Position numbers and translations under genes: made by a program
Notes under the pieces: model-generated
Seen by the model: only the letters and a program-made list of their open reading frames with translations
What the model was told of the DNA's origin: nothing
Database searches by the model: none
IMG/VR virus record: IMGVR_UViG_3300029922_000001
Span: 230,512-294,511 of that record
DNA from: a virus
Direction: 5' to 3' (one strand)
Length of the DNA: 64,000 nucleotides
Shown: positions 1 through 64,000 of the stretch, piece after piece
Layout: each line of letters starts with the position of its first letter
Position numbering within the stretch: the first letter of the stretch is position 1

Positions 1-741
1 GCTAGTATTAGAAATATTGTTTTAGCACAAGGTTATACTGCTGGTGTTCCTGTTGATCCTGCTTCAATTCCTGCTGGACCACAAACCCCTCCAACACAAA
101 CTCCTGCTCAAAAACCGCAAATTACTAACGATCAACAAAATTCTATGAATCAAGTTCTTGGTATGATTGGTGATATCATTAATCGTATTGAAAGTAATGC
201 AGGGGATTTTAAAAAACTAGGTGATCATATGGTTGACTTTAATGCTAATATTACAGCCTTGAAGTCTTTAATTTCTCAAAACCCAGCGGCAAGAAGTAAG
301 TATATTCAAGATAAACAAACAGCGGCAACACAAAGTCAAGCTAATGGTGGACAGCTTAGTACAAACGGTAAAGATGCCAATTTTGTTGATGCTAATGGTA
401 CTATTCATAAATATAAATTAGATGAAGAAATCGTGCCAACCGGAATGTCTACGATTCAAGGTGCTGGCGATGTCTATCAACGTATTATCCAAAATGGTTT
501 AGCTGCTAAAGCGCCTTGGTTACAAATTGCTCCACAATTAGTTAAAGCATGGCAAGTAGAACACAAACAAACTATGCCACCACCTATTTATGAGCAATAT
601 AGAATGTTTTATGCTCAAGAACTTAATGGTACATCACAACAAAAACCAGCAACACCAGGACAACCACAAACGCCACAACCACAAACGCCAGGACAACAAA
701 CACCAGGACAACCTGTAATTCCTGCCGCAAATGCTAATTAA
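1..741 (+). CDS. hypothetical protein, 5'-partial (open from window start, in frame with ATG at 145); C-terminal Pro/Gln/Thr-rich low-complexity tail (PQTPQPQTPGQQTPGQP)
   Basis: Uninterrupted frame 1 from nt 1 to the stop at 741. No recognisable domain. Compositional resemblance to the tail of the 6141..6995 product. Confidence 0.5.
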   Translation, partial: ASIRNIVLAQGYTAGVPVDPASIPAGPQTPPTQTPAQKPQITNDQQNSMNQVLGMIGDIINRIESNAGDFKKLGDHMVDFNANITALKSLISQNPAARSKYIQDKQTAATQSQANGGQLSTNGKDANFVDANGTIHKYKLDEEIVPTGMSTIQGAGDVYQRIIQNGLAAKAPWLQIAPQLVKAWQVEHKQTMPPPIYEQYRMFYAQELNGTSQQKPATPGQPQTPQPQTPGQQTPGQPVIPAANAN

Positions 742-1076
742 GGCGTTTTAGGTTTGATTGCAAAGTATATTCCACCATCTGCTTGAAAAGAAGTCCAACC
801 ATCTAAAACACTAGACTGATCTATACCACCACATTTAATATTGAATCCAAATGTGGTTTTTTTACTTCTTATAATTAAGAATGTTTCATTTTGTTCATTG
901 GTTCTTAATGAAATATCTTGTAAGATTTCATACTCGTTTTTAAATTTTTTATTCACAATTTTAATAAAACTTTTTCTTAGATCAACGATAAAGCCGTTTT
1001 TGTATTTAGCTTTATCGTTGACTAGCTGTTCCCAAAATTCTAAATTCTTAATTAAATACATGCATACATTATACAA
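738..1076 (-). CDS. hypothetical protein
   Basis: 112-aa ORF. The opposite-strand ORF 841..1110 is hydrophobic low-complexity and judged antisense noise. Confidence 0.35.
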   Translation of the reverse strand: MYNVCMYLIKNLEFWEQLVNDKAKYKNGFIVDLRKSFIKIVNKKFKNEYEILQDISLRTNEQNETFLIIRSKKTTFGFNIKCGGIDQSSVLDGWTSFQADGGIYFAIKPKTP

Positions 1077-1470
1077 TAGGTTTGTTAATATATTGATACA
1101 GATGATTTAATAGCCACGCCGCAATACGATATCCGTCAACTTCAGGATCATAACCAGCTTGTTTGCAAGCCACTACCAAATTGTAACCATTCATGGGATC
1201 ACCTTGTAAATCGTCATCTAAAATATCTACTTGCTCCCAAAAATCCTTATCTTCTTGAGTGTATTCATCTCCATCAGGTGGATTTGGTAAAGGTTTGGCG
1301 GTAATAACATAAGATGGATCATTCATTCGAACTAAACCTAACTCACCTTCATACCATCCATAGTCTGCTGAATCATAAGATTCAGTAGCCACATATAAAT
1401 AATAACCAGGAAGGACTTCGGATTCATCATCTCTTACTGGTTTTGCTTCGGTCAAACATTGCATACACAT
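1069..1470 (-). CDS. hypothetical acidic protein
   Basis: 133-aa ORF, Asp/Glu-rich, no motif recognised. Confidence 0.45.
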   Translation of the reverse strand: MCMQCLTEAKPVRDDESEVLPGYYLYVATESYDSADYGWYEGELGLVRMNDPSYVITAKPLPNPPDGDEYTQEDKDFWEQVDILDDDLQGDPMNGYNLVVACKQAGYDPEVDGYRIAAWLLNHLYQYINKPIV

Positions 1471-1485
1471 GCCTGTATTATAGCA

Positions 1486-2070
1486 TTAATAATGGGTAAT
1501 AGATCGTTTTTCTAGTTCTTTTTCGATCATTGGATAAATCGTTTCAAGAGTTTTTCTGTGTTCTACTAAAACCGGGTTATAAGAGACTTCATATTTACAA
1601 AGAAAGTCTACGATTGCATTATCTACTTCAATTGATTTTTTTAGATCATGTAATCTATTGTCATTTTCAAATTTATTATTAGGATTTCTGGTAAGTAGAA
1701 TATTGTAATTATCAAATTCATTGAATAATTCTAAAATGAAATTATTCCAAGCCTTTTTTGGCTTGGGATTATAAAAAATACCAAGTAAGATAGGAGAATC
1801 AGTAATAACAATATCCACTTGTCCATGCGGTTGCATTTGTCTTTGAATTTGAGTTCCTGTAACATAAGCTTGGTTTTTAATTGTTTTTTCATCCTGATCA
1901 TAGACTAAATCTTTGGCAAATTCCCTAACTAATTCAACATTATAACTATTTAATTTTAATTCATAAAATAGACCAGCAGCGAGCGTACTTTTTCCACAGC
2001 TTGGTCCTCCGAAGAAGTTTATTATGAGAGACATACTTTTATTGTACAGCTTGTGGTATAGTTGATACAT
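1486..2070 (-). CDS. P-loop NTPase (NadR-kinase/AAA_28-like or dNMP-kinase-like); paralog of 53962..54582
   Basis: Walker A FFGGPSCGKSTLAAGLFYEL. Clear end-to-end similarity to the 53962..54582 product (IINIFGGPGIGKSTVAAGVFYKL...). Confidence 0.5.
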   Translation of the reverse strand: MYQLYHKLYNKSMSLIINFFGGPSCGKSTLAAGLFYELKLNSYNVELVREFAKDLVYDQDEKTIKNQAYVTGTQIQRQMQPHGQVDIVITDSPILLGIFYNPKPKKAWNNFILELFNEFDNYNILLTRNPNNKFENDNRLHDLKKSIEVDNAIVDFLCKYEVSYNPVLVEHRKTLETIYPMIEKELEKRSITHY

Positions 2071-3592
2071 GAAAGCACCCGTGCTAGACCTAATTAATTA
2101 CGATCCCTCTAAAGATTATCTAATCCCGCCAGATAAGTTGGCAATGTGGGCAAAACACAAAATGAATGTTTTGTTCATTGGTGAGACTGGTGTAGGAAAA
2201 ACCGCAATTATCATGTCGTTTTTTGAACAACTTGGATTGCGCTGCAAATATTTTTCTGCACCTACGCTTGAACCATATATTGACATTATTGGTGTTCCTC
2301 GTGAACATACAGACGCAGATGGTAATACGTTCCTAGAGTTTATTCAAAAAAGAGAATTTGCTAAGGATGAAATTGATGTTGTGTTTATTGATGAATTCAA
2401 TAGGGCACGTCCTGAAGTTCGTAATGCTGTTATGGAGTTCGTGCAATTTAAGAGTATCAACGGTAAGAAATACCACAATCTTAAAATGGTTTGGGCTGCA
2501 ATTAACCCTTACGATGAAGATGGCACTTATGATGTTGATCGTCTTGACCCTGCTATGATGGGAAGATTCCCTATTAAGCATTTCGTAGATAATCGTCCTT
2601 GTCCAGCTTATTTTGAAGCTGTATTTGGTAAATATATAGCGGATACTTCTATTGAGTGGTGGACTAAGTTGACAACAGATCATCCTAATACTTTGGCTTT
2701 GGTTCCACCTAGAACATTACATGATGCAGTTAGTTGGTATTTGCTTGGTGGAGACGTTAGAGACGTGATGCCAAAAGACACTAATATTAATTGCACTGAA
2801 TTTGTAACAACTCTCGCGGCTGATCCAATTGAGGTTCAGGTTGAAAAACTCTTTACTAGACAAGATCAAAATGCTACTAAAGCATTTTTGAATACTGCTA
2901 ATACATTGTTCAGAGCTAAAAGTATTATTGAATCAAAAGAAGAGTGGCTAAACTACTTCCTTCCTTTGGCACGTCCTGAAGTAATTTCGGGTTGGGCTAG
3001 AGAATCAGAAGTGGTGTTAGATAATCTAGTTCGTAATATCAATATTGGTCCTAATCGAAGTATCATTGATGATTTTATCAATTTTCAACCTGATCTTAAA
3101 CCAAAAATTAAGCAAGCTTGGGTAACAACACCATTTATTCAAGATCCAGCTTATAGAGTTTTGACAGAAAAGATTGTTTTTGATATCAATCTAGCTTGTT
3201 CGGAATTTTATGTTTCTGTACCAACAGGTAAAGTTAATTATTCTTTCACAGAACGATTAATTGCCCTCAAGGTAAAAACTAATAATTTCGAATATAAGAA
3301 TGATCAGGATAAAGCAGGAACATGGACGGCACTTTGTGCTTATGTTCCAGGTGATCTTTCGGAAGATGATGCTAAATTCGGTCTGTATGTTATGGATACA
3401 TTGGCATCTGCCAAACTTGGCTTCTTGGCTGAATTTGATAAATCTGTTTCTTTGTTGAATACTTTTGCTGCAACCCTGTATTTTAAGCATGGTTATACTC
3501 CTGAACAGATTTGGAAAATCTGTCCACACGTTGAACAAAGTAATAAGTCTTTGACTTCAGCTAAGCATACTAAAAGTATGTTTTTGAAATAA
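2069..3592 (+). CDS. AAA+ ATPase, AAA_5 / MoxR-like (dynein-related) family
   Basis: Walker A NVLFIGETGVGKTA; Walker B VVFIDEFNRA followed by sensor residues. 507 aa with a long C-terminal extension. Sits directly upstream of a VWA/zincin gene. Confidence 0.7.
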   Translation: MKAPVLDLINYDPSKDYLIPPDKLAMWAKHKMNVLFIGETGVGKTAIIMSFFEQLGLRCKYFSAPTLEPYIDIIGVPREHTDADGNTFLEFIQKREFAKDEIDVVFIDEFNRARPEVRNAVMEFVQFKSINGKKYHNLKMVWAAINPYDEDGTYDVDRLDPAMMGRFPIKHFVDNRPCPAYFEAVFGKYIADTSIEWWTKLTTDHPNTLALVPPRTLHDAVSWYLLGGDVRDVMPKDTNINCTEFVTTLAADPIEVQVEKLFTRQDQNATKAFLNTANTLFRAKSIIESKEEWLNYFLPLARPEVISGWARESEVVLDNLVRNINIGPNRSIIDDFINFQPDLKPKIKQAWVTTPFIQDPAYRVLTEKIVFDINLACSEFYVSVPTGKVNYSFTERLIALKVKTNNFEYKNDQDKAGTWTALCAYVPGDLSEDDAKFGLYVMDTLASAKLGFLAEFDKSVSLLNTFAATLYFKHGYTPEQIWKICPHVEQSNKSLTSAKHTKSMFLK

Positions 3593-3593
3593 G

Positions 3594-3620
3594 ATTAGAG
3601 GCTAAAATTTAGCCTCTAAT
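3594..3620. terminator. palindromic hairpin (ATTAGAGGCTAAA/TTTAGCCTCTAAT) between the AAA+ ATPase and VWA genes
   Basis: Near-perfect inverted repeat, 13-bp arms. Confidence 0.5.
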
Positions 3621-3636
3621 CTGGTATACTCTAATT

Positions 3637-5034
3637 ATGCAATTCCTTAATCCAGTGGAAACCACAAAGATTCTTCGCGCTCTTGAGCGTTATCATATTG
3701 TGTTTTCTAAAATATTTGAATTTGGTTATGTCAGTTTCGATAAATCTGTACCTAGAGCATGTTTAAGATTTAATAAAGAAACTGGTAAACCTTTTCAGTA
3801 TGTTTTTAACCCAGATTTTTGGGAGTCAATTGATTTTGATACTAAACTTTTTATTATTAAACACGAAACTGCACACTCATTTTTGAATCATTGTCAAAGG
3901 GGAAAACAAATTTTGGCATCTGGTGGGAAAATAGAGACTTTGAATGTAGCTATGGATCTTGCCGTTAATCACATGTTGGTTGATTGCTTTGGTGTTGACA
4001 GAGATAACGTTAAAGATGCTGATAGTTATTGTTGGGTTGATACGGTTTTTCCTGATGATAAAATCCCTGATGATCTACACTTTGAGGGTTATTATGCTTT
4101 ATTGTTAAAGAAAGAACAAGATAAAAACGACGATAAAGAAGAACAAGATAAGGGTGACAATAAGGGTGATCAAGAATCTTCCGAAGACGATAAAGGTTCA
4201 TCACAAGGATCTGATGGCGGTAAAGGTTCGTCTAAACCACAAATTGTAGATAGTCATGAATTTTTAGATGAACAAGCGCAAGAAGCGTTTGAGAAAGTTC
4301 TTGAAAGAGTCAAAAAGCAATTAAACGTGGATGAACTTAAAGATTTTAATGATAAGCTTCAACAACATGGTGATGGTCCAAGCGGAATTCAATTTGAAAT
4401 TGAATTACCAAAACTTAAACCCAACTTAAAGTGGCTTAATCTTGTTACAAAATTTAAGTATAAACACAACGAACTACATTATAAAATTAAACCTCAGTTT
4501 GTTTTTAAAAATAGGCGCATGAATATGTTGCCTAAAACAAATTTAATGCCTCAAGAATATGAAGTCAGAGAAATTAGTGAAAAGAAAACCATTATTGATG
4601 TTTGGTGTTTTTTAGATGTTTCCGGTTCATGTATTAGTTTTAAAGAACATTTTCTTTTAGCTGTTAAAACTTTTCCAGAAGAATATTTTAGATTGAGGGT
4701 TTTTGTTTTTGATACTACCGTATTAGAAATAGACTTAAAAAAAACTATATTACGTTGTGGTGGTGGAACACATTTTCATATTATTGAGGATAAAATTCAA
4801 CATATATGTAAAACTGAATCTTGTAATTATCCAAGTATGGTTGTAGTGGTTACTGACGGAGAAGGAACCAGGGTTAATCCACAATATCCAAAAAGATGGC
4901 ATTGGCTTTTGACTGATAAAGCGGCTTATAAGAAAAAAGGACTAACTTATATTCCTGTGAAGTCTCGAATTTTTGAATTGAAGGAATTCTTTGATATTCC
5001 TACAGTTCAAAAACAATTAAGAAAGAAGTTTTGA
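3637..5034 (+). CDS. VWA-domain protein with N-terminal HExxH zincin-like motif (DUF2201-like architecture)
   Basis: HETAH at the N-terminus. Central acidic KD/E-rich linker. C-terminal VWA MIDAS signature DVSGS ... VVVTDGEGT. Confidence 0.65.
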   Translation: MQFLNPVETTKILRALERYHIVFSKIFEFGYVSFDKSVPRACLRFNKETGKPFQYVFNPDFWESIDFDTKLFIIKHETAHSFLNHCQRGKQILASGGKIETLNVAMDLAVNHMLVDCFGVDRDNVKDADSYCWVDTVFPDDKIPDDLHFEGYYALLLKKEQDKNDDKEEQDKGDNKGDQESSEDDKGSSQGSDGGKGSSKPQIVDSHEFLDEQAQEAFEKVLERVKKQLNVDELKDFNDKLQQHGDGPSGIQFEIELPKLKPNLKWLNLVTKFKYKHNELHYKIKPQFVFKNRRMNMLPKTNLMPQEYEVREISEKKTIIDVWCFLDVSGSCISFKEHFLLAVKTFPEEYFRLRVFVFDTTVLEIDLKKTILRCGGGTHFHIIEDKIQHICKTESCNYPSMVVVVTDGEGTRVNPQYPKRWHWLLTDKAAYKKKGLTYIPVKSRIFELKEFFDIPTVQKQLRKKF

Positions 5035-6084
5035 TTCTTTCATACTACCTGGTGTTAGAATAATGTATTCAGAATTGTCTCTAAGTTCTGTAATTGTTCT
5101 AGCACCAGAATAGGTTAAACCAGAACGGATACCACCAACAATTTCTTCTACTACATCTTCAGTGTTGCCTTTATATAGAACTTGTTTATCAACACCTTCA
5201 GCGGCAATACCCTTTTTCATTCCACCGCGTAAATGTTCCTGTGCGGTCTTACTAGACATTCCATACATGATCTTGTAATGTTTGCCATCAGACTCAAAAA
5301 CATCGCCAGGAGAGGCACTAGTGCCACACAACATGCCACCTAAAGTAATAGTATCAGCACCAAAAGCTAAAGCCTTGACAATATCACCAGAAGTAGTAAA
5401 ACCACCATCACCAATAATTTTGACATTATTAAAACCACGATTCGTTAATGATTCTTTTGCTTCTATAATTGATGTAAGTGTTGGAACTCCAAAACCAGTT
5501 TGAGTTCTCGTACTACAAACTGAACCTCCACCGATTCCACAACGTATTGCATCAGCACCAGCGTCAGCAAGATATAAAGCACCTGAACCTGTAGCAACAT
5601 TTCCAGCAATAACTTCGATATCATAATGATCTTTAATGTATTTGATCATTTTCTTAACTGAGTTTGAGTGACCGTGCGCAATGTCAATTAAAATAGCATC
5701 GGGTTTAAGTTGAACGTCAGGAAAGCCGTAAGATGCATTCATGAGTTTATCCACTAGCTCACAATCTTCATCTTTAGTTCCTACAGATGGAACAATAATA
5801 GAATTAGGATATTTTACCCTAAAGTCCATTAAAGTAGCTACCATTTTGTCTGGATGCATAAATCTATGTAAGAACCCTAATGATCCTGTTTTATACATAG
5901 CTTCCAACATGTTCTCTTCAGTAACCGTTGACATATTTGTTGATATAATTGGAATATCTAATTTAATATTAGGTGTTAAATAAGTTGATACATCGGTTTT
6001 AAGTCTACTTTCAACATCGCTATATTGAGGGACTAATAGAATATCATTAAAAGATAGTGCTTTGTGATTGTATAGATTCGCCAT
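5017..6084 (-). CDS. IMP dehydrogenase / GMP reductase family enzyme (no CBS subdomain; GuaC-like length)
   Basis: Catalytic loop CGIGGGSVCSTR with the active-site Cys. TIM-barrel IMPDH/GMPR motifs throughout. 355 aa. Confidence 0.85.
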   Translation of the reverse strand: MANLYNHKALSFNDILLVPQYSDVESRLKTDVSTYLTPNIKLDIPIISTNMSTVTEENMLEAMYKTGSLGFLHRFMHPDKMVATLMDFRVKYPNSIIVPSVGTKDEDCELVDKLMNASYGFPDVQLKPDAILIDIAHGHSNSVKKMIKYIKDHYDIEVIAGNVATGSGALYLADAGADAIRCGIGGGSVCSTRTQTGFGVPTLTSIIEAKESLTNRGFNNVKIIGDGGFTTSGDIVKALAFGADTITLGGMLCGTSASPGDVFESDGKHYKIMYGMSSKTAQEHLRGGMKKGIAAEGVDKQVLYKGNTEDVVEEIVGGIRSGLTYSGARTITELRDNSEYIILTPGSMKESKLLS

Positions 6085-6140
6085 GTTTTCCTTGAGGGGA
6101 AGTTCAGGTCCTTATTCATTTTACGTAAGTTTCGAATAGA

Positions 6141-6995
6141 ATGCAGGATTCGTTATCTAATAATTCCGAAAAAGTTTATATGGTTCAAGAAGAGTTAATT
6201 GGTTTAGTACGCTTTGCAGCAAAGCTAGAAGCTGACGGATATAGTGAGGATTCCGATTACGTCCTTAATGAAACAGTTCGTTTAGCTGGTTGGCTTGGTG
6301 AATTAGCTGGTGGCGTTGCGGAAAATGCAGGTAAATTAAAACAATTTTTAAGCCCAGCAAGCGAATATGGCGAAAACTTTTTTAAGAACATAGATAATAC
6401 AAAAACTTTTGCTCAACCAGCCGCCCAGAGTGCTTTAACTAACGCAACTTCAACTTTGACTAATTCAGATGCTCCTGCATTATTACAATTCGTTCAAAAG
6501 TATTTACCTGGTCAAACGGGCACAGTAACTAAGTTAGTACAAGATTCTTCTGCACTGGCAGAAGAAATAGCTAATCCTAGTGCTAATCCTTTTAGTACTT
6601 TTAGATCCGAATTTGAAAAAGAATTAGCAGATAGAGGGAAGACATTGGCACCAGAAGCTACAGATCCTAATTACTATAAGCAATTTTTAGAAAATAAACA
6701 AACTATAATTAACAATCAACTTTCATCATTAAAGAATGATATTGTTGCTAATCAATCGAACGCTATTAAGAAAAGTGTATTAGATAGTAATAATGGTGCT
6801 TTCCAAAATCAATACAGCTTAAATGGTTTAAATGCTGCCAAAAGCGGTGCTTTAGCTTATCTTGGATATAATCAAATTAAGAACCAATTTAATCAACCTA
6901 AAACACCAGGAGAAGGAGCCACAACTCCGACAACATCGACAACTCCCACTGCTCAAACATTAGACCCTAATTTTAAATTATTTGCCACTAATTAA
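6141..6995 (+). CDS. hypothetical protein with Thr/Pro/Gln-rich C-terminus
   Basis: 284-aa ORF with ATG start. Low-complexity tail similar in composition to the 1..741 product. Confidence 0.5.
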   Translation: MQDSLSNNSEKVYMVQEELIGLVRFAAKLEADGYSEDSDYVLNETVRLAGWLGELAGGVAENAGKLKQFLSPASEYGENFFKNIDNTKTFAQPAAQSALTNATSTLTNSDAPALLQFVQKYLPGQTGTVTKLVQDSSALAEEIANPSANPFSTFRSEFEKELADRGKTLAPEATDPNYYKQFLENKQTIINNQLSSLKNDIVANQSNAIKKSVLDSNNGAFQNQYSLNGLNAAKSGALAYLGYNQIKNQFNQPKTPGEGATTPTTSTTPTAQTLDPNFKLFATN

Positions 6996-7626
6996 ATAAT
7001 AGTTTAGATAGGGCAATTGCTCTCATTCGATGAAAAGCTGCTGAAGATGCTAGAATTTTTTCCATAGGTGATGACTCTGGATTTTCAGCAATAGCTTGTA
7101 AATCTAGTACACTTAAATCATTAGCGTCACAGTTGTCATCATCTTCTTCTAATAAAGCTTCCCATTTTGCTTTTAATGCATTGTATTCTGATTCTAATTG
7201 AGACTGTGCAAACATAGAAAGGATTTGATCATCAATAGGATCACCAGGTTGAGCTAATTCTTCAATAGGATACGTTTTGATGTTTTCAATATCATCTTTT
7301 GTAAATGTTCCAGTACTCGCCGCACCAGTTGTGAGGGTAAGTGTGTTTTTAGGATCTGTAATGGTGATTGTTGTTGTAGTATTTGGTGTCATGGAGTTTA
7401 AAGTTTTATTTGCGGCATCATAATCGGTAATGAATCTTTGTTTGAGTTCTTCAACTGCGTTTTTTTCATAGTCCCAACTAAGTGGATCTTCTGGTAATTT
7501 GTAGTGTGCCGATTTTGACCATAAAACGTTCCAACCATAACAGAATCTTTCTAAAAAAGATAAGTGTTTGAAAGAGTGAACATTATAATGCACAGTTTTA
7601 ATTTCGTTCATGTCCTTATTATACAT
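6988..7626 (-). CDS. hypothetical protein
   Basis: 212-aa ORF preceded on its strand by TGTATAATAAGGAC-ATG. Confidence 0.5.
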   Translation of the reverse strand: MYNKDMNEIKTVHYNVHSFKHLSFLERFCYGWNVLWSKSAHYKLPEDPLSWDYEKNAVEELKQRFITDYDAANKTLNSMTPNTTTTITITDPKNTLTLTTGAASTGTFTKDDIENIKTYPIEELAQPGDPIDDQILSMFAQSQLESEYNALKAKWEALLEEDDDNCDANDLSVLDLQAIAENPESSPMEKILASSAAFHRMRAIALSKLLFN

Positions 7627-7649
7627 ATCAATTAGGGTATAATAGAGAC

Positions 7650-7931
7650 ATGGTTAATGACGAAGTAATCCAAAAAAAAATCACCGGACGAAGACTCTCA
7701 ACAGTTTTCACTGAAATTAAAACAATCAAGAAGGATCTTGGCAACAAGTTCATTCGTGAACAACGCACACTCGTTAATGAGTATATTCGATTGGCACAAT
7801 CTGCTTTTGATCGTGAAGATTGGGGTAAGGCTCGTCTTTGGTCTGACGAAGCACTAGATATTGCTAAAACCAATCCTAATGGTAGAGCATGGATGTCTCG
7901 AAAGAACGATAGGAACACAGTAACCAAGTAG
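7650..7931 (+). CDS. hypothetical protein
   Basis: 93-aa ORF preceded by GGGTATAATAGAGAC-ATG and followed by a perfect 34-nt palindrome. The antisense ORF 7628..7927 was rejected. Confidence 0.45.
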   Translation: MVNDEVIQKKITGRRLSTVFTEIKTIKKDLGNKFIREQRTLVNEYIRLAQSAFDREDWGKARLWSDEALDIAKTNPNGRAWMSRKNDRNTVTK

Positions 7932-7942
7932 ATTGGAGGGTT

Positions 7943-7980
7943 TTAGCTTCATAATATATAATTATATATTATGAAGCTAA
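7943..7980. terminator. perfect 34-38-nt AT-rich palindrome (AGCTTCATAATATATAATTATATATTATGAAGCT)
   Basis: Verified to be self-complementary. Lies between the two plus-strand genes 7650..7931 and 7971..8156. The ATG of the downstream gene is inside the hairpin. Confidence 0.5.
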
Positions 7981-8156
7981 TAGATTTAATTGGTGAAAAA
8001 TTTGGAAGATTAATGGTTTTAAAACGAGAAAACTCCAAATGGCTATGTAAGTGTGAATGTGGAAATGAAAAGTTAATTTCTGGATGTAGTTTAAAAAACG
8101 GGAAAACTCAATCTTGCGGATGTCTACGTAGTAAACCATGCGAAGCTAGTTCTTGA
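7971..8156 (+). CDS. small Cys-rich (zinc-ribbon-like) protein
   Basis: CKCECGNE ... SCGC pattern. The ATG lies inside the upstream hairpin. Confidence 0.35.
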   Translation: MKLIDLIGEKFGRLMVLKRENSKWLCKCECGNEKLISGCSLKNGKTQSCGCLRSKPCEASS

Positions 8157-8279
8157 GTGGTTCTTTCTATTGAACTTTGTTGTATTCCGGTACAAGTGCA
8201 AACTTCAAAAACACAAAAACACAAAACACCACAACCGATGACGAATCTTGTAAAATCATTCCAATTAAATCTCATGATG

Positions 8280-8507
8280 TTATGATACCTGACTTTGTGG
8301 AATCCATACTTCAACTTTCGCAATACCAGCAGTAGGTTTTGAACAATTTCTAATGATTTCAGCGCATTCTTCAACTGTATCAACTTGATAAGAATTTTCA
8401 GGGAAAAATGTTCTTGCTGAATTAGGAGTAAATATATCAACACAATACTTATTTTCTAGGGATCTATCTCCACTCATGGCTTTTTCGAGAATTTTTTCTT
8501 TAGTCAT
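8280..8507 (-). CDS. hypothetical protein
   Basis: 75-aa ORF preceded on its strand by TTTATAATAAGTC-ATG. Confidence 0.4.
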   Translation of the reverse strand: MTKEKILEKAMSGDRSLENKYCVDIFTPNSARTFFPENSYQVDTVEECAEIIRNCSKPTAGIAKVEVWIPQSQVS

Positions 8508-8513
8508 GACTTA

Positions 8514-8741
8514 TTATAAATCAACTTTACACTTATTGTTAGTGCAATGACCTAAAGCGTCTTTTAATAGATAATTCTTAGCACCACGATCTTCATCACT
8601 CATAAGGCGATAATTTAATTTATCAATGCCTTCGTAACGAAATTTGAATTCGCTAATGATAGTTTCCATGAGTGTTTCAGCCATATCTGCTGATTCTTTT
8701 TCGTCTGTAAATAATGGGATGTCGATATGCAATCTGAACAT
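8514..8741 (-). CDS. hypothetical protein
   Basis: 75-aa ORF with a classical AGGAGA Shine-Dalgarno 7 nt upstream of the ATG. Confidence 0.5.
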   Translation of the reverse strand: MFRLHIDIPLFTDEKESADMAETLMETIISEFKFRYEGIDKLNYRLMSDEDRGAKNYLLKDALGHCTNNKCKVDL

Positions 8742-8759
8742 AATAATTCTCCTGTCTCG

Positions 8760-8833
8760 TGGTCCCTCTGCTGAGAATCGAACTCAGACCGAACCGTTAT
8801 AAGCGGTTCCGCTCTACCTTGAGCTACAAAGGG
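8760..8833 (-). tRNA. tRNA, anticodon UAU (Ile); CCA encoded
   Basis: Cloverleaf folded by hand: acceptor CCCTTTG/CAGAGGG, T-arm CTGAG-TTCGATT-CTCAG, anticodon stem AACCG/CGGTT with loop CTTATAA. Discriminator A is followed by an encoded CCA, then CGAG. Confidence 0.75.
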
Positions 8834-8996
8834 GTGTTTGTAATGGGTGTGGGGTTGGTATACGCTAATTAGCGTATACTTATGAAGCCAAACGCAGGAG
8901 AGTTCTGGGAAATATCATTATAGATTTGATAGTTTGACTTCATTACGTATCTATTATACCAGCATTTAGAGGAAAATTGTCTGAATTTCTATGTGT

Positions 8997-9233
8997 TTAT
9001 TGATATTCTACTGTTACTGTTCCGCTAACATCAACTTCTTTATGGTTATCTTTAGTGCAAAAATAATAAATACCACTTGAGAGATGAACTTCTCCATCAG
9101 AAGTATATTGATTGAGAATCTTGCCATCACTTGAATAAACCGTAACTTTGGAGTCAGTGTAATCTGCTCCACAACCGCACATGATTAACGAAAATAAGGA
9201 TAAGGTAAGAATAGAGATTGTAATTCTTTTCAT
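8997..9233 (-). CDS. small secreted/lipoprotein-like protein
   Basis: N-terminal signal peptide MKRITISILTLSLFSLIMCGC. Preceded by GGTATAATAAAACC-ATG on its strand. Confidence 0.4.
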   Translation of the reverse strand: MKRITISILTLSLFSLIMCGCGADYTDSKVTVYSSDGKILNQYTSDGEVHLSSGIYYFCTKDNHKEVDVSGTVTVEYQ

Positions 9234-9652
9234 GGTTTTATTATACCATATTTTGGCATACGAATCATATCTATGTAACCGCCCATTTCTGCACGAGTTT
9301 TGCCGGTTTGGTTTATGAAATTTTCAACTACAAATCCATGACGATTATACCATTCGATAAGTTGTTGTTCATTTAATTTAGGTATTCCATGATCATATAA
9401 AGGAAGTGGTTTAACTTCTAACCATAAGGTTACACCATGACGATCTGCGTAATAGGAAATTTCATCTAGAGTTCTAGAAGCAAAGCCTTTAAATTCATGA
9501 TCTGATTTGATGTAATCAATATAAAGTATTTTATTATTTCTGCCTATCAATAGTTCAACTTCAATAAGACCAAAATAAATAAAATGCTGTGATGTTTTTG
9601 GTGTAACATTATATGAACATTTCATATCAAGAAGCATTTCAGAGACGCCCAT
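9230..9652 (-). CDS. hypothetical protein, possibly GNAT-fold acetyltransferase
   Basis: C-terminal LIEWYNRHGFVVENF resembles the GNAT motif-B region. This is a weak assignment. Confidence 0.4.
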   Translation of the reverse strand: MGVSEMLLDMKCSYNVTPKTSQHFIYFGLIEVELLIGRNNKILYIDYIKSDHEFKGFASRTLDEISYYADRHGVTLWLEVKPLPLYDHGIPKLNEQQLIEWYNRHGFVVENFINQTGKTRAEMGGYIDMIRMPKYGIIKP

Positions 9653-9691
9653 ATTGAATCATTCAAAAAATAAAGCTTTTATCCTATGTAA

Positions 9692-10027
9692 TTACTTACT
9701 TATGATAAAAGCTTTATCGCTGATTCGCATGACAAAAACAGCTTCTTGTGCATAATGTTTCAAAGTGAATTCCACAATCGTTTTAATTTGTTCTTCGTTA
9801 CAGGCAATCCTTACTGGAATCATTAATTCTTTATGGATTTTACCTGTGGGACTAACCCATTGCCCTTTAGAAACTTTTTGAATAGTTAATCCTCCAGCAA
9901 TATCTCTCACATAATCATCCCAGATATTGTGATAGGGAACTAATACATTTTTCCTTCCCATTTTATAGGGAACCAATATTTCCCAAACTTCAGTTTCTAA
10001 ATTCATGATGAAATTATTATGACACAA
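9692..10027 (-). CDS. hypothetical protein
   Basis: 111-aa ORF. Confidence 0.4.
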   Translation of the reverse strand: MCHNNFIMNLETEVWEILVPYKMGRKNVLVPYHNIWDDYVRDIAGGLTIQKVSKGQWVSPTGKIHKELMIPVRIACNEEQIKTIVEFTLKHYAQEAVFVMRISDKAFIISK

Positions 10028-10037
10028 TCTATGCTAT

Positions 10038-10322
10038 TTATGCAAGGGCAGGAGATTTTGTTTTAATAACGTTCAAACAGTCGATGTAACCCATTGCTCT
10101 TTCTTTAATTTCTTTATTATCAAAGATTAGAACTGTAGGTACGGTAGTGATAAAAAATGATTCTGCGGCTTCCATGTTTTCTTCGATATCACAAATAGCA
10201 ACATTCATATCGTCTGTAATTTGCTTTTTAAGATTTTGGCATGGCGCACACCAAGGGGCAGAAAATAAGACTATGCTTTGCGAAGCTGTGTCTTTAATTT
10301 GTTCGTATGTAATTGATTTCAT
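10038..10322 (-). CDS. thioredoxin
   Basis: WCAPCQ active site in a 94-aa thioredoxin-fold context. Confidence 0.8.
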   Translation of the reverse strand: MKSITYEQIKDTASQSIVLFSAPWCAPCQNLKKQITDDMNVAICDIEENMEAAESFFITTVPTVLIFDNKEIKERAMGYIDCLNVIKTKSPALA

Positions 10323-10491
10323 AGGTATATATTATGATAATTCAAATGAACCCAAATATAACCAAAAAGGTTAGAACTCGTCGGAGTGAATCAGTAGAAG
10401 GCTAGGAAATCGAGTCCTTAACGGCTATTTACCGTCACACCTATTTTCGAAATAGGGCTAATAACCATATTAGAAAACCTTCTTATAATTC

Positions 10492-10746
10492 TTACTGTAG
10501 TGTAGCCAAGAATTCATCAATAGCTTCGCTAAATGATGCAAACTCAACTCTGGAACGATCAGGGTACAAAACAGACCAAGTTTCACCATCCATCTTTTCA
10601 ATTAAAGATTTTTTACCTGAAACCTTCAATCCATATTGCAAAACTTGAGCAATAGGCATCTTTAACAGTGAGTTGTGATAATAAGGTTCTGGGGCAGGAA
10701 TTGGTGGAACGACGTTAGATTCTTTTACTGGTTTTTCTTTTTTCAT
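10492..10746 (-). CDS. hypothetical protein
   Basis: 84-aa ORF with an AGGAGA Shine-Dalgarno 5 nt upstream of the ATG. Confidence 0.45.
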   Translation of the reverse strand: MKKEKPVKESNVVPPIPAPEPYYHNSLLKMPIAQVLQYGLKVSGKKSLIEKMDGETWSVLYPDRSRVEFASFSEAIDEFLATLQ

Positions 10747-10766
10747 ATTAATCTCCTAATAATGAA

Positions 10767-11114
10767 TTATACAGTTAATTCAGTATTAGGAGATTTGATT
10801 TTGGATTTTTGATATAAATCTTCGTAGTGTTTATCAATTTCTTGTTTAAAAGTCTTGAAATTCAAACCATGTTCAGGTGCCCATGATCTACTACCACAAG
10901 AAGTAACGACATCTAAATCAATAAGCATTTTGCCCACTGTGCTATCAGAAATATAAGCATCATGATTTTCTAACTCTTCTAAAAGTTCGAATAAATCTTG
11001 AAGATCATATTCAACATCGTTAATAGTAATCCAATAACGATAAGCTATATATGGTTCAAGTCTTGGTTTACTAATAGGCAAATCGTTAGTCAAATCTAAG
11101 GTTAATTGTGGCAT
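10767..11114 (-). CDS. hypothetical protein (weak paralog of 11133..11492)
   Basis: 115-aa ORF preceded by GGTATACTCAGATT-ATG. Shares the spacing pattern V.Y..Q.L...E....T..L.DL.V with its neighbour. Confidence 0.45.
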   Translation of the reverse strand: MPQLTLDLTNDLPISKPRLEPYIAYRYWITINDVEYDLQDLFELLEELENHDAYISDSTVGKMLIDLDVVTSCGSRSWAPEHGLNFKTFKQEIDKHYEDLYQKSKIKSPNTELTV

Positions 11115-11132
11115 AATCTGAGTATACCTTAA

Positions 11133-11492
11133 TTAGTCATTTATGTGTGCTAAACGACTTTTATAGATTAAAGTCGTTAATTCTTCATTGAGAAAAGATA
11201 TAAATTTATCATAATTAACATCGGCATTTTGAATGGAATGATTTACCTCTGGATATTTACCTTTATTCGAATGCACAATAACTTTTAAGTCTTGTAACAT
11301 AGCTCTTGTGGCTGGATTCCAAACATGTCCCCATCTACGATGTTCAAAACTTTTAAATATATCCAGTAATTCCTGAATGTTATATTTGACTCCCTTAACC
11401 ACAATGAAATAATGATGAACCCAAACTTGCTCAGACTCATATTTAACAGTATCAATGCCTAAATCATTCATAATATCAGAAGTATACCTCAA
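11133..11492 (-). CDS. hypothetical protein (weak paralog of 10767..11114)
   Basis: 119-aa ORF. Confidence 0.45.
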   Translation of the reverse strand: MRYTSDIMNDLGIDTVKYESEQVWVHHYFIVVKGVKYNIQELLDIFKSFEHRRWGHVWNPATRAMLQDLKVIVHSNKGKYPEVNHSIQNADVNYDKFISFLNEELTTLIYKSRLAHIND

Positions 11493-12136
11493 ATCGTATA
11501 TGATTTGAGGTTATAAAAATACGCCCTTGTTAATCTTTTGACCGTAGAGCTAGGTCCAATCCAAGACATGACGTGCCAACCACTAACACCCATTGACGAG
11601 CCTGTAACAGCCATTTGGAGCCTAATGGATATGTTCTTGACTTTCATGCCCAACTCTACACATAATGCTTTAATTGTGGTTTGAACCCACTCTAAGGAAA
11701 TGTCATTCTCACCTTCAAGAAGAGGTATATAATGATCTAAAAACAATCTAAAATCATCATCAAAAAGAGTTGGATTCTCAAAGGGAATTTCATAGTCAGA
11801 AATGGCAATACAACTCAAATGTTTAGCAAAATCAGATAGAATAAATGCTTTATCCTTAATATGCACAAGCATTTCATCAATGCGAGGATGATTCAAAGTG
11901 TCTTTGAAATGATGTAGTTGCGCTCCCATCAATCGTTTATTGAAATCCTTAATTTGCTTATTGTAGTCAACCTCATTGTCCTCATTGACTTCTATGGGGT
12001 TGTTTTTAATGATCGTATCTAAGATCATGAGATTTGGTAACTTTGAGTTATCAATATCGAACAAATTTGGTTTGTATAGAAAATCGCGCATAATGCGTTT
12101 ATTATACTTTATATTAACCCCTTTCAGCTTCTTCAA
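11489..12136 (-). CDS. hypothetical protein
   Basis: 215-aa ORF. Confidence 0.5.
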   Translation of the reverse strand: MKKLKGVNIKYNKRIMRDFLYKPNLFDIDNSKLPNLMILDTIIKNNPIEVNEDNEVDYNKQIKDFNKRLMGAQLHHFKDTLNHPRIDEMLVHIKDKAFILSDFAKHLSCIAISDYEIPFENPTLFDDDFRLFLDHYIPLLEGENDISLEWVQTTIKALCVELGMKVKNISIRLQMAVTGSSMGVSGWHVMSWIGPSSTVKRLTRAYFYNLKSYTI

Positions 12137-12533
12137 GAGCTAATTTAAGCATACCAACTTGACATTCTTTCCAATTAGCCACTCTTGGATTTTTGGAGTT
12201 TTGTTCGTATTTGCGAATATTATCTTTTAGATATTCGCATTGTTGAGCTAATTCTTTTTTCTTTTTATCTAAAATGATAACCAGTTGTTCTTTAAGTGTT
12301 TTAACATTATTATCAATCAAAATATGTTTTACGTCCCAAGGATTATAATGTCTATAATTGTACTTACCAAGTCTAACAACAAATAAATCAACTTTACCAT
12401 TTGGCAAAATTACATCTTCTGTAGCGTTTGTCCAGTCGGATTCGTAAACATAACATTCCGTTATAACGAATTCATTATTGGCTTGACTATACAATAAACC
12501 GAATGTATTTGGTTTTTCTTTGGGCAATAACAT
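12114..12533 (-). CDS. hypothetical protein
   Basis: 139-aa ORF preceded by GGTATAAT on its strand. Confidence 0.5.
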   Translation of the reverse strand: MLLPKEKPNTFGLLYSQANNEFVITECYVYESDWTNATEDVILPNGKVDLFVVRLGKYNYRHYNPWDVKHILIDNNVKTLKEQLVIILDKKKKELAQQCEYLKDNIRKYEQNSKNPRVANWKECQVGMLKLALEEAERG

Positions 12534-12817
12534 TATAATGGTATTATACCTTTTTTGCCGTATGTCTTGTTAGGTAATGGTTTTGTCCATGAAATCAAAT
12601 CATCGCCAGCTTTTTGCAGTTCTTTTCTAGTTGGTGTTCCATGAAGCATATACATTCCTATTGCTTTAACATCTTTTGATACATCTTCCAGTACATAATC
12701 TAATCCAGTGTAATCATGTAATTTCAACTGTGCGGCATTAGATTGTGCAATTACAGTTAAAATTGAAGCTTCTTCTGCGGGAACATTAATCATATTATTC
12801 CTCAATATAGAAGTCAC
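12533..12817 (-). CDS. hypothetical protein
   Basis: 94-aa ORF. Confidence 0.45.
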   Translation of the reverse strand: MTSILRNNMINVPAEEASILTVIAQSNAAQLKLHDYTGLDYVLEDVSKDVKAIGMYMLHGTPTRKELQKAGDDLISWTKPLPNKTYGKKGIIPL

Positions 12818-13181
12818 TTAATTTGCCAAGGAAAAAATCGTGAATTATTTCAGTGTCACTTTCTGCGTCTTCGTCAGTTGTTTTAGTGTCACCCTCTTCA
12901 TCTTCGTCACCTACTTCAATTGTTGCAACTATAACATTATTACTATCACTAACTATTGCAACCAAACCGTTAATTAAACCTAGTGCTGAAATGTAAAACT
13001 TGTCATCAATACAAGTAAGACCACAAGTTAAACCATCTAATTTTTCTACTGTTTCGGTATCTATTGGATGTTTAGTTAACAAAACCTTTGATACTATTTC
13101 TGGGGCAACTTCAACATATTTATTTAATAATGAAATGATAGATTCTAAATTGTCACTTCCAAGTCCACTGTACATACTCAT
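12795..13181 (-). CDS. hypothetical protein with acidic C-terminal tract
   Basis: 128-aa ORF containing EVGDEDEEGDTKTTDEDAESDTE. Confidence 0.45.
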   Translation of the reverse strand: MSMYSGLGSDNLESIISLLNKYVEVAPEIVSKVLLTKHPIDTETVEKLDGLTCGLTCIDDKFYISALGLINGLVAIVSDSNNVIVATIEVGDEDEEGDTKTTDEDAESDTEIIHDFFLGKLSDFYIEE

Positions 13182-13197
13182 GCTTTATTGTAAAGCA

Positions 13198-13551
13198 TTA
13201 AAATGTGTCATGTGGTTCTTGACCAATAGCTTGTTTTAAATCTGTGTGAAATTGGGCAACAGGATTTGGTTGTTGTTGCAATAATGGTTGTTGAGTAGCG
13301 TCAGGCTTATAAATTAAATGCCACAACCCTTCAATGGTCTTTAAGATTTGTGGTAGTTTAGAATCGGTATCATCAACTTCATGTTCTATAACAGAAGCAA
13401 GATCACGTAACTCTCCAGCGGCATGAGTACAAGTACTTGCAGTTGTTAATCTAATAGCAACTCTAGTAACAGAGTCCGCTTTTTTAAATTCACCCTTTTT
13501 GTCATATGCCGTTGCGTATTCAATAAGTTTATCTGCGTTCATGATTACCAA
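13198..13551 (-). CDS. hypothetical protein
   Basis: 117-aa ORF. Confidence 0.45.
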   Translation of the reverse strand: MVIMNADKLIEYATAYDKKGEFKKADSVTRVAIRLTTASTCTHAAGELRDLASVIEHEVDDTDSKLPQILKTIEGLWHLIYKPDATQQPLLQQQPNPVAQFHTDLKQAIGQEPHDTF

Positions 13552-13578
13552 ATTCTACAAACCTGGTAATCATTCCTT

Positions 13579-13935
13579 TTAATCAGTATTAACTTTTAGA
13601 ATTAATCTTGTTAAATCTGCGGTGTCTGCTTTAATGCCATAAAATTCTTGTAAGTCTAATGCCCTATTCCATGCGGAATTGTATGGATTTTCAGGTTTAC
13701 TAACTTCAAATTCCTTTTGAATTGCCACAATTTCTTCATCTAGTCTAAATTGTGCGTTAGTTAAATATTTATAAATCCACTTTACCGTTCCATATTCTTT
13801 TTGACGTTCAACATGCACTGTTGCGTGTGCTAAAATAGCATCAGTAAAATTGTGATTTTTTCTAACAACGATCACTGGATTGAAAGCAAAAGCTTGACAT
13901 GCTCCAGGTAGCCAAGACACACGGATAATTTTCAT
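13579..13935 (-). CDS. hypothetical protein
   Basis: 118-aa ORF. Confidence 0.45.
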   Translation of the reverse strand: MKIIRVSWLPGACQAFAFNPVIVVRKNHNFTDAILAHATVHVERQKEYGTVKWIYKYLTNAQFRLDEEIVAIQKEFEVSKPENPYNSAWNRALDLQEFYGIKADTADLTRLILKVNTD

Positions 13936-14144
13936 ATGATTATTATAGCTTGTTTTGTTGAGCTAAATCAAGTAGTATTTTTTGACGTTCTAATGGTGCA
14001 GAGACATAATCTGTTTTGATTAATTTACTGGTTTGCGTACTAGATAGACGATCTAATATACCAATCATGCTATTTAATAATATAATTTTTCTATTTTTTC
14101 TTTATCGCAATTTACAATAATTTTATCCAGTCTATCCAATCTAT

Positions 14145-14471
14145 TCATTTTATTCGCTCCATTAATATTTTGCTTCTTTTAGATGGTGATTTGGTTAGGA
14201 AGCCACAACCTTTAGCTTTATTGTAATCTAAATCAAAATCAAATTGATCTTTAGTGATATCAACTATGTCTTGTGTTTGTGGATTTTTTAAAAACCAATG
14301 AGTAATACCATCGACATTTAAAATGAATGGTTTGAAACCCAATTCTTTATATTTAAGATGATAAGCTACCTCGGAAGCCACATAACAATGACCCCAATAA
14401 GGATTAGAATGACCCCTGAATTGGGGTTTTAATAAATCTTGTGTTAAATGGCTTTGGATTTGTGTAATCAT
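14145..14471 (-). CDS. hypothetical protein
   Basis: 108-aa ORF. Confidence 0.45.
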   Translation of the reverse strand: MITQIQSHLTQDLLKPQFRGHSNPYWGHCYVASEVAYHLKYKELGFKPFILNVDGITHWFLKNPQTQDIVDITKDQFDFDLDYNKAKGCGFLTKSPSKRSKILMERIK

Positions 14472-15016
14472 TTCTTGACGATTCTTTTCCTGATATCAGC
14501 TTCAATTAAGGCATAGTCAGCACGTACTCTATCTGTGACTTGATAACCATCCTCAACATCAATACCAAAACGTTTTCGTGCATTGACGGTATCAGCATCT
14601 GGACCTGTCATGGGTAGATATTTAAGACTACCATTAACTTTAACCATTTCTCTATCGTTATTGCCGTAAGCACATTTAGCTACTGAATTGTAAGGATTAC
14701 CATCTTCTGGAATATAACCACGCAGTTTACTTCCGTCCCAATAAATAATAAAGAACACCGGATATTCCCAGTCTCCACCAGCACTAACTCCTAAAAAGGT
14801 TAAACCATTATCAAGGGTGTGAATACCCGTTAATGGTGTGAATTTATCTTCAGCATCTTCTACGTTCTCACAATCAAAGCTAACTTTTGCTAAATCCTTT
14901 GTGATAGTTGTGGTAAGTGTTGGGTATTGATAATAACCGAATTCATCAGAATCTCTAGCTTTTTGAAGTTTAATTCTAAAATCTTTTTCAGGTATTTCCA
15001 CAAAGAATCTACTCAT
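14468..15016 (-). CDS. hypothetical protein
   Basis: 182-aa ORF. Confidence 0.5.
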   Translation of the reverse strand: MSRFFVEIPEKDFRIKLQKARDSDEFGYYQYPTLTTTITKDLAKVSFDCENVEDAEDKFTPLTGIHTLDNGLTFLGVSAGGDWEYPVFFIIYWDGSKLRGYIPEDGNPYNSVAKCAYGNNDREMVKVNGSLKYLPMTGPDADTVNARKRFGIDVEDGYQVTDRVRADYALIEADIRKRIVKK

Positions 15017-15209
15017 TGTCTAGATCCACTACTTTAGTTAAATTAGGTAATAACTCTACTAGCTTACGATAAGCTTTAGTGTTAATATGAAATTTTTCAG
15101 TATCTGTGTATATTCTAAACTGACTATCATTGAACGAAGTTACAATACCTACAATTTTATCTGTATTAACATGGTAAATATATGGTCCATTTTTATATGT
15201 GATATACAT
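15009..15209 (-). CDS. hypothetical small protein
   Basis: 66-aa ORF. Confidence 0.35.
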   Translation of the reverse strand: MYITYKNGPYIYHVNTDKIVGIVTSFNDSQFRIYTDTEKFHINTKAYRKLVELLPNLTKVVDLDNE

Positions 15210-15379
15210 GCTTACATTATAACACTATTTGACTATAAAATACAACACTTTAGGTGGATTACGGTAATATTTAGCTAAAGTTGCTTGACCCTCCAGTGTT
15301 GCTAATGCACGATCAATAATAGCTTCTCTATCTTTCATATCTTGAATAATTGCATTAATATTTTTCGTGTTACTCGTGG

Positions 15380-15482
15380 AGCGGGTAGCGGAATTCGAAT
15401 CCGCATTTTAGCGTTCCTCTAAGTAAATATTTTAATATTTCTCACAGGCAACGCCATGTTCTAACCATTGAACTATATCCGC
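15380..15482 (-). tRNA. intron-containing tRNA, probable anticodon GCC (Gly); about 31-nt insertion in the anticodon loop; CCA encoded (15377..15379)
   Basis: Acceptor GCGGATA/TACCCGC with one mismatch. D-arm GTTC-AATGGTTA-GAAC. T-arm GCGGA-TTCGAAT-TCCGC. Anticodon stem TGGCG/CGCTA flanks TTGCC + 31 nt + AA. The insert contains an AAATATT/AATATTT hairpin. Confidence 0.55.
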
Positions 15483-15503
15483 GTGAATATATTATACCAC
15501 TTA

Positions 15504-15770
15504 TTAAGACGCTTTGACCTTTTTGTGAGTGTATTGTTCGGCGTTAATTAATTGTGAAATATTAGGATCTGAGCTAAATTCAATATCATTCTTAATGATA
15601 TTGAGGACTTCTTCACCATTTGGCATAGAAATTAATTTCTCTATTAAAGAAAATAATTTTCTATTTTGTTCCATTTGTGCGTCAAGTACATCTTTATTAA
15701 CCATAATTTTGGGTGTAAAATTTGGTATATATTTATAACTGCATGGCATTCTTTCTGATCGTATTGGCAT
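15504..15770 (-). CDS. hypothetical protein
   Basis: 88-aa ORF. Confidence 0.4.
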   Translation of the reverse strand: MPIRSERMPCSYKYIPNFTPKIMVNKDVLDAQMEQNRKLFSLIEKLISMPNGEEVLNIIKNDIEFSSDPNISQLINAEQYTHKKVKAS

Positions 15771-15776
15771 AGATTA

Positions 15777-16145
15777 TTATAGTCTAATTCTAAAAGAAAC
15801 TGATGGATCAACAATAATTACAGGTTCTGGATCATAATAACCAACAATAGGACCGTTTTCATAATAAGCTACCCCACCACCTTCATACCAAAACATGGTG
15901 ACATCACCAATAACGTAGGTTGTAACCCAATGGCATCTAGGTCTTTCACCAATGCGCCAAACACGAGTAGGAGTGAATCTATAATGTTCAAATCTACGAA
16001 TTCTAGAGTGTTCTGGTCTGCGATTTTGTTCTTGTCTAATTGCGGGTCTGCGTGATTCTTGATGACCACCACGACGCTGAGCTAAACCACTAACAGAAAG
16101 AGCTAGAATAGAGCAAAGAGCAATAAGTTTTAGATTTTGTTTCAT
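15777..16145 (-). CDS. secreted Arg/Pro-rich hypothetical protein
   Basis: Signal peptide MKQNLKLIALCSILALSVSGLA. Confidence 0.45.
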   Translation of the reverse strand: MKQNLKLIALCSILALSVSGLAQRRGGHQESRRPAIRQEQNRRPEHSRIRRFEHYRFTPTRVWRIGERPRCHWVTTYVIGDVTMFWYEGGGVAYYENGPIVGYYDPEPVIIVDPSVSFRIRL

Positions 16146-16175
16146 ACCTTATTATTATCCCTTTGCACTTTAAAT

Positions 16176-16526
16176 TTACTGAGAATTATTTAAGATATCA
16201 CTTCTTAAATGATCATATTTGCTTCGTTCATCTGCATACAAAGTGATAAGGGATTGTAGTCTTTCATCAGTAATGTCAGTAAGAATTTCCATTTCTGGAA
16301 TTTCACCCCATACGTTGTATATCTTATGTTTAATACAAAACTGCGTATGTCTTCGTTTACAATAAGGCTGGAAAATTAGCACATAAAACATAAATATTGT
16401 GAAAATACAGCCCATTACAAGTACCCAATGGAAAATAGCACTTGCAATTAAAAGAAAGTATCCACCAAAAACAATCCACATTGGCAGAACACGAGTGGTG
16501 AAATGTGTGTTATAAAAATTACTCAT
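16176..16526 (-). CDS. small membrane protein
   Basis: Two hydrophobic helices: FGGYFLLIASAIFHWVLVMGCIFTIFMFYVLIF. Confidence 0.45.
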   Translation of the reverse strand: MSNFYNTHFTTRVLPMWIVFGGYFLLIASAIFHWVLVMGCIFTIFMFYVLIFQPYCKRRHTQFCIKHKIYNVWGEIPEMEILTDITDERLQSLITLYADERSKYDHLRSDILNNSQ

Positions 16527-16756
16527 GATGAAAGTGTACCTTATTTCTTGATATGTTTATGGGTGTACTCATGAAATTCGGCAAGATGAAGATGCGGATG
16601 GGCGTTATTTTGAGCCATTTGCTGTATTGATTTCTTTGCCTTTAAGCATTTAGTATGGAAATATCCTTCCGGGGGGTTGACACAAGCTTAAAACATTTTA
16701 AATGCCAATTCCAGTGTTTGTTACAAAACTTACAAGTTTTCATATATAACTCGTGG

Positions 16757-16818
16757 AGCGAATAGCGGGATTCGAACCCGCCGATTTATAATTTAATGTG
16801 GTTTACCATATTGATCGC
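16757..16818 (-). pseudogene. truncated tRNA-like element (3' half only: T-arm, acceptor 3' strand, encoded CCA)
   Basis: GCGGG-TTCGAAT-CCCGC T-arm, then TATTCGC, T, CCA, CGAG. No D-arm or anticodon arm can be folded from the roughly 30 nt upstream. Confidence 0.3.
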
Positions 16819-17002
16819 CAAAATATATCAAAGCAATTAATTCTAGAAAAACAGAACTAAAATGATGAAATTCCAATGAACCTAATAAGGCTATGAAGAA
16901 AAATATCATGGAAACTTACACTTTTACATTTTGGACAATGTAGTTTTTCTGTAGCTTTCAAGTCTTTGAAATTGACAATAAATTGTCTTGTTGCTATCAT
17001 AG

Positions 17003-17099
17003 TTTTACTCGGAGCGGGTGTGGGTAGTCGAAACCCAATCTACTACTTCCTTTAGGTATATTCCTATCCCAAAGGAAGGAAGTTATAATAGCCGTTATA
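17003..17099 (-). tRNA. intron-containing tRNA (97 nt); anticodon CCU (Arg) if the insert sits between positions 36/37, otherwise uncertain
   Basis: Perfect acceptor GCGGGTG/CACCCGC. Discriminator T, then CC, then GAG. Anticodon stem CTTCC/GGAAG flanks TTCCT + about 20 nt + AA. The insert contains AGGAA, complementary to the loop. Confidence 0.5.
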
Positions 17100-17136
17100 A
17101 GACACCCGCTTACACATATATTATGCCCAATAATGA

Positions 17137-17388
17137 TTAGGTTTTTAGTGCAAATTCCTCATTTGTAGATACTAATTTTCTGATATATTCGGAAAGAACG
17201 TCTTCTACACCATTTGAACCATAGTCGGCAGTAAAAGCATAATCACCACCATCAATTCCTGAATTTTCGTATTTAACCAGTAGGCGCTTATGTGGTCTTT
17301 CATAAATACCAACAGCACGTCCACATACCATAGTTACATATAATCTTTGATTTTCCATGTGATTATTATAGCACAAAATCCGCCGCAA
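17137..17388 (-). CDS. hypothetical protein
   Basis: 83-aa ORF. Confidence 0.4.
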   Translation of the reverse strand: MRRILCYNNHMENQRLYVTMVCGRAVGIYERPHKRLLVKYENSGIDGGDYAFTADYGSNGVEDVLSEYIRKLVSTNEEFALKT

Positions 17389-17713
17389 CTTCTATGTGTT
17401 TTACAGTACTCACCTCACTTGCTTCTTTATTGTATTGATCAATTTTATTAGCCATACCAACAAGGCATTCTGCTATTTCTCTTAAATCTTCTGTTTCTAT
17501 AAACGGCATATGTATTTCTGATCTACAATCCCCTTCTTCGCCACAAAACACAAACGTCGTGAATAAATTAGGACCTCCTGGGAATTGACGATTTGGATTG
17601 ATATCTATTGTGTCAATATAAAAACATTGTTTAGCGCCTTCTCTATCCGTATTTTCCGCACCAACTACTCTATATGTTTTTGTTTTAACTTCACGATCAA
17701 TCATTTTATTCAT
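17366..17713 (-). CDS. hypothetical protein
   Basis: 115-aa ORF. Confidence 0.45.
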   Translation of the reverse strand: MNKMIDREVKTKTYRVVGAENTDREGAKQCFYIDTIDINPNRQFPGGPNLFTTFVFCGEEGDCRSEIHMPFIETEDLREIAECLVGMANKIDQYNKEASEVSTVKHIEVAADFVL

Positions 17714-17985
17714 CCTTCAACCTCAATAACTTTATTATATTGAATTTGTTCAGATAGCGTGTACTCTACAATTTCTACGGAATTTAAATATTCTTTATTA
17801 GAAACATTTCTTTGAGGATCATAATAAGAAATGTTTCTAAACTGAGTTAAATGCGCTTTAATATGATTTAACTGTTTCCATATTTTACCTTTTTTGTTAA
17901 ATAACGGATCTAATCCACCTGTAGAAAATAATCCAGTTTCTTTATTTCTTAATTTATATACTTTCATTGTAAAACTCGAATACAT
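17710..17985 (-). CDS. hypothetical protein
   Basis: 91-aa ORF. Confidence 0.4.
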   Translation of the reverse strand: MYSSFTMKVYKLRNKETGLFSTGGLDPLFNKKGKIWKQLNHIKAHLTQFRNISYYDPQRNVSNKEYLNSVEIVEYTLSEQIQYNKVIEVEG

Positions 17986-18002
17986 TATTAGTATATAATG
18001 TA

Positions 18003-18290
18003 TTATTTAATTAATGATTTAGCAGAAACTTCAACTAATTCCACTAAAGATTTTTCACTCAAATATCCACTATTAAATAATTTAACAGATTGAGCAAGAA
18101 ATTCAGATTCTTCCAATACCATTTTTTCTGTTAATGGCACAGAATTTCGTAATTTTTCAGCAAGTAAAATTATGGTTTTTCGCAATTCTACATCTAAATG
18201 TTTTCCGTTTTCTAATTTAAATTTAAGTAAATTTAAAGTTTCATTCAATTCGTAATTAATTTCTTCTAGGGTTTCAACAGTGTGTTTCAT
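18003..18290 (-). CDS. hypothetical protein
   Basis: 95-aa ORF. Confidence 0.4.
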   Translation of the reverse strand: MKHTVETLEEINYELNETLNLLKFKLENGKHLDVELRKTIILLAEKLRNSVPLTEKMVLEESEFLAQSVKLFNSGYLSEKSLVELVEVSAKSLIK

Positions 18291-18429
18291 ATCAAATAAT
18301 AATTTAATAATTTATATATTCTATACCTTCGGTTTGTTAATGAGTTTTGTCTGCAAATCATATTATATTTAAAATACTAGTAATTTTACTTGTTTATGGT
18401 ATATAAATAAAATTATTCTTATCACAATC

Positions 18430-18942
18430 CTAAGTACTATCTTTAGTTGGATTAACACTAAATAATTCTTTTCTTATTTCCATCCACAATTTTCCTAATT
18501 GATTTTGTCCATCTTTATTAGGTCCCCATCCCCAAAAATTATCACGCCAACTACACTCTACGATTGCATTATCACCACTAGCTTTAAGTTTTTTCATAAC
18601 ATACGGATGTTGATTTGCTTTTTCTTTTAAAATTTCTTTCATAATATCAAGTTTAACTTCATCCCAATCAACACGTCTTATATTTTTATTTTCCTCAGCC
18701 CATTTGAAACAAGCATGTGCTGAAGGCATTTTTCTAATCATATTTTTGATTTTTGGATCGTCAAATTTCTCAGAATGATAAGCGTGTTCTGATGTTGGAT
18801 AAATCTTACCCTTCCAATATAGTTGAAATGCAGAAAAATTAGAGAAAATATAATAATCACGTTCATAACAATCAAGGATTGGTAAGTCGTAATTCGCTAA
18901 ATCGTGATATTCAATCATGCTATTATTATAAGTAATCTTCAT
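18430..18942 (-). CDS. NADAR (YbiA-like) domain protein; predicted ADP-ribose N-glycosidase/hydrolase family
   Basis: Family signatures FSNFSAF ... YPTSEHAYHSEKF ... WGWGPNKDGQNQLGKLWMEIR. Confidence 0.8.
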   Translation of the reverse strand: MKITYNNSMIEYHDLANYDLPILDCYERDYYIFSNFSAFQLYWKGKIYPTSEHAYHSEKFDDPKIKNMIRKMPSAHACFKWAEENKNIRRVDWDEVKLDIMKEILKEKANQHPYVMKKLKASGDNAIVECSWRDNFWGWGPNKDGQNQLGKLWMEIRKELFSVNPTKDST

Positions 18943-19186
18943 GATATTCTACTACTGGAGTGTTTGATTTAGCTTTAGACTCTTCTTCAGCTAACATGCC
19001 CTTTTGATAAGCCTCATTAAGCAATCTTAAATGTCTAGCTTCATGATCAGTAATCTCTCCATCCATTTGTGAAATTGAATTTATATCTTGTTCAACATAC
19101 ATCATCTTAGGAGATTCGTTAACGTCCTGAAATAATTTAAGATCGTGTGTTTTGGTTGTATTTTCGTTTATGATATTTGGTTTCAT
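18926..19186 (-). CDS. hypothetical protein
   Basis: 86-aa ORF. Its 5' end and upstream region are duplicated at 19609..19720. Confidence 0.4.
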   Translation of the reverse strand: MKPNIINENTTKTHDLKLFQDVNESPKMMYVEQDINSISQMDGEITDHEARHLRLLNEAYQKGMLAEEESKAKSNTPVVEYHEDYL

Positions 19187-19242
19187 GCTTTATTATGAGC
19201 AATAATCACGTAAGAATACCTGTTTTTGGGACTTTTAGAAAT

Positions 19243-19521
19243 TTAATGATGTAAATAAATAATCCTGATAATGCCAAAAACAGCAAAAGTAGCGACAATT
19301 ATATTGATGATTGCAGATTGATAAATTTTCTTATGATAAGTTAGAATGAATGCGCCAGTAGCACCCATTAAAACAATAATGTAATAAATTACTTGATTGG
19401 AATTAATGACATTAAAACTAGATAATGCATAAGAAAGTATTACAAAAAATACACCTATCCAACCAATAAATTCAATGATTTTGTTTTTCAACTTTGACTT
19501 CATTGAATTAGTATACCTCAC
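19243..19521 (-). CDS. small membrane protein
   Basis: Three predicted transmembrane helices. Confidence 0.4.
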   Translation of the reverse strand: MRYTNSMKSKLKNKIIEFIGWIGVFFVILSYALSSFNVINSNQVIYYIIVLMGATGAFILTYHKKIYQSAIINIIVATFAVFGIIRIIYLHH

Positions 19522-19527
19522 TCGTGG

Positions 19528-19590
19528 AGGGCTATGTGAGAATCAAAGGAATTTATATTCTTATTTAGAACTTCAATGTATGGAACCTTT
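19528..19590 (-). pseudogene. tRNA-like remnant (3' end ATAGCCC, T, CCA, CGAG) that does not fold into a cloverleaf
   Basis: Shares the CCA-CGAG 3' signature of the neighbouring tRNAs and has a TTTGATTC T-loop-like segment. No acceptor 5' partner was found. Confidence 0.25.
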
Positions 19591-19608
19591 CATATTATTA
19601 AATACACC

Positions 19609-19707
19609 AGATCATCTTAGGAGATTCGTGAACGTCCTGAAATAATTTAAGATCGTGTGTTTTGGCTGGATTTTCGTTTATGACATTTGTCTTCATGCTT
19701 TATTATG
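19609..19707 (-). pseudogene. truncated duplicate of the 5' end of gene 18926..19186 (32 codons: MKTNVINENPAKTHDLKLFQDVHESPKMIWCI, then stop)
   Basis: A segment of about 110 nt is roughly 90% identical to 19089..19200, including the upstream GCTTTATTATGAG region. Confidence 0.45.
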
Positions 19708-19723
19708 AGTAAAAATACCAGTT

Positions 19724-20074
19724 TTATACGCAGGTTTTAAGTTTGTTATTAAGGCGTTTAAACAATAAATAAACATCATTCTTGTCAGAATCGCTAATTT
19801 CCATACCCCAATAACAATTATATCCTGCTCTATGAGAACAGCCGCAGAATAAAATCTTTTGGTCGCGTTTAACGCATACATCAAAACTACCCTCCCTGGT
19901 ATTATAACCGTAATTTAAAGTTAACCCCATTTTAGAAACATCTTCAAAATCAACATTATGTGAATTAAGATCGCTTATTGTCTTAACAAAATTATGCAAC
20001 ATTACATTTTCGGGATTATAATTTTCCTCAAAATATGGGCTTGTTGTTTCTTGGAAATCTTCAAAAGTTCTCAT
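19724..20074 (-). CDS. hypothetical protein
   Basis: 116-aa ORF. The overlapping ORF 19693..19884 was rejected. Confidence 0.45.
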   Translation of the reverse strand: MRTFEDFQETTSPYFEENYNPENVMLHNFVKTISDLNSHNVDFEDVSKMGLTLNYGYNTREGSFDVCVKRDQKILFCGCSHRAGYNCYWGMEISDSDKNDVYLLFKRLNNKLKTCV

Positions 20075-20087
20075 AATTTATTATAAA

Positions 20088-20750
20088 TCAATCTTTTAGT
20101 TCCCAGCCCAATTTTATTAATTTCTTGCATAAATCTTTCCAGTGGGCTGCACCGTAATGGATATACATATTGCCTTCTTGCTCTTTAATGTGTTTAATTA
20201 AAATATCATTTCTTTCGTAAAGAACCATTTTGTATGTTATTATAAATAAAATTGTATCAATCAATTCCATTAAAAAACATTTCATAAAATCAGGTAGCAT
20301 TTTAAATAATTTTTTAATATTTTTGTAGTTTGCAAATAATAACCAGTAAATAATTTTATGTTTTACAATTATAGCTATGCTTTTTTCTGCATGTTCCTGA
20401 AAACTCATATCCGCTAAAATATATTTATTGTCTTTGAAACGTTGAATTGTGTTGCCTTCTCCAAAGTCTAGATATTCAAAAGTTTGGTTTTGGAATTTAA
20501 GTTTGTTGGAAAACCTGCGTGAGTTACTGATGTTTTTAAATCTATCGTAAATGCAAAAAATTCTTTCATCTAAAGTTTTGTATCTTAAATTACCATCACC
20601 ATAATATAGACCCTCAAATAGAAAAATGTAATTTTGATTGGTGTAAAACTCTATATCTTTTTGTATTTTTTGATATTTTTCTTTAGTGTCAAAATGCGTC
20701 ATGCCTTGAAAAACTATAGTTTGATTATTTTTGTGAAGAATTTTTTTCAT
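20088..20750 (-). CDS. hypothetical protein (possible TraB/GumN-like)
   Basis: 220-aa ORF. The motifs QGMTHF and HYGAAHW are only weakly reminiscent of TraB/GumN. Confidence 0.5.
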   Translation of the reverse strand: MKKILHKNNQTIVFQGMTHFDTKEKYQKIQKDIEFYTNQNYIFLFEGLYYGDGNLRYKTLDERIFCIYDRFKNISNSRRFSNKLKFQNQTFEYLDFGEGNTIQRFKDNKYILADMSFQEHAEKSIAIIVKHKIIYWLLFANYKNIKKLFKMLPDFMKCFLMELIDTILFIITYKMVLYERNDILIKHIKEQEGNMYIHYGAAHWKDLCKKLIKLGWELKD

Positions 20751-20931
20751 TGCGAATTGGGATTTCTATGGTGAATTTTGCGCCTGAGTTTATTAATTCA
20801 GTATTTGAGACGATTAATTTTAAAATATGATCAAATTCTTCTTTATTAATATCTTTATTTATTAATAAAAAACCAGCTTTCATCGCCATATCATATGCTT
20901 TGTTGTTGTTCATAAGTACTCGGAGGGGCAT
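20725..20931 (-). CDS. hypothetical small protein
   Basis: 68-aa ORF. Its annotated start overlaps the 3' end of tRNA 20924..21013, so the true start may be internal. Confidence 0.3.
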   Translation of the reverse strand: MPLRVLMNNNKAYDMAMKAGFLLINKDINKEEFDHILKLIVSNTELINSGAKFTIEIPIRNEKNSSQK

Positions 20932-21013
20932 ACTAGAATCAAACTAGTTCATAACGCATTTGCTAGATCATTAACCTAGCAGTGCGTCGCGATTCTCATT
21001 TCGCCAATGCCCC
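20924..21013 (-). tRNA. intron-containing class I tRNA; anticodon GCU with a canonical or 36/37 insert, or GCA (Cys) if the insert lies 1-2 nt upstream; discriminator U
   Basis: Perfect acceptor GGGGCAT/ATGCCCC. D-arm GCG/CGC. T-arm ACTAG-TTTGATT-CTAGT. Anticodon stem ACGCA/TGCGT flanks CTGCT + 17 nt + AA. The insert hairpin GCTAG..CTAGC pairs with the anticodon. Confidence 0.6.
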
Positions 21014-21023
21014 AAACTCTCGG

Positions 21024-21099
21024 AGCGCGGAGGGAGAATCGAACTCAACCGAATAATGGTTTTGCAGACCATTCCAATTAACCACTCTGGTACCCGCGC
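21024..21099 (-). tRNA. tRNA-Cys (GCA)
   Basis: Acceptor GCGCGGG/TCCGCGC. D-arm CCAG-AGTGGTTAA-TTGG. Perfect anticodon stem ATGGT/ACCAT with loop CTGCAAA. Discriminator U, then CC, then GAG. The T-stem is weak. Confidence 0.7.
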
Positions 21100-21121
21100 A
21101 TATTTATCTCGCTGAGGTTCT

Positions 21122-21802
21122 TTATACCTCATATTGCTTCATTAATTCTGGATCACTTTGAGCCGCTATCCATTTATCATATTCTTCAATTTGCTCTTTA
21201 ATTTGTTCAGCACTATCTGCTGTTTTAGATTGGCAACTTTTAATGTCGTTTAATTTACTAAATAATGATTCCACAAGAGGATGTTTTGGTAAATAACATA
21301 TTCCCTTAGAAGCATAATAATCAATTAATTCTTTTTGTTTAAGTTTTGATTCTAATTTATTTTCTTCTGAACATGAACACTTTGGATGAAATGCGTTATA
21401 CATTCTCATATCTTCAATTCTATTTTCTTCAGTGTAAGCACTACAATTAAACAAAATTTCATCATCTTTATCATCCAACTCTAACAGATTAATTAATTCT
21501 TTAATTTTATAAGTTGGTCGATTTTGCTTGTACCAATCCGATTTTTCGTTCTCTTGATTATTTATTAATAAATTCTGTTTTAATGATGGTATTAATTTTT
21601 CAAAAACCTCATGTAGTGTACTTCCTTTAATTTGCACTCTACCAGCAGGTTGAAAATTTAAATTAAATTTAATATTGCCTTTTTTGGACATTGTTAAAGT
21701 CATATGATTCGTTCCACCCATGTTACTTAATCCATCTGGACAATTTTGTAAAAACTCTTTTAATATTTTTAATGTTTTATCTATATTCATTTCCTTTACC
21801 AA
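21122..21802 (-). CDS. hypothetical protein
   Basis: 226-aa ORF. Confidence 0.5.
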   Translation of the reverse strand: MVKEMNIDKTLKILKEFLQNCPDGLSNMGGTNHMTLTMSKKGNIKFNLNFQPAGRVQIKGSTLHEVFEKLIPSLKQNLLINNQENEKSDWYKQNRPTYKIKELINLLELDDKDDEILFNCSAYTEENRIEDMRMYNAFHPKCSCSEENKLESKLKQKELIDYYASKGICYLPKHPLVESLFSKLNDIKSCQSKTADSAEQIKEQIEEYDKWIAAQSDPELMKQYEV

Positions 21803-22137
21803 GATATTGTTAACTGATAACTTTCATAACTTTCATATCCTTCGTATTCACGATCCTTTACAAGAACAACACCATATTCTTCGTCTTCAAAAAACTTTTT
21901 AACATTACAGGCAATTTGATAATTATATAATGTCTCCGTATGACATTCATACTCACCCCTTTTGGCATGTTTTTCAATTAATTTTTTACATTCATCAATG
22001 GTAGTTATTTCTAACTGTTGAAGTCGTAGTTTTTCAGATTGAGCGAATTGTCTTTCTTCTTCTTCAAGAGCAAGTCTTCTTGCTTCAATTTGTTCTTTAG
22101 CTTCTTGAGTTAATCTTCTTGCTTCTTGGATGTTCAT
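21796..22137 (-). CDS. hypothetical coiled-coil protein
   Basis: 113-aa ORF with a charged heptad-like N-terminus. Confidence 0.45.
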   Translation of the reverse strand: MNIQEARRLTQEAKEQIEARRLALEEEERQFAQSEKLRLQQLEITTIDECKKLIEKHAKRGEYECHTETLYNYQIACNVKKFFEDEEYGVVLVKDREYEGYESYESYQLTISW

Positions 22138-22145
22138 TGTAACTA

Positions 22146-22293
22146 TTATACCTTACGACGAATTCGTATGAGAGTATTATCTACTTCTTTTCTTGTGATA
22201 CCTAAAAAAGCAGCAATTGCACGATAAGATTTATTTAAACCATAAGCAATATAAACCTTGGTTTCATTTTGAGTTAATTCTAAATTATTCATA
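22146..22293 (-). CDS. small (about 48 aa) LuxR/sigma-70 region-4-type helix-turn-helix protein; not in the supplied ORF track
   Basis: Hand translation gives MNNLELTQNETKVYIAYGLNKSYRAIAAFLGITRKEVDNTLIRIRRKV. This matches the LuxR-type HTH consensus (LT..E..V......G.s..eIA..LgIs..TV...l.rI..Kl). Coordinates are +/-2 nt. Confidence 0.4.
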
Positions 22294-22318
22294 AGTGTAT
22301 TATAGCATATTTTCTCGC

Positions 22319-22407
22319 GGGAGCTTAGAGATTCGAACTCTAAAGGCGCTTTTTACACGCCTAGCTGTTTTCAAGACAGTTTACCGTCACCAATGGCAGA
22401 ACTCCCG
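22319..22407 (-). tRNA. tRNA-Ser (UGA), class II
   Basis: Acceptor GGGAGTT/AGCTCCC. Anticodon loop CTTGAAA. Variable arm GGCG-TGTAAAAAG-CGCC. T-arm TAGAG-TTCGAAT-CTCTA. Discriminator G, then CGAG. Confidence 0.7.
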
Positions 22408-22516
22408 TATTATTTCGCGGTAAGTAAAATATTCGAATTCGATTCAAAGAATATGAAGACAAACTTTGTTTAATTATTGATTCTATTTTAGGTAGACTTA
22501 ACAATTAAACATCTCG

Positions 22517-22602
22517 AAGACACCAGAATCGAACTGGACTCGCTTTTTACACGAGCGAACAACTTTCCAGGTTGCCGTCATCACCATCAGACATTATCTT
22601 CC
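22517..22602 (-). tRNA. tRNA-Ser (GGA), class II
   Basis: Acceptor GAAGATA/TGTCTTC. Anticodon stem GCAAC/GTTGT with loop CTGGAAA. Variable arm is homologous to that of the Ser(UGA) gene (..GTGTAAAAAGCG..). T-loop TTCGATT. Confidence 0.6.
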
Positions 22603-22615
22603 ATATTATCTCGGA

Positions 22616-22688
22616 GCGCCAAATTGGAATCGAACCAATTTCCTATTGCTTACCAAGCAATCGTTCACCCACATGAACTTTAAGCGCA
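22616..22688 (-). tRNA. tRNA-Thr (GGU)
   Basis: D-arm GTTC/GAAC. Perfect anticodon stem ATTGC/GCAAT with loop TTGGTAA. T-arm ATTGG-TTCGATT-CCAAT. U6:U67 mismatch in the acceptor stem. Discriminator T, then CC, then GAG. Confidence 0.7.
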
Positions 22689-22701
22689 TATATCTCGTGG
22701 A

Positions 22702-22772
22702 GGCTCAATAGAGAATCAAACTCTACTCTGCGGTTTACAAAACCGCTGCATCGTCACAATGCTTTAAAGCCA
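22702..22772 (-). tRNA. tRNA-Thr (UGU); CCA encoded (22699..22701)
   Basis: Acceptor GGCTTTA/TTGAGCC (U:U at 6:67). D-arm GCAT/ATGC. Anticodon stem GCGGT/ACCGC with loop TTTGTAA. T-arm TAGAG-TTTGATT-CTCTA. Confidence 0.7.
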
Positions 22773-22785
22773 TATTATCTCGTAA

Positions 22786-22884
22786 GCCTAGTATCTGATT
22801 CGAACAGATGATGTTTGTATTCTTACTTGTTCTATTTTTTAACACAACAAGGTAAGTGCAATCGACCGCTATGCAAACTAGGCA
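22786..22884 (-). tRNA. intron-containing tRNA (99 nt), probable anticodon UGU (Thr); duplicate of 22702..22772 carrying an insert
   Basis: Perfect acceptor GCCTAGT/ACTAGGC. T-arm ATCTG-TTCGAAT-CAGAT. Anticodon stem CTTAC/GTAAG flanks CTTGT + 18 nt + AA. The insert extends the anticodon helix (CTTGTT/AACAAG). Confidence 0.5.
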
Positions 22885-22898
22885 TTTTATCTCGTGGA

Positions 22899-22984
22899 GG
22901 AAGGCAGCGGGATCGAACCGCAGACGTATTTCAGTCCGTATAGTTTAGCAAACTATCCTAATCGCCGTTTTAGATTACCTTCCA
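22899..22984 (-). tRNA. tRNA-Ser (GCU), class II; CCA encoded (22896..22898)
   Basis: Acceptor GGAAGGT/GCCTTCC. Anticodon stem ATAGT/ACTAT with loop TTGCTAA. Long variable arm. T-loop TTCGATC. Confidence 0.65.
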
Positions 22985-22992
22985 TTATCTCG

Positions 22993-23076
22993 GCTAACGG
23001 GGAGATTCAAACTCCCGAAGGTTTTCACCGATGCATTACGAGTGCATTCCAATTGATCAACTATGGGACGTTAGCA
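22993..23076 (-). tRNA. class II-like tRNA with anticodon CGU (Thr by anticodon; identity uncertain)
   Basis: Perfect acceptor GCTAACG/CGTTAGC. Perfect anticodon stem ATGCA/TGCAT with loop CTCGTAA. Variable arm GGT-GAAA-ACC. T-arm GGGAG-TTTGAAT-CTCCC. Confidence 0.5.
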
Positions 23077-23399
23077 TTTAACATTTCTACATATCTAACT
23101 AAAACCTGACCGTGACACCTTTCTTGTTCGCCCCAACCAGTTTTAGGTCTACAAAAGCATACCAATTTTTTATTATGTAAGGATTTTACCTTATCTTTGA
23201 ATATTAAATCAGTTTCTAATCTATTTTTTAGATATTTTTCATATTCTGGTAAAGTAGAACTAGGAACTTGACCTGGAGATAATACTATTGGATTGCCAAA
23301 ATATCCACTCTGTCCTTTCCCTGCTCTACCTATGTAGACATATTCAGAATCTTGTTCCCAACCCTTGTTGAGATGATATAAATTTACTACTTCAGTCAT
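23061..23399 (-). CDS. DUF4326-like protein
   Basis: VYIGRAGKGQSGYFGNP ... KLVCFCRPKTGWGEQERCHGQVL matches the DUF4326 conserved core as recalled. Its 3' end overlaps the tRNA at 22993..23076 by about 16 nt. Confidence 0.5.
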   Translation of the reverse strand: MTEVVNLYHLNKGWEQDSEYVYIGRAGKGQSGYFGNPIVLSPGQVPSSTLPEYEKYLKNRLETDLIFKDKVKSLHNKKLVCFCRPKTGWGEQERCHGQVLVRYVEMLNANVP

Positions 23400-23952
23400 T
23401 GACTTCCTCTATATATGCTGGTGGCACATATTCTGTTAACCATACACCATTTTCAGAACGATAAAAAACAAATCTATTCAAATCCATTTGCTTTGAATCC
23501 ACCTTCAATAGTGCATACTTTCCTCTTCTAGAACCAACATTAATTGCTGTTTCTATGTTTTCAGAAAGATGAACCGCATGACGATACATCTTCTTAATTC
23601 CTTCCTCTAAAATCATTGGTACAGCATCATATGTTGTACCATGATAAAGAATGGCAGGAGGATTCAATGGAACTAACTGAAGATCAACTTCACAAGAATG
23701 ACCTTGATTGGCTCTAATTCTTGCTCCTGATTCATCATAAGAATATCTTTGCTTATTATTTTCCGTCACTAACTGATCTAAATCAGCCTTTGTGATGTTA
23801 ATATTAAACTTTTTCAAACCGTCTAATAGTTGTGTTACGAATACATAACCTCCAAGATCAAGCTTTTCAACTCCAATCTTTTGTGGCTCATGTCGCAATA
23901 TTAACGAAATAAACTTTCCTATTCTTTTAAATTCACGTTCATCCTTAATCAT
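23392..23952 (-). CDS. tpt1: RNA 2'-phosphotransferase Tpt1/KptA
   Basis: Canonical Tpt1 motifs: ISLILRHEPQKIG, ARIRANQGHS, LYHGT, RHAVHLS. Confidence 0.85.
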   Translation of the reverse strand: MIKDEREFKRIGKFISLILRHEPQKIGVEKLDLGGYVFVTQLLDGLKKFNINITKADLDQLVTENNKQRYSYDESGARIRANQGHSCEVDLQLVPLNPPAILYHGTTYDAVPMILEEGIKKMYRHAVHLSENIETAINVGSRRGKYALLKVDSKQMDLNRFVFYRSENGVWLTEYVPPAYIEEVND

Positions 23953-23974
23953 GTTCTTTTCCCTAACAATGCCC

Positions 23975-24505
23975 TTACTTTTTAGGTAAGAGCATTACTG
24001 TCATTTGTTTCCCTTGTAAGAGAATTTCCCTATCTACAGTTACAATATCATTTAGTTTTTCCAAACAATATTCCAACTTTTGCTTTCCAATATGAGGGTG
24101 AGCGAGTTCTTTTGTTTTGAACTTGCAAACCAACTGCACTTTGTCATGCTTCCCAATAAATTCAACCGCTTTACGAATTGACGTATCCAAGTCATGTACA
24201 GCCGTATTAGGGCTAATACAAAGTGTTTTAAGTTCTTGAGGCTTTTTACGGTTGTCTTTTGCACGTTTTGCCTCTTCATACTTATATTTGCCATAGCTTA
24301 CGATTTTGCAGATAGGTGGTTGTACCTTATCAGATACGCACAACAAATCTAAACCAGCATCATATGCTATTTGGATTGCATCCTTCGTGGGCATTACACC
24401 AATATTTTTGTTATTAGCGTCAATGACCGTTACTTCGGTAAATTGCTTAATGAGTCTTTCATTAAGGGGTGGGAATTCTCTGCGATTACTTTTTTTCATC
24501 ATCAT
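23975..24505 (-). CDS. infC: translation initiation factor IF3 (bacterial type)
   Basis: N-domain VTVIDANNKNIGVMPTKDAIQIAYDAGLDLLCVSDKVQPPICKIVSYGKYKYEE plus a C-domain. Matches the IF3 family end to end. Confidence 0.85.
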   Translation of the reverse strand: MMMKKSNRREFPPLNERLIKQFTEVTVIDANNKNIGVMPTKDAIQIAYDAGLDLLCVSDKVQPPICKIVSYGKYKYEEAKRAKDNRKKPQELKTLCISPNTAVHDLDTSIRKAVEFIGKHDKVQLVCKFKTKELAHPHIGKQKLEYCLEKLNDIVTVDREILLQGKQMTVMLLPKK

Positions 24506-24602
24506 AATAGATTGACCTATTATACCAGGGTATTCTTCTTCATTACAATCTTTCTCTATTCAATTTTCAATGTGCTTGAGTTTTAATTCTCGGTAAATAA
24601 AA

Positions 24603-24640
24603 AACAGGAAGTCCGACTTAGGTCTGTCGGACTTCCTGTT
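24603..24640. terminator. hairpin AACAGGAAGTCCGAC-(8 nt)-GTCGGACTTCCTGTT
   Basis: 15-bp perfect arms, unusually GC-rich for this sequence. Downstream of the minus-strand gene 24793..25326. Confidence 0.5.
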
Positions 24641-24792
24641 GAATCTTTCTATTTGGTTTTCTTTATGCTTGCCCGACAACAGCATTTCTACAGCTTCCAC
24701 AACTTGTGGAACTGGTAGTACTTGATGTTGATGTTGACGTGACTAATTTCATTTTAACCTGCTACGTTTATTATACCCAATGTTTTGATTGT

Positions 24793-25326
24793 TTACCATG
24801 TTTTTTTGCTTTTACCATCAAAACCTGTTTCTTTTAAGATTCTATCCCAAATTTCTTCTTTTGGAGTGTTCCCTAAATATGGATCTTTTGCCCAATTCAA
24901 GTTGGTAATTTCTAGTATAACAGGAAATGGTGGAGTATAGGCTTCAGCTTCTTCTAAAGAAGAAAATTCCATTTCCATACTAAGCAAATAATGTCTATGG
25001 ATCATATATTCATTAATTTCTTCACCGCTAGATAAAAAAGTTCTTCGTTTTTCAACTCTTTTCATTTTTGGTATTAAATTGTAATTATAAAACCAATTAA
25101 AAAGAAAAATTGGGATTTTAATATTGTATTCTTTTCTGACCAAAGGATCTGAGGTTTTTAATTTAAAAGTTAATTCGCATTTATTTGAAACTGAATATGT
25201 TTTACGAATGCGACAACTTTTAAAAAATGGAAAATATCCTTGTGAAATGTATACGTTGTGTGTTTGAGTATCCCAAGGAATATCATTTTGATTTACTATA
25301 AACTTGCGTTCAATTTCATTAGCCAT
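24793..25326 (-). CDS. hypothetical protein, member of a local tandem paralog family (MANEIERKFIV...)
   Basis: 177 aa. The N- and C-terminal halves recur separately in 25653..25886 and 25340..25600. Confidence 0.5.
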   Translation of the reverse strand: MANEIERKFIVNQNDIPWDTQTHNVYISQGYFPFFKSCRIRKTYSVSNKCELTFKLKTSDPLVRKEYNIKIPIFLFNWFYNYNLIPKMKRVEKRRTFLSSGEEINEYMIHRHYLLSMEMEFSSLEEAEAYTPPFPVILEITNLNWAKDPYLGNTPKEEIWDRILKETGFDGKSKKTW

Positions 25327-25339
25327 GCTTTAGTATACT

Positions 25340-25886
25340 TCATTTACCAGGACCCCACTCAAGACCAGGGAATTTATTTAAATTTTCCTCAATTTCTTTC
25401 CAGGGTGTGATTGATAGATATGGCTCTTTCGCCCAAGGCACATGTGTAATCTCTGTAACGTACTTGAAATCAGGAATATAAGCTTGTGCATCTTCCAGAG
25501 AATCAAATTCCATTTCTACGATTACATAATACTGACCAGGATATTCATTAATTTGTTCTCCTGTTGGAATAATGTGTCGTGTTTTTTTAGTTTTAGTCAT
25601 CCAAGGTGTAAGATACCAAAGCGGGAAAAAGACAAATTTAGGGATTTTAAAGTTATATTCCTTCCTGTCCTAAATTGGTCTGTTTATTCTTGTTTTTCTT
25701 GAATGTCAATTCGTATGTGCGGTCTTCATCTGAATATAATTCTTCATAGGTAATGATAGACTCACGAATTCTGAGATTTTTAATTAAAGGGAAATATCCT
25801 TGGGAAATGTCATGCCATTCTATAACATTTTCCCAAGGAATTTGGGTTGGTCGCACTATAAACTTGCGTTCAATTTCATTAGCCAT
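25340..25886 (-). pseudogene. disrupted paralog of 24793..25326, split into an N-terminal ORF (25653..25886) and a C-terminal ORF (25340..25600) in different frames
   Basis: The 31-nt string TATAAACTTGCGTTCAATTTCATTAGCCAT is identical at 25296..25326 and 25856..25886. C-terminal homology: EMEFDSLEDAQAY..PWAKEPYL versus EMEFSSLEEAEAY..NWAKDPYL. Confidence 0.45.
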
Positions 25887-25893
25887 ATGGCTA

Positions 25894-26883
25894 TTATACT
25901 TGAGCAAGTTCGGCTTGTAGCTCTTTAATGCGCTTTTGGAGTTCAAGTTTCTTTTTAAGTGTCGCTTCTTCTCTAAGCAAAGCTTGGAATTCAGCATCAA
26001 CTTCTTCCACTGCAACAGTCTCTAAAGCAACATGCTTCTTTATGGCTTTAGCTGCTTTAGGCATTTCTGTAGCCAAGATTGGTACATATCCTCTTAGTAT
26101 AAGAGTAAGACTTGTTGCATGATCTTCAATATCAATCCATTCTTTTTGACCAAAGGTTTGATTGGATCTGCTACCTTCAACAGTGCAAACATCTTGTTCT
26201 CTTGATTCATTTAAAGATTTTGGCATAGCATTCGCAAATGAGTCTAAAGAATCCATTGACATGCTTGAAGCGGAATATGTTGGAGAACCAAAGCTTAATG
26301 AATTCAGTGAATTTACTGAATCTGAGCATAATCCTCTTACATTGCTTTTCATGGAAGATTGACCAATTAAAGCATTATTACTACCACACCAGACTTCATC
26401 ATGTCGTCTAGGGTAATGCTTGTAAGGGTATGAATAATCACGATACCAAGGATATGAATAATCATGATAATGATGATGATCTACTACGATTGGAATGTAG
26501 ACTGGTTGTGGTTTTTCTTTTTCTAACCAGAAGAAGGCTTCAACAACACCTTTGGAGCGGTCTTCATTAGAACCATTTTTTCCAAAATCAATAGCGTCAT
26601 TACTGTCTAAAGCAGCTAATTTAAAGCATTTGTTGGTTTCATAGAAGCGTTCAAGATCAATTGCGCTGTTAGCGTTAATAATATATCCATCACCGGATAC
26701 ATTTTCCCCGTCAATATGAATTTTGACCAAGGCTCTACGATTGTTTTTGTTTCTGAGGCGTAAACTATATTCTGATCCGAATGGAACTAGTACAGAATGA
26801 TCGTTTCTCTCTGGGAGAAAGTCGTTTTGATTTTTGAGCTTGATAGCAAGCACGAAGTTTTTGTTATACATATTTTTAACCAT
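25894..26883 (-). CDS. hypothetical protein with His/Tyr-rich low-complexity segment and C-terminal coiled coil
   Basis: The ORF is open to 26949. An internal Met at about 26883 avoids overlapping the divergent PARP gene. Contains HHHYHDYSYPWYRDYSYPYKHY. Confidence 0.5.
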   Translation of the reverse strand: MVKNMYNKNFVLAIKLKNQNDFLPERNDHSVLVPFGSEYSLRLRNKNNRRALVKIHIDGENVSGDGYIINANSAIDLERFYETNKCFKLAALDSNDAIDFGKNGSNEDRSKGVVEAFFWLEKEKPQPVYIPIVVDHHHYHDYSYPWYRDYSYPYKHYPRRHDEVWCGSNNALIGQSSMKSNVRGLCSDSVNSLNSLSFGSPTYSASSMSMDSLDSFANAMPKSLNESREQDVCTVEGSRSNQTFGQKEWIDIEDHATSLTLILRGYVPILATEMPKAAKAIKKHVALETVAVEEVDAEFQALLREEATLKKKLELQKRIKELQAELAQV

Positions 26884-27081
26884 TATAATCCTAACTCTTG
26901 TCCTCATGAGAGCGTGATTCGGCACCTTAATGGCGAGTGCCAAGGACAATTCTATTATACACCCGTTTTGAGGTTTTTTACCTTCGGATTAAAAAACAGT
27001 CCAAACACAATAAAATTAATTATAATAAATTACCTTGTGAATAGGCTTGACAGTCTGAGGAATAGGAGGTATTATAACAAC

Positions 27082-28380
27082 ATGAGTAGCATTCTCGCTA
27101 GTAAGAAATACATTTATACGGATATCCAGGCGAATAACAATAAGTTCTGGAATATTGACCGCTATGACGATCATACAGTAATTACACGTTGGGGACGTGT
27201 TGGCGACAAAGAACAAAGCAAATCTTTCCCACATGGATCTGAAACTTCCGCAATTGCTTTTTTTAATCAAAAGTGTAGTGAAAAATCCAAGAAGGGTTAT
27301 ACCGAACAACGAACCATTGAATCCAATACTACCGTAAAGCAAACAACCGTTGCTTCATCCAATCTTGAAAGTATTGCTAAAAGACAGATTCAAACTAATT
27401 CACCTGAACTAGATGCTTTGATTTCAAGGCTTACCAAAGCTAACATTCATAGCATTGTCGCAAACAGTAATATTAGCTATAACGATACAACTGGTTTGTT
27501 TTCAACGCCATTAGGAATTATTGATGAAGATGCGATTTTGGAAGCTAGAGAACTTCTAGTGTCCATTAATTCTATTGTTCTCAATAGAGACTTTGGAAAT
27601 AAGGATTTTGCTGGAATCACCAATAAGTATTTTAGAATCGTTCCTACAGTTATCGGTAGATATCGTCAAGAACCTCAAGACCTATTCCCTAATAAGGAAA
27701 CCGTTGTAAAGCAAAATGATCTTTTGGACTCACTTGAAGTCAGCTTGCAAACTGCTAAGGCAACCCCTGTAACTGCTACAACATCTGTTGAACCTGAAAA
27801 GAACATCTTTAATGTTAAGCTTCATGTGGTTGATGATCTTCCTGTTATTCAACGAATTACAGCCAAATATCAATCAACAATGAATCGTGGTCATCAGTGT
27901 TCCCATCTTGGTGTTAAGCGTGTTTATGAATTAGAAATTGGTGCTATGAAGACTGCTTTCGAAAATAAGGGTAAGCAAATTGGTGGTATTCAAGAGTTGT
28001 GGCACGGTTCAAGAGTTGCCAATATTCTTTCTATTCTCTATAAGGGAATGATTATCCCACCTTCTAATTCTAGTTTTGTGGCTGGTCGTTTGTTTGGAGA
28101 CGGTTTGTATTTTGCCAACCAAAGCACAAAGTCTCTTAATTATTCTTATGGATATTGGGATGCTAAAGGCAAGGACGAAAATTGCTTTATGTTCCTTTGT
28201 GATGTAGCTATGGGCAAGCACTATACTCCTAAGTATTTACAATCCAATATTCCTGCTGGATATGATAGTTTCTGGGCTAAGGCTGGTATTTCTGGCGTAC
28301 AGAATGATGAAATCATCGTTCCACGTCTTTATCAAGCCAATCCTAGATATTTGATCGAATTCTCACCAGGTGGTAGATAA
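27082..28380 (+). CDS. poly(ADP-ribose) polymerase (WGR domain + PARP regulatory/catalytic domains)
   Basis: WGR domain FWNIDRYDDHTVITRWGRVGDKEQSKS. Catalytic region HGSRVANILSILYKGM ... GDGLYFANQSTKSLNYS ... E in the C-terminus. True ATG is at 27082; the longer track ORF from 26797 overlaps the neighbouring gene. Confidence 0.85.
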   Translation: MSSILASKKYIYTDIQANNNKFWNIDRYDDHTVITRWGRVGDKEQSKSFPHGSETSAIAFFNQKCSEKSKKGYTEQRTIESNTTVKQTTVASSNLESIAKRQIQTNSPELDALISRLTKANIHSIVANSNISYNDTTGLFSTPLGIIDEDAILEARELLVSINSIVLNRDFGNKDFAGITNKYFRIVPTVIGRYRQEPQDLFPNKETVVKQNDLLDSLEVSLQTAKATPVTATTSVEPEKNIFNVKLHVVDDLPVIQRITAKYQSTMNRGHQCSHLGVKRVYELEIGAMKTAFENKGKQIGGIQELWHGSRVANILSILYKGMIIPPSNSSFVAGRLFGDGLYFANQSTKSLNYSYGYWDAKGKDENCFMFLCDVAMGKHYTPKYLQSNIPAGYDSFWAKAGISGVQNDEIIVPRLYQANPRYLIEFSPGGR

Positions 28381-28414
28381 GATCAAGCCTGTTCTTGAGG
28401 TATAATAAATCATT

Positions 28415-28843
28415 ATGGTACTTCAAGAACAGGCTGAAACCCGCGCAATGCGGAAACGAGCTAGAAAACTCAAAGAACGCAAACCAAAGAAAACACCTTG
28501 GGAATTGCGTCGTGAGCGTTATGAACGTGAAAATCCACCCGCCCCACGAGTTTGGTGGCATGTCATTCGTGTTTCTGACTATTTTTATGAAGCCAACGAA
28601 CATCGTAGTGCTTGTCGTAATGTTACTTTTTCAATTGGTGGATGTTATGAATCTAAAAATCAAGCCGCAAAAGCTAGAAACCAAGAAACAAATTCACATG
28701 AACATGATGAAGATCATAATAGGTTTTGTGTGCGGAAAAGATACGCTGGAGAATCTGTGTTTCAACTTAAACAACGTATGGAAATGGAACTTTATGGAAA
28801 AGTTATCTCCAAATATGAATATTTAGAAAGACAGAATCACTAA
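28415..28843 (+). CDS. hypothetical basic protein
   Basis: 142-aa ORF, Lys/Arg-rich at the N-terminus. Its ATG lies inside the inverted repeat that follows the PARP gene. Confidence 0.45.
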   Translation: MVLQEQAETRAMRKRARKLKERKPKKTPWELRRERYERENPPAPRVWWHVIRVSDYFYEANEHRSACRNVTFSIGGCYESKNQAAKARNQETNSHEHDEDHNRFCVRKRYAGESVFQLKQRMEMELYGKVISKYEYLERQNH

Positions 28844-28851
28844 AATAAAGT

Positions 28852-29325
28852 ATGGAAGAACAAATTGAACAAAGACCTGATCTTGAACACGCATTAAGTA
28901 ATTTAATCAATAGCTATAGTCAAGAAAATCTTAGTAATACACCAGATTTTATTTTAGCTCAGTACCTTTTAGATGCTCTTAATGCCTTTAATAAGGCGAC
29001 TAATAGCCGTAATAAGTGGTACGGTCACGATAAAACTGAGTGGTCAAGTGATCGAATCAACACCATAGAAGAAGTTTTACCCTTACAAGAAGAAATAGCT
29101 TTTTATGAAGAAAATCTAGAGGAATGGTTGGAACATTATTATGGATTAATTGTATTGGTTAAAGGACGTAAATTAATTAATATTTTCAAGAACCATGACG
29201 AAGCACTTATGAGTGCAGCTAAACAATTCGGTAGAGGTCCTTACTTAATTCGTCAAGTTCTTAAAGAACAGCCTGTTGTAAGTATACCTACTGTGTTTCT
29301 AGGGTCAAATGTTATTAAAAGTTAG
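28852..29325 (+). CDS. hypothetical protein
   Basis: 157-aa ORF. Confidence 0.5.
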   Translation: MEEQIEQRPDLEHALSNLINSYSQENLSNTPDFILAQYLLDALNAFNKATNSRNKWYGHDKTEWSSDRINTIEEVLPLQEEIAFYEENLEEWLEHYYGLIVLVKGRKLINIFKNHDEALMSAAKQFGRGPYLIRQVLKEQPVVSIPTVFLGSNVIKS

Positions 29326-29554
29326 AACAAAAATGTTAGGGTTTCCTCCGTATAATTCAACGTATAATTCAACGTATTGGATACGTAAAGATCATTGGGA
29401 CACCAAAAGCTATGATCAAATAGTTTTGTGTAATAAAGCTGGAAAAGCATATCATTATGCGGAAAATGGGAATATTACAGTCAGACCTAAAGGCAGGAAT
29501 GGAAGTGATATTATTTCCATTCCTCGTGATAAGGTCATATTCGTTGAGGTATAA
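29309..29554 (+). CDS. hypothetical small protein
   Basis: 81-aa ORF that overlaps the next ORF. Start uncertain. Confidence 0.3.
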   Translation: MLLKVRTKMLGFPPYNSTYNSTYWIRKDHWDTKSYDQIVLCNKAGKAYHYAENGNITVRPKGRNGSDIISIPRDKVIFVEV

Positions 29555-29780
29555 TCAAGATATGAAAATGCAAGACTTGATTGATAAAATGATTAGAGAG
29601 TATTCTGAAGAAGATAGAAAGCGATTAGAAGTCGTAATTTGCGATTATGATGAAACCGCTTCTTATGGAGACGGATATACAAATTATCCTGTGCAATATA
29701 TCACTTTGGAAAAGGGTGATTACGAAGAAGTGGATGGTCCTGGTTACGTAAAAGATACTGAATATGTGGTGATATCATGA
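29457..29780 (+). CDS. hypothetical protein (likely true start near 29562, MKMQDLIDKMIREY)
   Basis: ORF followed by a palindromic hairpin at 29793..29819. Confidence 0.4.
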   Translation: MRKMGILQSDLKAGMEVILFPFLVIRSYSLRYNQDMKMQDLIDKMIREYSEEDRKRLEVVICDYDETASYGDGYTNYPVQYITLEKGDYEEVDGPGYVKDTEYVVIS

Positions 29781-29792
29781 TGGTAAAATAAT

Positions 29793-29819
29793 TGTATGTT
29801 ACTAAGAGTAACATACAAG
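29793..29819. terminator. hairpin TTGTATGTTACT-AAGA-GTAACATACAA
   Basis: Lies 3' of gene 29457..29780. Confidence 0.45.
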
Positions 29820-29885
29820 CACTACAGCAAAAATCTATAATAATATTAAATATAGAAATTTAAAATTATATACACGAGTATAAAT

Positions 29886-30398
29886 ATGAAAAATTTTATT
29901 ATAGACGTAGAAGCTAATGGACCCTGCCCCGGTCTTTATAGTATGGTGAGTTTTGGGGCTGTTTTAGTAGACGGTAAAAATCAAGTAACATTCAAAGGTG
30001 AAGTTAGACCAATTACTGAATTATACGATCAAGGTGCTTATGATGCTATTGGTGTAACCTATGCAGAACACTTAACGTATGATGATCCTGAAAAGGTTAT
30101 GCTTGCTTTTAATAAGTGGGTTAATAATACCACAGGAAATGATAGGGCTACTTTATGGAGCGATAATAACCAATTTGATGGACAATATATGAATTATTAT
30201 TTCCATAGATATGTGGGAAGTAATCCATTTGGATTTTCTTCAAGACGTATTGGTGATTTGTATTCTGGATATGTTAAAGATATTAGTACAGCCACTAAAT
30301 GGAAGAATTTAAGAGATACAAAACACAATCATGAGGCTTTAACAGACGCTATAGGCAATGCCGAAGCCTTATGGAAAATAATGCAATGGATGAAATAA
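29886..30398 (+). CDS. DEDDh 3'-5' exonuclease (DnaQ/oligoribonuclease-like)
   Basis: Exo motif I DVEANG (D-x-E). Motif III HEALTDAIGNAEAL (H-x4-D). Confidence 0.65.
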   Translation: MKNFIIDVEANGPCPGLYSMVSFGAVLVDGKNQVTFKGEVRPITELYDQGAYDAIGVTYAEHLTYDDPEKVMLAFNKWVNNTTGNDRATLWSDNNQFDGQYMNYYFHRYVGSNPFGFSSRRIGDLYSGYVKDISTATKWKNLRDTKHNHEALTDAIGNAEALWKIMQWMK

Positions 30399-30537
30399 AC
30401 AATTCCCTAATTTATAGGGATAATGCCCTATTATCCTTACAAAAGATGCTGACAGTATGTGCATAGTTTTGTGATCTTGCGCTTTATTTGTATTTTTTAA
30501 ATAAAGCAGGAAAAAATACCTGCATATCGTCAAAATA

Positions 30538-31234
30538 CATTATGGGGCTAAGTAAAGTATTCATAAACTTATTCATTGTTCTATTATGTTGCCAGGTGTT
30601 TGCACAAACTCCAAACAACAAACAGATAATCAATGATACTAAAGACGCTATTGTTTTAATCTCTGTAAAACACAGAGAAAATGGAGAATTTTTTCCCGCT
30701 GGTACTGGGTGGCTTTATAAAGATGGCAATCATATAGCTACAGCGGCACATGTCGTAAGTGAAACTAAAGATCATAAACTTGTCGTAAGTTATGCTGTTA
30801 AAGTTACTTTTACAGATGGTGAAGAAGAAAGTGCTGAGACTATATTATCAAAATTTACAGATGTTGCAGTTCTAACTATTAAAGCTAAAAAAGAAAGGAA
30901 CCCCTTAGTTTTAGCTAATAAAAATCCAGAGTTATGTGATTTTCTTATTGGTTCAGGTTATGCTTTAGGAAAATCAACAATTACTGTATTTGTTGGTATT
31001 GTTTCAGGCGAATCAGAAAATTTTGGATATGATGGATTTCCTTATTTGGTAGACGCAATGCAAACAAATGCTATCATCTGCCCAGGTCATTCAGGCAGTG
31101 CTGCGCTAAATAATAAAGGTGAAGTCATTGGTCTAATTGTGGCAAACTCTTATCAGTGTCCTTCTAGAAATTATTTTATACCTAAAGATATTGTAGAGAA
31201 AGAATTAAAGCTATTATTGTCTGACGAGACTTGA
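30538..31234 (+). CDS. secreted trypsin-like (S1/DegP-like) serine protease
   Basis: Signal peptide MGLSKVFINLFIVLLCCQVFAQ. Catalytic triad contexts TAAHVV (His), an Asp, and CPGHSGSA (Ser). The track ORF starts at a TTG at 30488; the first ATG is at 30538. Confidence 0.75.
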
Positions 31235-31265
31235 CTTTTATATAGTCCATGTCAGTATAATACGT

Positions 31266-31502
31266 TTGATGAAAAATGATGCATTGAAAAAGTTGTTCAG
31301 TGGTGTTATGCTTATAGCATACGCTCTGTTTATGGCACTCTACACTCCTGTTAGTCAAACAGCTAATTCTTTGGCTCAAGCACATAATGCTTTACCTACC
31401 ACAGATACAACTTTAGTATTTTTGCATAGCTGGGGATTGGTAGCAGTTCTCATTGTGTTGTTTGTGATTTGGCTCCCAAATATCCTAAAAGGTACAAAAT
31501 AA
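31266..31502 (+). CDS. small membrane protein
   Basis: Two hydrophobic helices. Confidence 0.35.
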   Translation: MMKNDALKKLFSGVMLIAYALFMALYTPVSQTANSLAQAHNALPTTDTTLVFLHSWGLVAVLIVLFVIWLPNILKGTK

Positions 31503-32501
31503 ATGAAAATTAAAAAAATTATTTCGTTAATGTTTCTCGCTGTTGTAGCTATGTATGCTACTGGTTGCAAGCCTTATATGCAACCTAAATTCGAAGACGT
31601 TGGTCCTTCCGAAACAGCTTTCGTTATCCCTCTTGAGGGTGATGCGACTACTCAAACTAAGATGCAATCTGAAGATATGTTGCGACAACATATGGTTTCA
31701 GCAAAGCGTATTCAAGTTTCACAACGTGAAGTTTCCGTTGGACGTGGTTGGTGGGCTGTGCAATATCTTCCAACTGTGCGTGTTATCAAGGTTGACCGTG
31801 CTACTGTTACTCGTGAATGGACAGAAGATGACAAGTCTGGAACATCAGAACGAAATCAGGCTATTGGTGCGAACACCAAGAATGGTCAAGGTTTTATTGC
31901 CAGAATGAACATTGCGGCTCAAATTCAAGAAGATGACGCTCCTAAGTTCCTCTATTACTACGCTTCTCGTAAGCTAGAACAGGTTATGGATGCTGAAATC
32001 TATAGTCGTATCAGTGCTAGATTCGTAAATGAATCAGAACAGTACACTACTGATGAATTGATGTCCTCAAAGGGCAAGATCATGGACAAGGTTAGTGCCG
32101 ATGTACTACCTTACTTCAAAGAGCGTGGTGTAACTATTACAGTATTGGGTCTAAAGGGTGAACTCAAGTTCACAACTCCAGAAGTCCAAGCCACAATGGA
32201 TAAGAGTTTTATTACCGCTAAAGAAGCGTTGAATCAAGATTCCATTAACTCCAAGAAAGAGAAGGAAGCAAAAGCTATGGCTTTGTACGGTAAGACCTTG
32301 CTAAGTCCAGAAGGTCAGGCTGCTACCAATCTTCAACTCAAGCAAAAAGAGCTAGAGAACCAAACAGCACTTATTGCGGCATACACAGAATATGTTAAGA
32401 CTTGGAACGGTGTCGGTCCAGTTGTTACAAGTTCTGGAAGCAGTATGTTGAACTTCCCATCTGAACTCCTAGAATCTTCTAAGCCAAAAGCTAAGAAGTA
32501 A
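31503..32501 (+). CDS. lipoprotein (lipobox YATGC); possibly SPFH/band-7-like with C-terminal coiled coil
   Basis: MKIKKIISLMFLAVVAMYATGC, a signal peptide with a lipobox cysteine. The SPFH-like domain call is weak. Confidence 0.55.
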   Translation: MKIKKIISLMFLAVVAMYATGCKPYMQPKFEDVGPSETAFVIPLEGDATTQTKMQSEDMLRQHMVSAKRIQVSQREVSVGRGWWAVQYLPTVRVIKVDRATVTREWTEDDKSGTSERNQAIGANTKNGQGFIARMNIAAQIQEDDAPKFLYYYASRKLEQVMDAEIYSRISARFVNESEQYTTDELMSSKGKIMDKVSADVLPYFKERGVTITVLGLKGELKFTTPEVQATMDKSFITAKEALNQDSINSKKEKEAKAMALYGKTLLSPEGQAATNLQLKQKELENQTALIAAYTEYVKTWNGVGPVVTSSGSSMLNFPSELLESSKPKAKK

Positions 32502-32528
32502 TAACTATCATCCCGAAAGGGATTCGCG

Positions 32529-32810
32529 ATGAATTATATATCCACTTTTATTTTTGTTATAGTAATGTTGGCATTATATGGGTTTTTCTGGTGTGTGATT
32601 AATTATCAATTATTATGGTTTTGGTATTTGAGAGCAACCGCTAAATCATATCGTAAAGTTGGTGGATCTATTATTGACCATTCCACACCGGACAGCATAA
32701 CCCTTAGAAATCACGAAGGTTTAACCACATATTCTTGGCAAGAAGTTTTTTCTAAATTTCCTGAAGAAAAAGAAAATTTAGTTGTTCAACATGAGCTAAA
32801 TTATTTATAA
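32529..32810 (+). CDS. small membrane protein
   Basis: Two predicted transmembrane helices at the N-terminus. Confidence 0.4.
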   Translation: MNYISTFIFVIVMLALYGFFWCVINYQLLWFWYLRATAKSYRKVGGSIIDHSTPDSITLRNHEGLTTYSWQEVFSKFPEEKENLVVQHELNYL

Positions 32811-32864
32811 TAGTTTAAGAGATAATAGCCGTAATGGTTGACAATGCTCTGTAAATGAGGTAAT

Positions 32865-33530
32865 ATGTGTAACATGAATCCAACTCAACAAAACTTAATG
32901 GAATTGATTCTTCAATCCAAACTCGCAAACAACGAACTCTTCACCGCTTTTGACATTACTTTGGCTATTAGAGCTAGTGGTGTTCCAGTTTTTCACAATG
33001 AAGTTCGTGAAGCTATTCATGATGCTTATCTAAATGGTGGTATGGGCAATCTTTATATTAAGACCTACCATAAGCTAGGCAATGGAGAATCAGCGTTTGT
33101 TTTCCATCCTCACACTATCGGCGTTTATAACTACCAGATTCAACCTGTAACAGTTAATCAGCCTACTAACAAGAATTCACAACCAGCTAACGTTGTTCCA
33201 GCTAAGATTACACCAACTTTGGTTAAGACTAAGCGTAATAGCGATCCTTCTAGCTTGACACCTGATGCATGGCAACGAATTCGTATTCCTGCTCAGCTTA
33301 CAAGACAAATTGGTTTGAAGCCTTACGATTATGCTGACATCAGTTTTGATTCTAAGACCGGCACCATTCAAGTTGGTAAGGTTGGTTCAAATCCTAGCGC
33401 ACTTCAATCTAATACAGTTGACCAATATGGCAACATCAGAATTGGTTTGAAACAGCACAATATTAACGCAACTCAATTTAAGACCATTCCGCTTCCTAGT
33501 AAGGGTCTTTTGCAAATCATTGCTGATTAA
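32865..33530 (+). CDS. hypothetical protein
   Basis: 221-aa ORF. Convergent with the 33578..34270 gene across a palindromic hairpin. Confidence 0.5.
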   Translation: MCNMNPTQQNLMELILQSKLANNELFTAFDITLAIRASGVPVFHNEVREAIHDAYLNGGMGNLYIKTYHKLGNGESAFVFHPHTIGVYNYQIQPVTVNQPTNKNSQPANVVPAKITPTLVKTKRNSDPSSLTPDAWQRIRIPAQLTRQIGLKPYDYADISFDSKTGTIQVGKVGSNPSALQSNTVDQYGNIRIGLKQHNINATQFKTIPLPSKGLLQIIAD

Positions 33531-33540
33531 TTTCAGACAT

Positions 33541-33575
33541 AATTTAGCCCAATCTTTTTAGGATTGGGCTAAATT
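33541..33575. terminator. hairpin AATTTAGCCCAATC-(7 nt)-GATTGGGCTAAATT between convergent genes
   Basis: 14-bp perfect arms. Lies between 32865..33530 (+) and 33578..34270 (-). Confidence 0.5.
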
Positions 33576-33577
33576 GT

Positions 33578-34270
33578 TTATTTCTTGTCAGATAAGTCTT
33601 TAGCTTCTTCTTCTGCATAAAGTAGACGATCTTCATCCTTGAAGAATGATGCATCTGACATACAAGCTGCTCCAGCTAAAGCCATACGAGAGGTTGCTTG
33701 TCCAACAGTGCTATACATAGCTCTTGTTGCACCCTTCCTATAATTAAATGAATTAGCTTGTGTTCCACCTAGCTGTTGAGCAACACCCCAAGCGTTCATG
33801 TCTGCACCCAGATAAGTGAATGTCCATTGTCCAGTAGCTTCTAATTCTGAAATCAAAGTTTTAAGCTTAGTAGTATCTTTATATTCTTTAGAAGAATTTT
33901 CATGACCATCAGTGTTAACCACTACAACAGATTTATATTCGCCTGATAGTTCATTCTTAGCTCTATAAACCGTAATACCAATACCATCCCATAATGCAGT
34001 CATGCCATTTGGAGCGTACGTATTGGTTGTTAATGGTTCTACTTCACTAAGAGGCTTATTTGCATAAACTGTAGTTACTTGATTACTGAATTTAACGAGA
34101 GTGACATAATAAACTACATCAACGTCTTTCTTGAGGGTGTCGATATACTCATTGATACCTTCAATGAGTTCAAGTCTGACGTTTTCCATTGAACTGGATT
34201 CGTCAAGGATCAAATATACATAAACTGGAATATTTGATGGAATCTGGGCTGTTACATTTGCTTCTACCAT
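33578..34270 (-). CDS. VWA-domain protein
   Basis: MIDAS motif DESSSM near the N-terminus, plus VVVNTDGHENS. Confidence 0.65.
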   Translation of the reverse strand: MVEANVTAQIPSNIPVYVYLILDESSSMENVRLELIEGINEYIDTLKKDVDVVYYVTLVKFSNQVTTVYANKPLSEVEPLTTNTYAPNGMTALWDGIGITVYRAKNELSGEYKSVVVVNTDGHENSSKEYKDTTKLKTLISELEATGQWTFTYLGADMNAWGVAQQLGGTQANSFNYRKGATRAMYSTVGQATSRMALAGAACMSDASFFKDEDRLLYAEEEAKDLSDKK

Positions 34271-34303
34271 GCTTTATTATAAGGAAATATTGATGGCTTT
34301 TAC

Positions 34304-35779
34304 ATGAATCAGTTATGGTATACTAACTCCATGTTTGACACAGATCGTTTAATTCATTTAGAAAAGCTACAAGAAGCTGGTTTAAATCCATTTGATAATT
34401 ATGGATTTAAGATGACTTCACCAATTGGGTTATATCTTGATACTTTTAATGTATTGATTAATGCTGTTTGTTTTGATAATACACATAGTTTATGTGGTCG
34501 CATTATTTCTATGCGTATTATGGGTAATATGGCTTTTGTTGATATTTCCGATGGTTCTCACAAGGTCCAGGCTGTTTTCCGTAAGAACCTAATGGATGCT
34601 GACACTTATAAGGCATTAAGATACCTAGATGAAGGTGATCATATTGGCGTGACTGGCAATCCATTTCTTACCCAAGCTGGTGAGAAGTCAATTCTTGTTA
34701 CAGAAATTAAGGTTCTAAGTAAGTGTCTTATCCCTTTACCAATTGGTAAGAGGAAGGATGGGGAAGTCTTTGATGCAGTTGTAGATCCAGATATTAGGCT
34801 TAGGCATCGTCATATTGACCTTGTAGCCAATCCAGATAATAGGGCGATGTTAATTGCACGTTCAAAGATGGTAAGCTGTATTAGGCGATTTTTAGATCAA
34901 GAAGATTTTCTTGAAGTTGAAACACCTTTACTAACTGAGGTTGCTGGTGGAGCAAGTGCTAAGACATTTGATACTCATTATAATGCTTATGATTTAGATA
35001 TGCATCTTCGTATTTCTTTGGAAATTCCTTTGAAGAAGTTGATTTGTGGTGATATTCCTGCCGTTTATGAAATTGGTAAGGTTTTCCGCAATGAAGGTGC
35101 TGACGCAACTCATAATCCAGAATTTACACTTTTGGAATGGTATCGTGCGTATTCAACACCAGAAGAGGAAATGCAAAGGGTTCAAGATTTAGTTTCATAT
35201 TTGATGCAAAAGTGGGATGCTGATCCTGCATGGGATGTAATTACTGTGCGTGATGCTATTTTAACCTATGTGCCTGATGTTTCCTGGTATGATCTTGATG
35301 TTATTGAGAAAATGAGAGAACATGCTCGTAGAAATGGAATCCATGTAACAGATCAAGATACTATGGGGAAGATTGAAGAAAAGCTAGTCGCTAAGTTCGT
35401 TGAGCCTAATCTGTTATATCCCACATTCTTAACAGAACATCATATCAGTAATTCACCTTTAGCTAGAACAGCACCAGGGAAGCCTGATCGTGCTTATAGA
35501 TTTGAAGCATATATTAATGGTTATGAAATCGCTAATGGTTATTCTGAGTTAAACAATGCAGTTGAACAAAAGGAACGATTAGAGGATCAAGTAGCTCAAA
35601 GAAATGGTGGAGACGCTGAAGCACAACCTTATGATCAAGATTTTATTTATGCTCTTGCCTCCGGTTGCCCTGCCGTAACGGGCGTGGGAATCGGTCTAGA
35701 TAGATTGGCAATGGTATTATATGGAGCAACACAAATTAGGCAAGTAATATTTTTCCCAACAATGAAGCATAGGAGTTAA
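34304..35779 (+). CDS. lysS: lysyl-tRNA synthetase (class IIb)
   Basis: N-terminal OB anticodon-binding domain. Motif 2 FRNEGADATHNPEFTLLEWYRAY is LysRS-specific (HNPEFT). Motif 3 GVGIGLDRLAMVL. Confidence 0.9.
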   Translation: MNQLWYTNSMFDTDRLIHLEKLQEAGLNPFDNYGFKMTSPIGLYLDTFNVLINAVCFDNTHSLCGRIISMRIMGNMAFVDISDGSHKVQAVFRKNLMDADTYKALRYLDEGDHIGVTGNPFLTQAGEKSILVTEIKVLSKCLIPLPIGKRKDGEVFDAVVDPDIRLRHRHIDLVANPDNRAMLIARSKMVSCIRRFLDQEDFLEVETPLLTEVAGGASAKTFDTHYNAYDLDMHLRISLEIPLKKLICGDIPAVYEIGKVFRNEGADATHNPEFTLLEWYRAYSTPEEEMQRVQDLVSYLMQKWDADPAWDVITVRDAILTYVPDVSWYDLDVIEKMREHARRNGIHVTDQDTMGKIEEKLVAKFVEPNLLYPTFLTEHHISNSPLARTAPGKPDRAYRFEAYINGYEIANGYSELNNAVEQKERLEDQVAQRNGGDAEAQPYDQDFIYALASGCPAVTGVGIGLDRLAMVLYGATQIRQVIFFPTMKHRS

Positions 35780-35780
35780 A

Positions 35781-36353
35781 ATGGTAAGTCACGATTATTT
35801 AAAAGCATCAATTAAAGGTTATCTTGTTAAGGCACAAGATTACACTTGGACTTTACAGGGATTTGGAATGTTAAGACTTCATCTAACAGATGAATTCCGA
35901 CTCAATGTTTGGGATTCTAACTTTAGAGTCCCAAATGTAACACTTACTCATACCCATCCTTGGGATTTTGAAAGTGTGATTATTGCAGGTATGGTTGATA
36001 ATGTCATTATGGAAGAAACTGATGAAGAAGAAATGTCTTGTCCTTATCTTCGCGCCTCTATTAAACCAGGAATTGGTGGAGGTATTGATGTAAATACAAT
36101 TAAACCTGTAAATTTACGTGATGCAAGTATTAAGAGGTATACTGAAGGACAGGTTTATAGCCAAACAGCAAATATGATTCATGTTAGTAATCCTTTGGAT
36201 GGCTCTATTACATTTAATCGTCGTCATCGTGTTGGCGAAGATAAAGCACTTGTATATTGGGCTAGTAAAGAATTTATTACAGCAGAACCAAGAATTGCTA
36301 CGTCAGAAGAAGTTTCTACTATAACAAAACGATCACTTAATTTGTGGTTTTAA
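35781..36353 (+). CDS. hypothetical protein
   Basis: 190-aa ORF with an AGGAG Shine-Dalgarno upstream. Confidence 0.5.
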   Translation: MVSHDYLKASIKGYLVKAQDYTWTLQGFGMLRLHLTDEFRLNVWDSNFRVPNVTLTHTHPWDFESVIIAGMVDNVIMEETDEEEMSCPYLRASIKPGIGGGIDVNTIKPVNLRDASIKRYTEGQVYSQTANMIHVSNPLDGSITFNRRHRVGEDKALVYWASKEFITAEPRIATSEEVSTITKRSLNLWF

Positions 36354-36381
36354 TCAAGAATGATTGTGGTATACTGAAATC

Positions 36382-37500
36382 ATGGGTTGTTTTAATGTAG
36401 CTTGTAATTTATCAAGCGTATCAATGTATTCGGATGAAGCTTTGTGGATTCCACTGATCTGTAGTGACGCATCAGGCAAATTGCCAATGGGAGATAATCT
36501 TTATATTTACTCTTCCTGTCAATTTACCCCTGTAGCATGTCCAGTATTTGGAAATGTAGATTCTTATGGGCGACTAGAAAATATCGTCAGAAACGCCAAC
36601 GTAGAAGCAATTGAGAAGCTTTTTGGTGCCTCTATTGAAGATATCATAGATGAACCAGGTAATTTTTCTGTACCAGGTTTGCCTAACTCTAAACTCTCTG
36701 GCACTTTTGTCAATAAAGAAGCTTTTGAATTAACCAAAAAAACACTTTATGGAGATTATCAAGATAATCTCGCATGTATTACTTCTTATGATATGAAGGA
36801 TGACATTCTCAATATTTGTAATTTCTTTTTCGTTAAAGAAGACAAAACCAAAGGTAGATATAATCGCCTATATACTTGTGAACGATATCCAGGCGTGGAA
36901 TGGTGGAGCGATGGGACTTGGGGTAGGTTGTATGTAAACGACACATGTCACGAAAGTATTTTTAATCCTATTCAATTTTTCAATAAATTGGAAAAAGTTA
37001 CTGGTATTCTAACGGATGAAAATGTTATTAACATTCTGGAAAACACTTGGAGTGCTAAATTCAAAATTGACTCTATTGTGAATCGACTTAAAGTAGATGA
37101 AAAAGAAGATGAACAATTTGATCATCTAGACATTCCAGAACTTGCGGAAATCAAAGCATTGCTTAAAAAGCCTTCAATGAGTTCTATTAATATGGATTTG
37201 TTTTCTTTCTCTCAATTTGAAAGTTCCAGATGGGAAATTAGAGAAGTCTTTGAGAAAATGTATAGTCATAATCTTGAACTTTACGCTGAAGATATAGCAA
37301 ATCTTGAACATCTTAGTATGGCAATGTTCCTATCTAACAGATTTTGGAGTCCTCAAGCCAATGGTTGCCAACACGGTAGTAAGCGACAAGAAATAGCACT
37401 AGCTGAGTTTGTTATTCAAAGAGCTAGTAGAATGCTGAAAGAATACAATGATGAAAATGCTGCGTTTTATGCTCAACTTGAAGCAGAAGGTGAAAAATAA
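36382..37500 (+). CDS. hypothetical protein
   Basis: The track ORF begins at a TTG at 36364. The first ATG (36382) is preceded by TGGTATACTGAAATC, so the ATG start is preferred. Confidence 0.5.
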   Translation: MGCFNVACNLSSVSMYSDEALWIPLICSDASGKLPMGDNLYIYSSCQFTPVACPVFGNVDSYGRLENIVRNANVEAIEKLFGASIEDIIDEPGNFSVPGLPNSKLSGTFVNKEAFELTKKTLYGDYQDNLACITSYDMKDDILNICNFFFVKEDKTKGRYNRLYTCERYPGVEWWSDGTWGRLYVNDTCHESIFNPIQFFNKLEKVTGILTDENVINILENTWSAKFKIDSIVNRLKVDEKEDEQFDHLDIPELAEIKALLKKPSMSSINMDLFSFSQFESSRWEIREVFEKMYSHNLELYAEDIANLEHLSMAMFLSNRFWSPQANGCQHGSKRQEIALAEFVIQRASRMLKEYNDENAAFYAQLEAEGEK

Positions 37501-38087
37501 TGTTTTGGAATAAAAAGAAGACTGAACAAGAAGTTCAACAAGAAGTTGAAGCTAAGCGTGATATTTCTGAAATTGACGGATGGACAGCAAGTGATATTCA
37601 AGATTTCATATTATGCGGTAAAAGTTTTTTTCCTGTGCATAATTTAGCGCACGACATTATCCATAGTGAGGGAAATAACAAACCAGTTGACGAATGGGCG
37701 AAAGTAGCAAGTTTAATTTTGAATTTTTTTCAAGAATATGCTCAATGGATGCATCTTATACGTAGAAGCGGTCAAGATCATAGATTAGCCTATAGATGTT
37801 TAAATTCATTGCACCACAATTGGCAAATTATTATTGAAGAGGCTGTTAAGTATGAAACAGATCATGATGTTGATCTTGTGCGACAAGTATTGAAATTTAA
37901 TCGTGATTTGTTGTTCTACATTAATTTATGTGAGAAGTATCAAGAATATCTAAATGAACACTACAAAGATAATCCTAGAGATTCTTACATGTTAAAACCC
38001 TTAGATAAGCGAATTGAACTTTCGGCACCTAAATATCAAAACAAAGAAATAAGAAATTATGCACCAGAGGAAAACAATGGAAACTAA
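37500..38087 (+). CDS. hypothetical protein
   Basis: 195-aa ORF. Its ATG overlaps the upstream stop (ATAATG). Confidence 0.5.
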   Translation: MFWNKKKTEQEVQQEVEAKRDISEIDGWTASDIQDFILCGKSFFPVHNLAHDIIHSEGNNKPVDEWAKVASLILNFFQEYAQWMHLIRRSGQDHRLAYRCLNSLHHNWQIIIEEAVKYETDHDVDLVRQVLKFNRDLLFYINLCEKYQEYLNEHYKDNPRDSYMLKPLDKRIELSAPKYQNKEIRNYAPEENNGN

Positions 38088-38286
38088 AACAGCAATAGAA
38101 ATGTCAATATAAGAAATTAATATATTCTTAGCCACTAAAGTATTTGGTTGGACTAACGTTAAAAAGAAACGCCCTTAATTTATGTAAGGCTTCTGTTAGA
38201 ACCTTGATTCTGTTTTCTTTTTTAGCAATATCGTCTGCTACTTTTTGTTTAAATATGATATTATCTAAGCAATTATTCATAGCCTA

Positions 38287-39183
38287 TTATAAGAGAACTA
38301 CTCTGTCCTCAATAATACTCTTTACAAAACCACCAACGTATGTGGTGAACTCTGGATTCCAATGCTTAGGCATAAATTGAGGATTCATACACTCCACAAA
38401 GTGATTTCGCCAAAGCTTAATCATTCCTTCTGGTGTGTATTTAGCTACAATTAAGTTCCAAGTATTCTGTTCCTTATATCGCTTCTTTAATACATACTTG
38501 CTTAGGTTTTGGTTCTTCTTTTTAATGCTTTCTTTTAGTTCTGGAGACATGCTCTTTCGAATTTCTTCTCTAGCATCATATTCTTCCTTAGCATATTTGT
38601 AAACCAAATCAAGATCCAATGGCGCACCAATCTGCTTTTCAAGCTTATTCCATAGTGCTACCCATTCATAGCTATTCATTGAAGTTTCTGAATAAACTAA
38701 ATGGAAACACTGTTTCTTAAATGTGCCTCTCATAACCAAACTAGTATGTTCAACTTCACTCTTTAGCTTTGCCTTCAAAGGATTAGCAAACTTTTGTTCA
38801 TATAGTTCATGACATTCACGACAAGTTAACACTAAATCGTGTGCTTCAGCAAACTTCTTATACTTTACAGGAAAGAAATTACGTACACATTTAGGAATAA
38901 CGTGATGCCTGTCTAAATTATCTGGTCTACCGCAAACAACACACATAGTTTGTCTAGGTGTTTTGTAGATTGGGTGAGTCAAATTTAAAATTTCGTCACT
39001 TGGTTTCTTATTGAGTTGTAATACGCAAGGTTGCTGCGATACGATTTGTCCTTTTTCGTATCTCAATAAGAGATTAGCAATACTTCTACCTGTGTAAAAG
39101 ACTACTTCATTATTTGGGTCAACGACCTTCACATTTTGATAAAATGGATTTTCGTCTGACCACCGATTTCCTTTTGAAGCCAT
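38287..39183 (-). CDS. HNH endonuclease domain protein
   Basis: CVVCGRPDNLDRHHVIPK ... LTCRECHELYE (HNH: C..C...H-H...C..C.H). Confidence 0.65.
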   Translation of the reverse strand: MASKGNRWSDENPFYQNVKVVDPNNEVVFYTGRSIANLLLRYEKGQIVSQQPCVLQLNKKPSDEILNLTHPIYKTPRQTMCVVCGRPDNLDRHHVIPKCVRNFFPVKYKKFAEAHDLVLTCRECHELYEQKFANPLKAKLKSEVEHTSLVMRGTFKKQCFHLVYSETSMNSYEWVALWNKLEKQIGAPLDLDLVYKYAKEEYDAREEIRKSMSPELKESIKKKNQNLSKYVLKKRYKEQNTWNLIVAKYTPEGMIKLWRNHFVECMNPQFMPKHWNPEFTTYVGGFVKSIIEDRVVLL

Positions 39184-39204
39184 ATAAGCTATTGTAGCAT
39201 ATTT

Positions 39205-39651
39205 CTATGGTGATTTCGCCCAATAGTTTTTATAATGTTTAACTTCAGCATCTAAATCAAAAGGTAATCCTTTAACATGGTTGAAGTAAGCTTTAGATAT
39301 AATGCCAGTCATATCATCCGCATGAAGTACTCCTAAATTTTTAAACCACTTAGCTAATACGGAGTCATGCCACAATCCCCAGGTATTGCGCATATAAGTA
39401 CCATAGCCATGATGTGGCATCATTTCATAAGTGGATTTAGCATCATTTTTGATGAAATCTATATATTCAGGAGTTGCCACTGAATCAAAATAAGCGATAA
39501 CTTCATCTAGATTATTTGGGATATTGGTTGCACTAATAGCGGGTAAGATTTTTACAACCTTAACTAGCCTATTAAAATATTCATTATTATCGAAAGCGTC
39601 TTGAATTGATTTGTCTGTGACTTTTTCCATGCGTACTTCATCATTGTTCAT
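39205..39651 (-). CDS. hypothetical protein
   Basis: 148-aa ORF. Confidence 0.45.
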   Translation of the reverse strand: MNNDEVRMEKVTDKSIQDAFDNNEYFNRLVKVVKILPAISATNIPNNLDEVIAYFDSVATPEYIDFIKNDAKSTYEMMPHHGYGTYMRNTWGLWHDSVLAKWFKNLGVLHADDMTGIISKAYFNHVKGLPFDLDAEVKHYKNYWAKSP

Positions 39652-40196
39652 AGTTTATTATACTTAATCAGATTCTCTTCTTGTGTGATTTTATCCCAAG
39701 GTGCTTTAGATTGAAGAACTTTTTCAACAGTTGGATCATAATCCCAACGTTTAATCATATTTTGAATACTTTTAAGAGGTACACTATGTTGATTTCTTTT
39801 AGCTAATTCTTGTGCATCGAATTTCCAAGGTGTTTCAGGTTCATGAAAACTAACTTTATAATCATATTTTTGAGCAAGTTTTACGTACTCTCGAAATTCA
39901 TAAAAAGAACAATTTGTATTGTCACAAATAATAGGAGTAATACCTTGTTGCATTGCCACTTCAGTTCTTCTTTCATTTTCTTTATGATTTTCAGTTAGTT
40001 TATTAACATCAAATTTATATTCACCATTAACCATAAATAGATCATCAGTAGAATGAATAACTCCACCTTTTCCTAATTGCTTAGAAAGAAAACTTTTGCC
40101 AGAACCGGGAAGTCCGCGAATTATTCTTAACTCTTTTTCTTGTTGTGCTTTTCTATACCAAGTAGACATAATTCGATTATACCATTTTTCTATCAA
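39648..40196 (-). CDS. P-loop kinase (AAA_33 / polynucleotide-kinase-like)
   Basis: Walker A RGLPGSGKSFLSKQL and a downstream ICDNTN segment, consistent with a Walker B / Asp-containing lid. 182 aa. Confidence 0.6.
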   Translation of the reverse strand: MIEKWYNRIMSTWYRKAQQEKELRIIRGLPGSGKSFLSKQLGKGGVIHSTDDLFMVNGEYKFDVNKLTENHKENERRTEVAMQQGITPIICDNTNCSFYEFREYVKLAQKYDYKVSFHEPETPWKFDAQELAKRNQHSVPLKSIQNMIKRWDYDPTVEKVLQSKAPWDKITQEENLIKYNKL

Positions 40197-40884
40197 TAAT
40201 TTCTCTAGTAATATATCCAGTAAACTTCTGCCAAGATTTCCGCGTCATTTGTTTTCTTACTCTTTTATATAAAGAATGTTTCTTAATTGCTTTAGTTATT
40301 GCTTTACCATTGAGCTTAATAGAGTCAACATCAATGCACGACATAAAGCTTTTTGCTAAAGCTTGAACTTCTAGGGGATTGTTAAAATACGCATACTCTC
40401 CCATGTCATAGATGTTGATATATGTTTTGTCTTTACGTTTTTCTGTATACTCATTTTGAAAATTAGTAATATACAAATCATAATCAGCATGAAAATCTGG
40501 CACACATCCTGCTTGTAAACAGTGAACCAACTCATGTCCCAATCTATCAACATAATCTGCGAGACAATGACATTCACATATATCAAGATATATGTAATAG
40601 TACATATATCTTTCACCAAAACCGCTGGAATCATCATCTAAAAGAAATATTCTAATAGGATATTTAAACATTTTTAGTGAGTTTAACCAATTTTCTATTT
40701 CTAATAGTTTTCTTCTAAATTTATTACCATTAATGGAACTTTCTAATATACCAATACTTTCCTCAATACAAGGATGACGTTGTTTAACTGTTTTTGTTTT
40801 TATTTCACTTAATTTCCAATTAACTTCAATTAATCGTTTAGCTAATTCAACTTCAATTCCATGTGTATCGGGGATTTTAGGCAT
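40177..40884 (-). CDS. hypothetical protein with HExxH motif (possible zinc metallopeptidase)
   Basis: GHELVHCLQAG. Confidence 0.45.
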   Translation of the reverse strand: MPKIPDTHGIEVELAKRLIEVNWKLSEIKTKTVKQRHPCIEESIGILESSINGNKFRRKLLEIENWLNSLKMFKYPIRIFLLDDDSSGFGERYMYYYIYLDICECHCLADYVDRLGHELVHCLQAGCVPDFHADYDLYITNFQNEYTEKRKDKTYINIYDMGEYAYFNNPLEVQALAKSFMSCIDVDSIKLNGKAITKAIKKHSLYKRVRKQMTRKSWQKFTGYITREIIDRKMV

Positions 40885-40934
40885 AAACTCTTAAACTCTC
40901 TAACTCGTAAGCACCTTGTGGTGCTTTATTATAC

Positions 40935-41219
40935 TTATCGGTAAATATGAATGTGAGCAAAGGTTGGTTTATTGGTTAATGCTACTTCGTATTTCAAAAC
41001 ACAAGAATCTTCACCATCTTTCATGTGTTTGGCAGATATAATTTCTTTATCAATACCATCTTTTCCAGCAAGACGAATACCTGTTTGTTTAAGAGCGGCA
41101 GATTTGATAGCGTGTTGGAAAAATATATCAGCGTGTTGTGAATATCCTTCACGATCTAATCTAGCACTCATTTCTAAAATTAAATCTTGATTCATATAAC
41201 CAATATACGCAATCCACAA
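40935..41219 (-). CDS. hypothetical protein
   Basis: 94-aa ORF. Confidence 0.4.
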   Translation of the reverse strand: MWIAYIGYMNQDLILEMSARLDREGYSQHADIFFQHAIKSAALKQTGIRLAGKDGIDKEIISAKHMKDGEDSCVLKYEVALTNKPTFAHIHIYR

Positions 41220-41407
41220 TTAAAAACCTTTACAATAAAATATGGTTTCTAAGCGTAAAATACTCAAAGTAATAAATAGAGAAATTAGAATAGTCAACTC
41301 TAATATACAAAGATGTAGTTCAAAAAGTAGCTATTTGAGACTTATGACACGTAAAATTCTCTTAATTAATTATCAACACAAATTACAATAATTCTTATAA
41401 TACAATT

Positions 41408-41800
41408 ATGGAAAATACAAATAAAATCCCTAAAGAAATTAAGATCGTAAAAGTTGGTAGTGACGATTATCCTGCATCTGAAGCAGATTTAGAAGCAGTT
41501 CAAGAAGAATTAGCCGCATTAGCTAACGATCCCACATTGCCTAAAACTAATAAATATAAAACTCAAACCATTAAACCTTCCGGTAAAGGTGAAAAACAAA
41601 TTTTATTTGTTAAACTTGGTAATAGACATCGTTATGCCAGTGAGTCAGACCTGGATTCAGTAAGGGAAGAAATACTTAAATCATTAAAAGATTTAAAAAA
41701 TGATAATCTACTCACCTGGGTCGTACCTCATGATTTTAACATCAAAATTCTCAATGTTGATTCACAAGATGATATTGAAGTAAAAGTTGAACGCGGATAA
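41408..41800 (+). CDS. hypothetical protein
   Basis: 130-aa ORF preceded by CTTATAATACAATT-ATG. Confidence 0.45.
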   Translation: MENTNKIPKEIKIVKVGSDDYPASEADLEAVQEELAALANDPTLPKTNKYKTQTIKPSGKGEKQILFVKLGNRHRYASESDLDSVREEILKSLKDLKNDNLLTWVVPHDFNIKILNVDSQDDIEVKVERG

Positions 41801-42151
41801 TTACCAAATAAGAGTTGCATAAGTTATGTCATCTTCAGTCCAATAATGGACTTCGTAGCCCATAATAGCCATTTCTGCGGCAAATAAACTACCATCATCA
41901 TGAGTTGCGTAAGTTGGTTGACTGATTGTTATTTTCCGTTTACCAGCTTGTGCTGCTCCACTAATTCGCTTAAAAACCGATGCAAAACGTTGTTCGATTT
42001 GTTCCTGACGTTGTTTCTTTTCTATTACAGGAATTGCTGTCACTTTTGGCATTAATCCTCTAGCTTCTTTGGCTTTCATATCATTATTGTACTTATAATA
42101 GAGATATGAAGCCATTATGGACAGATAGAGATCGTAGCCCAAGTGAACCAA
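41801..42151 (-). CDS. hypothetical protein
   Basis: 116-aa ORF. Confidence 0.4.
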   Translation of the reverse strand: MVHLGYDLYLSIMASYLYYKYNNDMKAKEARGLMPKVTAIPVIEKKQRQEQIEQRFASVFKRISGAAQAGKRKITISQPTYATHDDGSLFAAEMAIMGYEVHYWTEDDITYATLIW

Positions 42152-42456
42152 ATTTCACAGATTATACCTATGTGTATTTTCAAGGTCATAAAATTGGAGA
42201 AATTAAAGATTGCATAAGTTATTCTTTAACTCCATATTTAAATGAAGCTGAAATTGATGACATTGATCATATTTGCACTTTTACTATTATAAATCAATAT
42301 AAAGAATATGATCAAAAGTGTATAGAAATTGTAGATGAATGCGGAAGATATTACAACATGCATAATGAAATAATACAACTTGGATTAAAGGCTAAAATTC
42401 AACAGTTAGGTGAATTGTATGCAAATGAAACTAAAAAGATGGCTACTGTTGTATAA
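42106..42456 (+). CDS. hypothetical protein
   Basis: 116-aa ORF. Confidence 0.4.
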   Translation: MKPLWTDRDRSPSEPNFTDYTYVYFQGHKIGEIKDCISYSLTPYLNEAEIDDIDHICTFTIINQYKEYDQKCIEIVDECGRYYNMHNEIIQLGLKAKIQQLGELYANETKKMATVV

Positions 42457-42764
42457 ACAGTAGCATGGATATTTTAGATAGATACAGTAAAGATACTATA
42501 GATTATGTGCTATTAACTGACGTATGCAAATCCGCAATACTCGACACCATTTTTCAGATGGTAGATAGAGGGGCACCAGATGAAGAGATTCTTGATGATA
42601 TCAGGCAATTAAGAGAAAGATATCTAAGTATTCGTTAAATTATGTAACAAATTAGGATTGCGGAATCCTAGTTAATATGGAACAAAATCTATTAACCATT
42701 CATATCAATCGTCTTCAAAAACTTATTCAAATGAACGCACCTGATTTTATCATAGAACAAGAGG

Positions 42765-43439
42765 TTAAATTATTACTCTCACTTTGGGTTTAACCCAAAG
42801 TGACTCAATAGTAAAATAAACAACAATACCTAAAGCTGGATTAATTTCATATTCATGCTCTCCATCTTCATTTATAACAGGTTGATCATTATCATCATAT
42901 AAATAAATATGCCCACGAACATCATCGGCAGGTAAACATTTAATTTTACTAACTTGTAAATCACCATAAACTTGTATATTTTTACATACGGCTTCACGGT
43001 GAGCATCCTCAAACATGTTTAAGCCATCATCAAATAGTAATTCTTGGCGATTGTAACCAGCCTGATTAAGTGTTTGATAAATATAAACATCTAATTGTCT
43101 AGATAAGCTTCTAATGGCTTTATTTGCACTAGACTCACTAAATAAAGCACCCATTCTTTCATCCCAAGGCAAATCACACTTTGGATCACGCATTCTTACT
43201 GCTAATGAACATGCTATTTCAATAGGTTTAATACTGTCTAAGTCTATTGTTTTAATTTGTTGTGGTATATGAAAGCGACTATTAGATAATGCCACAACGT
43301 CCATATTAATATATGAAGAATCTATGACTGTTAAAATACTTTTCCAAGTGTTGGTAATACCATCAAATTTTTCTTGAATAACTAATTCCTGTTGTTTAGT
43401 TGCTTCAATCCTATCATTTACATTTTTAAAGTAATTCAT
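42765..43439 (-). CDS. hypothetical protein
   Basis: 224-aa ORF. Confidence 0.5.
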   Translation of the reverse strand: MNYFKNVNDRIEATKQQELVIQEKFDGITNTWKSILTVIDSSYINMDVVALSNSRFHIPQQIKTIDLDSIKPIEIACSLAVRMRDPKCDLPWDERMGALFSESSANKAIRSLSRQLDVYIYQTLNQAGYNRQELLFDDGLNMFEDAHREAVCKNIQVYGDLQVSKIKCLPADDVRGHIYLYDDNDQPVINEDGEHEYEINPALGIVVYFTIESLWVKPKVRVII

Positions 43440-44302
43440 ATATTATTATAAGTCATTTTATAATCATAATCATAAGCCTTAAACCACTTCCTGATAGCAT
43501 TATCACTAACTCCATATTTCTTACCAATCTTAACCATTGATAAAGTTTTGTAATCTTCAATTAATTGTTCTAATGATGGTCTTTCTGCTTTTCGTGTATT
43601 TAATGCACGATCTTGTGAGTTTGGTAATACAATATTAAAGTATTTACATATTCTTATAATTTTACTTTCAGAACATTTAAATTGTTTGCCAATTAATTTT
43701 AATCCATTTTTATTAATCAATTGTTGGAGTTCTTCTTTGGTTAAATTATTATCATCTACCCAAATTTTATAATCTTTTTTTTGTCTTTCTTTAACCTCTT
43801 TTATTGATAAATGTTTTGCCCATAATTTGTTTTTAGATCCAAAATTATCAGTTTGACTATGACAGTTAGGACATAAAAATCTTAAATTATCTTGTGTATT
43901 ATGAGTGTAGTTTCCATCAACATGATCAACGTGTAATGTTATTTTCTTTCCTAACCAATCTTTATTGACAAAACATTCACTACCTTCACACTCATAAGGT
44001 CTTCCAGTTTCAATAAGAGCCCTAGTTAATAATTTAGATGATACTCTGTTATTTCCAAATTTTATATTTACTAAAATATCTTCGGCAGTTTTACGATTTA
44101 CACTTTTCTTGCCTCTCATCCAGTTTTCACTATTGAAATGGTCTGTATTAATATTAAAATAATTAACTCTACGTTTAATGTGTGTTTGGCTACCACCAGC
44201 TTGTACAATATTTAGATTTCTTAAAACCCCTGCATAGGAAAAACTTTTATTTACCGCTTCTTCTAATATGTCTTTTGTGTATTTTTCTTTATATTTTCTC
44301 AT
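43436..44302 (-). CDS. HNH homing-endonuclease-like protein
   Basis: HVDHVDGNYTHNTQDNLRFLCPNCHSQTD (HNH core), plus a C-terminal DNA-binding-like region. Lies directly next to the tRNA-Leu array. Confidence 0.7.
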   Translation of the reverse strand: MRKYKEKYTKDILEEAVNKSFSYAGVLRNLNIVQAGGSQTHIKRRVNYFNINTDHFNSENWMRGKKSVNRKTAEDILVNIKFGNNRVSSKLLTRALIETGRPYECEGSECFVNKDWLGKKITLHVDHVDGNYTHNTQDNLRFLCPNCHSQTDNFGSKNKLWAKHLSIKEVKERQKKDYKIWVDDNNLTKEELQQLINKNGLKLIGKQFKCSESKIIRICKYFNIVLPNSQDRALNTRKAERPSLEQLIEDYKTLSMVKIGKKYGVSDNAIRKWFKAYDYDYKMTYNNI

Positions 44303-44381
44303 ACTATTAATATACTGGAAGATACACTAAATTACCTTTAATTAAAGGTATAGGTTCAAATTTATAATAAAATTTATCTCG

Positions 44382-44462
44382 TACTAGGAAAGGGACTCGA
44401 ACCCTCAAGGATCATTCGTTCTTAACGAAGTGGGTCTGCCATTTCCCATTATCCACCCTAGC
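44382..44462 (-). tRNA. tRNA-Leu-like (anticodon AAG), atypical: about 5 extra nt between acceptor stem and D-arm; possible pseudogene or duplicate of 44983..45068
   Basis: Acceptor GCTAGGG/TCCTAGT. Anticodon loop TTAAGAA. T-arm GAGGG-TTCGAGT-CCCTT. The 5' half does not fit the canonical 9-nt spacing. Confidence 0.4.
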
Positions 44463-44475
44463 ATATTAATCTCGG

Positions 44476-44557
44476 TACTAGAGAAGGGATTCGAACCCTC
44501 AAGGATTTTTGTTTCTAAAACAAAACGGTCTACCGATTCCACGTTATCCACCCTAGC
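44476..44557 (-). tRNA. tRNA-Leu-like (anticodon UAG), atypical 5' half; possible pseudogene or duplicate of 44872..44973
   Basis: Shares its first 14 nt (GCTAGGGTGGATAA) with 44382..44462. Anticodon stem TTTGT/ACAAA with loop TTTAGAA. T-loop TTCGAAT. Confidence 0.4.
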
Positions 44558-44567
44558 ATTTATCTCG

Positions 44568-44651
44568 TCCCGGCGAGTGGACTCGAACCACCACGCCCTT
44601 TCAGGCAACAGATTTTGAGTCTGCCGCATCTACCAATTACACCACACCGGG
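44568..44651 (-). tRNA. tRNA-Leu (CAA), class II
   Basis: Acceptor CCCGGTG/CGCCGGG. Anticodon stem GCAGA/TCTGT with loop CTCAAAA. Variable arm GCC-TGAAAG-GGC. T-arm GGTGG-TTCGAGT-CCACT. Discriminator A, then CGAG. Confidence 0.75.
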
Positions 44652-44871
44652 ATATTTCTCGTATAAGAAATTAATTCTTATTTTGTGAATCAAGTTGTCT
44701 TACTCTACTAAATAAAGCATCTCTCATTTCTTTGTTTTCACTTACTTCTTTAGCGTATGCACCCATCATATTTCTAAACATTTTTTGACCTTCTTCAGTA
44801 TTCATTGCTGATTCAATTATTTTCATTTTTTCAGGACTTGTTATAATCATATTAATTCTCCAATATCTCGG

Positions 44872-44973
44872 TGAGCAAACAGGGACTTGAACCCTGATGA
44901 CATTTTACTGTCGATGGGTTAGCAAAATTCTGATCTTGCTAAGCCCATTGCGTCTACATTTCGCCATTCGCCC
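44872..44973 (-). tRNA. intron-containing tRNA-Leu (UAG), class II, 102 nt with an 18-nt insert in the anticodon loop
   Basis: Acceptor GGGCGAA/TTTGCTC. Anticodon stem ATGGG/CCCAT flanks CTTAG + 18 nt + AA. The insert forms the TTAGCAA/TTGCTAA helix with the anticodon. Variable arm GACA-GTAAAA-TGTC. T-arm CAGGG-TTCAAGT-CCCTG. Confidence 0.55.
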
Positions 44974-44982
44974 ATATTCTCG

Positions 44983-45068
44983 TGCGGAGTAAAAGATTTG
45001 AACTTTCACCTGTTGATAAGACAGAATGGGACCTTAGCCCATCGCGGCTACCATTACGCCAACCCCGC
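44983..45068 (-). tRNA. tRNA-Leu (AAG), class II
   Basis: Acceptor GCGGGGT/ACTCCGC. D-arm GCG/CGC. Perfect anticodon stem ATGGG/CCCAT with loop CTAAGGT. Variable arm CTGT-CTTATCA-ACAG. T-arm GAAAG-TTCAAAT-CTTTT. Confidence 0.75.
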
Positions 45069-45077
45069 ATATTCTCG

Positions 45078-45159
45078 TCCGGGCGAGAGGGTTTGAACCT
45101 CCATGTCTTGCGACGGCAGGTTTTAAACCTGCTGCGGCTACCAATTTCGCCACACCCGG
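45078..45159 (-). tRNA. tRNA-Leu (UAA), class II
   Basis: Acceptor CCGGGTG/CGCCCGG. Anticodon stem GCAGG/CCTGC with loop TTTAAAA. Variable arm GTC-GCAA-GAC. T-arm GGAGG-TTCAAAC-CCTCT. Confidence 0.75.
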
Positions 45160-45417
45160 ATATGTAACAACAATACTTAAAACAACAAAAAAAAGCCTGA
45201 TTAGGATCAGATCCCAACCAGGCTTAACAAGTAAAATACAGTACTCTTATGCAGCTAGTTGGGTTCCTCCTAATAGTAGGAGGCTTGTTAAACCTTGTAG
45301 TTGCAAAGAATTCTTGTTCACGTATATATTATAGCATGATCCGAATGAAATTAACCATAATTTCTATAAATTATTTGAAAGAAGGAATTATTCATATAGA
45401 CATTGTAGATATTTAGT

Positions 45418-46764
45418 GTGAAACAAATTATTACAGCTAAATTAAAATTAGAAACAAATAAAGAACAATTTAAAGAATTAACTAATCTTAGTTTAGCTTA
45501 TTGTGGCGCTTTGAATTTTGGCTCTAATAAAGCCTTTGAATTAGACAAAACTACTAATGCTAACTTATTGCACAAAAGTATATATCGAGAATGTCGTGAT
45601 AAATTTGGATTACCATCACAATTAGCTTGTAGCGTTTCTAGATATGTTACTGCTTCTTATAAAACATTGTGGACAATTACCAATAAAAATATTAAAGCAA
45701 GAAAAAACAAAGAAACTAAGAGAGTTTATAAAGGACTGAATAAAGCTCCAAAATATATATCAAGAACGACTATGTTTCAATATGGTAGAGATTTTACATT
45801 CAAGAAGGATCAACAAATTAGTATTATTACTCTTAATGGAAGAATTCTTCTAGATTATAAAGGATGGAATAAACATCTTAATTTAATTAAAGATGAAAAT
45901 ACCAAAATTGGTGGAGCTAAACTTTATTATGATAAAGCTAAGAAAACTTTCTATCTCTTAGTTAGTTTAGAAATAGAAACACAAGAAGAAAAACAAATTA
46001 ACACAATAGGTATTGATTTGGGTCAAAGATATTTGGCTGTGGTAACTGATACACAAGATAATACATTGTTTATTCCTGGTAAGGAATGTATTAATCAAGT
46101 TGGAAAATATCAACGAGTTCGTAGTAGTCTTCAAAAAAAGATTAAAACGAATAAGAAAAATGGTAAAGGCACTCGTTCTATAACTAGAAAATTAATCCAA
46201 GTTAAAGGACAAGAGAGACGGTATAGATTATCATTAAATCATCAAACAGCAAGTTCGATATTACAAAGATTTCCTAATTCAAATATAGGATTAGAAAATC
46301 TTAAAGATATTAGAACAAGAACAGAAAGACATAGCAGTAAAAAAGATAGCAAAAAAAGAAAAGAAGCTAATCGTAATAAAGCTTCTTGGTCTTTTAATGA
46401 GTTACAACAATTAATAGAATATAAAGCTAATTTATATGGTAGTAAAATATTTAAAGTAGATGCCCATTATACATCTCAAATGTGTACTAAATGTGGTTAT
46501 ACTTCTAAAGAAAACAGACCTAAAAGTGGCTTGAATTTTATTTGTTGTAATTGTAATTTTAAATTACATGCTGATTTGATTGGAGCTAGAAATATAGCTA
46601 TGAGAACATTGTTATCTAGACAAGATTTAGATAATAAGGGGCATTTATCAATTGTCCCAGTAAGCGGCAAAGCCGCTTTAGATACCTCGAACAGTGAAGT
46701 TAAAGCGGAATCCTTGAAAAAGTATTCTGAATTGAGATGGAGTTCGGAGGCAAACTTAACTTAA
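45418..46764 (+). CDS. tnpB: TnpB (IS200/IS605 OrfB) RuvC-like RNA-guided-nuclease family protein (Fanzor/TnpB-like)
   Basis: RuvC-I IGIDLGQRYLAVVTD. RuvC-II ..SWSFNELQQLIEYKA. Zinc finger CTKCGY ... CCNCNF. RuvC-III HADLIGARNIAMR. GTG start in the track. Confidence 0.8.
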   Translation: MKQIITAKLKLETNKEQFKELTNLSLAYCGALNFGSNKAFELDKTTNANLLHKSIYRECRDKFGLPSQLACSVSRYVTASYKTLWTITNKNIKARKNKETKRVYKGLNKAPKYISRTTMFQYGRDFTFKKDQQISIITLNGRILLDYKGWNKHLNLIKDENTKIGGAKLYYDKAKKTFYLLVSLEIETQEEKQINTIGIDLGQRYLAVVTDTQDNTLFIPGKECINQVGKYQRVRSSLQKKIKTNKKNGKGTRSITRKLIQVKGQERRYRLSLNHQTASSILQRFPNSNIGLENLKDIRTRTERHSSKKDSKKRKEANRNKASWSFNELQQLIEYKANLYGSKIFKVDAHYTSQMCTKCGYTSKENRPKSGLNFICCNCNFKLHADLIGARNIAMRTLLSRQDLDNKGHLSIVPVSGKAALDTSNSEVKAESLKKYSELRWSSEANLT

Positions 46765-46830
46765 TTGCTAAGCATTTTGATAACGATCTTATTATACTCT
46801 TGTTTCTTCCTTTTTGCTATCTTTTCTAGA

Positions 46831-47091
46831 TTATTTTTGACTTATTTTATAATTCATATATTCTATAACTGGATCATCTAATAACTCCATAATAACATTA
46901 AATTTTGTATTTATACCACCTGAAGCCTCAGCGAGTAGACCTTCAAATTGTGGATCAAATTGAAATAATTTACAAGGAGTCATAAGGTTCGATTTATTTT
47001 TTAATATAAATCTCACTTGCTCTTGTATCGTGTAGCCAATAATTATATTCATATATCCATTAGCTAAAATTTGTTTAGACTTTATAAGCAT
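46831..47091 (-). CDS. hypothetical protein
   Basis: 86-aa ORF. Confidence 0.4.
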   Translation of the reverse strand: MLIKSKQILANGYMNIIIGYTIQEQVRFILKNKSNLMTPCKLFQFDPQFEGLLAEASGGINTKFNVIMELLDDPVIEYMNYKISQK

Positions 47092-47108
47092 ATTACTCTA
47101 ATACTAGA

Positions 47109-47417
47109 CTAAAGCCTTGATGACCTAACCTTACCACTCTTTTCTGGATTATTTCTATCAACAACATAAAATCTTCTTTGACGAAATGTTTCCTTGTGAT
47201 GTTGCTTTCTAGTAACTTTCTCTTCATCGGAAATATCTACATCTAGAAAAACCTGATTCCACATATCGTAAATAGTTTTCTTTTCGTAGTCATACCATAT
47301 ACCTGTTTCAATACTCCATAGTCCACTTGTTTTAAGTTTAATAGTGGGAATATTTATTGATGCTAAATTTTCTGAAGTAATAGAATTTATTTTATCGTTT
47401 AGTTGTGTGCCATTCAT
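47109..47417 (-). CDS. hypothetical protein
   Basis: 102-aa ORF. Confidence 0.45.
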   Translation of the reverse strand: MNGTQLNDKINSITSENLASINIPTIKLKTSGLWSIETGIWYDYEKKTIYDMWNQVFLDVDISDEEKVTRKQHHKETFRQRRFYVVDRNNPEKSGKVRSSRL

Positions 47418-47423
47418 ACTTTA

Positions 47424-47981
47424 TTATACGTTTGGTTTTCTATTGACAACACCTACAACAGATTGATCTTTATTTGTATACCAATCACCACTTTCTACCC
47501 CTGCTGGTTCATCTCTAAATAATGGATTATCGTAATCAGCCATTGGACTATAGTGATATTTAACTTGTTGACCATCATGAAGTTCAACAGAACCATTACC
47601 TAATGATTTTTGAATGCTAGGATGTTTTCTAACAAATATAGCTTGATTATATGGATTTTTAGCCCACGAAGGACCATCGCTAAAAAATGTTAATTCGGGA
47701 CCATCACCATGTTCGTCTTGTACATTTTGCCAATGTTCTGTACTTTTAAGAAAATCACCAGCGGAAGGATAAATACCATATTTAAAATCAGTATTATCAG
47801 GTTTTCTAGCGTGAACTAATAATTTACCTTGTTCTAATCCGCGTTGTAATTCATCATGAGACTGGTATTTGTCATCATACTCGTCATCATCAGGAAATAA
47901 TTGTAAATCATGATGATGTTCAAAGGGGTTCCAACTGTCGTCAGTATCAAATATAGCTGTTTTAATACGTCTATACCACAT
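47424..47981 (-). CDS. hypothetical protein
   Basis: 185-aa ORF. Confidence 0.5.
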   Translation of the reverse strand: MWYRRIKTAIFDTDDSWNPFEHHHDLQLFPDDDEYDDKYQSHDELQRGLEQGKLLVHARKPDNTDFKYGIYPSAGDFLKSTEHWQNVQDEHGDGPELTFFSDGPSWAKNPYNQAIFVRKHPSIQKSLGNGSVELHDGQQVKYHYSPMADYDNPLFRDEPAGVESGDWYTNKDQSVVGVVNRKPNV

Positions 47982-47989
47982 ATTGATAT

Positions 47990-48376
47990 TTACGTAATTG
48001 CTTTATCTTCAACCTCTAGCTTATCTTGAATTTGTTTGATTAGGTTTTCTGGCATATTCTGAAATGGAAATGTTAGTGTACGAATATGAGGGTATATTTC
48101 TAAAACCCATTCACACGTGTCATTTAGTGTTAAACGCATTCCATAACCATTCCCAGAAGTTGTTACATTAAAACAATTATTCCTAACACAATCATGTAGT
48201 GTTGTCATTAAATCAATATATAAATTAGTAATCATTGATTGAGTATTAATGTTTGTATTATTACGTTGATTCAATAAAGGTTGACTTGCCTCTACGACAG
48301 AGGCAATATACATTTGAATTAAATCTCTATTTTTTAGTATAAAATTTTCTATTATTTCTTCTTCATATTCTTGCAT
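47990..48376 (-). CDS. hypothetical protein
   Basis: 128-aa ORF. Confidence 0.45.
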   Translation of the reverse strand: MQEYEEEIIENFILKNRDLIQMYIASVVEASQPLLNQRNNTNINTQSMITNLYIDLMTTLHDCVRNNCFNVTTSGNGYGMRLTLNDTCEWVLEIYPHIRTLTFPFQNMPENLIKQIQDKLEVEDKAIT

Positions 48377-49558
48377 TTATGCCGCCTTCTTTTCTGATAT
48401 TTTATCAATAAATTTTCCATCACCCCTTAAATCCACAAAACGACAAGGGTTTTCATAAACTTTCCAAGTTGGCATATTTTCATTCACTTCTAATCGAAGT
48501 TTTTTAGGTTCTTCGGCTGGAATGATAATGATATCGTTTTTACTTGCCTTAACAGGTGGTTCCCACTTTGTTGCACCAATACAACCACAATATTCAACAT
48601 GATCACCAACTACAACCATGCCATGCACAGGTTCTAGAATAACAGTGCCATCTTCTTGTTCTAGCTTATTAGAACCAATAACACCAGCAAAGATTTTATA
48701 ATCCGTATCTGTAGTTAAGTTTTTATAATTTACAGTGGCGATACCATGAGGGAAATTCTTACCCATCAAATCTTCATCTAACTCACAAATGAACTTAGTA
48801 ATCCAACCAGAAACATAGAAGTCACTACCAGAACCACACTTTTCACCAATGTACATATTAGACCAAAAATCTTGATCTTCTAAATTCATCAGTAATTTAT
48901 CACTTAAAAACATGAGTAGATTCCATGCCCATTCACCATTATCTTTTAGTTGAGGAAATTCTTCAGCAACGTCAAGCATCATATTAGCAACGCTATACCA
49001 AGCTTTATATAACTTTTCCCAATCTTCTCTATCGCCCTTAACTGTAATAGAAGGAAAACCACAACAAAACATACGGTAATTATAATATTGACTAACACAT
49101 TCAAGGGTTAAAGCACAACTAGCTAAATAGCTGAAACCGGTTGATGTAGTAAATTCAGGAGTAATCCTTGAAACATCAAAAGGTGACTTTTCTTTAACCC
49201 CTGCAATAAGAGAAGTTATAAATGCTCCAATAGGAAGCGGACCCATCACTATAATATCCTGTTTTTCTTGTGAGGTCGTGAAATACTTTCTAAACTCTTC
49301 TGGGTGTGCGACAACAATCTTTACAAATTCAGAAAATGCTAATTGCCAAAGTAAATCAGGAGTAATAACCAATCCACCATGATCGCCCCAACACTGTTCA
49401 AAATACCCACCAATGCCTTGAGAATAAAAATCTGCTATCGTGGTTGAATATAATTCTGTAGAGACTTTTTCAGGAATAAAACTTTTAATAGTAGCTGGAG
49501 TTTCATAAGGTGAACCCCAAAACTTCTTTTTCGCATCTAATATGTACGTATTTGTCAT
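48377..49558 (-). CDS. hypothetical protein (393 aa)
   Basis: Long ORF preceded by GGAGTATAATAAAGC-ATG on its strand. No motif recognised. Confidence 0.55.
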   Translation of the reverse strand: MTNTYILDAKKKFWGSPYETPATIKSFIPEKVSTELYSTTIADFYSQGIGGYFEQCWGDHGGLVITPDLLWQLAFSEFVKIVVAHPEEFRKYFTTSQEKQDIIVMGPLPIGAFITSLIAGVKEKSPFDVSRITPEFTTSTGFSYLASCALTLECVSQYYNYRMFCCGFPSITVKGDREDWEKLYKAWYSVANMMLDVAEEFPQLKDNGEWAWNLLMFLSDKLLMNLEDQDFWSNMYIGEKCGSGSDFYVSGWITKFICELDEDLMGKNFPHGIATVNYKNLTTDTDYKIFAGVIGSNKLEQEDGTVILEPVHGMVVVGDHVEYCGCIGATKWEPPVKASKNDIIIIPAEEPKKLRLEVNENMPTWKVYENPCRFVDLRGDGKFIDKISEKKAA

Positions 49559-49564
49559 GCTTTA

Positions 49565-49816
49565 TTATACTCCAATAATTTCCGGTTGAGAATTGAACAT
49601 TGCATCAACTTGCTCTTGGGTGATTCTTTTGCCCTTATAATAATACTCTGGAGTATCTAATCTGTACACTTTACCATTTTCATCCACTCCGACACCAATA
49701 CAACAAATACCCTCTTCTTCATATATGTGAGGTAAATTTGATTTCCAATCTTCATTAGGATTAGAAAAATCACGAGGGGGAATTTTAATTACATTCATGT
49801 TTTCATTATAGCTCAT
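49565..49816 (-). CDS. hypothetical protein
   Basis: 83-aa ORF. Confidence 0.4.
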   Translation of the reverse strand: MSYNENMNVIKIPPRDFSNPNEDWKSNLPHIYEEEGICCIGVGVDENGKVYRLDTPEYYYKGKRITQEQVDAMFNSQPEIIGV

Positions 49817-49854
49817 GTTTTCATTATAGCGTTTAGCAGTATAATAAGAACATC

Positions 49855-50547
49855 ATGGGAAAACAAAGTCGCCTAAGAAAAGAAAGAAAAGAGCGTCAAG
49901 AGAAAATCGCAATTGAGCAACCACAGTCTAGCTATTTACTAGAACCAGAACGTGCTGATTTAAGAACCGACTTAGGTGAAATTGCTGATTTTGCAGAGAC
50001 AATGCAACTAGATCAACTCAATAAGAAATTAAAGAAAATGATTGATTGGTTTAGAGGACATTTTGATGGCATCTGCACTACTATTAATGAAAATATTGTA
50101 GATATTGAAAATATTGGTATTTACAATGTTGACACAAACGAAGTAGAACCTTTGAAAGCGGCAAACATTGCTAAAGGACTATTAACACTTCCACCTTCAA
50201 GATTTCCTGTTGCACTAAAAGAACCTATCACAGAATCATTTGTTTCAGAAGATATAGATGCTATTGTTGACGAAACCAAAAACAACAAGATTCTAGATGA
50301 AATTACTATTGCTATTTTGAAGCTTGCTGAATGTAATAAAATTATGGCAGCAGCACAACAATTAGTTATGATGAATGATCTGCCATTAAATTTGGTTCAC
50401 GAAAAACTTGGCGACATCCGACTAGAGAAAGGTGACATGACTTATCCTTGCTATGAAATTACAGCAATTATGGCTGGTTTAATTGTTCTCGCTTCTGTTG
50501 GCAGTACCAGTTCATTTAATCCAAAGAATTTCCAATTTGTTCTATAA
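49855..50547 (+). CDS. hypothetical protein
   Basis: 230-aa ORF. Confidence 0.5.
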   Translation: MGKQSRLRKERKERQEKIAIEQPQSSYLLEPERADLRTDLGEIADFAETMQLDQLNKKLKKMIDWFRGHFDGICTTINENIVDIENIGIYNVDTNEVEPLKAANIAKGLLTLPPSRFPVALKEPITESFVSEDIDAIVDETKNNKILDEITIAILKLAECNKIMAAAQQLVMMNDLPLNLVHEKLGDIRLEKGDMTYPCYEITAIMAGLIVLASVGSTSSFNPKNFQFVL

Positions 50548-50575
50548 ACTTCATAACCTATTGTATAAATAGAAT

Positions 50576-51202
50576 ATGAAGTTTATCAAGAATTGGCTTG
50601 TAAAATTATTTAAACCTATTATTGATGAATTAGTACGTCAAAACATACAGTCCATTATTGACGATCTACATATTTATGTAGATCACGCGAAAAACGACAT
50701 CAAAAGTACATTAACTCATGATTTAAATGATTTTTCAGAACAAATAAGTGCAACAGAAAAACTAATACAACAAAAATCTAATACTATAGATAGTAAGTTA
50801 AGTGATTATGATTCAAAAATCAAACTTATAGATACCCATGTTATAGATTTTACTAATAGGTTTTCAAACACCACAGAACAAATTAAAGAAACACACAATC
50901 AAGCCATAGATAAAATTAATACAGAGCTAGGTTTGGCAATTCAAAAATCTTCAAGTAAAAACACTACAGATATGCTCAATGAGATTGACAGTTTACGTGA
51001 ATCTCTTAAAATGACTTATCGTGCTGTTGATGATGAACTTAACCGTGTTCATTTTAGAATCAAAGGTGTGGAAGTAATCACAGAAGCTGAACTAAAAGAT
51101 ATAGAAACAAAAACCAAGAACGAAGTAATTGGTCTTCTTGAATATATTGATAATAACTGTGTTTTGAGAGAAGGTGATTATATAAATAATCTAGAACATT
51201 AA
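50576..51202 (+). CDS. hypothetical coiled-coil protein
   Basis: 208-aa ORF. Its ATG lies inside the inverted repeat ACTTCATA...TATGAAGT. Confidence 0.5.
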   Translation: MKFIKNWLVKLFKPIIDELVRQNIQSIIDDLHIYVDHAKNDIKSTLTHDLNDFSEQISATEKLIQQKSNTIDSKLSDYDSKIKLIDTHVIDFTNRFSNTTEQIKETHNQAIDKINTELGLAIQKSSSKNTTDMLNEIDSLRESLKMTYRAVDDELNRVHFRIKGVEVITEAELKDIETKTKNEVIGLLEYIDNNCVLREGDYINNLEH

Positions 51203-51205
51203 ATT

Positions 51206-52018
51206 ATGAATATAAAAGTTAGTGGAATATATAGAATTATAAACAAAATAAACAATAAATCATATGTAGGAAGTTCTACAGATATACAAGATAGATGGTG
51301 GAAACATAGAAAAATGTTAAAAAATAATAATCATTCTAATCCTCATTTACAGGCATCATATAATAAATATTCAAGTGTTGTTTTTGATTTTGAAATATTG
51401 CAATCTATGCCAGGGGCAACCACTAAAGAACTCCAAGAAAAAGAATTATCATGGATGTTATTTTTAAATGTACATAATAATAAAAATGGGTATAACATTA
51501 ACGGAGTTGAAGGTTATAAAATAGGTTTTAAGCACACTGAAGAAACTAAAAAGAAAATAAGTGAATCTGTAAAAAACAGAACATACACAGAAGAACAATT
51601 GGAAAATTTAAGAAACAATTTAAGTAAAATAATTAACAATCCAGAAACGAAAAGGAAAATTTCAGAATCTAAAAAAGGAAAATTATTAACAAAAGAACAT
51701 AAAAGGAAAATTTCAGAATCTAAAAAAGGAAAATTATTAACAGAAGAACATAAAAGAAAAGTTGGTGATGGTAATCGCGGTAAAATAATAAGCGAAGACA
51801 CAAGAGAAAAACAAAAAATATCTATTTTAAACAATAAGGAATTTATGAACAAATTAATTAAAAAATGGATAATAATAAATCCTGATGGGGAAGAATATAA
51901 AATAGAAAATTTATCTCAATTTTGTAGAGATAATCAATTAAGAGATGGATGTATGTCTTTAGTTGCGCAAGGTAAAAGAAAATCACATAAAGGATGGAGT
52001 TGTTATGAAATTAAATAA
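51206..52018 (+). CDS. GIY-YIG homing endonuclease with NUMOD3-type DNA-binding repeats (T4 Seg-like)
   Basis: [18 protein letters not shown] ... R..H (GIY-YIG core). Tandem repeats [16 protein letters not shown](K/E)[24 protein letters not shown]. Confidence 0.8.
51655..51750 (+). repeat. direct tandem repeat (about 42 nt x 2.2) encoding the NUMOD3-like [14 protein letters not shown] unit inside the GIY-YIG gene
   Basis: AAAGGAAAATTTCAGAATCTAAAAAAGGAAAATTATTAACA.AGAACATAAAAG appears twice in succession. Confidence 0.6.
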
Positions 52019-52553
52019 TATTAACATTTTTTATACTGCGATCAAATTCACATTAAGTTTTGAGGGGTCATATAGTTTAAATAAAGATGATCCAGGTGGG
52101 GCTACAAACTATGGAATTATTCAATCTGAATATAATATCTATAGAAAATCTAAAAAACTACCAGAACAATCTGTTAAGTTAATTACAATAGTTGAAGTTA
52201 AAGATATCTATAAAAACAGTTATTGGTTGTCTGCCAAATGTGATAAATATCAAACAAAATTAGCTATTGTAATGTTTGATACCGCTGTTAATTTTGGGAC
52301 CGGTAGAGCCGCAAAATGGCTTCAAAAATCACTAGATGTTGCACAAGATGGTGCTATTGATCCAGCTACTTTAGCAAAATTAGCAAAAACAGATCAAGGA
52401 TTATTAGCCAATAGAATTTGTGAGTATAGAATTGCATTCAGATATGCAAGAGTAGCATCTGCGCCTAGTCAAAAAGTCTTTTTAAATGGTTGGCTTAATA
52501 GAGACAATGCACTTAAAAAACTAATTGGTGGGACTATCACTTTGGTTAGTTAA
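51963..52553 (+). CDS. GH108-type lysozyme-like N-terminal domain + peptidoglycan-binding (PG_binding_3-like) C-terminal domain; endolysin-like peptidoglycan hydrolase
   Basis: [20 protein letters not shown] is the GH108 catalytic-Glu motif. The C-terminus ..[11 protein letters not shown] resembles the PG-binding domain. The likely start is the internal ATG near 52005 (MKLNNINIF). Confidence 0.7.
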
Positions 52554-52684
52554 TTCTAATAAAAACATATCTATTTCTCTAGCAAAAGAAGTAAATAAAA
52601 TCTTTTTATTAGCTGGAGTTTCATTATTAATATACGCCATTAATGAAGCTGCTAATATAGAAGCCTCTTGTCAATTACCCACAG

Positions 52685-53794
52685 CTAAAGCAGTGGGCTT
52701 GTTACAACCGCGCTTTGCGCGGGAACAATAGGGATATTGACTAATCCCCTACATTGAATATTTAAGGAAGCATTATAATCAGCATTAGCAGCGAAGCTGC
52801 AAGATAAACATTTAAATTCACTCTGATTCTTCCTATTTTTCTTATTACAATATCCACAATGAGAACACGTCTGGGACGTGTATGCTGGATTAACAAGAAA
52901 AACAGGAACACCTTGTTCCTTGGCTTTATATTCAATAAACGATCTAAGTTGAGCGAAGCTCCAACTTAATCTTTCATTACGATTAGCTTTTCTGACCGTT
53001 ACTCTTTTATTGATTCCTTTTAACTCTTCTAGAGCTATACCAAATTGAGTGCCTTTAGCTTTATTAACTATTTCTTTGGAAATACAATGATTAACATCTT
53101 TTCTAAATCTTGATTCTTTATTTCCAATAGTTTTAATTCTTTTCTTTGCAGAGCGTGTCCCACGCTTCTGTAATCTCGTTCTGTGATCATGATATTTCTT
53201 TCTCTTATTTTCTATTTTATCAGAACTATAGATAGTATTATCAGAAGTAGTAGCAATATTTTTAACACCTAAATCGACTCCAATAATTCCTTTAGTATTA
53301 TATTTTTCTTCAGTTGGAGTTGGAATATCAAGAGTACATAATAAGTAAAATTTATTATTTTGAAGTACTAGATCAACTTGACCTTTTCTAAATTTAAATA
53401 ATTCATTATTCCATATTTGGATTGGAATATTCATTCTTCCTTCAATAGTCCAAATATTAACTATTTTATTATTTTTAAAAGTAATAACTCTGTCGTCATA
53501 GACGACAGCAGAAGTTTTCTTAAATGAATTAGGATATTTTCTATGTTTACTTATTTTATAAGAACAAGATACAACGTCAATAGCTCTAATGGTTAATTGA
53601 GAAGAAAATTCTTTATATTTTTCTCTTGAAGGATGATAAACAATTTTTTGCAATTGATTTTTATGAAATTGCCCAACTTTAAAAGCTTCTTCAGAAAATT
53701 CATTACAAATTTGATTAAAGACATTCATCGTGCCCAAGAGGGCACGATATTGATTATCATCTGTATTTAGCTTAATCTTCAATATTTTCTTCAC
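52685..53794 (-). CDS. tnpB: TnpB (IS200/IS605 OrfB) RuvC-like nuclease family protein, second diverged copy
   Basis: RuvC-I IGVDLGVKNIATTSD. RuvC-II ..SWSFAQLRSFIEYKA. Zinc finger CSHCGY ... CLSCSF. RuvC-III ADYNASLNI. Confidence 0.8.
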   Translation of the reverse strand: MKKILKIKLNTDDNQYRALLGTMNVFNQICNEFSEEAFKVGQFHKNQLQKIVYHPSREKYKEFSSQLTIRAIDVVSCSYKISKHRKYPNSFKKTSAVVYDDRVITFKNNKIVNIWTIEGRMNIPIQIWNNELFKFRKGQVDLVLQNNKFYLLCTLDIPTPTEEKYNTKGIIGVDLGVKNIATTSDNTIYSSDKIENKRKKYHDHRTRLQKRGTRSAKKRIKTIGNKESRFRKDVNHCISKEIVNKAKGTQFGIALEELKGINKRVTVRKANRNERLSWSFAQLRSFIEYKAKEQGVPVFLVNPAYTSQTCSHCGYCNKKNRKNQSEFKCLSCSFAANADYNASLNIQCRGLVNIPIVPAQSAVVTSPLL

Positions 53795-53961
53795 TATTAG
53801 TGTTATACATATTAATTAATGATATTCCTTCTTTTTGGTAAATATTTATTGAAAATATTTGGTTCGATTCCTCCCACGGCTGAAGACCGTGGGCTTCCTC
53901 TCACATTATCGTGAAGGTACTTCAATAGAGTTAGTTTTATTCCAGTAACAAGGATACCTAA

Positions 53962-54582
53962 TCATTTTTTCTGTCCATATCTATCAAAAACCTCAAGAGT
54001 ATCTTCATAGTTCTTACGATCTACTTCTTCTTGTTTGTAAGTTAATACCATTTTAACAATCTGATCTACTGTGTCTTCGCCTTCCATTTTTACAGAATGA
54101 TAGGTAATGCTATTTCTATCTAATACGTTTTTGATATCAGCATCTGCTTCTAGTGCCTTAGTTAAATCTTGATAACGACCTGATTCATCATAAGCTACCA
54201 AATCTAAGTTTCTTTCGATTAACACGTTGAAGTTATTAAACTCATTGAAAATTTCCACAATGTATGGTTCAAACAAAGAAGTACAACCAAACCCTTTATA
54301 GATAGTTCCCATTAAGATAGAAGTATCAGTGACGGCAATATCGACTTTACCAATAACTGGAATCATTTGACGCATATATTGTTTCACAGTAACGTATAAC
54401 TGATTTTTTATTTTATTATCTTCAGTCCAATATAAGTCTTTTGCGTATTCTGGAATATACTCAACATTAACCCCTTTTACCTTTAATTTATAAAATACAC
54501 CAGCAGCAACTGTTGATTTACCAATTCCAGGTCCGCCAAAAATGTTTATTATGATTGTATCTTTAATGTTGTGTGGCATCAT
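53962..54582 (-). CDS. P-loop NTPase, paralog of 1486..2070
   Basis: Walker A IFGGPGIGKSTVAAGVFYKL. Collinear with the 1486..2070 product. Confidence 0.5.
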   Translation of the reverse strand: MMPHNIKDTIIINIFGGPGIGKSTVAAGVFYKLKVKGVNVEYIPEYAKDLYWTEDNKIKNQLYVTVKQYMRQMIPVIGKVDIAVTDTSILMGTIYKGFGCTSLFEPYIVEIFNEFNNFNVLIERNLDLVAYDESGRYQDLTKALEADADIKNVLDRNSITYHSVKMEGEDTVDQIVKMVLTYKQEEVDRKNYEDTLEVFDRYGQKK

Positions 54583-54810
54583 GATAACTTATTATACGTT
54601 CACGATTTCTTTCGTTTCAGTCTGATATCATTCTCTTTTTTGGCATACATAATAAGGCATATAATAAATTAAGCTAGATATAAATATAAGAGGAATTTAT
54701 TTTTTGAAATTTTCAAAAAACCTGTAATTTCATTAAGTAATGAAGTATATTAATATTTTGGGTTATAACGATTAAACAAACTATTTACGCTTAGGTGTAT
54801 AATAGTAGTG

Positions 54811-55245
54811 ATGGTAGTACAAGACTTTTTTGAGATAATTGAAGATTTGTGTAGTAAATCTTTATCCTTTGTTATAGGAAATTCACATAATAAGAGCTAT
54901 AAAGCGATTTTAATGATCAATGATTTTGGAGAAGTGATTTATATAGCGGGTAAAGGGTTACTGCCAGTCACTAGAGAACACATAATTAAACGTATAGATG
55001 ATATCACCGAAACAATTTCCAGTATTATTATTACATCAGTTTTATCAGATGGTAGTAAAGAAATTTATGGTTTTTATCTAGAACGATGCGTTGACGGCTT
55101 TGTTTATAAAACAATCAATGCTTCCCATCTTTTTGCAATGTACAATACAAATATGGATAAGTCAATGGATTTACCTAAGATGAATGTGGTATATTGTGAT
55201 ATCAACGGAGATAGATACGCACCATTTGAACTAATAAGGAAATAA
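54811..55245 (+). CDS. hypothetical protein
   Basis: The track ORF starts at a GTG at 54808; the ATG follows at 54811. Preceded by GTGTATAATAGTAGTG. Confidence 0.45.
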   Translation: MVVQDFFEIIEDLCSKSLSFVIGNSHNKSYKAILMINDFGEVIYIAGKGLLPVTREHIIKRIDDITETISSIIITSVLSDGSKEIYGFYLERCVDGFVYKTINASHLFAMYNTNMDKSMDLPKMNVVYCDINGDRYAPFELIRK

Positions 55246-55246
55246 C

Positions 55247-55696
55247 TTGAGAATACTATTTTTAGATGACATGCCTGAACGCTATGACTACTTCATGGGT
55301 TTGTTGAACCGTCCAGATATTGAAGTTGATTGGGCTAAAAATGCTGATGAATTTTATCCGATGCTTGAAAATCCAAGATATGACATTTTCTTTTTGGATC
55401 ATGATTTAAGTGCAGAACATTACACTAAATTAAACACCCTAGATCAAGCAGATCATACAAAAATAGAATGTAAAGAAGAAACTGGATATGATATTACTAA
55501 ACGATTAATCCACTTACAAAAAGACAAACATCCTGATTATATTGTTGTTCATACACTGAATTCTCAAGGTGGTAAAAATATGATGTCTTGTTTAAGAGAA
55601 ATGGATTCAACTCTTATTCGCGCATATTTCGCATTTCCTGATTTTCAGAATGTGGTTTATCAACTCGCCCACCAAAAAATTAGTAAAACTAATTAG
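55247..55696 (+). CDS. hypothetical protein, possible receiver (REC/CheY-like) fold
   Basis: MRILFLDD ... DIFFLDHDLS ... YIVVHTLNSQGG resembles REC beta1/beta3/beta4 elements. This is a weak call. TTG start 2 nt after the upstream stop. Confidence 0.4.
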   Translation: MRILFLDDMPERYDYFMGLLNRPDIEVDWAKNADEFYPMLENPRYDIFFLDHDLSAEHYTKLNTLDQADHTKIECKEETGYDITKRLIHLQKDKHPDYIVVHTLNSQGGKNMMSCLREMDSTLIRAYFAFPDFQNVVYQLAHQKISKTN

Positions 55697-55890
55697 CCTA
55701 CATGAAATTCGGTGATACATTTATGTTCATCAATGTGGATTTGAAGTCGATCATTTCTGTACTGTTCAGCATATAGAAAGCCAGGTTTTCTAATTTCTGT
55801 TAGTAATCCACAATTCTTTTTGATTTCATCAATGACATCATCAAGTTTTTTGCCTATAAAATGTTCGTAACGAGTAGTCATGGTAATCAT
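55693..55890 (-). CDS. hypothetical small protein
   Basis: 65-aa ORF. Confidence 0.3.
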   Translation of the reverse strand: MITMTTRYEHFIGKKLDDVIDEIKKNCGLLTEIRKPGFLYAEQYRNDRLQIHIDEHKCITEFHVG

Positions 55891-56171
55891 ATAACCTCTG
55901 TGTTTTCTAAATCTTCTGGAACCTCTTCAATGGTATCTTGGTTTTCATTTTCCAATTCTTTCTTAATCATAGCAACAATTGATTTAGTTTGTTGATTAAA
56001 CATATAGTGACCTACTACATAGTCAGGAAAATATCCAAAATAACTAAAATATCTATTTTGGACTTCCTTACTTTCTGTAGACTTCTTTTTAATTTGATAA
56101 TCTAGCATACGTATATTATACCGCAGGTTGCCAGAATGAAACAAGAGATTTAGCTTGATCAACATCAACAT
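55887..56171 (-). CDS. hypothetical protein
   Basis: 94-aa ORF. Confidence 0.35.
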   Translation of the reverse strand: MLMLIKLNLLFHSGNLRYNIRMLDYQIKKKSTESKEVQNRYFSYFGYFPDYVVGHYMFNQQTKSIVAMIKKELENENQDTIEEVPEDLENTEVI

Positions 56172-56772
56172 CTAATCCAACAACTGTTTCTGATTGACCT
56201 TGTAGAACGTCCCAATCAGTATATGTTTTAGAATCTTCCCAACCAGGAGATTGAGCCATCCAGCCATAATGAGCCAAACCTTTACTCTTTAATACTCTAC
56301 ACACTTCACCAGAACCATAAACACCAACTAGGTAACCAGCAGCTTTAATAATTGGGTGAGCAATAGTGAAATATTCTGCTACAGCACCTTCAGCGGGAAG
56401 GTCAACATCAATAGCTAAATAAATAGCGATTTTAGGGTTATTAACGTCACCAGGAACACCTAGTGCTTTTAAAACAGCTACAGATTGTTCTGCGTGTGAT
56501 TTAGCATTTGAAGCAGTAAATGTACTTGCTGTATTACCCTCTTCCCAAACAAATCCACAAGAGATTTTCATGGTGTGTAATCCTGCGATTTCATTACTTT
56601 CAACTCTTTTATTCTTGAAATTAGCTGAATCTGGTGAAATGTAACGAATAACAAAATTGTATTTATCTGCATCAATTGTATGAGCTTTATTGTATACAGA
56701 ATAAGGAGTGTCAAAACCCTTATACATAACACTTGATTCTGAAAGAAATTCTTCTGATTGTTTGCTTAACAT
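56116..56772 (-). CDS. hypothetical protein (possible GH25-like/DUF1906-like TIM-barrel)
   Basis: 218-aa ORF. FVIRYISPD ... is weakly reminiscent of Rv2525c-like glycoside-hydrolase-like proteins. Confidence 0.5.
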   Translation of the reverse strand: MLSKQSEEFLSESSVMYKGFDTPYSVYNKAHTIDADKYNFVIRYISPDSANFKNKRVESNEIAGLHTMKISCGFVWEEGNTASTFTASNAKSHAEQSVAVLKALGVPGDVNNPKIAIYLAIDVDLPAEGAVAEYFTIAHPIIKAAGYLVGVYGSGEVCRVLKSKGLAHYGWMAQSPGWEDSKTYTDWDVLQGQSETVVGLDVDVDQAKSLVSFWQPAV

Positions 56773-56861
56773 AGTATTGTTATTTTAAATTTGCAATTAT
56801 TAATATCCTTTTTTATTTATTATCCATTTTTGATGATCGTTTGATGTATACTAGAATTATG

Positions 56862-57332
56862 GAAAATGAAGATAATGATCTTGCTGCAATTCTAGATGAA
56901 ATTGATGCAATTCCTTCTGAAAAAGAACTTAATCAGAGAGTTGAGGAAATCCTCAAGGAAGCTGGTGGTGTTAGAAAAATTAAAGATAAAACACTATATA
57001 CATTTGATGAAGCGGTAGCTGAGTGTGAACGTATGAATGCATATTCTAAAGAGTTTTGGCTTGAAAATAAATATAATGTTTGGGATTGTGAACATTATAT
57101 GAATATTCGTGCAGCTAATCCAAAAGCCCCATCAGATGGATATGCAATTCATTGGGGTTTAGATTATGCTTATAGACAAGCTGAAACCGGTAAAGTTCAC
57201 GTTTCCGCGTCAAACGTCTTGGCTGGTGATGGTAGGGCATATAATAAAGACGGTTCACTATATGAAATCCCAGAAGATATTTTAAGTAGAAAAGAATTTA
57301 GCGTTGATGAATTAGATTATATTTTCTGGTAA
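56862..57332 (+). CDS. hypothetical protein
   Basis: The track ORF begins at a TTG at 56841. The first ATG (56862) is preceded by GATGTATACTAGAATT, so the ATG start is preferred. Confidence 0.5.
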   Translation, partial: ENEDNDLAAILDEIDAIPSEKELNQRVEEILKEAGGVRKIKDKTLYTFDEAVAECERMNAYSKEFWLENKYNVWDCEHYMNIRAANPKAPSDGYAIHWGLDYAYRQAETGKVHVSASNVLAGDGRAYNKDGSLYEIPEDILSRKEFSVDELDYIFW

Positions 57333-57371
57333 ATATAGCATTATCATACGTTTGCTTGGTATAATCAATGT

Positions 57372-58250
57372 ATGATGAAATCAAAATCTCAAGAGGTGTG
57401 GATGCTACGCGGCGTCCCCGGCAGTGGAAAAAGCACTTGGGCAAAGGAATTTATTAAAAATAATCCTGGTTATGTTCGCACTAATAACGATGAAATTAGA
57501 CTTGAAATGTTTAATCGCGTTTTTGATAAGAATGATACTAAGGCTGTTGATGCTGAGCGAAACAGAGTTATTAAGGAAACCCTTGATAATGGTCTTAGTA
57601 TTGTTATTGATAACACTAATTTGTCACCTAAGCGTGAAGACGAATACAAGACGTTGGCGAAGAAGTATGGTGCTGAATTTAAGATTCAGTGTTTTATGCA
57701 TGTACCTTTACGTGATTGTTTGGCAAACAACTATAAGCGACCTAATCCGGTTGGTGAGAAGATTATCAAGGATATGTACAGACAGTTTGTAGAGCCTTTG
57801 TTGAAGCCAACTCCTGTTGAATATGTAGAGGGTTTAGAGGACGTGTACGTGTGCGATATGGATCAAACATTATCTTTAATGAAAGGAATTCGTGGACCTT
57901 TCGAATGGCATAAGGTTAATTTAGATTTACCAAATATTCCGGTAGTTAAATTAATTCAAAAACTTGCTAAGACAAATAAAATCATTATTATGTCTGGTAG
58001 GGATGGTTGTTGCCGTGATTTAACTATTGAATGGCTTAATCAACATGAAGTTCCGTTTTTTGAATTGCATATGAGGGCGATGAATGACTCTAGAAAGGAT
58101 AGTACTGTGAAGGAAGAACTTTATAAATCAAAATTACAATATCGTTTTAATATTCTAGGTTGGTTCGACGACCGCGAAGCGGTTTGTGAACTAGTTTATT
58201 CATTAGGATTACCACTGTTCCGTGTGGGGGACCCTCATAGTTCGTTTTGA
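57372..58250 (+). CDS. bifunctional polynucleotide 5'-kinase / 3'-phosphatase (T4 PseT-like): N-terminal P-loop kinase + C-terminal HAD phosphatase
   Basis: Walker A LRGVPGSGKSTWAKEF. HAD motif I CDMDQTLS (DxDxT) in the C-terminal half. Preceded by TTGGTATAATCAATGT-ATG. Confidence 0.75.
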   Translation: MMKSKSQEVWMLRGVPGSGKSTWAKEFIKNNPGYVRTNNDEIRLEMFNRVFDKNDTKAVDAERNRVIKETLDNGLSIVIDNTNLSPKREDEYKTLAKKYGAEFKIQCFMHVPLRDCLANNYKRPNPVGEKIIKDMYRQFVEPLLKPTPVEYVEGLEDVYVCDMDQTLSLMKGIRGPFEWHKVNLDLPNIPVVKLIQKLAKTNKIIIMSGRDGCCRDLTIEWLNQHEVPFFELHMRAMNDSRKDSTVKEELYKSKLQYRFNILGWFDDREAVCELVYSLGLPLFRVGDPHSSF

Positions 58251-58294
58251 TTAAAGGTTTAAATATAGCTTATTTATAACATAAAAATGAAGTC

Positions 58295-58576
58295 ATGTTT
58301 AAATTCCTTAGAAATATATTTAGCAAAGAAGCTGAAGCTTCATGGGTACACTGTGGTACCTATTTAGACACCAATCATTATTACGCAGCAGATGATTGCT
58401 ATTGTGTGAACTGTTTACCTGATAGCCCAGCTTACTCTCTGGTTAAGGTGTTTAAAAAACACACTAGAGATAATAAATGGCAGATGAAGGAAACTATATT
58501 CGCATTATCTCTCGAAGAGTATCAAGGATATTCAAAGAAAATCCCTAACACTCTGATGCCACCACCTATTAGTTGA
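58295..58576 (+). CDS. small Cys-rich protein
   Basis: WVHCGTYLDTNHYYAADDCYCVNC. Confidence 0.4.
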   Translation: MFKFLRNIFSKEAEASWVHCGTYLDTNHYYAADDCYCVNCLPDSPAYSLVKVFKKHTRDNKWQMKETIFALSLEEYQGYSKKIPNTLMPPPIS

Positions 58577-59789
58577 GTGGTAATGGTGTTTCTTGTTTGT
58601 AAATGCTTTGGTCAGCGCATGAGCCAAGTGATTTATTTTTATCTCTTTCTTGTCTAAGGGTAATATTAATTGCGTCATTTCGTTGTTTTTGTCTTTTTAG
58701 TTCATGTTCTATTTTTTCTTTTTCTATCAATAATTTTTGATAATCTTTTTTAAGTGTTTTGAGATTTAAGCATTTATTTTCTGTATGAACTAATATCTTA
58801 ACTATGCCATAATCATTCATAATGCCAACTCCCATGTCAGCCAATACAGTCCAAGATGCTTCAATTTCATTAATATTTATATTTTTTTCAGAATTAAAAA
58901 TTGGATAAAAACCTGTTTCATTGGCGTAAGCCAGTGTGTCTATTAACTCTATAGGTCTTTTACCTTCGATATATTTATTTTCATATACTTTAATATCCTG
59001 TAATACATTAATTACTCCAATATATTCTTTTTTACTTAGTATATAAACAGCATTTTTAGGACATATAGTACAAACTAAAATTGGAATATTTTTATAATAA
59101 GCCCAAATAGGTGCTACTCCAACTTCGTGATTTTCAACATCGTAATTAGTTTTAATAAGTTCTTCGTGATCCCAACTTTCAACATGGCTCCACAAACAAG
59201 GGGACATTAAAATTGCTCCACGAGGTAGTCCATGTTGATCAATTAATGACAAAGCGAAATTTATGTTTTCTGGCTCCAATTTATCAATTACAGTTATTGA
59301 ATGGTCAGCTTCTACTGCTGCATTAACAACATTTAATACTAATGTATCTATTTGTCTCATTAAAGCATCTTTTGATCTTTCTAAAATATGTTTATGAGCA
59401 AGCTCTTTACTTTTAAAATGTTTATATAGCTCTCTGGATTCTTTTTTTGTTAATAATGGATAACTAGCCATAGTAACAGTGGGTATGGATAAAGCCTCTG
59501 GTTTTATATTGACAACTGGCACTGTTCCGCACGGATCACCACCAATTATATAAGCTTTAGAAGCTATGTCTCTCATATGATAAATACGAATATAATTATC
59601 TCTAAGATTATCATAGTATTCTTTAAGTTCTTCGTTTGTAAGTGTAAGATGAACATTATTATGTTTATGTTGATCTTGTTTTATTTTATGATGTTCTTTA
59701 ATTTCCGCTTCTGTGAAATCATCACGTTGTAAAATATGAAATGCCACCGGATTATAGGGTGCGCTAACAGGTATAGTACGTATATTCAT
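58569..59789 (-). CDS. hypothetical protein, tandem paralog of 59948..61045, C-terminal coiled coil
   Basis: Shared blocks NPVAFHILQRDD, CPKNAVYILSKKEYIGVI, NDYGIVKILV. Confidence 0.55.
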   Translation of the reverse strand: MNIRTIPVSAPYNPVAFHILQRDDFTEAEIKEHHKIKQDQHKHNNVHLTLTNEELKEYYDNLRDNYIRIYHMRDIASKAYIIGGDPCGTVPVVNIKPEALSIPTVTMASYPLLTKKESRELYKHFKSKELAHKHILERSKDALMRQIDTLVLNVVNAAVEADHSITVIDKLEPENINFALSLIDQHGLPRGAILMSPCLWSHVESWDHEELIKTNYDVENHEVGVAPIWAYYKNIPILVCTICPKNAVYILSKKEYIGVINVLQDIKVYENKYIEGKRPIELIDTLAYANETGFYPIFNSEKNININEIEASWTVLADMGVGIMNDYGIVKILVHTENKCLNLKTLKKDYQKLLIEKEKIEHELKRQKQRNDAINITLRQERDKNKSLGSCADQSIYKQETPLPLN

Positions 59790-59947
59790 TTGTATAACTC
59801 CTTGACTATTTACAAAATAATAACATACTAGCTATTTCCATGCAATCTTAGCTACTGGATGTTTCACTGTTTTATTGCGATGGGCTATTAAGATAAAATA
59901 TGTAATGTCAATGTATTTATACACTGACATTACATATTTTATTATTC

Positions 59948-61045
59948 CTACTCTATTTCATCGTCAAATATTTTAGTTTCAAGTTTTTGTATTGTACGCT
60001 TTAAATTTCTAATCTCATGTTTTAGTTCCCAATTTTCTTCTTCTAATTGTTTAAGATCAGATTCTTCCTTAGTGGAATAGTTAACTAAAATTCTAGCAAT
60101 AGTCCAGTCATTCATAACATGAACACCAACTCTGGCTGATACAATCCAAGATTTTTCTAAAGTGTCAGCTAATTCCTGAGTGCATTCAAGTTGATAACCA
60201 TTAGATGATTTAGACAATTTTGTGTTATGCCATCGTAATGGGTTTATATCACTTTCATTAGTTCGTACTGTGGATATAAATTCAACTGGAGCAACTTCAA
60301 TATCTTGTTCAACTGGAATTGTACCAATATACTCTTTTTTGCTTAATATATAAATGGCGTTTTTAGGGCACATATTTGATACATAAATAGGAACATTTTT
60401 ATAATGTCCCCAAATGGGTGGTGTATCAATATTTGGATCTTCAATATCGTAATTAGTGTAAGTTAGAGGAACAATTTCTTCGTCGGTGCCAACTCCCCAA
60501 TCTTCAATATCACGCCATCTAGCACTGTGCATTACAATTGCTCCACGAGGTTGTTCGTGAGAGTCTAGTAAATATAAAGCTAAGTTAAGATTGCATGGTT
60601 GTAATGTTCCAACAACAGATATACAGTGTTCACCTGGAACTGCTGCATTAATTGTCATAAATAATTCAGTGTCTATTTGTCGTCTGACACTATCTTTAAA
60701 ACGTTCAATAATTTGTTTTTCTACATTCTCTAGACTTCCATAAGCTTTAACTAAATTTGGAACTTCTTTTTTTTGCAGAATAGGATTTGAGGCAATAGTG
60801 CGACACTGTACAAAAAGTTGTTCAGTTTCTATAGGTTGAGGTCGTAATTCATTATTTCCAATACTATTGGGAATATTGTTGAGAACATAGGATTTAGCAG
60901 AAATGTCTGTTGAATAAAAACAGTTTTGAGGGTTGGCGATTTCTTCAATGGTACGATCATCACGTTGAAGTAGATGAAAGGCTACTGGGTGATACCAGAC
61001 AGCGTTACGAATAACACGTTGTTTCATAATAGATACCTTTGACAA
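59948..61045 (-). CDS. hypothetical protein, tandem paralog of 58569..59789
   Basis: Shared blocks HPVAFHLLQRDD, CPKNAIYILSKKEYIGTI, NDWTIARILV. Confidence 0.55.
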   Translation of the reverse strand: MSKVSIMKQRVIRNAVWYHPVAFHLLQRDDRTIEEIANPQNCFYSTDISAKSYVLNNIPNSIGNNELRPQPIETEQLFVQCRTIASNPILQKKEVPNLVKAYGSLENVEKQIIERFKDSVRRQIDTELFMTINAAVPGEHCISVVGTLQPCNLNLALYLLDSHEQPRGAIVMHSARWRDIEDWGVGTDEEIVPLTYTNYDIEDPNIDTPPIWGHYKNVPIYVSNMCPKNAIYILSKKEYIGTIPVEQDIEVAPVEFISTVRTNESDINPLRWHNTKLSKSSNGYQLECTQELADTLEKSWIVSARVGVHVMNDWTIARILVNYSTKEESDLKQLEEENWELKHEIRNLKRTIQKLETKIFDDEIE

Positions 61046-61151
61046 TTCACATAATCTGTCATACTAGTATTCCAGTGTAATCTTAACGATTGATATATTC
61101 GCTTTTATATTACTAAAGGCTATTAAGGCATATTTTGCAATGTCAATATAT

Positions 61152-61511
61152 TTATACACCCAATTCTGCTTTGAGTTGTTCAAGCATCTTTTGCTTCTTT
61201 TCTAACTCTTTTTGCTGTCGCTTCTTTTCTGCTTCAGTTTTCTTGAGTTCTCTAGCAATTCGACTTCTTTCTTCATCATCTTTTTGCTTTTGAACGAAAA
61301 CCTTGATAGATTTTATTTTTTCTTGTATGAATGGTTGTGATGTTACATCATCATAGAGCATATAGTCATAGTTGTGCTGTGCCCACTTTTTCAACCATTC
61401 ATAATCTTCTTCACTAACTTCTTCCCAGTCGCTAAAATCATCTGAGGGACTCTTATGATCGCAATCATAACATCTTTCACCATAGACACGAATTATCTTT
61501 ACTTTTCTCAT
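61152..61511 (-). CDS. hypothetical protein with Cys pair and Lys/Glu-rich coiled-coil tail
   Basis: 119-aa ORF. Confidence 0.45.
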   Translation of the reverse strand: MRKVKIIRVYGERCYDCDHKSPSDDFSDWEEVSEEDYEWLKKWAQHNYDYMLYDDVTSQPFIQEKIKSIKVFVQKQKDDEERSRIARELKKTEAEKKRQQKELEKKQKMLEQLKAELGV

Positions 61512-62077
61512 ACCTTATTATACGTATAAGGGTTTGTATATTGTATAGCAGTTGTCTTTCTTACTCCAGCATCAAAACGCTTTTGAGCTAATGCAATTGA
61601 AGCCGCTACTGTATCTGATAATGTGTTATAGATAGGAAGTTCGTCATATCCCTGATCCTCTGCATCAACCTTATTCATGATATCAGGATAAGACATGCGA
61701 TAGGCGTCATCAGGTCTACCGTAGACAACCTTCTCATGATTACGTCCCATCCAATATCCTAGCTCATAATTAGTGGTTAAACCAATTAGCTCTCTTGTTC
61801 TAGGAATCCAGAACAAGATGGCATCAGCATTAACAAGACCAGTAAACTCCCATCGTGGAATCCAGCCCTTGCCAAGATCACTCTCAGTACGAACAGTAAA
61901 TTCTGGAGATACGAGAATGCCCTCAAATCCTTGCTTAGTAAACTCTTCAACGCACTCAATGCGCCAAGAAGTCAAGTGCGGTTGATTTCCGCGAACGGTG
62001 TTTCCAGCGAGGAAAATTATAGGAACCTTCTCATTATAAAGATTGTCTAAAGAAGTCTCATATCTAAATAGTTTCAT
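61508..62077 (-). CDS. nucleoside 2-deoxyribosyltransferase-like (NDT/LOG/DUF4406 Rossmann-like fold) protein
   Basis: IIFLAGN ... ADAILFWIP ... GLTTNYELGYWMG matches the conserved NDT-like Gx(T/S)xxE(L/I)G motif. Confidence 0.6.
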   Translation of the reverse strand: MKLFRYETSLDNLYNEKVPIIFLAGNTVRGNQPHLTSWRIECVEEFTKQGFEGILVSPEFTVRTESDLGKGWIPRWEFTGLVNADAILFWIPRTRELIGLTTNYELGYWMGRNHEKVVYGRPDDAYRMSYPDIMNKVDAEDQGYDELPIYNTLSDTVAASIALAQKRFDAGVRKTTAIQYTNPYTYNKV

Positions 62078-62084
62078 ACTTCAA

Positions 62085-62675
62085 TTATACCTCATATGGA
62101 GGTTCTGGAGTGCGAATAGTGTAATCATCATCGTGTTTACCGTTAAAATCTTCTTGGCGCATAAATTGTTTTACATATTCGGCATTAGCTTCAATCTTGT
62201 ATTGTAGGGCGGCAGAAGTGGCTTGTATTGCTGTACATTTTGCTAATTTATAATCATCAAAATCAAGCATTTTTTCTTCAAGGATTTTCTCAACTTGAAT
62301 ATTTGCTAATTTAGTTGCCTTCTTAGTTGCAACATCTGCAAGGTCTTTCTGCTTTTTAATTTCAATATCAGCTAAACCTTGAACCCTGTTAATTTCAATG
62401 ATAGCGGCATTAGCTTTTGCTTTATTGATTTTTTCTAGAAGGTCTAATTCTGTTTGTAGTGGCAACGCTAAACGGGTTCTTTCTAGTTCAATTTCTTGTC
62501 TTAATAGACTAACACTTTCTTTTTCTCTTTCGAGTCGTTCTTTTTCTTCTAGAATAATTTGACGATCTATAATCATATTTGCTTTATTGTGCAAATAGCT
62601 GTTAAAAATTCTTTGCTTACTTTGAATAAGATAAACAATGTATAGAAGGACGAGACATGCTAAAGTAAACCACAT
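62085..62675 (-). CDS. membrane-anchored coiled-coil protein
   Basis: N-terminal transmembrane helix MWFTLACLVLLYIVYLIQS followed by heptad repeats. Confidence 0.45.
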   Translation of the reverse strand: MWFTLACLVLLYIVYLIQSKQRIFNSYLHNKANMIIDRQIILEEKERLEREKESVSLLRQEIELERTRLALPLQTELDLLEKINKAKANAAIIEINRVQGLADIEIKKQKDLADVATKKATKLANIQVEKILEEKMLDFDDYKLAKCTAIQATSAALQYKIEANAEYVKQFMRQEDFNGKHDDDYTIRTPEPPYEV

Positions 62676-62701
62676 AACTCTATTATACTCTATAATAGAC
62701 T

Positions 62702-63010
62702 ATGGAAAAAGTAATTCCCCAAAGAAAGGGTTCTTTAAAAGAGTTGGAACAATGTTTGAATCTATATAAAGAAAATCTGTATTACATTCAAAAGATTTTT
62801 GAATGCTATCTAGATATAACACATAATACCTATTGGCTGGATAGTAGCAGCATGGGTGTTCAACACGGTCTTGTAATAGCAAGAAATTCCTACCACCCAA
62901 GAGATAAATACTTTATGCCCATTAAATATATTTTGATGGAAGATCCTATTACATATATGAATGAGCATAAAGAACAAATTAAGAAAGAATATGATGAAAA
63001 ACGTTGGTAA
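62702..63010 (+). CDS. hypothetical protein
   Basis: 102-aa ORF preceded by TATACTCTATAATAGACT-ATG. The antisense ORFs were rejected. Confidence 0.4.
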   Translation: MEKVIPQRKGSLKELEQCLNLYKENLYYIQKIFECYLDITHNTYWLDSSSMGVQHGLVIARNSYHPRDKYFMPIKYILMEDPITYMNEHKEQIKKEYDEKRW

Positions 63011-63421
63011 GGGTTGACTAATTCTGTGAAGATGGTGGTATAATAGATACGTGATAACAAGTGGGCTCGTAAGGGAATCGACATGTTGCATATATTGATG
63101 AACTTGAGTGAGAGATTACCCTTGGCTCTCTAAAAATGGGTAGAAAACATAAACGGCAAATCATATGCTTATGTAGGTTAATTCCTACCGCAAAAAATAA
63201 AGGTTAGTTGAGGACACTTTATTGAGCGTTGAAAAAATTCAACTACGCTATTAGGGTTGGTGGACCTTGGACCTGAAATAGTTAAATTAATCAAGTATCC
63301 GGTTGCAGCGGTTTGATTTATACCAACATGCTTCCTATTAAATAAATCTACGCTCATAAAAAATAATTATTGGTATATCAGTAATGGAAACGGCTTCGAG
63401 TGCCGTCGGGTCCACCCGCGA

Positions 63422-63449
63422 AACATCCACCTTAATTAAGGTGGATGTT
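63422..63449. terminator. perfect palindrome AACATCCACCTTAATTAAGGTGGATGTT
   Basis: Lies 3' of the minus-strand gene 63502..63987. Confidence 0.5.
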
Positions 63450-63501
63450 ATTCTTTATGGCTTGACAAAATTCTATTAATTGTTCTTGGTTAAAATTACA
63501 T

Positions 63502-63987
63502 TTAGCTAAATTTATCATAACACTCACAAATTGAATGTTGTTTTGCGTATATCCCTTCAGCGGTAATAACGTCCACATTTAATGTTTCAATATCTTCATG
63601 TTCTAGTGTGTCTTGAATATGTGTACTCAAATTAATAGGCGGTACAGGTTGTGCCCCACCAATATGAAAATGATTTTCAATTAAACTAGCCACATGTTTT
63701 CTGCGTTCTTCCCTGGCTTTTAGAATAGCATTTACTAAATTCATTTGATTACTTTGCATAGCTTCAGCCAGTGCCTGTGAATTAATATCTTTAGGTATAA
63801 TCACTCCTGATGCATACAGTAATTCAATATCAAAACTTACAAATGACTCTTGTGGTAATTGACTTATAATTCTTTGGTAGTACCTTTCAACATCTTCTAG
63901 ATGTATGATAATGTCTTTAATTTCATCATTAGTAAAACCATCTTTTTTGTAAAACAATAAATTGTTATTTTTTTTATTGAAAAACAT
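63502..63987 (-). CDS. hypothetical protein
   Basis: 161-aa ORF. Its 3' end is followed by the 28-nt perfect palindrome at 63422..63449. Confidence 0.45.
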   Translation of the reverse strand: MFFNKKNNNLLFYKKDGFTNDEIKDIIIHLEDVERYYQRIISQLPQESFVSFDIELLYASGVIIPKDINSQALAEAMQSNQMNLVNAILKAREERRKHVASLIENHFHIGGAQPVPPINLSTHIQDTLEHEDIETLNVDVITAEGIYAKQHSICECYDKFS

Positions 63988-64000
63988 TGATATAATTGAA

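Follow-up and report, generated by a model that had tools for sequence, protein, structure and literature searches.

The association of a MoxR ATPase with a VWA protein carrying an N-terminal metallopeptidase is already published for jumbo phages. In the case of the Agrobacterium jumbo phage Atu_ph07, Iyer et al. (2021, Viruses 13:63; PMC7824862) described the pair formed by ASV44729.1 (MoxR) and ASV44728.2 (metallopeptidase-vWA). A homologous pair has long been listed among the N4-like core genes, with gp24 (AAA ATPase) and gp25 (vWFA) of N4 present in all N4-like phages (PMC4193335), although the literature gives gp25 no other label than 'vWFA' or the erroneous 'HNH endonuclease'. The Bacillus jumbo phage AR9 (and PBS1) shows the same layout, an ATPase gene (gp028) followed by one for a protein matching both PF13203 and PF09967 (gp029). 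Our literature searches turned up no experimental work on a gene pair of this kind.

Outside phages, the bacterial MoxR AAA+/VWA chaperones NorQ-NorD and CbbQ-CbbO likewise combine a motor with a VWA/MIDAS partner arranged as N-domain, linker and VWA, and NorQD works by finger-in-pore binding and linker stretching (PMC13036017). NorD and CbbO lack an HExxH peptidase domain, and what they bring about is the insertion of metal or the reactivation of Rubisco. A viral chaperone pair, p618 (MoxR) and p892 (VWA), is known from the Acidianus two-tailed virus (ATV), as cited in PMC7159879 and PMC7824862. This archaeal virus pair also lacks a peptidase domain.

The locus studied here lies in a window of 64,000 nucleotides, the whole stretch of DNA that was analysed, which comes from a huge phage of about 520 kb; a protein identical to the gene 1 product (P0020) is encoded on a 521,591-bp contig. 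Both ORFs and their shared orientation were confirmed exactly as given in a preliminary description made from the sequence; the spacer measures 44 nt (3593-3636). They form a real two-gene unit, a MoxR-type motor followed by a protein in which a putative zinc protease domain is coupled with a VWA domain that would serve for docking, with the following features:

2069..3592, + strand: gene 1, MoxR-class AAA+ ATPase, ORF of 507 aa
2126..2743, + strand: AAA+ module of gene 1 (residues ~20-225), alpha/beta core and helical lid by DSSP on the AF2 model
2180-2203, + strand: Walker A, GETGVGKT, from the translation
2378-2398, + strand: Walker B, VVFIDEF, from the translation
2444-2467, + strand: pre-sensor-1 insert QFKSINGK, within the AAA+ module
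2786..3553, + strand: all-alpha C-terminal extension of gene 1 (residues ~240-495), predicted in the AF2 model
3592..3622, + strand: hairpin with a perfect 14-15-bp stem and a tiny loop, predicted by folding
3637..5034, + strand: gene 2, zincin (DUF2201_N), linker and VWA/MIDAS, ORF of 465 aa
3637..4116, + strand: zincin-like metallopeptidase domain of gene 2 (residues 1-160), from the AF2 model and conservation
3862-3891, + strand: HETAHSFLNH, i.e. H76-E77-x-x-H80 followed by H85, from the translation
3943-3972, + strand: conserved N103, D107 and N111 of the zincin domain
4117..4593, + strand: linker of gene 2 (residues 161-319), from the AF2 model and conservation
4594..4986, + strand: VWA domain with a complete MIDAS, from predicted fold and motifs
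4615-4629, + strand: MIDAS motif DVSGS, D327-x-S329-x-S331, from the translation
4759-4770, + strand: MIDAS T378 within GGGT, from the translation
4852-4869, + strand: MIDAS D407 within TDGEGT, from the translation

Gene 1 is confirmed as an AAA+ ATPase of the MoxR class, and none of its catalytic motifs is disrupted. It scores above the Pfam cut-offs for AAA_3 (30.4 bits, cut-off 27), AAA (29.9 bits, cut-off 21.2) and AAA_5 (24.7 bits, cut-off 22), and matches the PHROG family phrog_1297 'ATPase' (7e-14). In addition to the Walker motifs, its translation contains sensor 1 (AAINP), the Arg finger (MMGRF), which sits before strand 5, and sensor 2 (PPRTL). Among 78 homologues, the invariant residues are G38, G41, G43 and K44 (Walker A), D108 and E109 (Walker B), N146 (sensor 1), R166 (Arg finger) and R215 (sensor 2), together with R112, Q126, S129, I130, N131 and G132. 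The last five of these fall in the pre-sensor-1 insert (residues 126-139), placed before strand 4 in the AF2 model (pLDDT 87.8), while a beta-hairpin (76-81/87-92, spanning residues 76-92) is predicted as a helix-2 insert between strands 2 and 3. The modelled protein thus appears to possess both inserts of AAA+ clade 7, the helix-2 and the pre-sensor-1 beta-hairpin. In a Foldseek search of the PDB, the best matches were NorQ (9qh4, E 2.5e-8), CbbQ (6l1q, 6.4e-7) and MoxR (2r44, 7.5e-6), with TM-target values of 0.59-0.66 for the NorQ and CbbQ folds; in a profile search, the nearest PDB sequence was MoxR 2r44 (E 1.6e-5).

These Foldseek matches span just ~260-280 columns, roughly what the AAA+ module of NorQ/CbbQ measures (targets of 235-267 aa). 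The remainder is the C-terminal extension, modelled with helices only and with pLDDT mostly 84-96, for which profile searches returned only marginal matches to generic helical proteins. Relatives are shorter (356 aa in N4 gp24-like proteins, 399 aa in AR9 gp028, and 417 aa in Atu_ph07, which lacks most of this ~270-aa helical extension), and the extension stays unaligned in hhalign comparisons with the N4-like, AR9 and Atu_ph07 ATPases.

Gene 2 joins, in a single ORF, the HETAH motif and the VWA MIDAS that the preliminary description had read in it. Its N-terminal domain matches Pfam DUF2201_N (PF13203; 31.9 bits, cut-off 23.2, 1.3e-7), as do 22/22 family members tested, among which secondary matches to Peptidase_M78 (6), PhageMetallopep (3) and M48 (2) were noticed. 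The domain is modelled with three strands, the HExxH helix (67-82) and two further helices (85-94 and 99-118), at pLDDT 80-92. In an alignment of 164 homologues (median identity 33%), H76, H80, D327, S329, S331 and D407 are conserved in all 164, E77 in 162 and H85 in 163, so that the HExxH and MIDAS residues, whose variation would have spoken against the proposed architecture, are kept in 162-164 sequences. H85 (163/164) and D107 (164/164) are candidate third zinc ligands. A match of gene 2 residues 54-428 to phrog_1314 (1.9e-31) brings with it the label 'HNH endonuclease', frequent on this family, which is an annotation error.

The VWA domain of gene 2 is divergent, being predicted from fold and motifs and falling below Pfam's own threshold: no Pfam VWA model scored above cut-off, VWA_CoxE (PF05762) reaching 19.8 bits (cut-off 26.4). 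Of the profile matches suggested beforehand, AAA_5 and PF13203 were recovered, but DUF2201 (PF09967) had no match in gene 2 and was matched by just 3/22 family members; AR9 gp029, unlike gene 2, does reach this VWA-like model. The long, flexible linker includes a variable, acidic and disordered stretch (residues ~159-200), and pLDDT drops below 50 at residues 169-199, 245-253, 279-287 and 304-316. It nevertheless harbours conserved sites, namely D205-x-H207 (nt 4249-4257; D205 in 157/164, H207 in 162/164), W266, K-N-R293-R294 (nt 4507-4518; R293 in 157/164, R294 in 159/164) and P305. The AF2 model of gene 2 is confident for the domains and moderate overall (pLDDT 73.6, pTM 0.52).

NorQ-NorD and CbbQ-CbbO are likely to provide the mechanistic template for the pair, by analogy, with sequence identities of 13-20% and no NorD-like finger identified in gene 2. 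In an alternative reading, the phage proteins would insert a metal cofactor or activate an enzyme, in the manner of NorQD, CbbQO or CobST, and so mature or reactivate a phage or host metalloenzyme, for instance ribonucleotide reductase, the HExxH domain then handling metal or binding the target instead of cleaving it. We consider this quite improbable. The retention of the catalytic glutamate E77 in 162/164 sequences alongside the histidines is expected of a hydrolase, whereas mere metal binding would not require it. All family members match models of the peptidase clan (DUF2201_N, and secondarily M78, M48 and PhageMetallopep), and we found no particular metalloenzyme gene that regularly accompanies the pair.

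With regard to the spacer, the hairpin that had been proposed to separate the two genes is real: its arms (3592-3606 and 3608-3622) are 100% complementary, its folding energy is -21.6 kcal/mol (z -6.8), and 0/200 shuffled sequences fold as well. It has no U-tract, and no intrinsic terminator was called at this site. A 91%-identical relative (locus L092) keeps it with one stem and one loop change, but it is absent from a 58%-identical one (L094), and in most family loci the two genes abut or overlap. On these comparisons, the hairpin is lineage-specific and lies outside the module proper.

The two genes themselves make up a conserved, tightly linked module. The survey of related viral genomes called for at the outset found both in 79/79 testable IMG/VR loci, gene 1 lying directly upstream on the same strand in ~74 of the 79, with an intergenic gap of at most 10 nt in 60/73 same-strand loci. 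The family is large: grouped at 50% identity, it comprises about 14,000 clusters, 845 of which match at E <= 1e-30. Among the genomes of 185,579 species, only four MAG contigs carry the subfamily, with both genes in all four, and it is essentially restricted to viruses. This near absence from cellular genomes is unlike a recent co-option from bacteria; nor is the zincin-VWA fusion unusual in a virus, as the preliminary description, which spoke of a co-opted module, had stated, given this linkage and the homologous pairs of N4, AR9, phiRSL1, BCSR5 and Atu_ph07.

The same distribution bears on the defence association that the preliminary description mentioned for MoxR-VWA pairs in general. MoxR-vWA couples are the cores of bacterial conflict systems (PMC7159879), huge phages carry many conflict genes, and among the genes of the window are a PARP-like one and two for TnpB; a phage-borne superinfection-exclusion or counter-defence cassette related to the ternary type of Kaur et al. 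(2020) may thus be envisaged. Such a function is highly improbable. A PADLOC search gave no match for either protein, no conserved third component (VMAP, iSTAND, FtsH or beta-propeller) adjoins the pair, and bpMoxR appeared just as a sub-threshold match in distant relatives. Furthermore, cellular genomes hardly contain the subfamily, and the pair belongs to the core gene set of N4-like phages, unlike accessory defence cargo.

The nearest cultured relatives by BLAST are ORF091/ORF092 of Ralstonia phage phiRSL1 and QRE00205/QRE00206 of Burkholderia phage BCSR5, which share PHROGs 1297 and 1314 and DUF2201_N with the window pair. Their genes overlap or abut, their ATPases (419-477 aa, compared with 507 for gene 1) are 40-42% identical to gene 1, and their partners are larger than gene 2 (570-602 aa versus 465). 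More distant links emerged from hhalign. Gene 2 aligned with Atu_ph07 ASV44728.2 over 330 columns (98.3%, E 1e-14), zincin and VWA both included, and gene 1 with ASV44729.1 over core and lid (94.4%, E 9e-8). Architecture and gene order are the same in these two jumbo/huge phages, but at just ~22-24% identity, BLAST does not link the pairs. The gp25-like protein of the N4-like phage LUZ7 aligned with gene 2 over 348 columns including HExxH and MIDAS (99.1%, E 4e-19), and its gp24-like protein with gene 1 (92.5%); for AR9, the values were 97.3% (gene 1 and gp028) and 99.1% (gene 2 and gp029). In LUZ7 the genes are co-oriented neighbours, as in the window, but with a small ORF in between, and N4-like phages (Schitoviridae) are ~70-kb podoviruses, in contrast to the huge phage considered here. 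On these profile comparisons, the window pair belongs with the N4 gp24/gp25-type pair (PHROG 1297 and 1314), being homologous and adjacent.

The cultured relatives also give indications about timing. In AR9, an early promoter is annotated immediately upstream of gp028, and N4 gp24/gp25 are middle transcripts (PMC4193335). The neighbours of the pair are a helicase and a DNA polymerase in LUZ7, and RnlA, glutaredoxin, DNA polymerases and a ligase in Atu_ph07. In the window, the pair has a kinase-like AAA_28 gene as a neighbour, and also one for a GMP reductase/IMPDH, which is conserved in relatives. Because of this early and middle expression and of these replication and nucleotide-metabolism neighbours, the pair may act in the pre-replicative or replicative phase and not solely in virion maturation, a timing that is based on distant relatives (20-25% identity) and database annotation, not on the phage of the window. 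The target would then come from the host, or be a phage protein with no structural role.

This has to be weighed against virion assembly, which PMC7824862 proposed for the homologous pair of Atu_ph07, and in which the pair would help fold and assemble structural proteins and the zincin would process them. The role of ATV p618/p892 in tail development, cited in PMC7159879, offers a viral MoxR/VWA precedent, and ATV ORF892 matches weakly in structure (E 9e-4). In the main IMG/VR clade, moreover, a T4_baseplate-like gene (PF12322, 1.3e-20) precedes the pair by two genes on the same strand; 43 of the related loci have such a gene upstream. None of the conserved neighbours of that clade is present in the window, however, where the major head protein gene (58569-59789), the sole recognisable structural gene, is 54 kb from the pair, and the extracellular tail development of ATV has no counterpart in the window phage. 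The early or middle transcription and the neighbouring replication genes seen in cultured phages speak against virion assembly as the only role, and we regard this proposal as rather unlikely.

We therefore favour, with a probability of roughly 60%, the view that the pair is the huge-phage version of the N4 gp24/gp25-type MoxR ATPase with its dedicated zincin-VWA co-factor, and that it may have an early or replicative role in remodelling and cleavage. By analogy with NorQ-NorD, CbbQ-CbbO and Rea1, gene 1 would form a hexameric ring on or in which the VWA domain of gene 2 would dock, its MIDAS gripping an acidic residue of the target protein. ATP-driven rotation or pulling could then remodel the target before the tethered zincin cuts it; alternatively, the ATP-driven motion could stretch the gene 2 linker and switch the peptidase on. 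The ATP-driven remodelling or protease activation proposed initially is, on these analogies, a reasonable suggestion for the pair.

A more specific form of the second option would make gene 2 an ATP-gated zymogen. D205-x-H207 is positioned just past the variable acidic stretch of the linker, and might occupy the zinc site as an aspartate switch until the MoxR ring turns the VWA domain, stretches the linker in the way NorQ acts on NorD, and thereby pulls the motif out. A specific target, from the host or the phage, would then be cleaved only at a defined point of early infection. We hold this to be improbable, but if true, it would represent a new mode of protease control by a MoxR motor.

As a discovery, the pair itself matters little; its weight comes from the size of the family, the near-invariance of catalytic and MIDAS residues and the near-constant linkage. 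The present analysis adds the BLAST-invisible links from the huge-phage subfamily to N4, AR9 and Atu_ph07, the exposure of the 'HNH endonuclease' label as an error, and a timing and context that fit poorly with virion assembly, the sole functional proposal published. N4, AR9 and phiRSL1 are tractable model phages for the function of the pair, and the zymogen mechanism, should it prove true, would provide a function for two genes that belong to the core of N4-like phages and of many jumbo phages.

Two ORFs were called on the plus strand, exactly where the preliminary description had placed them, and codon translation confirmed every motif that it had quoted for both genes.

2069-3592, plus strand: gene 1, 507 aa, MoxR-class AAA+ ATPase
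3637-5034, plus strand: gene 2, 465 aa, zincin-linker-VWA protein

Gene 1 carries the Walker A motif GETGVGKT and the Walker B motif VVFIDEF. The Pfam models AAA_3, AAA and AAA_5 each exceed their cut-off across residues ~30-173, PHROGs assigns the protein to phrog_1297 ('ATPase'), and the best solved sequence relative of the family profile is the MoxR protein 2r44. In a 78-sequence alignment, the Walker A Lys, Walker B D-E, sensor-1 Asn, Arg finger (just before strand 5) and sensor-2 Arg are invariant. The AlphaFold model (pLDDT 87.8) contains an AAA+ core, a helix-2 insert hairpin, a pre-sensor-1 insert bearing an invariant QFKSINGK loop, a helical lid and, at residues ~240-495, an all-helical extension for which no match was found. 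In fold comparison the model comes closest to NorQ (E 2.5e-8, TM-target 0.62-0.66) and CbbQ, with dynein AAA modules and 2r44 ranking next; NorQ and CbbQ are MoxR-class motors working with VWA partners. The ATPases of N4-like phages, AR9 and Atu_ph07 are much shorter than gene 1 (356, 399 and 417 aa, respectively), and their alignments to its family stop within the AAA+ core and lid; the ATPase of the huge-phage subfamily bears an extra C-terminal helical region. A gene 1 homologue of 636 aa, P0139, matches the Hint/intein Pfam domains PF07591 and PF14890, which suggests that an intein is inserted in the ATPase of some phages.

Gene 2 displays the motifs HETAH (extended, HETAHSFLNH), DVSGS, GGGT and TDGEGT. 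The Pfam assignments expected for the pair held in part: AAA_5 for gene 1 and DUF2201_N (PF13203, 'putative metallopeptidase') for gene 2 are above cut-off, while among the VWA models VWA_CoxE stays under it and PF09967 gives no match. NCBIfam returned nothing useful for either gene, and the gene 2 profile found no match in a PDB sequence search. The protein belongs to phrog_1314 (1.9e-31, spanning both domains). Its AlphaFold model (pLDDT 73.6 overall, 80-92 within domains) shows an N-terminal domain of three strands followed by the HExxH helix and a compact alpha/beta C-terminal domain. The long linker between them, whose first part is acidic, disordered and of variable length, includes the conserved motifs D205-x-H207, W266, K-N-R-R (293-294) and P305. 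Conservation was counted over 164 members of the family (median identity to the window protein, 33%): H76, H80, D107, N111 and the MIDAS residues D327, S329, S331 and D407 are present in 164/164, H85 in 163, E77 in 162 and T378 in 159. To judge from these counts, both the HExxH and the MIDAS sites are under strong selection, and lack of conservation, which the preliminary description had named as grounds for rejecting its reading, is not what was found. Pfam, alignments and models together bear out its domain interpretation, a MoxR-type ATPase with a zincin-VWA partner.

That phrog_1314 bears the name 'HNH endonuclease' is evidently a mistake of annotation. In the AR9 record (NC_031039.1), gp029 has this label too, alongside a note of pfam13203 and pfam09967, and the label is widespread on the family, occurring in many N4-like Pseudomonas phages as well as in PHROG 1314. 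No HNH domain was detected in the zincin-VWA proteins examined, and the label looks like a propagated mis-annotation.

With regard to the linkage of the two genes, a pattern scan of IMG/VR yielded 112 gene 2 relatives, of which 80 loci were retrieved and 79 were testable. This survey, proposed in the preliminary description, found a gene 1 homologue encoded in the flank at 79/79 loci. About 74 of them have this homologue as the co-directional gene immediately upstream, in three the genes diverge, and in two ~1.7 kb separates the ORFs. Across the same-strand loci the intergenic gap has a median of -1 nt, and in 60 of 73 it does not exceed 10 nt; in the uncultured 595-kb phage LR756511 the homologues overlap by 4 nt. 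The pair is thus a unit, and clustering of all neighbouring ORFs revealed it as the only one common to the window and its relatives' loci. In one lineage, a T4_baseplate-like protein, a PDDEXK nuclease, a glutamine amidotransferase, a CTP synthase and RNR recur as neighbours; the possibility that a third gene or a substrate gene is conserved beside the pair was dismissed, since such clusters are lineage-specific and have no counterpart in the window.

The spacer of the window pair measures 44 nt and holds the hairpin noticed earlier, which proved perfect (arms 3592-3606 and 3608-3622, dG -21.6 kcal/mol, z -6.8 versus shuffles). The 91%-identical relative retains it, the 58%-identical one has lost it, and loci with overlapping genes lack it. 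That it serves the module as an integral regulatory element was therefore rejected, as only the nearest relative keeps the hairpin and in most loci the genes overlap; the structure is a local feature of the window's lineage, and a consensus scan for terminators did not find it terminator-like. The window contains at least four perfect intergenic hairpins, and its phage may use them as general punctuation between genes. Two other perfect intergenic palindromes, at 7943-7980 and 8858-8879 (arms of 22 nt and 14 nt), are similar to that between gene 1 and gene 2.

The presence of such a pair in a viral genome had been thought unusual, a view that the relatives contradict. By BLAST, gene 1 has relatives in two cultured jumbo phages, phiRSL1 and BCSR5, where the gene after the ATPase is again a DUF2201_N/phrog_1314 protein. 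For gene 2, LR756511 was the sole BLAST match among phages, and profile methods were needed to connect it with cultured phages. A second large-database search with profile A1 gained just two distant proteins. The distant family member P0140 retrieves 89 phage records, including N4-like podoviruses ('N4 gp25-like protein'), AR9/PBS1, and Vibrio and Salmonella jumbo phages. Profile-profile comparison established full-length homology of the gene 2 family with the LUZ7 gp25-like protein (99.1%, E 4e-19) and AR9 gp029 (99.1%); the gene 1 family scored 92.5% with gp24-like proteins and 97.3% with AR9 gp028. Full-length matches in a viral structure library came from cyanophage S-TIM5, PBS1 and N4-like phages of Pseudomonas, Ruegeria and Klebsiella. 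The pair discussed by Iyer et al. was located in Atu_ph07 and is homologous to that of the window (partner 98.3%, E 1e-14; ATPase 94.4%, E 9e-8). In N4-like phages, gp24 (AAA ATPase) and gp25 (vWFA) are among 14 core genes (PMC4193335; PMC2784036); no functional or essentiality data on them were found in the literature, nor anything relevant on DUF2201. The window pair adds a divergent member, from a huge-phage subfamily, to a class of phage gene pairs that is already known and published.

An exhaustive profile search collected 13,987 cluster representatives at E <= 1e-3, 4,687 at <= 1e-10 and 845 at <= 1e-30. Scanning 185,579 prokaryotic species, one genome each, revealed only four loci of the subfamily (L095-L098), on short contigs of MAGs labelled Mollicutes, Parcubacteria and Woesearchaeota. 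Since all four lie on MAG contigs of tiny-genome lineages and also carry gene 1, they are probably phage contigs mis-binned into MAGs, which is their simplest account. The subfamily is thus one carried by phages, not one recently borrowed from bacteria.

The window DNA is that of a phage of the 'huge phage' kind, with ~33% GC; no catalogued phage matched it at the nucleotide level, and a 521,591-bp contig carries a protein identical to gene 1. Besides a major-head-protein homologue, it encodes the following.

1486-2070, minus strand: AAA_28 kinase-like gene (longest ORF), divergent from gene 1
5017-6084, minus strand: GMP reductase/IMPDH-family gene (6.8e-94), convergent with gene 2
8760-8833, 21022-23075 and 44567-45159, all minus strand: eleven tRNA genes
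26797-28380, plus strand: PARP-like ORF, 527 aa, eukaryote-like PARP1 layout
34304-35779, plus strand: class II aminoacyl-tRNA synthetase, Asp/Asn/Lys type (tRNA-synt_2 3e-67, OB anticodon-binding domain)
45418-46764, plus strand, and 52685-53794, minus strand: two TnpB/Cas12f-like ORFs (OrfB_IS605 and Cas12f1-like_TNB; phrog_506)
63063-63416, plus strand: one tmRNA, tag peptide GKSYAYVG*

Among the tRNA genes are a cluster of six for Ser/Thr, three for Leu and one for Ile (anticodon UAU), and a perfect palindrome with 17-nt arms (63422-63449) lies immediately 3' of the tmRNA. The PARP-like ORF combines WGR (7e-16), PARP regulatory (1e-5) and PARP catalytic (4e-23) domains, and matches phrog_23333 at 1e-58. 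The GMP reductase/IMPDH gene overlaps the 3' end of gene 2 by 18 nt, and its convergent arrangement is kept in the close relatives L092 (7447-8511), L093 (4057-5121) and L094 (3205-4791). In L094, its larger size (528 aa) and an HNH_3 match suggest the insertion of a homing-endonuclease-like segment. On the other side, the longest-ORF start of the AAA_28 gene overlaps the gene 1 ATG at 2069 (plus strand), the shared sequence being CATG. Since the L092 homologue has 182 aa, translation probably begins at Met 13 (about nt 2034), and two promoters would then have to fit into just ~34 nt between the divergent genes.

As to how the pair may act, the observed basis is a MoxR-class motor, an HExxH site with its catalytic Glu and a MIDAS site, all intact by sequence, together with near-obligate linkage, usually with overlapping genes. 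In the NorQ-NorD pair, the concave face of the hexamer houses the VWA domain, and a finger extends to the helix-2 inserts within the pore; as ATP drives the subunits to move, the VWA turns relative to the NorD N-terminal domain, which stretches the linker between domains and remodels the target, a mode that the authors argue to be general for AAA+/VWA pairs, including CbbQO and Rea1 (PMC13036017). Gene 2 and NorD have a common layout of N-domain, linker and VWA, the N-domain of gene 2 being a zincin instead; a NorQD-like role in cofactor insertion appears unlikely. The most economical model would have two steps: the MIDAS site of gene 2 would capture an acidic residue of the target, and ring action would then either expose the target to the tethered peptidase or pull the linker to activate the peptidase. 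Defence association had also been hinted at, but PADLOC matched neither protein and no third component stands beside the pair, so that a defence-type conflict system is very improbable.

The sole published proposal for the process served is virion assembly and processing of structural proteins, by analogy with ATV (Iyer et al., PMC7824862). It is the main rival to our reading, and we consider it possible but doubtful. The AR9 pair lies behind an annotated early promoter; this evidence rests on the GenBank annotation, since genes 028 and 029 do not figure in the main text of the paper on the AR9 transcriptome. N4 gp24 and gp25 are middle transcripts (PMC4193335). Helicase and DNA polymerase genes adjoin the pair in LUZ7, and its surroundings in Atu_ph07 are genes for RNA ligase, glutaredoxin, DNA polymerase and ligase. 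The AAA_28 and GMP reductase/IMPDH genes flank the pair in the window and in its close relatives, and in the window it is far from the head gene. The evidence gathered points at least as strongly to processes other than virion assembly. On account of this timing and these neighbours, we favour, with a probability of roughly 0.6, capture followed by ring action in a pre-replicative or replicative role, which would be exerted on a non-structural or host target. What remains of interest is the function of this very common and strongly conserved pair, for which the evidence of timing and context calls virion assembly into question.

Follow-up and report, generated by a model that had tools for sequence, protein, structure and literature searches.

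Leaderless expression is a known but uncommon mode of gene expression, reported for Deinococcus-Thermus, Actinobacteria and the Thermus thermophilus phage phiYS40. In the genomes classified as group C by GeneMarkS-2, a Pribnow box is found 6-8 nt from gene starts; the GeneMarkS-2 model assumes the box at the first genes of operons, with internal genes using a ribosome-binding site (RBS). In Deinococcus radiodurans, a TANNNT box located beside ORFs works as a -10 element, does not need a -35 and produces leaderless mRNA. Leaderless, start-adjacent promoters have not been described before in giant phages. For phiKZ no leaderless transcript was detected, most 5' UTRs being 31-40 nt long, and the UTRs of AR9 range from 26 to 491 nt.

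The window analyzed here is a stretch of 64,000 nt from a contig of 521,591 bp, assigned to an uncultivated marine phage. By its size (over 500 kb) the source is a huge phage, or megaphage, and its hallmark genes encode two major-head-like proteins (PHROG 2522, E 3e-17 and 4e-13) and an endolysin-like protein of the GH108 family. The window holds roughly 110 genes, about half of which carry, gene by gene, a TATAAT-type motif at their start. The localization of the motif sites is reported in Table 1, along with that of three genes featuring a Shine-Dalgarno (SD) sequence. The element is probably a -10 box belonging to a sigma-70-family promoter that works independently of a -35, with transcription predicted to start at the A of the ATG and to yield leaderless mRNA.

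Table 1. Motif sites and SD genes in the window. "Gap" is the distance in nt between element and ATG; "stop in box" indicates that the upstream stop lies in the hexamer, "in CDS" that the box lies within the upstream coding sequence.
Element	Position	Strand	Gap	ATG	Gene or ORF	Remarks
TATAAT	1068..1073	-	6	1061	738-1061	stop in box; public caller uses same ATG
TATAAT	1477..1482	-	6	1470	1069-1470	
GGTATACT	3623..3630	+	6	3637	3637-5034	DUF2201_N/VWA; adjoins 13-bp hairpin 3593-3621; orthologs L005 gaggTATCAT-N6-ATG, L007 gggTAGAAT-N6-ATG
TATAAT	7618..7623	-	6	7611	6988-7611	divergent from 7650
GGTATAAT	7636..7643	+	6	7650	7650-7931	
TATAAT	7957..7962	+	8	7971	7971-8156	within palindrome
TATAAT	8513..8518	-	5	8507	8280-8507	holds TAA stop of gene 8514-8741
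GGTATAAT	8953..8960	-				~120 nt 5' of tRNA-Ile 8760-8833; small ORF and hairpin between
GGTATAAT	9240..9247	-	6	9233	8997-9233	entirely in CDS
GGTATACT	11121..11128	-	6	11114	10767-11114	L005 ortholog ggggTATAAT-N6-ATG
GGTATACT	11481..11488	-	9	11471	11133-11471	predicted leader ~3 nt
TATAAT	12101..12106	-	9	12091	11489-12091	Anticodon_2 domain
GGTATAAT	12543..12550	-	9	12533	12114-12533	in CDS
TATAAT	13942..13947	-	6	13935	13579-13935	
TATAAT	15216..15221	-	6	15209	15009-15209	
GGTATAAT	15491..15498	-				8 nt 5' of tRNA gene 15380-15482
TATAAT	15776..15781	-	5	15770	15504-15770	stop in box
TATAAT	17365..17370	-	6	17358	17137-17358	stop in box
TATACT	17990..17995	-	4	17985	17710-17985	
TATAAT	18925..18930	-	6	18918	18430-18918	NADAR; stop in box
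GGTATACT	19510..19517	-	6	19503	19243-19503	
TATAAT	20080..20085	-	5	20074	19724-20074	
GGTATAAT	22145..22152	-	7	22137	21796-22137	
TATAAT	22299..22304	-	6	22292	22146-22292	48-codon ORF, directly after tRNA-Ser
GGTATAAT	24519..24526	-	13	24505	23975-24505	phage IF3 gene
GGTATAAT	24770..24777	-			24661-24750	predicted promoter; leadered 29-codon Ser/Thr/Cys-rich ORF; unit ends at 14-bp terminator 24604-24639
TATACT	25332..25337	-	5	25326	24793-25326	
TATAAT	25893..25898	-	6	25886	25653-25886	
GGTATAAT	28399..28406	+	8	28415	28415-28843	
GGTATAAT	29548..29555	+	6	29562	29562-29780	
TATAAT	31256..31261	+	7	31269	31269-31502	
TATAAT	34276..34281	-	5	34270	33578-34270	VWA; divergent from 34331
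GGTATACT	34317..34324	+	6	34331	34331-35779	class II aminoacyl-tRNA synthetase
GGTATACT	36368..36375	+	6	36382	36382-37500	
TATAAT	38286..38291	-	5	38280	38128-38280	stop in box
TATAAT	39657..39662	-	5	39651	39205-39651	in CDS
GGTATAAT	40176..40183	-	6	40169	39648-40169	stop in box
TATAAT	41396..41401	+	6	41408	41408-41800	
TATAAT	42094..42099	+	6	42106	42106-42456	
TATAAT	43445..43450	-	5	43439	42765-43439	in CDS
TATAAT	45328..45333	-				strong terminator 45192-45226 ~100 nt on; candidate small RNA unit
TATAAT	47423..47428	-	5	47417	47109-47417	stop in box
TATAAT	49564..49569	-	5	49558	48377-49558	DUF4419; bases 3-5 are TAA stop of 49565-49816
2x TATAAT-gaaaac-ATG	49805..49828	-		49816, 49798	49565-49816	18-nt tandem duplication; divergent from 49855
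TATAAT	49840..49845	+	9	49855	49855-50547	
TATAAT	54591..54596	-	8	54582	53962-54582	
TATAAT	54798..54803	+	7	54811	54811-55245	
GGTATAAT	56115..56122	-	6	56108	55887-56108	stop in box
TATACT	56847..56852	+	6	56859	56859-57332	
GGTATAAT	57358..57365	+	6	57372	57372-58250	polynucleotide kinase-phosphatase
TATAAT	61517..61522	-	5	61511	61152-61511	in CDS
GGTATAAT	62084..62091	-	6	62077	61508-62077	stop in box
TATAAT	62682..62687	-	6	62675	62085-62675	back to back with 62691-62696, 26-nt divergent gap
TATAAT	62691..62696	+	5	62702	62702-63010	
GGTATAAT	63037..63044	+				18 nt 5' of tmRNA gene 63063-63417 (Rfam 62.9 bits)
SD (AGGAG)	8742..8760	-	7	8741		no -10 box; AGGAG kept in L005 ortholog
SD (AGGAG)	10747..10765	-	6	10746		AGGAG kept in L005 ortholog
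SD (AGGAG)	59790..59810	-	8	59789	58569-59789	major-head-like protein

The sequence-only reading had pointed to a recurrent element close to the ATG, and its enrichment over shuffled sequence is evident: TATA[AC]T is followed by ATG after 5-6 nt in 41 cases, against 7.5 +/- 2.6 in 200 dinucleotide-preserving shuffles (maximum 17). The 6 nt spacing occurs 28 times (3.7 +/- 1.9 in shuffles, maximum 11) and the 5 nt spacing 13 times (3.8 in shuffles), while GGTATAMT is found 26 times in the window (4.9 in shuffles, maximum 12). Motif discovery upstream of starts, suggested by the same reading, gave a concordant result. For hexamer ranking, starts were defined as the first ATG of each of 107 ORFs, without regard to the motif: TATAAT is the top enriched hexamer in the 20 nt 5' of these starts (33/107, 2.0 expected, p = 7e-31). 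A de novo ZOOPS-EM search identifies gGTATAATaaa in 52% of the 107 upstream sequences, with base frequencies of 0.97 for A-11, 0.97 for A-9, 0.95 for T-7 and 0.91 for T-12; in 34 of the 53 EM sites the hexamer ends 5-6 nt from the ATG. A strong motif precedes 35% of ORF first ATGs, compared to 0.95% of 2412 non-start ATGs. The gap between hexamer end and ATG is 6 nt at 22 sites and 5 nt at 11; coupling is limited to ATG, GTG and TTG showing no peak.

A same-strand upstream neighbour is present for 29 motif genes: at ten of these junctions the upstream TAA stop coincides with bases 3-5 of TATAAT, and at five the box lies within the upstream coding sequence. Such stops, together with the 33% GC of the genome, would suit a compositional by-product, generated by AT-rich junctions and by TAA stops at fixed distance from the next ATG. 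The probability of this origin is practically nil, since both the shuffles and the divergent genes already speak against it: the motif is equally present where no upstream stop is available, at 14 divergent starts and in 14 clearly intergenic cases. G-13, G-14 and T-17 are moreover enriched, and the hexamer is kept at orthologous starts despite diverged flanks. The pattern is also missing from one related contig (L006) and from a huge phage, likewise related, whose GC content is 42%.

The analyzed sites define the consensus T-17, R-16, n, G-14, G-13, TATAAT, AAA. An upstream extension, anticipated as the TGn of an extended -10 box, does exist, but consists mainly of G-13 (27/43 sites) and G-14 (18/43), with T-17 also enriched; the canonical T-15/G-14 pair occurs in 9/43 sites and T-15 is at background frequency. 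This departure from TGn, in a box devoid of a -35, is a point against the promoter interpretation. GG is absent from 30 of the 43 sites, where the TATAAT core is kept. No conservation is seen outside positions -17 to -4, and a repeated mobile cassette was rejected on this basis. As for a -35 element, the best TTGACA match averages 2.56/6 at motif sites, as opposed to 2.57 for randomly chosen positions, a match of at least 5/6 is not found at any of the 50 motif sites, and two-hexamer promoter-like sites number 95, with 96 expected. A canonical sigma-70 promoter was therefore rejected, no TTGACA-like hexamer being found 16-18 bp 5' of the -10.

The gap of 5-6 nt equals the distance between a -10 box and the transcription start; of 43 strong-motif genes, 37 (86%) have a pyrimidine at -1, and +1 is A. 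Judging from spacing and base preference, RNA polymerase would begin transcription on the A of the start codon, give or take one base. The resulting mRNAs would have neither 5' leader nor SD, and ribosomes, probably 70S with fMet-tRNA, would recognize the 5'-terminal AUG directly. The box would most likely be read by the primary sigma factor of the host, because TATAAT is the exact consensus of this factor. Exact TATA[AC]T hexamers, on the other hand, are not depleted elsewhere: the window contains 210, compared to 181 in shuffles, and about 160 of them are away from starts, indicating either that the hexamer alone is insufficient or that internal starts are tolerated.

The same architecture might be served by a phage-encoded factor, rather than by the unaided host sigma: either a 193-aa protein of the sigma-70 family, whose gene lies some 1.3 kb to the left of the window, or a phage protein remodelling the host RNA polymerase for initiation without a -35. 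This is unlikely, even if several features are compatible with it. The phage sigma, which has both region 2 and region 4, is present in this genome and in a 91%-identical relative, and among sigma families it matches SigB/F/G and ECF best; its gene has no motif and features an SD-like AAGGA, as expected if its expression preceded that of the motif class. The GGTAT in GGTATAAT resembles the GGGTAT-like -10 boxes of the SigB/SigF type. Given the lack of a -35 and the non-canonical TGn, unaided host sigma-70 may be weak at these sites. Sigma factors with region 4, however, normally need a -35, which is not seen at motif sites; the invariant core is the primary-sigma consensus, also in the sites without GG; and the motif is not distributed in modules, occurring before all sorts of genes, among them those for tRNA, tmRNA and IF3. 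Reading by the host primary sigma is accordingly preferred.

Motif genes, described as often devoid of an SD, prove to be consistently so: an SD at 4-10 nt is found in none of 54 motif genes and in 11 of 56 other genes. A -10 box 5-6 nt before the ATG, in the absence of a ribosome-binding site, indicates that these genes are probably transcribed singly, as leaderless mRNAs. The SD minority (AGGAG/GAGG) includes a major-head-like protein; the AGGAG sequences previously noticed at 8741, 10746 and 35781 are correct. The GAGG within GAGGTATAAT was rejected as an SD, since 12-15 nt separate it from the ATG, as opposed to 4-10 nt in the real SD genes of the window. About 45 ORFs have neither a -10 box nor an SD, which weighs against the promoter interpretation, even if part of them are probably spurious or translationally coupled.

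Recognition of the box also corrects N-termini, many of which are extended by the ORF track to an upstream TTG or GTG. This over-extension, already suspected, is confirmed by the public calls for the source contig, which use motif ATGs (proteins of 107, 182 and 207 aa; 7650-7931; 8280-8507). A greedy longest-ORF set mis-chose 7628-7927, 8108-8443 and 28395-28826, at each of which an overlapping motif-bearing ORF is better; at the first two the public caller takes the motif-bearing ORF. Of the examples originally listed, all plus-strand ones exist, with the ATG given as 56862 located at 56859; of the minus-strand ones, that given as 7626 belongs to the ATG at 7611, and the hexamer before 13181 reads TACAAT. 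SD-tuned gene callers misplace starts in such genomes.

Not all occurrences head protein-coding starts. Among the best 45 PWM sites, 32 lie 4-9 nt 5' of an ATG opening an ORF of at least 50 codons and one more precedes a 48-codon ORF; seven others head the tmRNA, a tRNA, a small ORF with terminator, IF3 and other leadered ORFs. The GGTATAAT element 5' of the tmRNA gene is the predicted promoter of a non-coding unit, and a terminator hairpin (63421-63450) is found directly 3' of the gene. In five divergent pairs, with start codons 26-60 nt apart, the motif is present on both sides.

These cases bear on the hypothesis that the motif acts in the RNA, either as a non-SD translation-initiation signal or as an endonuclease site, where polycistronic RNA is trimmed before the AUG. 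The motif does lie at an RBS-like distance, also inside operons and within upstream coding sequences, and group B genomes of GeneMarkS-2 have non-SD motifs at a similar distance. Intrinsic terminators are few in the window, so that polycistronic RNAs are likely; read-through RNAs would hold many internal cistrons without SD, which also counts against the promoter interpretation, and the box is not confined to the first genes of operons, as the ten stop-sharing junctions and the five with the box in a coding sequence show. Yet an action in the RNA is very improbable. The motif is found in front of RNA genes that are not translated and of independent units delimited by terminators, and in the divergent gaps, where a promoter is required, it is the sole conserved element on either strand. 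Its sequence is the sigma-70 -10 consensus, with the hallmark near-invariant A-11 and T-7, and is not complementary to the 16S 3' tail (anti-SD sequence); the -1 pyrimidine and +1 A fit start-site choice by RNA polymerase.

The motif is conserved among relatives. TATA[AC]T-N5-6-ATG is also enriched in three related phage contigs (L003, L005, L007); in orthologs from L005 (40-80% aa identity) and L007 (34%) a -10-like hexamer is kept at 6-7 nt, with diverged flanks, and SD genes remain SD genes. For gene 3637, the nearest database relative is the 595-kb uncultured phage LR756511 (31% identity); an IMG/VR scan with the same gene gave no match, and INPHARED holds no near-identical DNA. A -10 hexamer driving leaderless transcripts, as originally proposed, thus agrees with every sequence-level prediction tested: 5-6 nt spacing, restriction to ATG, -1 pyrimidine and +1 A, SD exclusivity, lack of a -35, use at RNA genes, divergent pairs and conservation in orthologs. 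Leaderless expression is the explanation offered for this marine clade. Promoter, upstream stop and start codon are packed within about 15 nt, which would imply that a phage genome of 0.5 Mb is transcribed mostly as monocistronic units. Should the motif reflect promoter and ribosome properties of the host, it could hint at the host's identity. A GTDB genome scan with the phage GMP reductase, aimed at the host, produced one irrelevant weak match; the nearest named relatives of the phage IF3 are from Alphaproteobacteria and Myxococcota, at no more than 43% identity, too weak for host assignment.

The presence of an IF3 gene is a further point against leaderless expression, as leaderless translation in E. 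coli is inhibited when IF3 is in excess. That of the phage is a divergent protein, no more than 43% identical to any bacterial IF3 found: at positions aligned with R99, Y107, K110 and R116 of E. coli IF3 it features S, L, S and E. With a predicted leader of 7 nt its gene would not itself be leaderless, and in this phage as well as in a relative it is consistently the exception that has a leader. Pfam scans, extended to 45 further, mostly small ORFs, revealed no IF1, S21, S1 or anti-sigma factor. A conserved Ser/Thr/Cys-rich leader ORF with terminator is located 5' of the IF3, Tpt1 and tRNA-Ser/Thr/Cys genes; its minimum-free-energy fold shows no structure other than the terminator and an ORF-internal hairpin, and the candidate antiterminator measures just 7 bp. 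It is conceivable, if rather doubtful, that the phage IF3 gates two translation channels, the leaderless half and the SD minority with its head-like protein, with attenuation-type feedback from tRNAs. If so, the leaderless half would consist of monocistronic mRNAs, translated independently of the host SD pathway, and the phage IF3 would tolerate or favour 5'-terminal AUGs; alternatively, accumulating IF3 would act as a timer, shutting the leaderless class and switching ribosomes to SD-led late genes. Leader ORF and terminator would add feedback from the phage's own tRNAs. With an IF3 gene and leaderless-type starts in the same window, the purpose of phage-encoded initiation factors becomes testable.

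Comparison with other promoter types sets this motif apart. Extended -10 (TGn) sigma-70 promoters work without a -35, as the window motif, devoid of a -35 signal in its sequence, presumably would, and have in common with it the enrichment of G-14; in the window motif, by contrast, T-15 shows no enrichment, and G-13 is the most prominent of the additional positions. The TRTG "-16 region" of Gram-positive bacteria resembles its T-17/R-16. The jumbo phages phiKZ and AR9 likewise have very large genomes with many promoters, but use phage-encoded multisubunit RNA polymerases and other promoter motifs. T4-type late promoters (TATAAATA, gp55) similarly consist of a single AT-rich box, without -35, before many genes of a large phage: the T4 late box was rejected (16 occurrences, 13.8 expected, one of them, at 50564, start-proximal), and 95% of the sites of the window motif have T as sixth base. 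The late mRNAs of T4 possess an SD-containing leader.

Closer similarities are found with phiYS40, whose genome is likewise large and low in GC (32.5%), even if blastn/tblastn of a phage collection with the window genes gave no match to it. Sevostyanova et al. (2007) are reported to have found that most middle and late phiYS40 transcripts are leaderless and start from extended -10 promoters. Many annotated phiYS40 starts feature a -10-like box at 6-7 nt, with upstream TG/TGTG and no SD, while others have a strong GGAGG; roughly 15 of 58 genes, judged by eye, are of the motif type. Its boxes are more degenerate (exact TATAMT-N5-6-ATG occurs 3 times in the first 50 kb, 3.0 expected), and the extension is TG, instead of G-14/G-13.

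With the leaderless genes of Deinococcus-Thermus and Actinobacteria (group C; D. radiodurans, D. deserti, M. tuberculosis) the window shares a TANNNT/TATAAT box few nt before the start, a predicted independence of a -35, a second, mutually exclusive class of genes with a GGAG-type SD, and a proportion of affected genes between one third and 60%. It differs from them in being part of a 33% GC phage genome, in the exclusive use of ATG, and in that the hexamer is nearly always a perfect consensus and the box, present at nearly every gene, is often fused to the upstream stop or contained in a coding sequence. Further interest is added by two points: promoters assigned to individual genes, many of them incorporating the TAA stop of the gene before, and an IF3 gene of the phage's own.

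The hexamer TATA[AC]T followed, after a short gap, by ATG was counted on both strands and compared with 200 dinucleotide-preserving shuffles: a gap of 6 nt is found 28 times (3.7 ± 1.9 in shuffles, maximum 11) and a gap of 5 nt 13 times (3.8 in shuffles), with all other gaps flat. The two gaps, when pooled, give 41 occurrences vs 7.5 ± 2.6 (maximum 17); GGTATAMT is found 26 times, 4.9 being expected. To avoid circularity, the first ATG in every selected ORF was taken as its start. In the 20 nt before these ATGs, TATAAT is the top-enriched hexamer (33 of the 107 ORFs vs 2.0 expected, p = 7e-31), and no SD hexamer ranks high. A ZOOPS-EM search of the upstream 30 nt yields g-G-T-A-T-A-A-T-a-a-a, present in 52% of the sequences. 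With the hexamer taken as -12 to -7, the highest frequencies are those of A-11 and A-9 (0.97), T-7 (0.95) and T-12 (0.91); the hexamer ends 5–6 nt from the ATG in 34 of 53 sites. The strong motif precedes 35% of first ATGs, vs 0.95% of 2412 non-start ATGs. The recurrent hexamer at a fixed short distance from ATG, noticed in the sequence-only reading, is thus confirmed, both over shuffled sequence and by motif discovery. The sites quoted there are all present, but 56862 should read 56859, and the ATG that follows the motif given for 7626 is the one at 7611.

When 46 sites are aligned on the hexamer, the enriched upstream positions are T-17 (30 sites), a purine at -16, G-14 (20 sites) and G-13 (27 sites); the core is TATAAT, whose fifth base can also be C, an A-rich stretch follows from -6 to -4, and no conservation is seen further upstream than -17. 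The TG of a canonical extended -10 is seen in no more than 9 of the 43 strong sites; the label "TGnTATAAT", originally given to the element, therefore holds only approximately, and GG-TATAAT describes the extension better. For a -35 element (TTGACA at 16–18 bp), the mean best match is 2.56 of 6 vs 2.57 at random positions, not one of the 50 sites has as many as 5 matching bases, and a two-hexamer promoter scan returns 95 sites vs 96 expected. The T4-type TATAAATA is not enriched in the window. GG is absent with the 5-nt spacing (0 of 11 vs 13 of 31; Fisher p = 0.009, post hoc), and GG and 5-nt-spacing sites may be two promoter subclasses. Sites with the 5-nt spacing take the form TATAATAAAGY-ATG, and are mostly found at tight same-strand junctions.

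In bacterial promoters, transcription usually starts 6–7 nt after the -10 hexamer. The spacing between motif and ATG equals this distance, which points to a promoter giving leaderless mRNAs, starting at their ATG. Position +1 is A, preceded by a pyrimidine in 37 of the 43 strong-motif genes: this preferred start context also points to transcription start at the ATG. No spacing peak is found for GTG or TTG; coupling to ATG only is consistent with the described requirement of leaderless translation for a 5'-terminal AUG. An SD, scored as GGAG, GAGG or AGGAG 4–10 nt from ATG, is found in none of 54 motif genes vs 11 of 56 other genes, motif and SD being mutually exclusive. AGGAG itself occurs 5 times, vs an estimated 0.5 or so expected by chance, indicating that the host ribosome does use SD.

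Most of the best 45 PWM sites (32) lie 4–9 nt before the ATG of an ORF of at least 50 codons, and one more precedes a 48-codon ORF. Seven of the other 12 are found in promoter-plausible places, reported in the table, leaving only about 5 without explanation. The motif heads, therefore, also units where translation is not at issue, which points to its identity as a promoter. In 5 divergent gene pairs, whose start codons are 26–60 nt apart, the motif is present on both partners; promoters must lie in these gaps, where nothing else is conserved, and the motif would accordingly be the promoter. All the available sequence evidence (spacing, restriction to ATG, exclusion of SD, conservation) supports the proposal of a -10 box giving leaderless transcripts, a phage example of a known mode of gene expression. 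The preference for the ATG downstream of TTG or GTG extensions holds as well, since the gene calls publicly available for the contig settle, independently, on the motif ATGs.

In the related phage contig L005 (40–80% protein identity), the orthologs of genes 3637, 9692, 10038, 10767, 11489 and 12114 feature TATCAT or TATAAT 6–7 nt before ATG, within flanks that differ from those of the window; an ortholog from L007 (34% identical) carries gggTAGAAT-N6-ATG. The minority SD class, already recognized by inspection, is also retained, the AGGAG of genes 8741 and 10746 being kept in their L005 orthologs. Conservation of the hexamer within differing flanks, together with SD genes staying SD, indicates a signal under selection. 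The N5-6 pattern scores above all 200 shuffles in L003 (91% identical), L005 and L007, but fails to do so in contig L006 and in phage LR756511 (42% GC); in the latter, SD hexamers such as AAGGAG are among the most enriched before starts.

Some 1.3 kb before the left end of the window (L009 11999–12580) lies the gene of a 193-aa protein of the sigma-70 family, which has regions 2 and 4 and resembles SigB/F/G and ECF factors. The gene, of the SD-like type and devoid of a TATAAT box, also occurs in the 91%-identical relative L003. Its protein might read the GG-TATAAT subclass, but we consider it improbable: the exact TATAAT core argues for reading by the host primary sigma.

An exact TATAAT or TATACT is found 4–9 nt before ATG in 48 genes and, if one mismatch is allowed, in about 52–57 of the approximately 110 genes. 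For the 29 strong-motif genes with an upstream neighbour on the same strand, the junction was analyzed: in 10, the TAA stop of the neighbour coincides with bases 3–5 of TATAAT, with regular intergenic gaps of 6 or 7 nt; the hexamer is wholly inside the upstream coding sequence in 5, and intergenic in 14. Strong intrinsic terminators are few in the window. Such a stop-fused, gene-by-gene layout implies that nearly every gene would have its own promoter.

The window has a GC content of 33%, and its small ORFs are organized in long same-strand arrays. It is identical to positions ~231,361–295,360 of the 521,591-bp metagenomic contig ENA ERZ27248709 k141_1408874, while no close DNA match is found among 50,697 phage records; the nearest database relative of gene 3637 comes from the 595-kb uncultured phage LR756511 (31% identity). 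The gene set is that of an accessory region of a huge phage, and includes PARP, NADAR, GMP reductase, a class II aminoacyl-tRNA synthetase, IF3, Tpt1, polynucleotide kinase-phosphatase, two TnpB genes, HNH and GIY-YIG endonucleases, a GH108 lysozyme-like protein and two paralogous major-head-like proteins. ARAGORN finds 11 tRNAs and 1 tmRNA; Rfam adds 2 tRNAs and confirms the tmRNA. PARP probably starts at ATG 27082, with GGTATTAT-N6 ahead; its length is 432 aa in the public gene call vs 527 aa for the longest ORF. Together with the NADAR protein, it could possibly form an ADP-ribosylation writer/eraser pair. Mobile nucleases are abundant, and an HNH insertion interrupts the GMP reductase gene of L005.

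Location of the features discussed, in window coordinates
Feature	Position	Strand	Description
tmRNA gene	63063-63417	+	PWM site 18 nt ahead; Rfam 62.9 bits; terminator 63421-63450 after the gene; predicted tag GKSYAYVG atypical, without the usual ALAA-type ending
tRNA gene			PWM site 8 nt ahead
tRNA-Ile gene			PWM site ~120 nt upstream; small ORF and hairpin in between
Leader unit	24604-24777	-	PWM site, GGTATAAT promoter; leadered 29-codon ORF (MKLVTSTSTSSTTSSTSCGSCRNAVVGQA) ending at 14-bp terminator; also in related contig L014, ~6800-6990
IF3 gene	23975-24505	-	PWM site 13 nt ahead
2 further leadered ORFs			PWM sites ahead
Candidate small RNA	45185-45333 (approx.)	-	TATAAT promoter, ~130 nt, strong terminator 45192-45226
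Long tRNA genes	15380-15482, 44872-44973	-	~30 nt longer than normal; detected by Rfam, missed by ARAGORN
ORF-free gap, 610 nt	16527-17136		tRNA-like gene with long insert and isolated tRNA 3' half (~17010-17101, ~16750-16800, minus strand)
CGAGA-n-AATAT spacer	21099, 22406, 22601, 44651, 44973	-	conserved; directly before the tRNA 5' ends, whose positions are given
CCA-CGAG	19520-19530		no tRNA called here; also after several tRNA 3' ends
18-nt tandem duplication	49798-49830	-	GCTATAATGAAAACATGA x2; doubles promoter and start codon of gene 49565-49816
PHROG 2522 "major head protein" paralogues	58569-59789, 59948-61027	-	adjacent; first with AGGAG SD; -10 box absent from both
Bidirectional hairpin	59900-59935		between the PHROG 2522 paralogues
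PARP gene	27082-28380	+	WGR, regulatory and catalytic domains
NADAR gene	18430-18918	-	
Mobile nucleases: 2 TnpB (IS605-family), 1 GIY-YIG/NUMOD3 endonuclease, 2 HNH proteins	45418-46764, 52685-53794, 51206-52018, 38287-39183, 43436-44302	+, -, +, -, -	
RNA repair/processing set: Tpt1/KptA 2'-phosphotransferase, polynucleotide kinase-phosphatase, cyclic-phosphate-processing receiver domain, Rv2179c-like 3'-5' exoribonuclease	23392-23952, 57372-58250, 55271-55696, 29886-30398	-, +, +, +	

The long tRNAs possibly carry insertions or introns, and the CGAGA-n-AATAT and CCA-CGAG sequences, found next to several tRNA ends, may be a processing signal. The candidate small RNA, whose hairpin holds both CCUCC and GGAGG, has no match in Rfam; it lies antisense to the region upstream of a TnpB gene, between the 5' end of that gene and the tRNA-Leu cluster.

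The phage IF3 is a full-length, two-domain protein (IF3_N 1e-23, IF3_C 3e-19), which aligns over its whole length with three IF3 structures, those of E. coli and Thermus among them. Only related phage contigs contain close relatives, at 99% and 73% identity; among bacterial IF3s, identity does not exceed 43%. In the alignment, the residues facing R99, Y107, K110 and R116 of E. coli IF3 are S, L, S and E; S is found at the first of these positions in the third structure as well. The gene, preceded by a GGTATAAT promoter, is not leaderless: the predicted leader is 7 nt long, and about 20 nt, with AAGG, in L014. Both genes feature an in-frame ATT-ATG at the start, recalling the AUU at which bacterial infC starts. 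In E. coli, leaderless translation has been described as inhibited by excess IF3 and helped by low levels; a gating role of the phage IF3 in leaderless expression is put forward here only as an improbable, if novel, reading and not as a finding.

The leader unit, directly upstream of the same-strand IF3, Tpt1 and tRNA genes, looks like a thrL-style attenuator leader, which would sense the phage's own tRNAs. Its 29-codon ORF contains 45% Ser/Thr, encoded by eight different codons, and 2 Cys; the candidate antiterminator is only 7 bp. The downstream tRNAs are tRNA-Thr (cgt, tgt, ggt), tRNA-Ser (tga, gga, gct) and tRNA-Cys. In the relative with the 73%-identical IF3, this region has nearly the same nucleotide sequence, and Ser and Thr tRNAs are again found downstream.

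An ORF-adjacent Pribnow box is the described signature of GeneMarkS-2 group C genomes (Actinobacteria, Deinococcus-Thermus). In D. radiodurans such a box has been experimentally shown to be a classical -10, giving leaderless mRNA with no need of a -35, and is accompanied by a GGAG class of genes, similar to the separate SD class of the window; in D. deserti, 60% of mRNAs are leaderless. The closest functional analogue among phages is Thermus phage phiYS40, where a TG-extended -10-like box is found 6–7 nt upstream of annotated starts in about 15 of 58 genes, and a strong GGAGG in others. Its middle and late transcripts are reportedly leaderless; it has no sequence relatedness to the window phage, and its boxes are more degenerate. 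A different picture comes from jumbo phages in which starts have been mapped: no leaderless transcript is described for phiKZ, and UTRs of AR9 are 26–491 nt long. A huge-phage survey reports that identifiable SD sequences are rare in some lineages, and also describes IF1 and IF3 in huge phages; our literature search found no paper connecting leaderless expression with huge phages. In the GeneMarkS-2 picture of leaderless bacteria the box is located at the first gene of an operon. The layout of the window departs from it, and what is unusual here is the presence of promoters gene by gene, fused to stop codons, along with a co-resident phage IF3.

Follow-up and report, generated by a model that had tools for sequence, protein, structure and literature searches.

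To our knowledge, all of the tRNA introns characterised to date in bacteria and phages are group I introns, which are longer than 200 nt, possess a catalytic core and splice themselves. The introns of archaeal and eukaryal tRNA genes are short, lie between positions 37 and 38 of the anticodon loop and pair with the anticodon; they are cut by the EndA/Sen endonuclease at a bulge-helix-bulge (BHB), in which two 3-nt bulges are 4 bp apart, and the halves must be re-ligated by proteins, either RtcB or Trl1 together with Tpt1. The intervening sequences of bacterial 23S/16S rRNA are excised by RNase III, whose cuts in the two strands are staggered and leave a 2-nt 3' overhang, and the resulting rRNA fragments function unligated. 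The closest precedent for the genes described here is provided by the longer tRNA introns of Lak megaphages, which lie one nucleotide away from the site that the 37/38 rule predicts, occur as presence/absence alleles and are termed 'enigmatic' by their authors (PMC6784885).

We analysed a 64,000-nt stretch (the window) of a 521,591-bp phage contig, in which five tRNA genes, all on the minus strand, carry inserts of 17-31 nt in the anticodon loop. Most probably, these are true tRNA genes of a huge phage, and the inserts form a class of short hairpin introns of their own.

Five tRNA genes with inserts in the anticodon loop

The tRNA-Gly(GCC) gene (15377..15482) consists of exon 1 (15482-15447), a 31-nt intron (15446-15416; TGTGAGAAATATTAAAATATTTACTTAGAGG) and exon 2 (15415-15377), and its sequence reads G1-C72, C2-G71, G3-C70 and U73. 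In the tRNA-Gly(UCC) gene (17011..17109), a 25-nt intron (17073-17049; TTTGGGATAGGAATATACCTAAAGG) separates exon 1 (17109-17074) from exon 2 (17048-17011); the initial annotation had put this gene about 10 nt away, at 17003..17099, and the insert measures 25 nt in the correct register. The tRNA-Cys(GCA) gene (20922..21013), in which U73 and a 5-nt variable loop can be read, is composed of exon 1 (21013-20979), a 17-nt intron (20978-20962; TAGGTTAATGATCTAGC) and exon 2 (20961-20922). The tRNA-Thr(UGU) gene (22783..22883), with a variable region of 12 nt, has an 18-nt intron (22846-22829; TGTGTTAAAAAATAGAAC) between exon 1 (22883-22847) and exon 2 (22828-22783). The fifth gene, tRNA-Leu(UAG) (44870..44973), has A73, a long variable arm, exon 1 (44973-44939), an 18-nt intron (44938-44921; CAAGATCAGAATTTTGCT) and exon 2 (44920-44870), and it lies outside the span of 15380-22884 given in the initial annotation. 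Within the window, Gly-GCC, Gly-UCC and Leu-UAG occur as interrupted copies only, and intact paralogues of Thr-UGU and Cys-GCA adjoin the interrupted ones. Each insert sequence is unique in the window, with no dispersed repeat. A full CCA, which several of the genes were said to encode, is present in one of the five (15377-15482), CC in three and neither in one, so the argument from CCA rests on a single gene.

The inserts in these five genes were confirmed to be real. Run without intron search, ARAGORN missed all five interrupted genes, whereas the -i option found four of them as intron-bearing: 15377-15482 (31 nt), 20922-21013 (17 nt), 22785-22883 (18 nt) and 44870-44973 (18 nt). The gene at 17011-17109 was called after the threshold was lowered (-ps90). 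The Rfam tRNA model scored 15380-15482 at 52.8 bits and 44872-44973 at 38.6 bits, and in both alignments the insert appeared as extra, locally inserted bases of the anticodon loop. All five genes fold into a cloverleaf whose anticodon arm is long and contains the insert paired with the anticodon. The claim of at least five tRNA genes with inserts of 17-31 nt that pair with the anticodon was thus borne out for all five by ARAGORN, which belongs to the tRNA finders proposed as a check, and by the folds, and for two of them by Rfam. ARAGORN called the products of in silico splicing as Gly, Cys, Thr and Leu, and the spliced sequences aligned end to end with annotated intronless phage tRNAs; for spliced Gly-UCC, the identity to tRNA-Gly(tcc) as annotated in Pseudomonas phage VCM and Bacillus phage G was 77%, end to end. 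Identical DNA of the same phage was found in independent assemblies. Because homologous intron-bearing genes were present in three unrelated metagenomes, the inserts are not assembly artefacts.

Position of the predicted splice sites

The initial annotation had placed the inserts between positions 36 and 37, noting that under the 37/38 rule position 37 would be a pyrimidine in four of the five genes; we likewise read this position as T, T, A, T and C. In MAFFT alignments with intronless homologues, the gap fell exactly between nt 36 and A37 in Gly-UCC (25 nt, exactly between CTTCC and AA), in Gly-GCC (between TTGCC and AA, with the Mesorhizobium phage Cp1R7A-A1 tRNA-Gly as the intronless reference) and in Leu-UAG (between CTTAG and AA, against the Leu paralogues of the window and phage type-II tRNAs). 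For Thr-UGU, in which the variable region was misaligned, the MAFFT alignment settled the 5' boundary alone (after CTTGT), and we placed the 3' boundary by eye; intronless orthologues of this gene (L094:1951-2039 and L099:1675-1760) have the same unusual D arm and the loops CTTGTAA and TTTGTAA. After splicing, the loops would read TTGCCAA, CTTCCAA, CTTGTAA and CTTAGAA, in agreement with those of the intronless homologues. The 36/37 position therefore stands for both Gly genes and Leu by alignment and for Thr with its 3' end read by eye, but not for Cys.

For 20922-21013, a cut at 36/37 is not supported, as it would place a Ser anticodon, GCU, on a class-I body that has U73. A cut at 35/36, giving GCA (Cys), fits better with the identity elements and with the helix register common to the other introns, since only k=4 yields five of five staggered-helix pairs and makes the fourth pair a G.U. 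The adjacent intronless Cys gene (21022-21099) has the same loop as the spliced product, CTGCAAA, and splicing at 33/34 or 34/35 would lead to an identical product. ARAGORN reported Cys(gca) in its free mode and Ser(gct) in its fixed 37/38 mode. The exact cut sites proposed here are deduced from the product and the predicted structure.

A common intron geometry

All eight introns, five from the window and three from relatives, amounting to about six independent cases, share one geometry, in which the anticodon arm forms a continuous helix. In each of the eight MFE folds, the last nucleotide of exon 1 pairs with the penultimate nucleotide of the intron and the second-last with the last, both pairs being Watson-Crick throughout. 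The fourth intron pair is a G.U or U.G wobble in every case, and the first base of the intron is always a pyrimidine, paired with the third-from-last base, which is always a purine. The partners are cognate-specific, as five of five matches were obtained in only 2 of 120 permutations. Because the last two bases of exon 1 pair with the last two bases of the intron, the cuts would be staggered by 2 bp with a 3' overhang. In this respect, the inserts resemble the rRNA intervening sequences, which are also helical extensions in a loop of a structural RNA and are removed with the RNase III geometry predicted here. However, the phage helices are much shorter; in three introns, the upper helix above the cut has no more than 6 bp, which is little for a classical RNase III. 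In addition, a tRNA severed in its anticodon loop needs sealing, and a role of RNase III here is hypothetical.

The initial annotation had seen an archaeal or eukaryotic flavour in the inserts, which would then be cut by EndA/Sen at a (relaxed) BHB and have their halves joined by RtcB or a Trl1-type ligase. Their length (17-32 nt) is in the right range, they pair with the anticodon, a protein would likewise have to re-ligate the halves, and Tpt1, the last enzyme of the fungal and plant pathway, adjoins the tRNA array. Nevertheless, we consider this origin highly improbable. First, a BHB with a 4/4 central helix and flanking helices could be formed in no splice register of seven introns, and 3-nt bulges at the splice sites were absent from the MFE structures. 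Second, the sites lie 2 bp apart in a continuous helix and not at 37/38 but at 36/37 (35/36 once), and a BHB at 36/37 would have to break the anticodon stem. Third, neither a tRNA_int_endo match nor an EndA-like gene was seen in the scanned ORFs. Fourth, the presence of a tmRNA, a GH108 endolysin and a major head protein indicates that the source is a phage of bacteria.

Like group I introns, the inserts interrupt the anticodon loop of bacterial-type tRNA genes, and the precedent of group I mentioned above would favour self-splicing, by degenerate group I-like introns or by a small self-cleaving ribozyme. This reading is scarcely credible, as the inserts, at 17-32 nt, are far too short for group I introns, form simple hairpins without a conserved core, are unrelated in primary sequence and gave no match to an intron or ribozyme family of Rfam, even with cut-offs of E<=1 to 10; none of the group I characters applies to them.

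The likeness to the Lak introns is closer. Both are found in tRNA genes of phages larger than 500 kb, both lie one nucleotide 5' of the canonical site, so that the mature loops end in AA (CTGTAAA, CTGAAAA, CTTGTAA and CTTCCAA in Lak, read from Table S6 of PMC6784885), and the affected tRNAs overlap (Gly-UCC and Thr-UGU). However, the Lak introns are longer (79-114 nt) and include a module resembling a tRNA or a T arm (PMC6784885), and, as we read the published sequences, the two bases at their 3' end do not pair with nt 35-36. In addition, Lak has a GC content of 26% and genetic code 15, whereas the present phage has a GC content of 33% and an apparently standard code.

Conservation in relatives and proposed mechanism

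The tRNA-Gly(UCC) genes of three independent metagenome contigs carry an intron at the same site, 29-32 nt long and unrelated in sequence. In a seven-sequence alignment, which forms part of the evidence for tRNA-Gly(UCC) (17011..17109), paired cells amounted to 96.4%, compared with 72.6% in shuffles and 45-51% when the partners were slid. Both sides had changed in 18 pairs, and the exon-intron helix showed compensatory change in five of ten pairs and one flipped G.U/U.G. Thr-UGU and Gly-GCC are intronless in relatives, a presence/absence pattern that removable inserts would predict. From this conservation, we infer that the inserts are probably removed from the RNA. The window and the relatives are also rich in HNH and GIY-YIG endonucleases, and in one relative an HNH ORF follows the 5' half of tRNA-Gly.

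Alternatively, the inserts might never be removed, the genes being pseudogenes or encoding tRNA-like RNAs with a masked anticodon (anticodon-nuclease decoys, regulators or primers), or the inserts might act at the DNA level, for example by shielding the gene from homing endonucleases that target tRNA genes. The abundance of HNH and GIY-YIG endonucleases, the HNH ORF behind the tRNA-Gly 5' half of one relative, the intact Thr-UGU and Cys-GCA paralogues next door and the failure to identify a splicing enzyme in the scanned ORFs are in line with this scenario. It nonetheless seems unlikely, because the exons retain the cloverleaf, the identity elements and compensatory changes across relatives, unlike decaying pseudogenes, and the window contains no intact copy of Gly-GCC, Gly-UCC or Leu-UAG. 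Moreover, a DNA-level role alone would not keep an RNA helix through compensatory change, and the anticodon-specific complementarity of the last two intron bases, together with the invariant G.U, points to a processing signal.

Under the preferred reading of spliced hairpin introns, the intron would prolong the anticodon stem of the precursor into one continuous helix, with nt 33/34 paired with A38/A37 and nt 35-36, normally the last bases of exon 1, paired with the two bases that end the intron. The endonuclease would recognise this helix instead of counting from the tRNA body and would cut both strands 2 bp apart, leaving a 2-nt 3' overhang as RNase III does and releasing the hairpin. The tRNA halves would be kept together by the cloverleaf, and an RNA ligase would join nt 36 to A37 (nt 35 to nt 36 in Cys) to give an ordinary 7-nt loop of the form YU-anticodon-AA. 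The inserts fit neither known class of tRNA introns, which points to an undescribed route of tRNA splicing in phage-infected bacteria.

RNA-repair genes of the phage

A gene for the RNA 2'-phosphotransferase Tpt1/KptA (23392..23952, minus strand; Pfam PF01885, E=1.6e-44; homologues found) directly precedes the co-oriented Ser/Thr tRNA array on its upstream side, and Tpt1 is a candidate for removing a 2'-phosphate at a splice junction, although its association with splicing is presumed. The end of this gene is overlapped by the gene for a DUF4326 protein (23061..23399, minus strand; PF14216, from the Pfam annotation of an identical gene), predicted to process ADP-ribose-linked phosphates (PMC9503650). 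A NADAR domain protein (18430..18942, minus strand; Pfam PF08719, 4.2e-27) belongs to the NAD/ADP-ribose processing set. The plus strand encodes a T4-type polynucleotide kinase-phosphatase, Pnkp (57372..58250; Pfam HAD_PNKP 3.6e-32, AAA_33 1.8e-20), a candidate end-healing enzyme, and a cREC domain protein (55247..55696; PF20274, from the Pfam annotation of an identical gene in L079), predicted to be a cyclic phosphodiesterase (PMC9503650). Genes for Macro and an extra AAA_33 kinase also lie within the window or just outside it. Provided that cleavage yields a cyclic phosphate and a 5'-OH, Pnkp, cREC and Tpt1, with DUF4326, NADAR and Macro, would be candidates for end healing and junction clean-up. 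A search for an encoded splicing endonuclease or ligase had been proposed; about 80 ORFs of the window (scanned with Pfam or PHROGs) and the Pfam matches of about 17 kb of flanks, a coverage of about 81 of 521 kb, yielded nothing recognisable as RNase III, EndA, an HEPN-type nuclease, RtcB or an Rnl-type ligase.

A variant of the proposed mechanism dispenses with an RNase III-type nuclease. A metal-independent (anticodon-nuclease-like or HEPN-type) double cut would leave a 2',3'-cyclic phosphate and a 5'-OH, cREC or Pnkp and a kinase would heal the ends, a ligase would seal them and leave a 2'-phosphate, and Tpt1 would remove it. The gene set described above and the position of Tpt1 against the tRNA array speak in favour of this variant, yet we regard it as doubtful, because generic RNA repair in jumbo phages accounts for the same genes, no ligase was found in the scanned ORFs, and a 2-bp stagger in a helix is a signature of the RNase III family, whereas known anticodon nucleases cut single-stranded loops.

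Many jumbo phages encode Tpt1, Pnkp and cREC to counter the anticodon nucleases of their hosts (PMC9503650), and Tpt1/KptA also acts on tRNA 2'-phospho-U47 (PMC9095486) and in 5'-phosphate capping (PMC6182162); the presence of these genes is therefore not specific evidence for splicing. The repertoire of Pnkp, Tpt1/KptA, cREC and NADAR/Macro resembles that of T4 tRNA repair (PrrC versus Pnkp and Rnl1) and of the jumbo-phage KptA sets (PMC9503650), which also act on breaks in tRNA anticodon loops. However, those systems mend host-inflicted damage to intact tRNAs, whereas here an insert in the phage's own genes would program the break.

Phage genome and gene content

The window, which has a GC content of 33% and dense short genes, is identical to part of the 521,591-bp metagenomic contig ena:ERZ27248709:k141_1408874 (positions 231,361-295,360 by arithmetic), indicating that its source is a megaphage-sized phage genome; shorter contigs from other assemblies were also identical to its sequence. 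The genes in it include two head-protein paralogues (phrog_2522), a GH108 endolysin, HNH and GIY-YIG endonucleases and IF3, together with a class II aminoacyl-tRNA synthetase, a tmRNA and many tRNAs. By head protein, the closest cultured relative is Bacillus phage G, with 22% identity, and the tRNA region of that phage contained no introns of the hairpin type described below. A megablast search with 14000-24000 against 50,697 phage records revealed no match.

Several of these genes deserve mention in their own right. The synthetase (34304-35779, plus strand) is a complete enzyme of the Asp/Asn/Lys type, and 11489-12136 (minus strand) encodes a stand-alone anticodon-binding domain of the GluRS/GlnRS type (PF19269) without a catalytic domain. 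The tmRNA (63063-63416, plus strand) scored 62.9 bits against the Rfam model, and its predicted tag peptide, GKSYAYVG*, is atypical. Two TnpB genes (IS605 OrfB / Cas12f-like TNB; 45418-46764, plus strand, and 52685-53794, minus strand) lack an adjacent TnpA; one directly adjoins the Leu tRNA array, and a weak HEARO-like Rfam match (28 bits, 52670-52776) overlaps the end of the second.

Five tRNA genes are interrupted in the anticodon loop

The initial annotation had reported inserts in the anticodon loops of at least five tRNA genes, five of which it located, and these were confirmed using ARAGORN with intron search, Rfam and folding. In bacterial mode, ARAGORN found 11 tRNAs in the window, among them none of the five interrupted genes. 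Its intron search added 15377-15482 (31-nt insert), 20922-21013 (17 nt), 22785-22883 (18 nt) and 44870-44973 (18 nt), while 17011-17109 was reported at a lowered threshold; this second gene had been correctly recognized, but its coordinates are 17011-17109 rather than 17003-17099. The Rfam tRNA model placed two of the five genes above the gathering score, treating the insert as an anticodon-loop insertion, and all five could be folded as cloverleaves with a long hairpin for the anticodon arm. A scan of the window for T-arm and acceptor signatures revealed no further interrupted tRNAs. The genes show the features of bona fide tRNAs, namely a cloverleaf, a 7-bp acceptor stem, a T arm and identity elements, which have been kept by compensatory change: in the alignment of tRNA-Gly(UCC), two-sided changes affect five of the seven acceptor pairs and four of the five T-stem pairs. 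The claim that several of them encode CCA did not hold, as a full CCA is present in only one of the five. The possibility that the inserts are a dispersed palindromic or IS200/IS605-derived element was rejected, since each insert is unique in the window and too short for transposon ends.

ARAGORN misassigned the interrupted genes as Pro, Pyl, Cys, Val and Arg. In their default bacterial mode, tRNA finders overlook such genes, and intron-aware modes misassign them; thus, both the tRNA inventory and the inferences on codon usage will be incorrect for any phage with introns of this kind.

Position of the inserts

ARAGORN called Pro-AGG, Cys-GCA, Val-AAC and Arg-UCU in its free mode, whereas with the intron fixed at 37/38 it called Gly-GCC, Ser-GCU, Thr-UGU and Leu-UAG. 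Because the modes disagreed, homology was used to place the inserts. Without its 25-nt insert, the gene at 17011-17109 aligned along its entire length, with 77% identity, to two annotated tRNA-Gly(tcc) genes, those of Pseudomonas phage VCM and Bacillus phage G, and the MAFFT gap fell exactly between CTTCC and AA. On this homology, a first register of the gene (Arg-CCU, Trp-CCA or a CUA suppressor) was dropped in favor of Gly-UCC. The tRNA-Gly of Mesorhizobium phage Cp1R7A-A1 shares the anticodon stem-loop of Gly-GCC (15377-15482), and their alignment placed the gap between TTGCC and AA; alignment of Leu-UAG (44870-44973) with the three other Leu tRNAs of the window and with phage type-II tRNAs placed it between CTTAG and AA. 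The Gly elements G1-C72, C2-G71, G3-C70 and U73 and the Leu elements A73 and a long variable arm were read from the sequence, and their meaning follows the established E. coli identity sets.

For Thr-UGU (22783-22883), intronless orthologues with the loops CTTGTAA and TTTGTAA were found in two metagenomic tRNA arrays (L094:1951-2039 and L099:1675-1760), and they have an unusual D arm and a long variable region in common with the window gene. MAFFT fixes only the 5' boundary of this insert, the 3' boundary being read by eye. An Ala-UGC reading of the gene (splice register k=4) was rejected because the orthologue loops and the absent G.U wobble speak against it. Neighboring cuts cannot give the loops described here, because the introns begin with a pyrimidine and have a different base in front of A37. 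The position between nucleotides 36 and 37 proposed in the initial annotation is therefore upheld by homology for Gly-UCC, Gly-GCC, Leu-UAG and Thr-UGU, the last with its 3' end read by eye, whereas 35/36 fits the Cys gene better.

No close intronless homologue of the Cys gene (20922-21013) was found in the phage collection. A cut at 36/37 would give the anticodon GCU, that of Ser; however, the gene has a 5-nt variable loop, U73 and an intact tRNA-Cys(GCA) as its neighbor, and the tRNAs of the window are clustered by amino acid. Removal of TAGGTTAATGATCTAGC by a cut at 35/36 yields CTGCAAA, identical to the loop of that neighbor, and only with this cut does the gene fall into the register common to the other introns, including the G.U. 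The product distinguishes GCA from GCU and is the same for cuts at 33/34, 34/35 and 35/36. The register of the Cys gene suggests that the cut sites would be set by the helix rather than by their distance from the tRNA body. In gene order, the predicted spliced junctions would be GCGTTGCC^AACGC, CCTTCC^AAGTAG, CACTGC^AAATGCG, CCTTGT^AAGTAAG and GGCTTAG^AACCCAT.

Relatives with and without introns

Metagenomes were searched for a pattern consisting of the Gly(UCC) exons separated by a gap of 10-40 nt, and three of the 12 matches were true relatives: L094 (Ga0315291_10062264, 16 tRNAs in 4 kb), L096 (OFQZ01021845.1) and L099 (JACCDQ010768298.1, 15 tRNAs in 3.5 kb). In each of them, tRNA-Gly(UCC) carries at 36/37 a 29-32 nt intron with an unrelated sequence (CATTGAT...ATCGATGGG or CATTTAAA...TTTAGATGGG). 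Gly-GCC and Thr-UGU are uninterrupted in the relatives, indicating that intron presence varies among lineages. The same pattern gave four matches in IMG/VR, none intron-bearing (three intronless tRNA-Gly and one non-tRNA), and nine chance matches without an intron-bearing gene in 185,579 bacterial and archaeal species genomes. Relatives were also sought through proteins and flanking motifs. The class II aminoacyl-tRNA synthetase query found nothing in IMG/VR, and the 222-aa and 224-aa neighbors of the tRNA arrays were ORFans. Following Tpt1 homologues gave two contigs of related huge phages (L005 and the P0012 contig), both without tRNAs nearby, and otherwise ordinary bacterial loci (L010 and L102), and the motif CGAGATA, which trails tRNA genes of the window, gave 67 chance matches and no tRNA arrays in IMG/VR.

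Inserts of other kinds were also observed in L099, where one tRNA-Gly(UCC) has a hairpin of ~18 nt in the D loop (1581-1669) and an HNH-endonuclease ORF comes after the 5' half of a different tRNA-Gly (2240-2735). The tRNA genes of this phage group thus take inserts elsewhere too.

A conserved intron geometry

Minimum free energy folds of the anticodon arm revealed one register common to all eight introns, i.e., the five of the window and the three of the relatives. In this register, the final two bases of exon 1 pair with the final two of the intron (last with penultimate, second-last with last), and the first intron base pairs with the third-from-last; in most introns, A37 and A38 are the partners of nucleotides 34 and 33, respectively. 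The two exon-intron pairs are Watson-Crick in all eight, with differing anticodons (CC/GG, GC/GC, GU/AC and AG/CU), and when introns were swapped among the five window tRNAs, only 2 of the 120 permutations gave all five matches. The first intron pair is pyrimidine-purine in every intron, exon 2 always starts with A, and the fourth intron pair is a wobble throughout (G.U in all five introns of the window, U.G in those of the relatives). According to the predicted pairing, the upper stem spans 6-12 positions, and the lower stem of 7 bp could stack on the D stem.

In the seven-sequence alignment of tRNA-Gly(UCC), 96.4% of the cells of the cloverleaf and extended helix were paired, compared with 72.6% in column shuffles and 45-51% with slid partners, and 18 pairs changed on both sides. 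In the exon-intron helix, half of the 10 pairs changed on both sides, including the flipped wobble. The less likely hypothesis that the inserts stay unspliced and that the genes serve as pseudogenes, as decoys or for protection against homing endonucleases fits poorly with this compensatory evolution of the exons and of the exon-intron helix, as well as with the lack of an intact window copy of Gly-GCC, Gly-UCC and Leu-UAG.

An additional difference concerns pair 30:40 of tRNA-Gly(UCC), which is a U30.U40 mismatch in all four intron-bearing copies and G-C in all three intronless homologues; positions 27-29 and 41-43 covary. The mismatch may be linked to intron processing.

Comparison with known tRNA introns

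Textbooks describe the tRNA introns of bacteria and phages as self-splicing group I ribozymes and assign short protein-spliced introns to archaea and eukaryotes. The size of the inserts is within the range of the latter, in line with the archaeal/eukaryotic flavor noted in the initial annotation. However, archaeal/eukaryal introns possess a bulge-helix-bulge (BHB) of two 3-nt bulges flanking a 4-bp helix, whereas the helix here is continuous. When a BHB was scored at every splice register of seven introns, none showed a complete 4-bp central helix with flanking helices; the minimum free energy folds contained no 3-nt bulges, and a BHB at 36/37 would need the anticodon stem to be unpaired. The canonical position of archaeal/eukaryal introns is 37/38, and archaeal introns at other positions still have a BHB, whereas the alignments place the present inserts at 36/37 (for Thr, by the 5' boundary only). 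Since no BHB is possible, the defining feature of the archaeal/eukaryal mechanism is missing, and that flavor is not borne out. Self-splicing fares no better: group I introns require a catalytic core (P1-P9) and ~200 nt or more, compared with 17-32 nt here, and Rfam Intron_gpI gave no match, even at permissive thresholds. Both BHB-type splicing and self-splicing are therefore very unlikely.

The nearest known case is that of the Lak megaphage introns, for which the original paper of 2019 stated a one-nucleotide offset and which it called "enigmatic" (PMC6784885). Like the window introns, they lie in tRNA genes of huge phages at 36/37; shifting the sequences of Lak Table S6 by one base gave the loops CTGTAAA, CTGAAAA, CTTGTAA and CTTCCAA. 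However, Lak introns are 79-114 nt long and contain a T-arm-like module, whereas the window-type introns are simple hairpins of 17-32 nt, and in our own reading of the printed sequences the 3' ends of the Lak introns do not pair with nucleotides 35-36. The window introns can thus be regarded as a minimal form of the Lak exception, with no accessory module and a simple conserved recognition geometry. A 2026 survey mentioned intronic sequences in the tRNAs of recoded jumbo phages and gave no mechanism (PMC13037316). Further full-text searches revealed no description of short hairpin introns in phage tRNAs, and the minimal hairpin phage tRNA intron with its conserved geometry (continuous helix, 2-bp stagger and fourth-pair G.U) is new with respect to the literature searched. 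Because this geometry is defined and conserved, the "enigmatic" phage tRNA introns are now a directly testable substrate, and their removal can be approached with synthetic substrates.

Proposed splicing mechanism and candidate enzymes

We consider it likely that the inserts are excised and the tRNA halves rejoined by proteins, and we also favor, with somewhat less confidence, a helix-guided mechanism with a 2-bp stagger. From the homology-defined junctions and the predicted pairing, the two scissile bonds would be offset by 2 bp across the two strands of a single helix, and exon 1 would keep a 2-nt 3' overhang after the staggered cut; this offset follows for all eight introns. A 2-bp stagger with a 2-nt 3' overhang is the geometry of the RNase III family. 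For comparison, RNase III substrates (such as rRNA intervening sequences) have about one helical turn of double-stranded RNA on each side of the cleavage site. A cut of the RNase III type would leave 5'-phosphate and 3'-OH ends, and a T4 Rnl1- or Rnl2-type ligase could seal such a nick in the anticodon loop directly. Alternatively, a metal-independent nuclease would produce cyclic-phosphate and 5'-OH ends, which would require healing.

Genes potentially related to such healing are present. The window encodes a T4-type Pnkp (57372-58250), a candidate healing enzyme, a further AAA_33 kinase (39648-40196) and cREC (55247-55696). Tpt1 (23392-23952) abuts the Ser/Thr tRNA array, and a DUF4326 gene (23061-23399) overlaps the end of the Tpt1 gene. 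Other genes encode NADAR (18430-18942), a eukaryote-like PARP with WGR and PARP_reg domains (26797-28380), a CYTH/TTM protein resembling PDB 3TYP/2FBL (24793-25326) and, just past the window end, a Macro protein (L079:663-1235). Tpt1, DUF4326, NADAR, PARP, cREC, Pnkp, CYTH/TTM and Macro form a dense set for NAD/ADP-ribose and RNA-end processing. However, jumbo phages usually carry such repair genes as a kit against anticodon nucleases (PMC9503650), and further substrates are known for Tpt1/KptA (PMC9095486, PMC6182162); thus, the RNA-repair genes are not specific evidence for splicing.

No endonuclease or ligase for splicing was found among the ~80 window ORFs scanned or in ~17 kb of flanks (~81 of 521 kb covered). 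Neither these ORFs nor the precomputed flank matches contained a Pfam match to the EndA/Sen family, and Tpt1 was present while no ligase of the RtcB or Trl1 type was recognized in the ORFs scanned. The ORF at 42765-43439 (minus strand), located downstream of both the Leu array and an HNH gene, encodes a 224-aa ORFan with EKFDG at residues 22-26 and WVKPK near the C terminus, which resemble nucleotidyltransferase motifs I and V with Rnl2-like spacing. It had no Pfam, PHROG or meaningful PDB match and one remote homologue among 1.8 billion representatives, and its AF2 model was useless (pLDDT 38); as a ligase candidate, it is unsupported. In the same enzyme hunt, 35781-36353 was considered as a 2H phosphoesterase because of two HxT/S motifs and rejected on reading a cupin-like HTHPWDF motif, with no PDB sequence match, and 36364-37500 gave no matches.

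A wider scenario is advanced here only tentatively. Huge phages might use, in bacterial cells, a novel protein-dependent tRNA-splicing pathway in which a helix-reading endonuclease, guided by the G.U wobble four pairs above the 5' site, would excise the mini-hairpin by cuts 2 bp apart, and Pnkp/cREC, a ligase and Tpt1 would rejoin the halves. If true, the bacterial world would have its first tRNA intron system that is not self-splicing, phage tRNA repair would be linked functionally to fungal/plant Trl1-Tpt1 splicing, and bacterial-type Tpt1/KptA could have a natural substrate with a 2'-phosphate junction. The hairpin introns themselves bear on how phage RNA-repair enzymes and eukaryotic tRNA ligases are related in evolution and on the long-standing puzzle of the role of Tpt1/KptA in taxa without fungal-type tRNA splicing (PMC6097658, PMC6573784).

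Other features of the tRNA genes

Two paralogous tRNA-like genes are present in the Leu cluster (44382-44462 and 44476-44557, minus strand). Both combine a Leu-type D loop and a good T arm with a 7-bp acceptor stem showing covariation between the two copies; the anticodon loops read TTTAGAA and TTAAGAA, and the variable loop, ATCCT, is short. In place of nucleotides 8-9 there is a 7-nt connector, TGGATAA, whose GGAT complements the ATCC of the variable loop. ARAGORN missed both, and their Rfam scores of 19-20 bits are below the threshold. Between the two interrupted Gly genes, 16756-16818 (minus strand) is a degenerate Gly-like tRNA remnant. Its T arm is perfect, its acceptor 3' strand reads TATTCGC, and T-CCA stands directly before the CGAG trailer, while its 5' half and anticodon arm are poor.

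Long variable arms in bacteria belong to Leu, Ser and Tyr tRNAs, not to Thr. The tRNAs with Thr anticodons (CGU at 22992-23075 and UGU at 22783-22883, both minus strand) nevertheless have long variable regions or arms of 12-17 nt, and the long region is kept in the relatives (L094:1951-2039 and L099:1675-1760).

A GAG-containing trailer was found 0-3 nt past the discriminator in the 3' flank of all 19 tRNA or tRNA-like genes on the minus strand (for example, 22776-22782, 22888-22894 and 44864-44870). In most tRNA genes it reads CGAG(A/T)(A/T)A, with the consensus CGAGATA; the next gene usually begins after ...ATAT|G, and the motif also precedes the first gene of an array. Although the motif is not enriched in the window overall, with 18 occurrences against 19 expected by chance, 14 of these lie beside tRNAs and 17 belong to the minus strand. 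L094 and L099 have different trailers, and the motif is probably a phage-specific processing signal.
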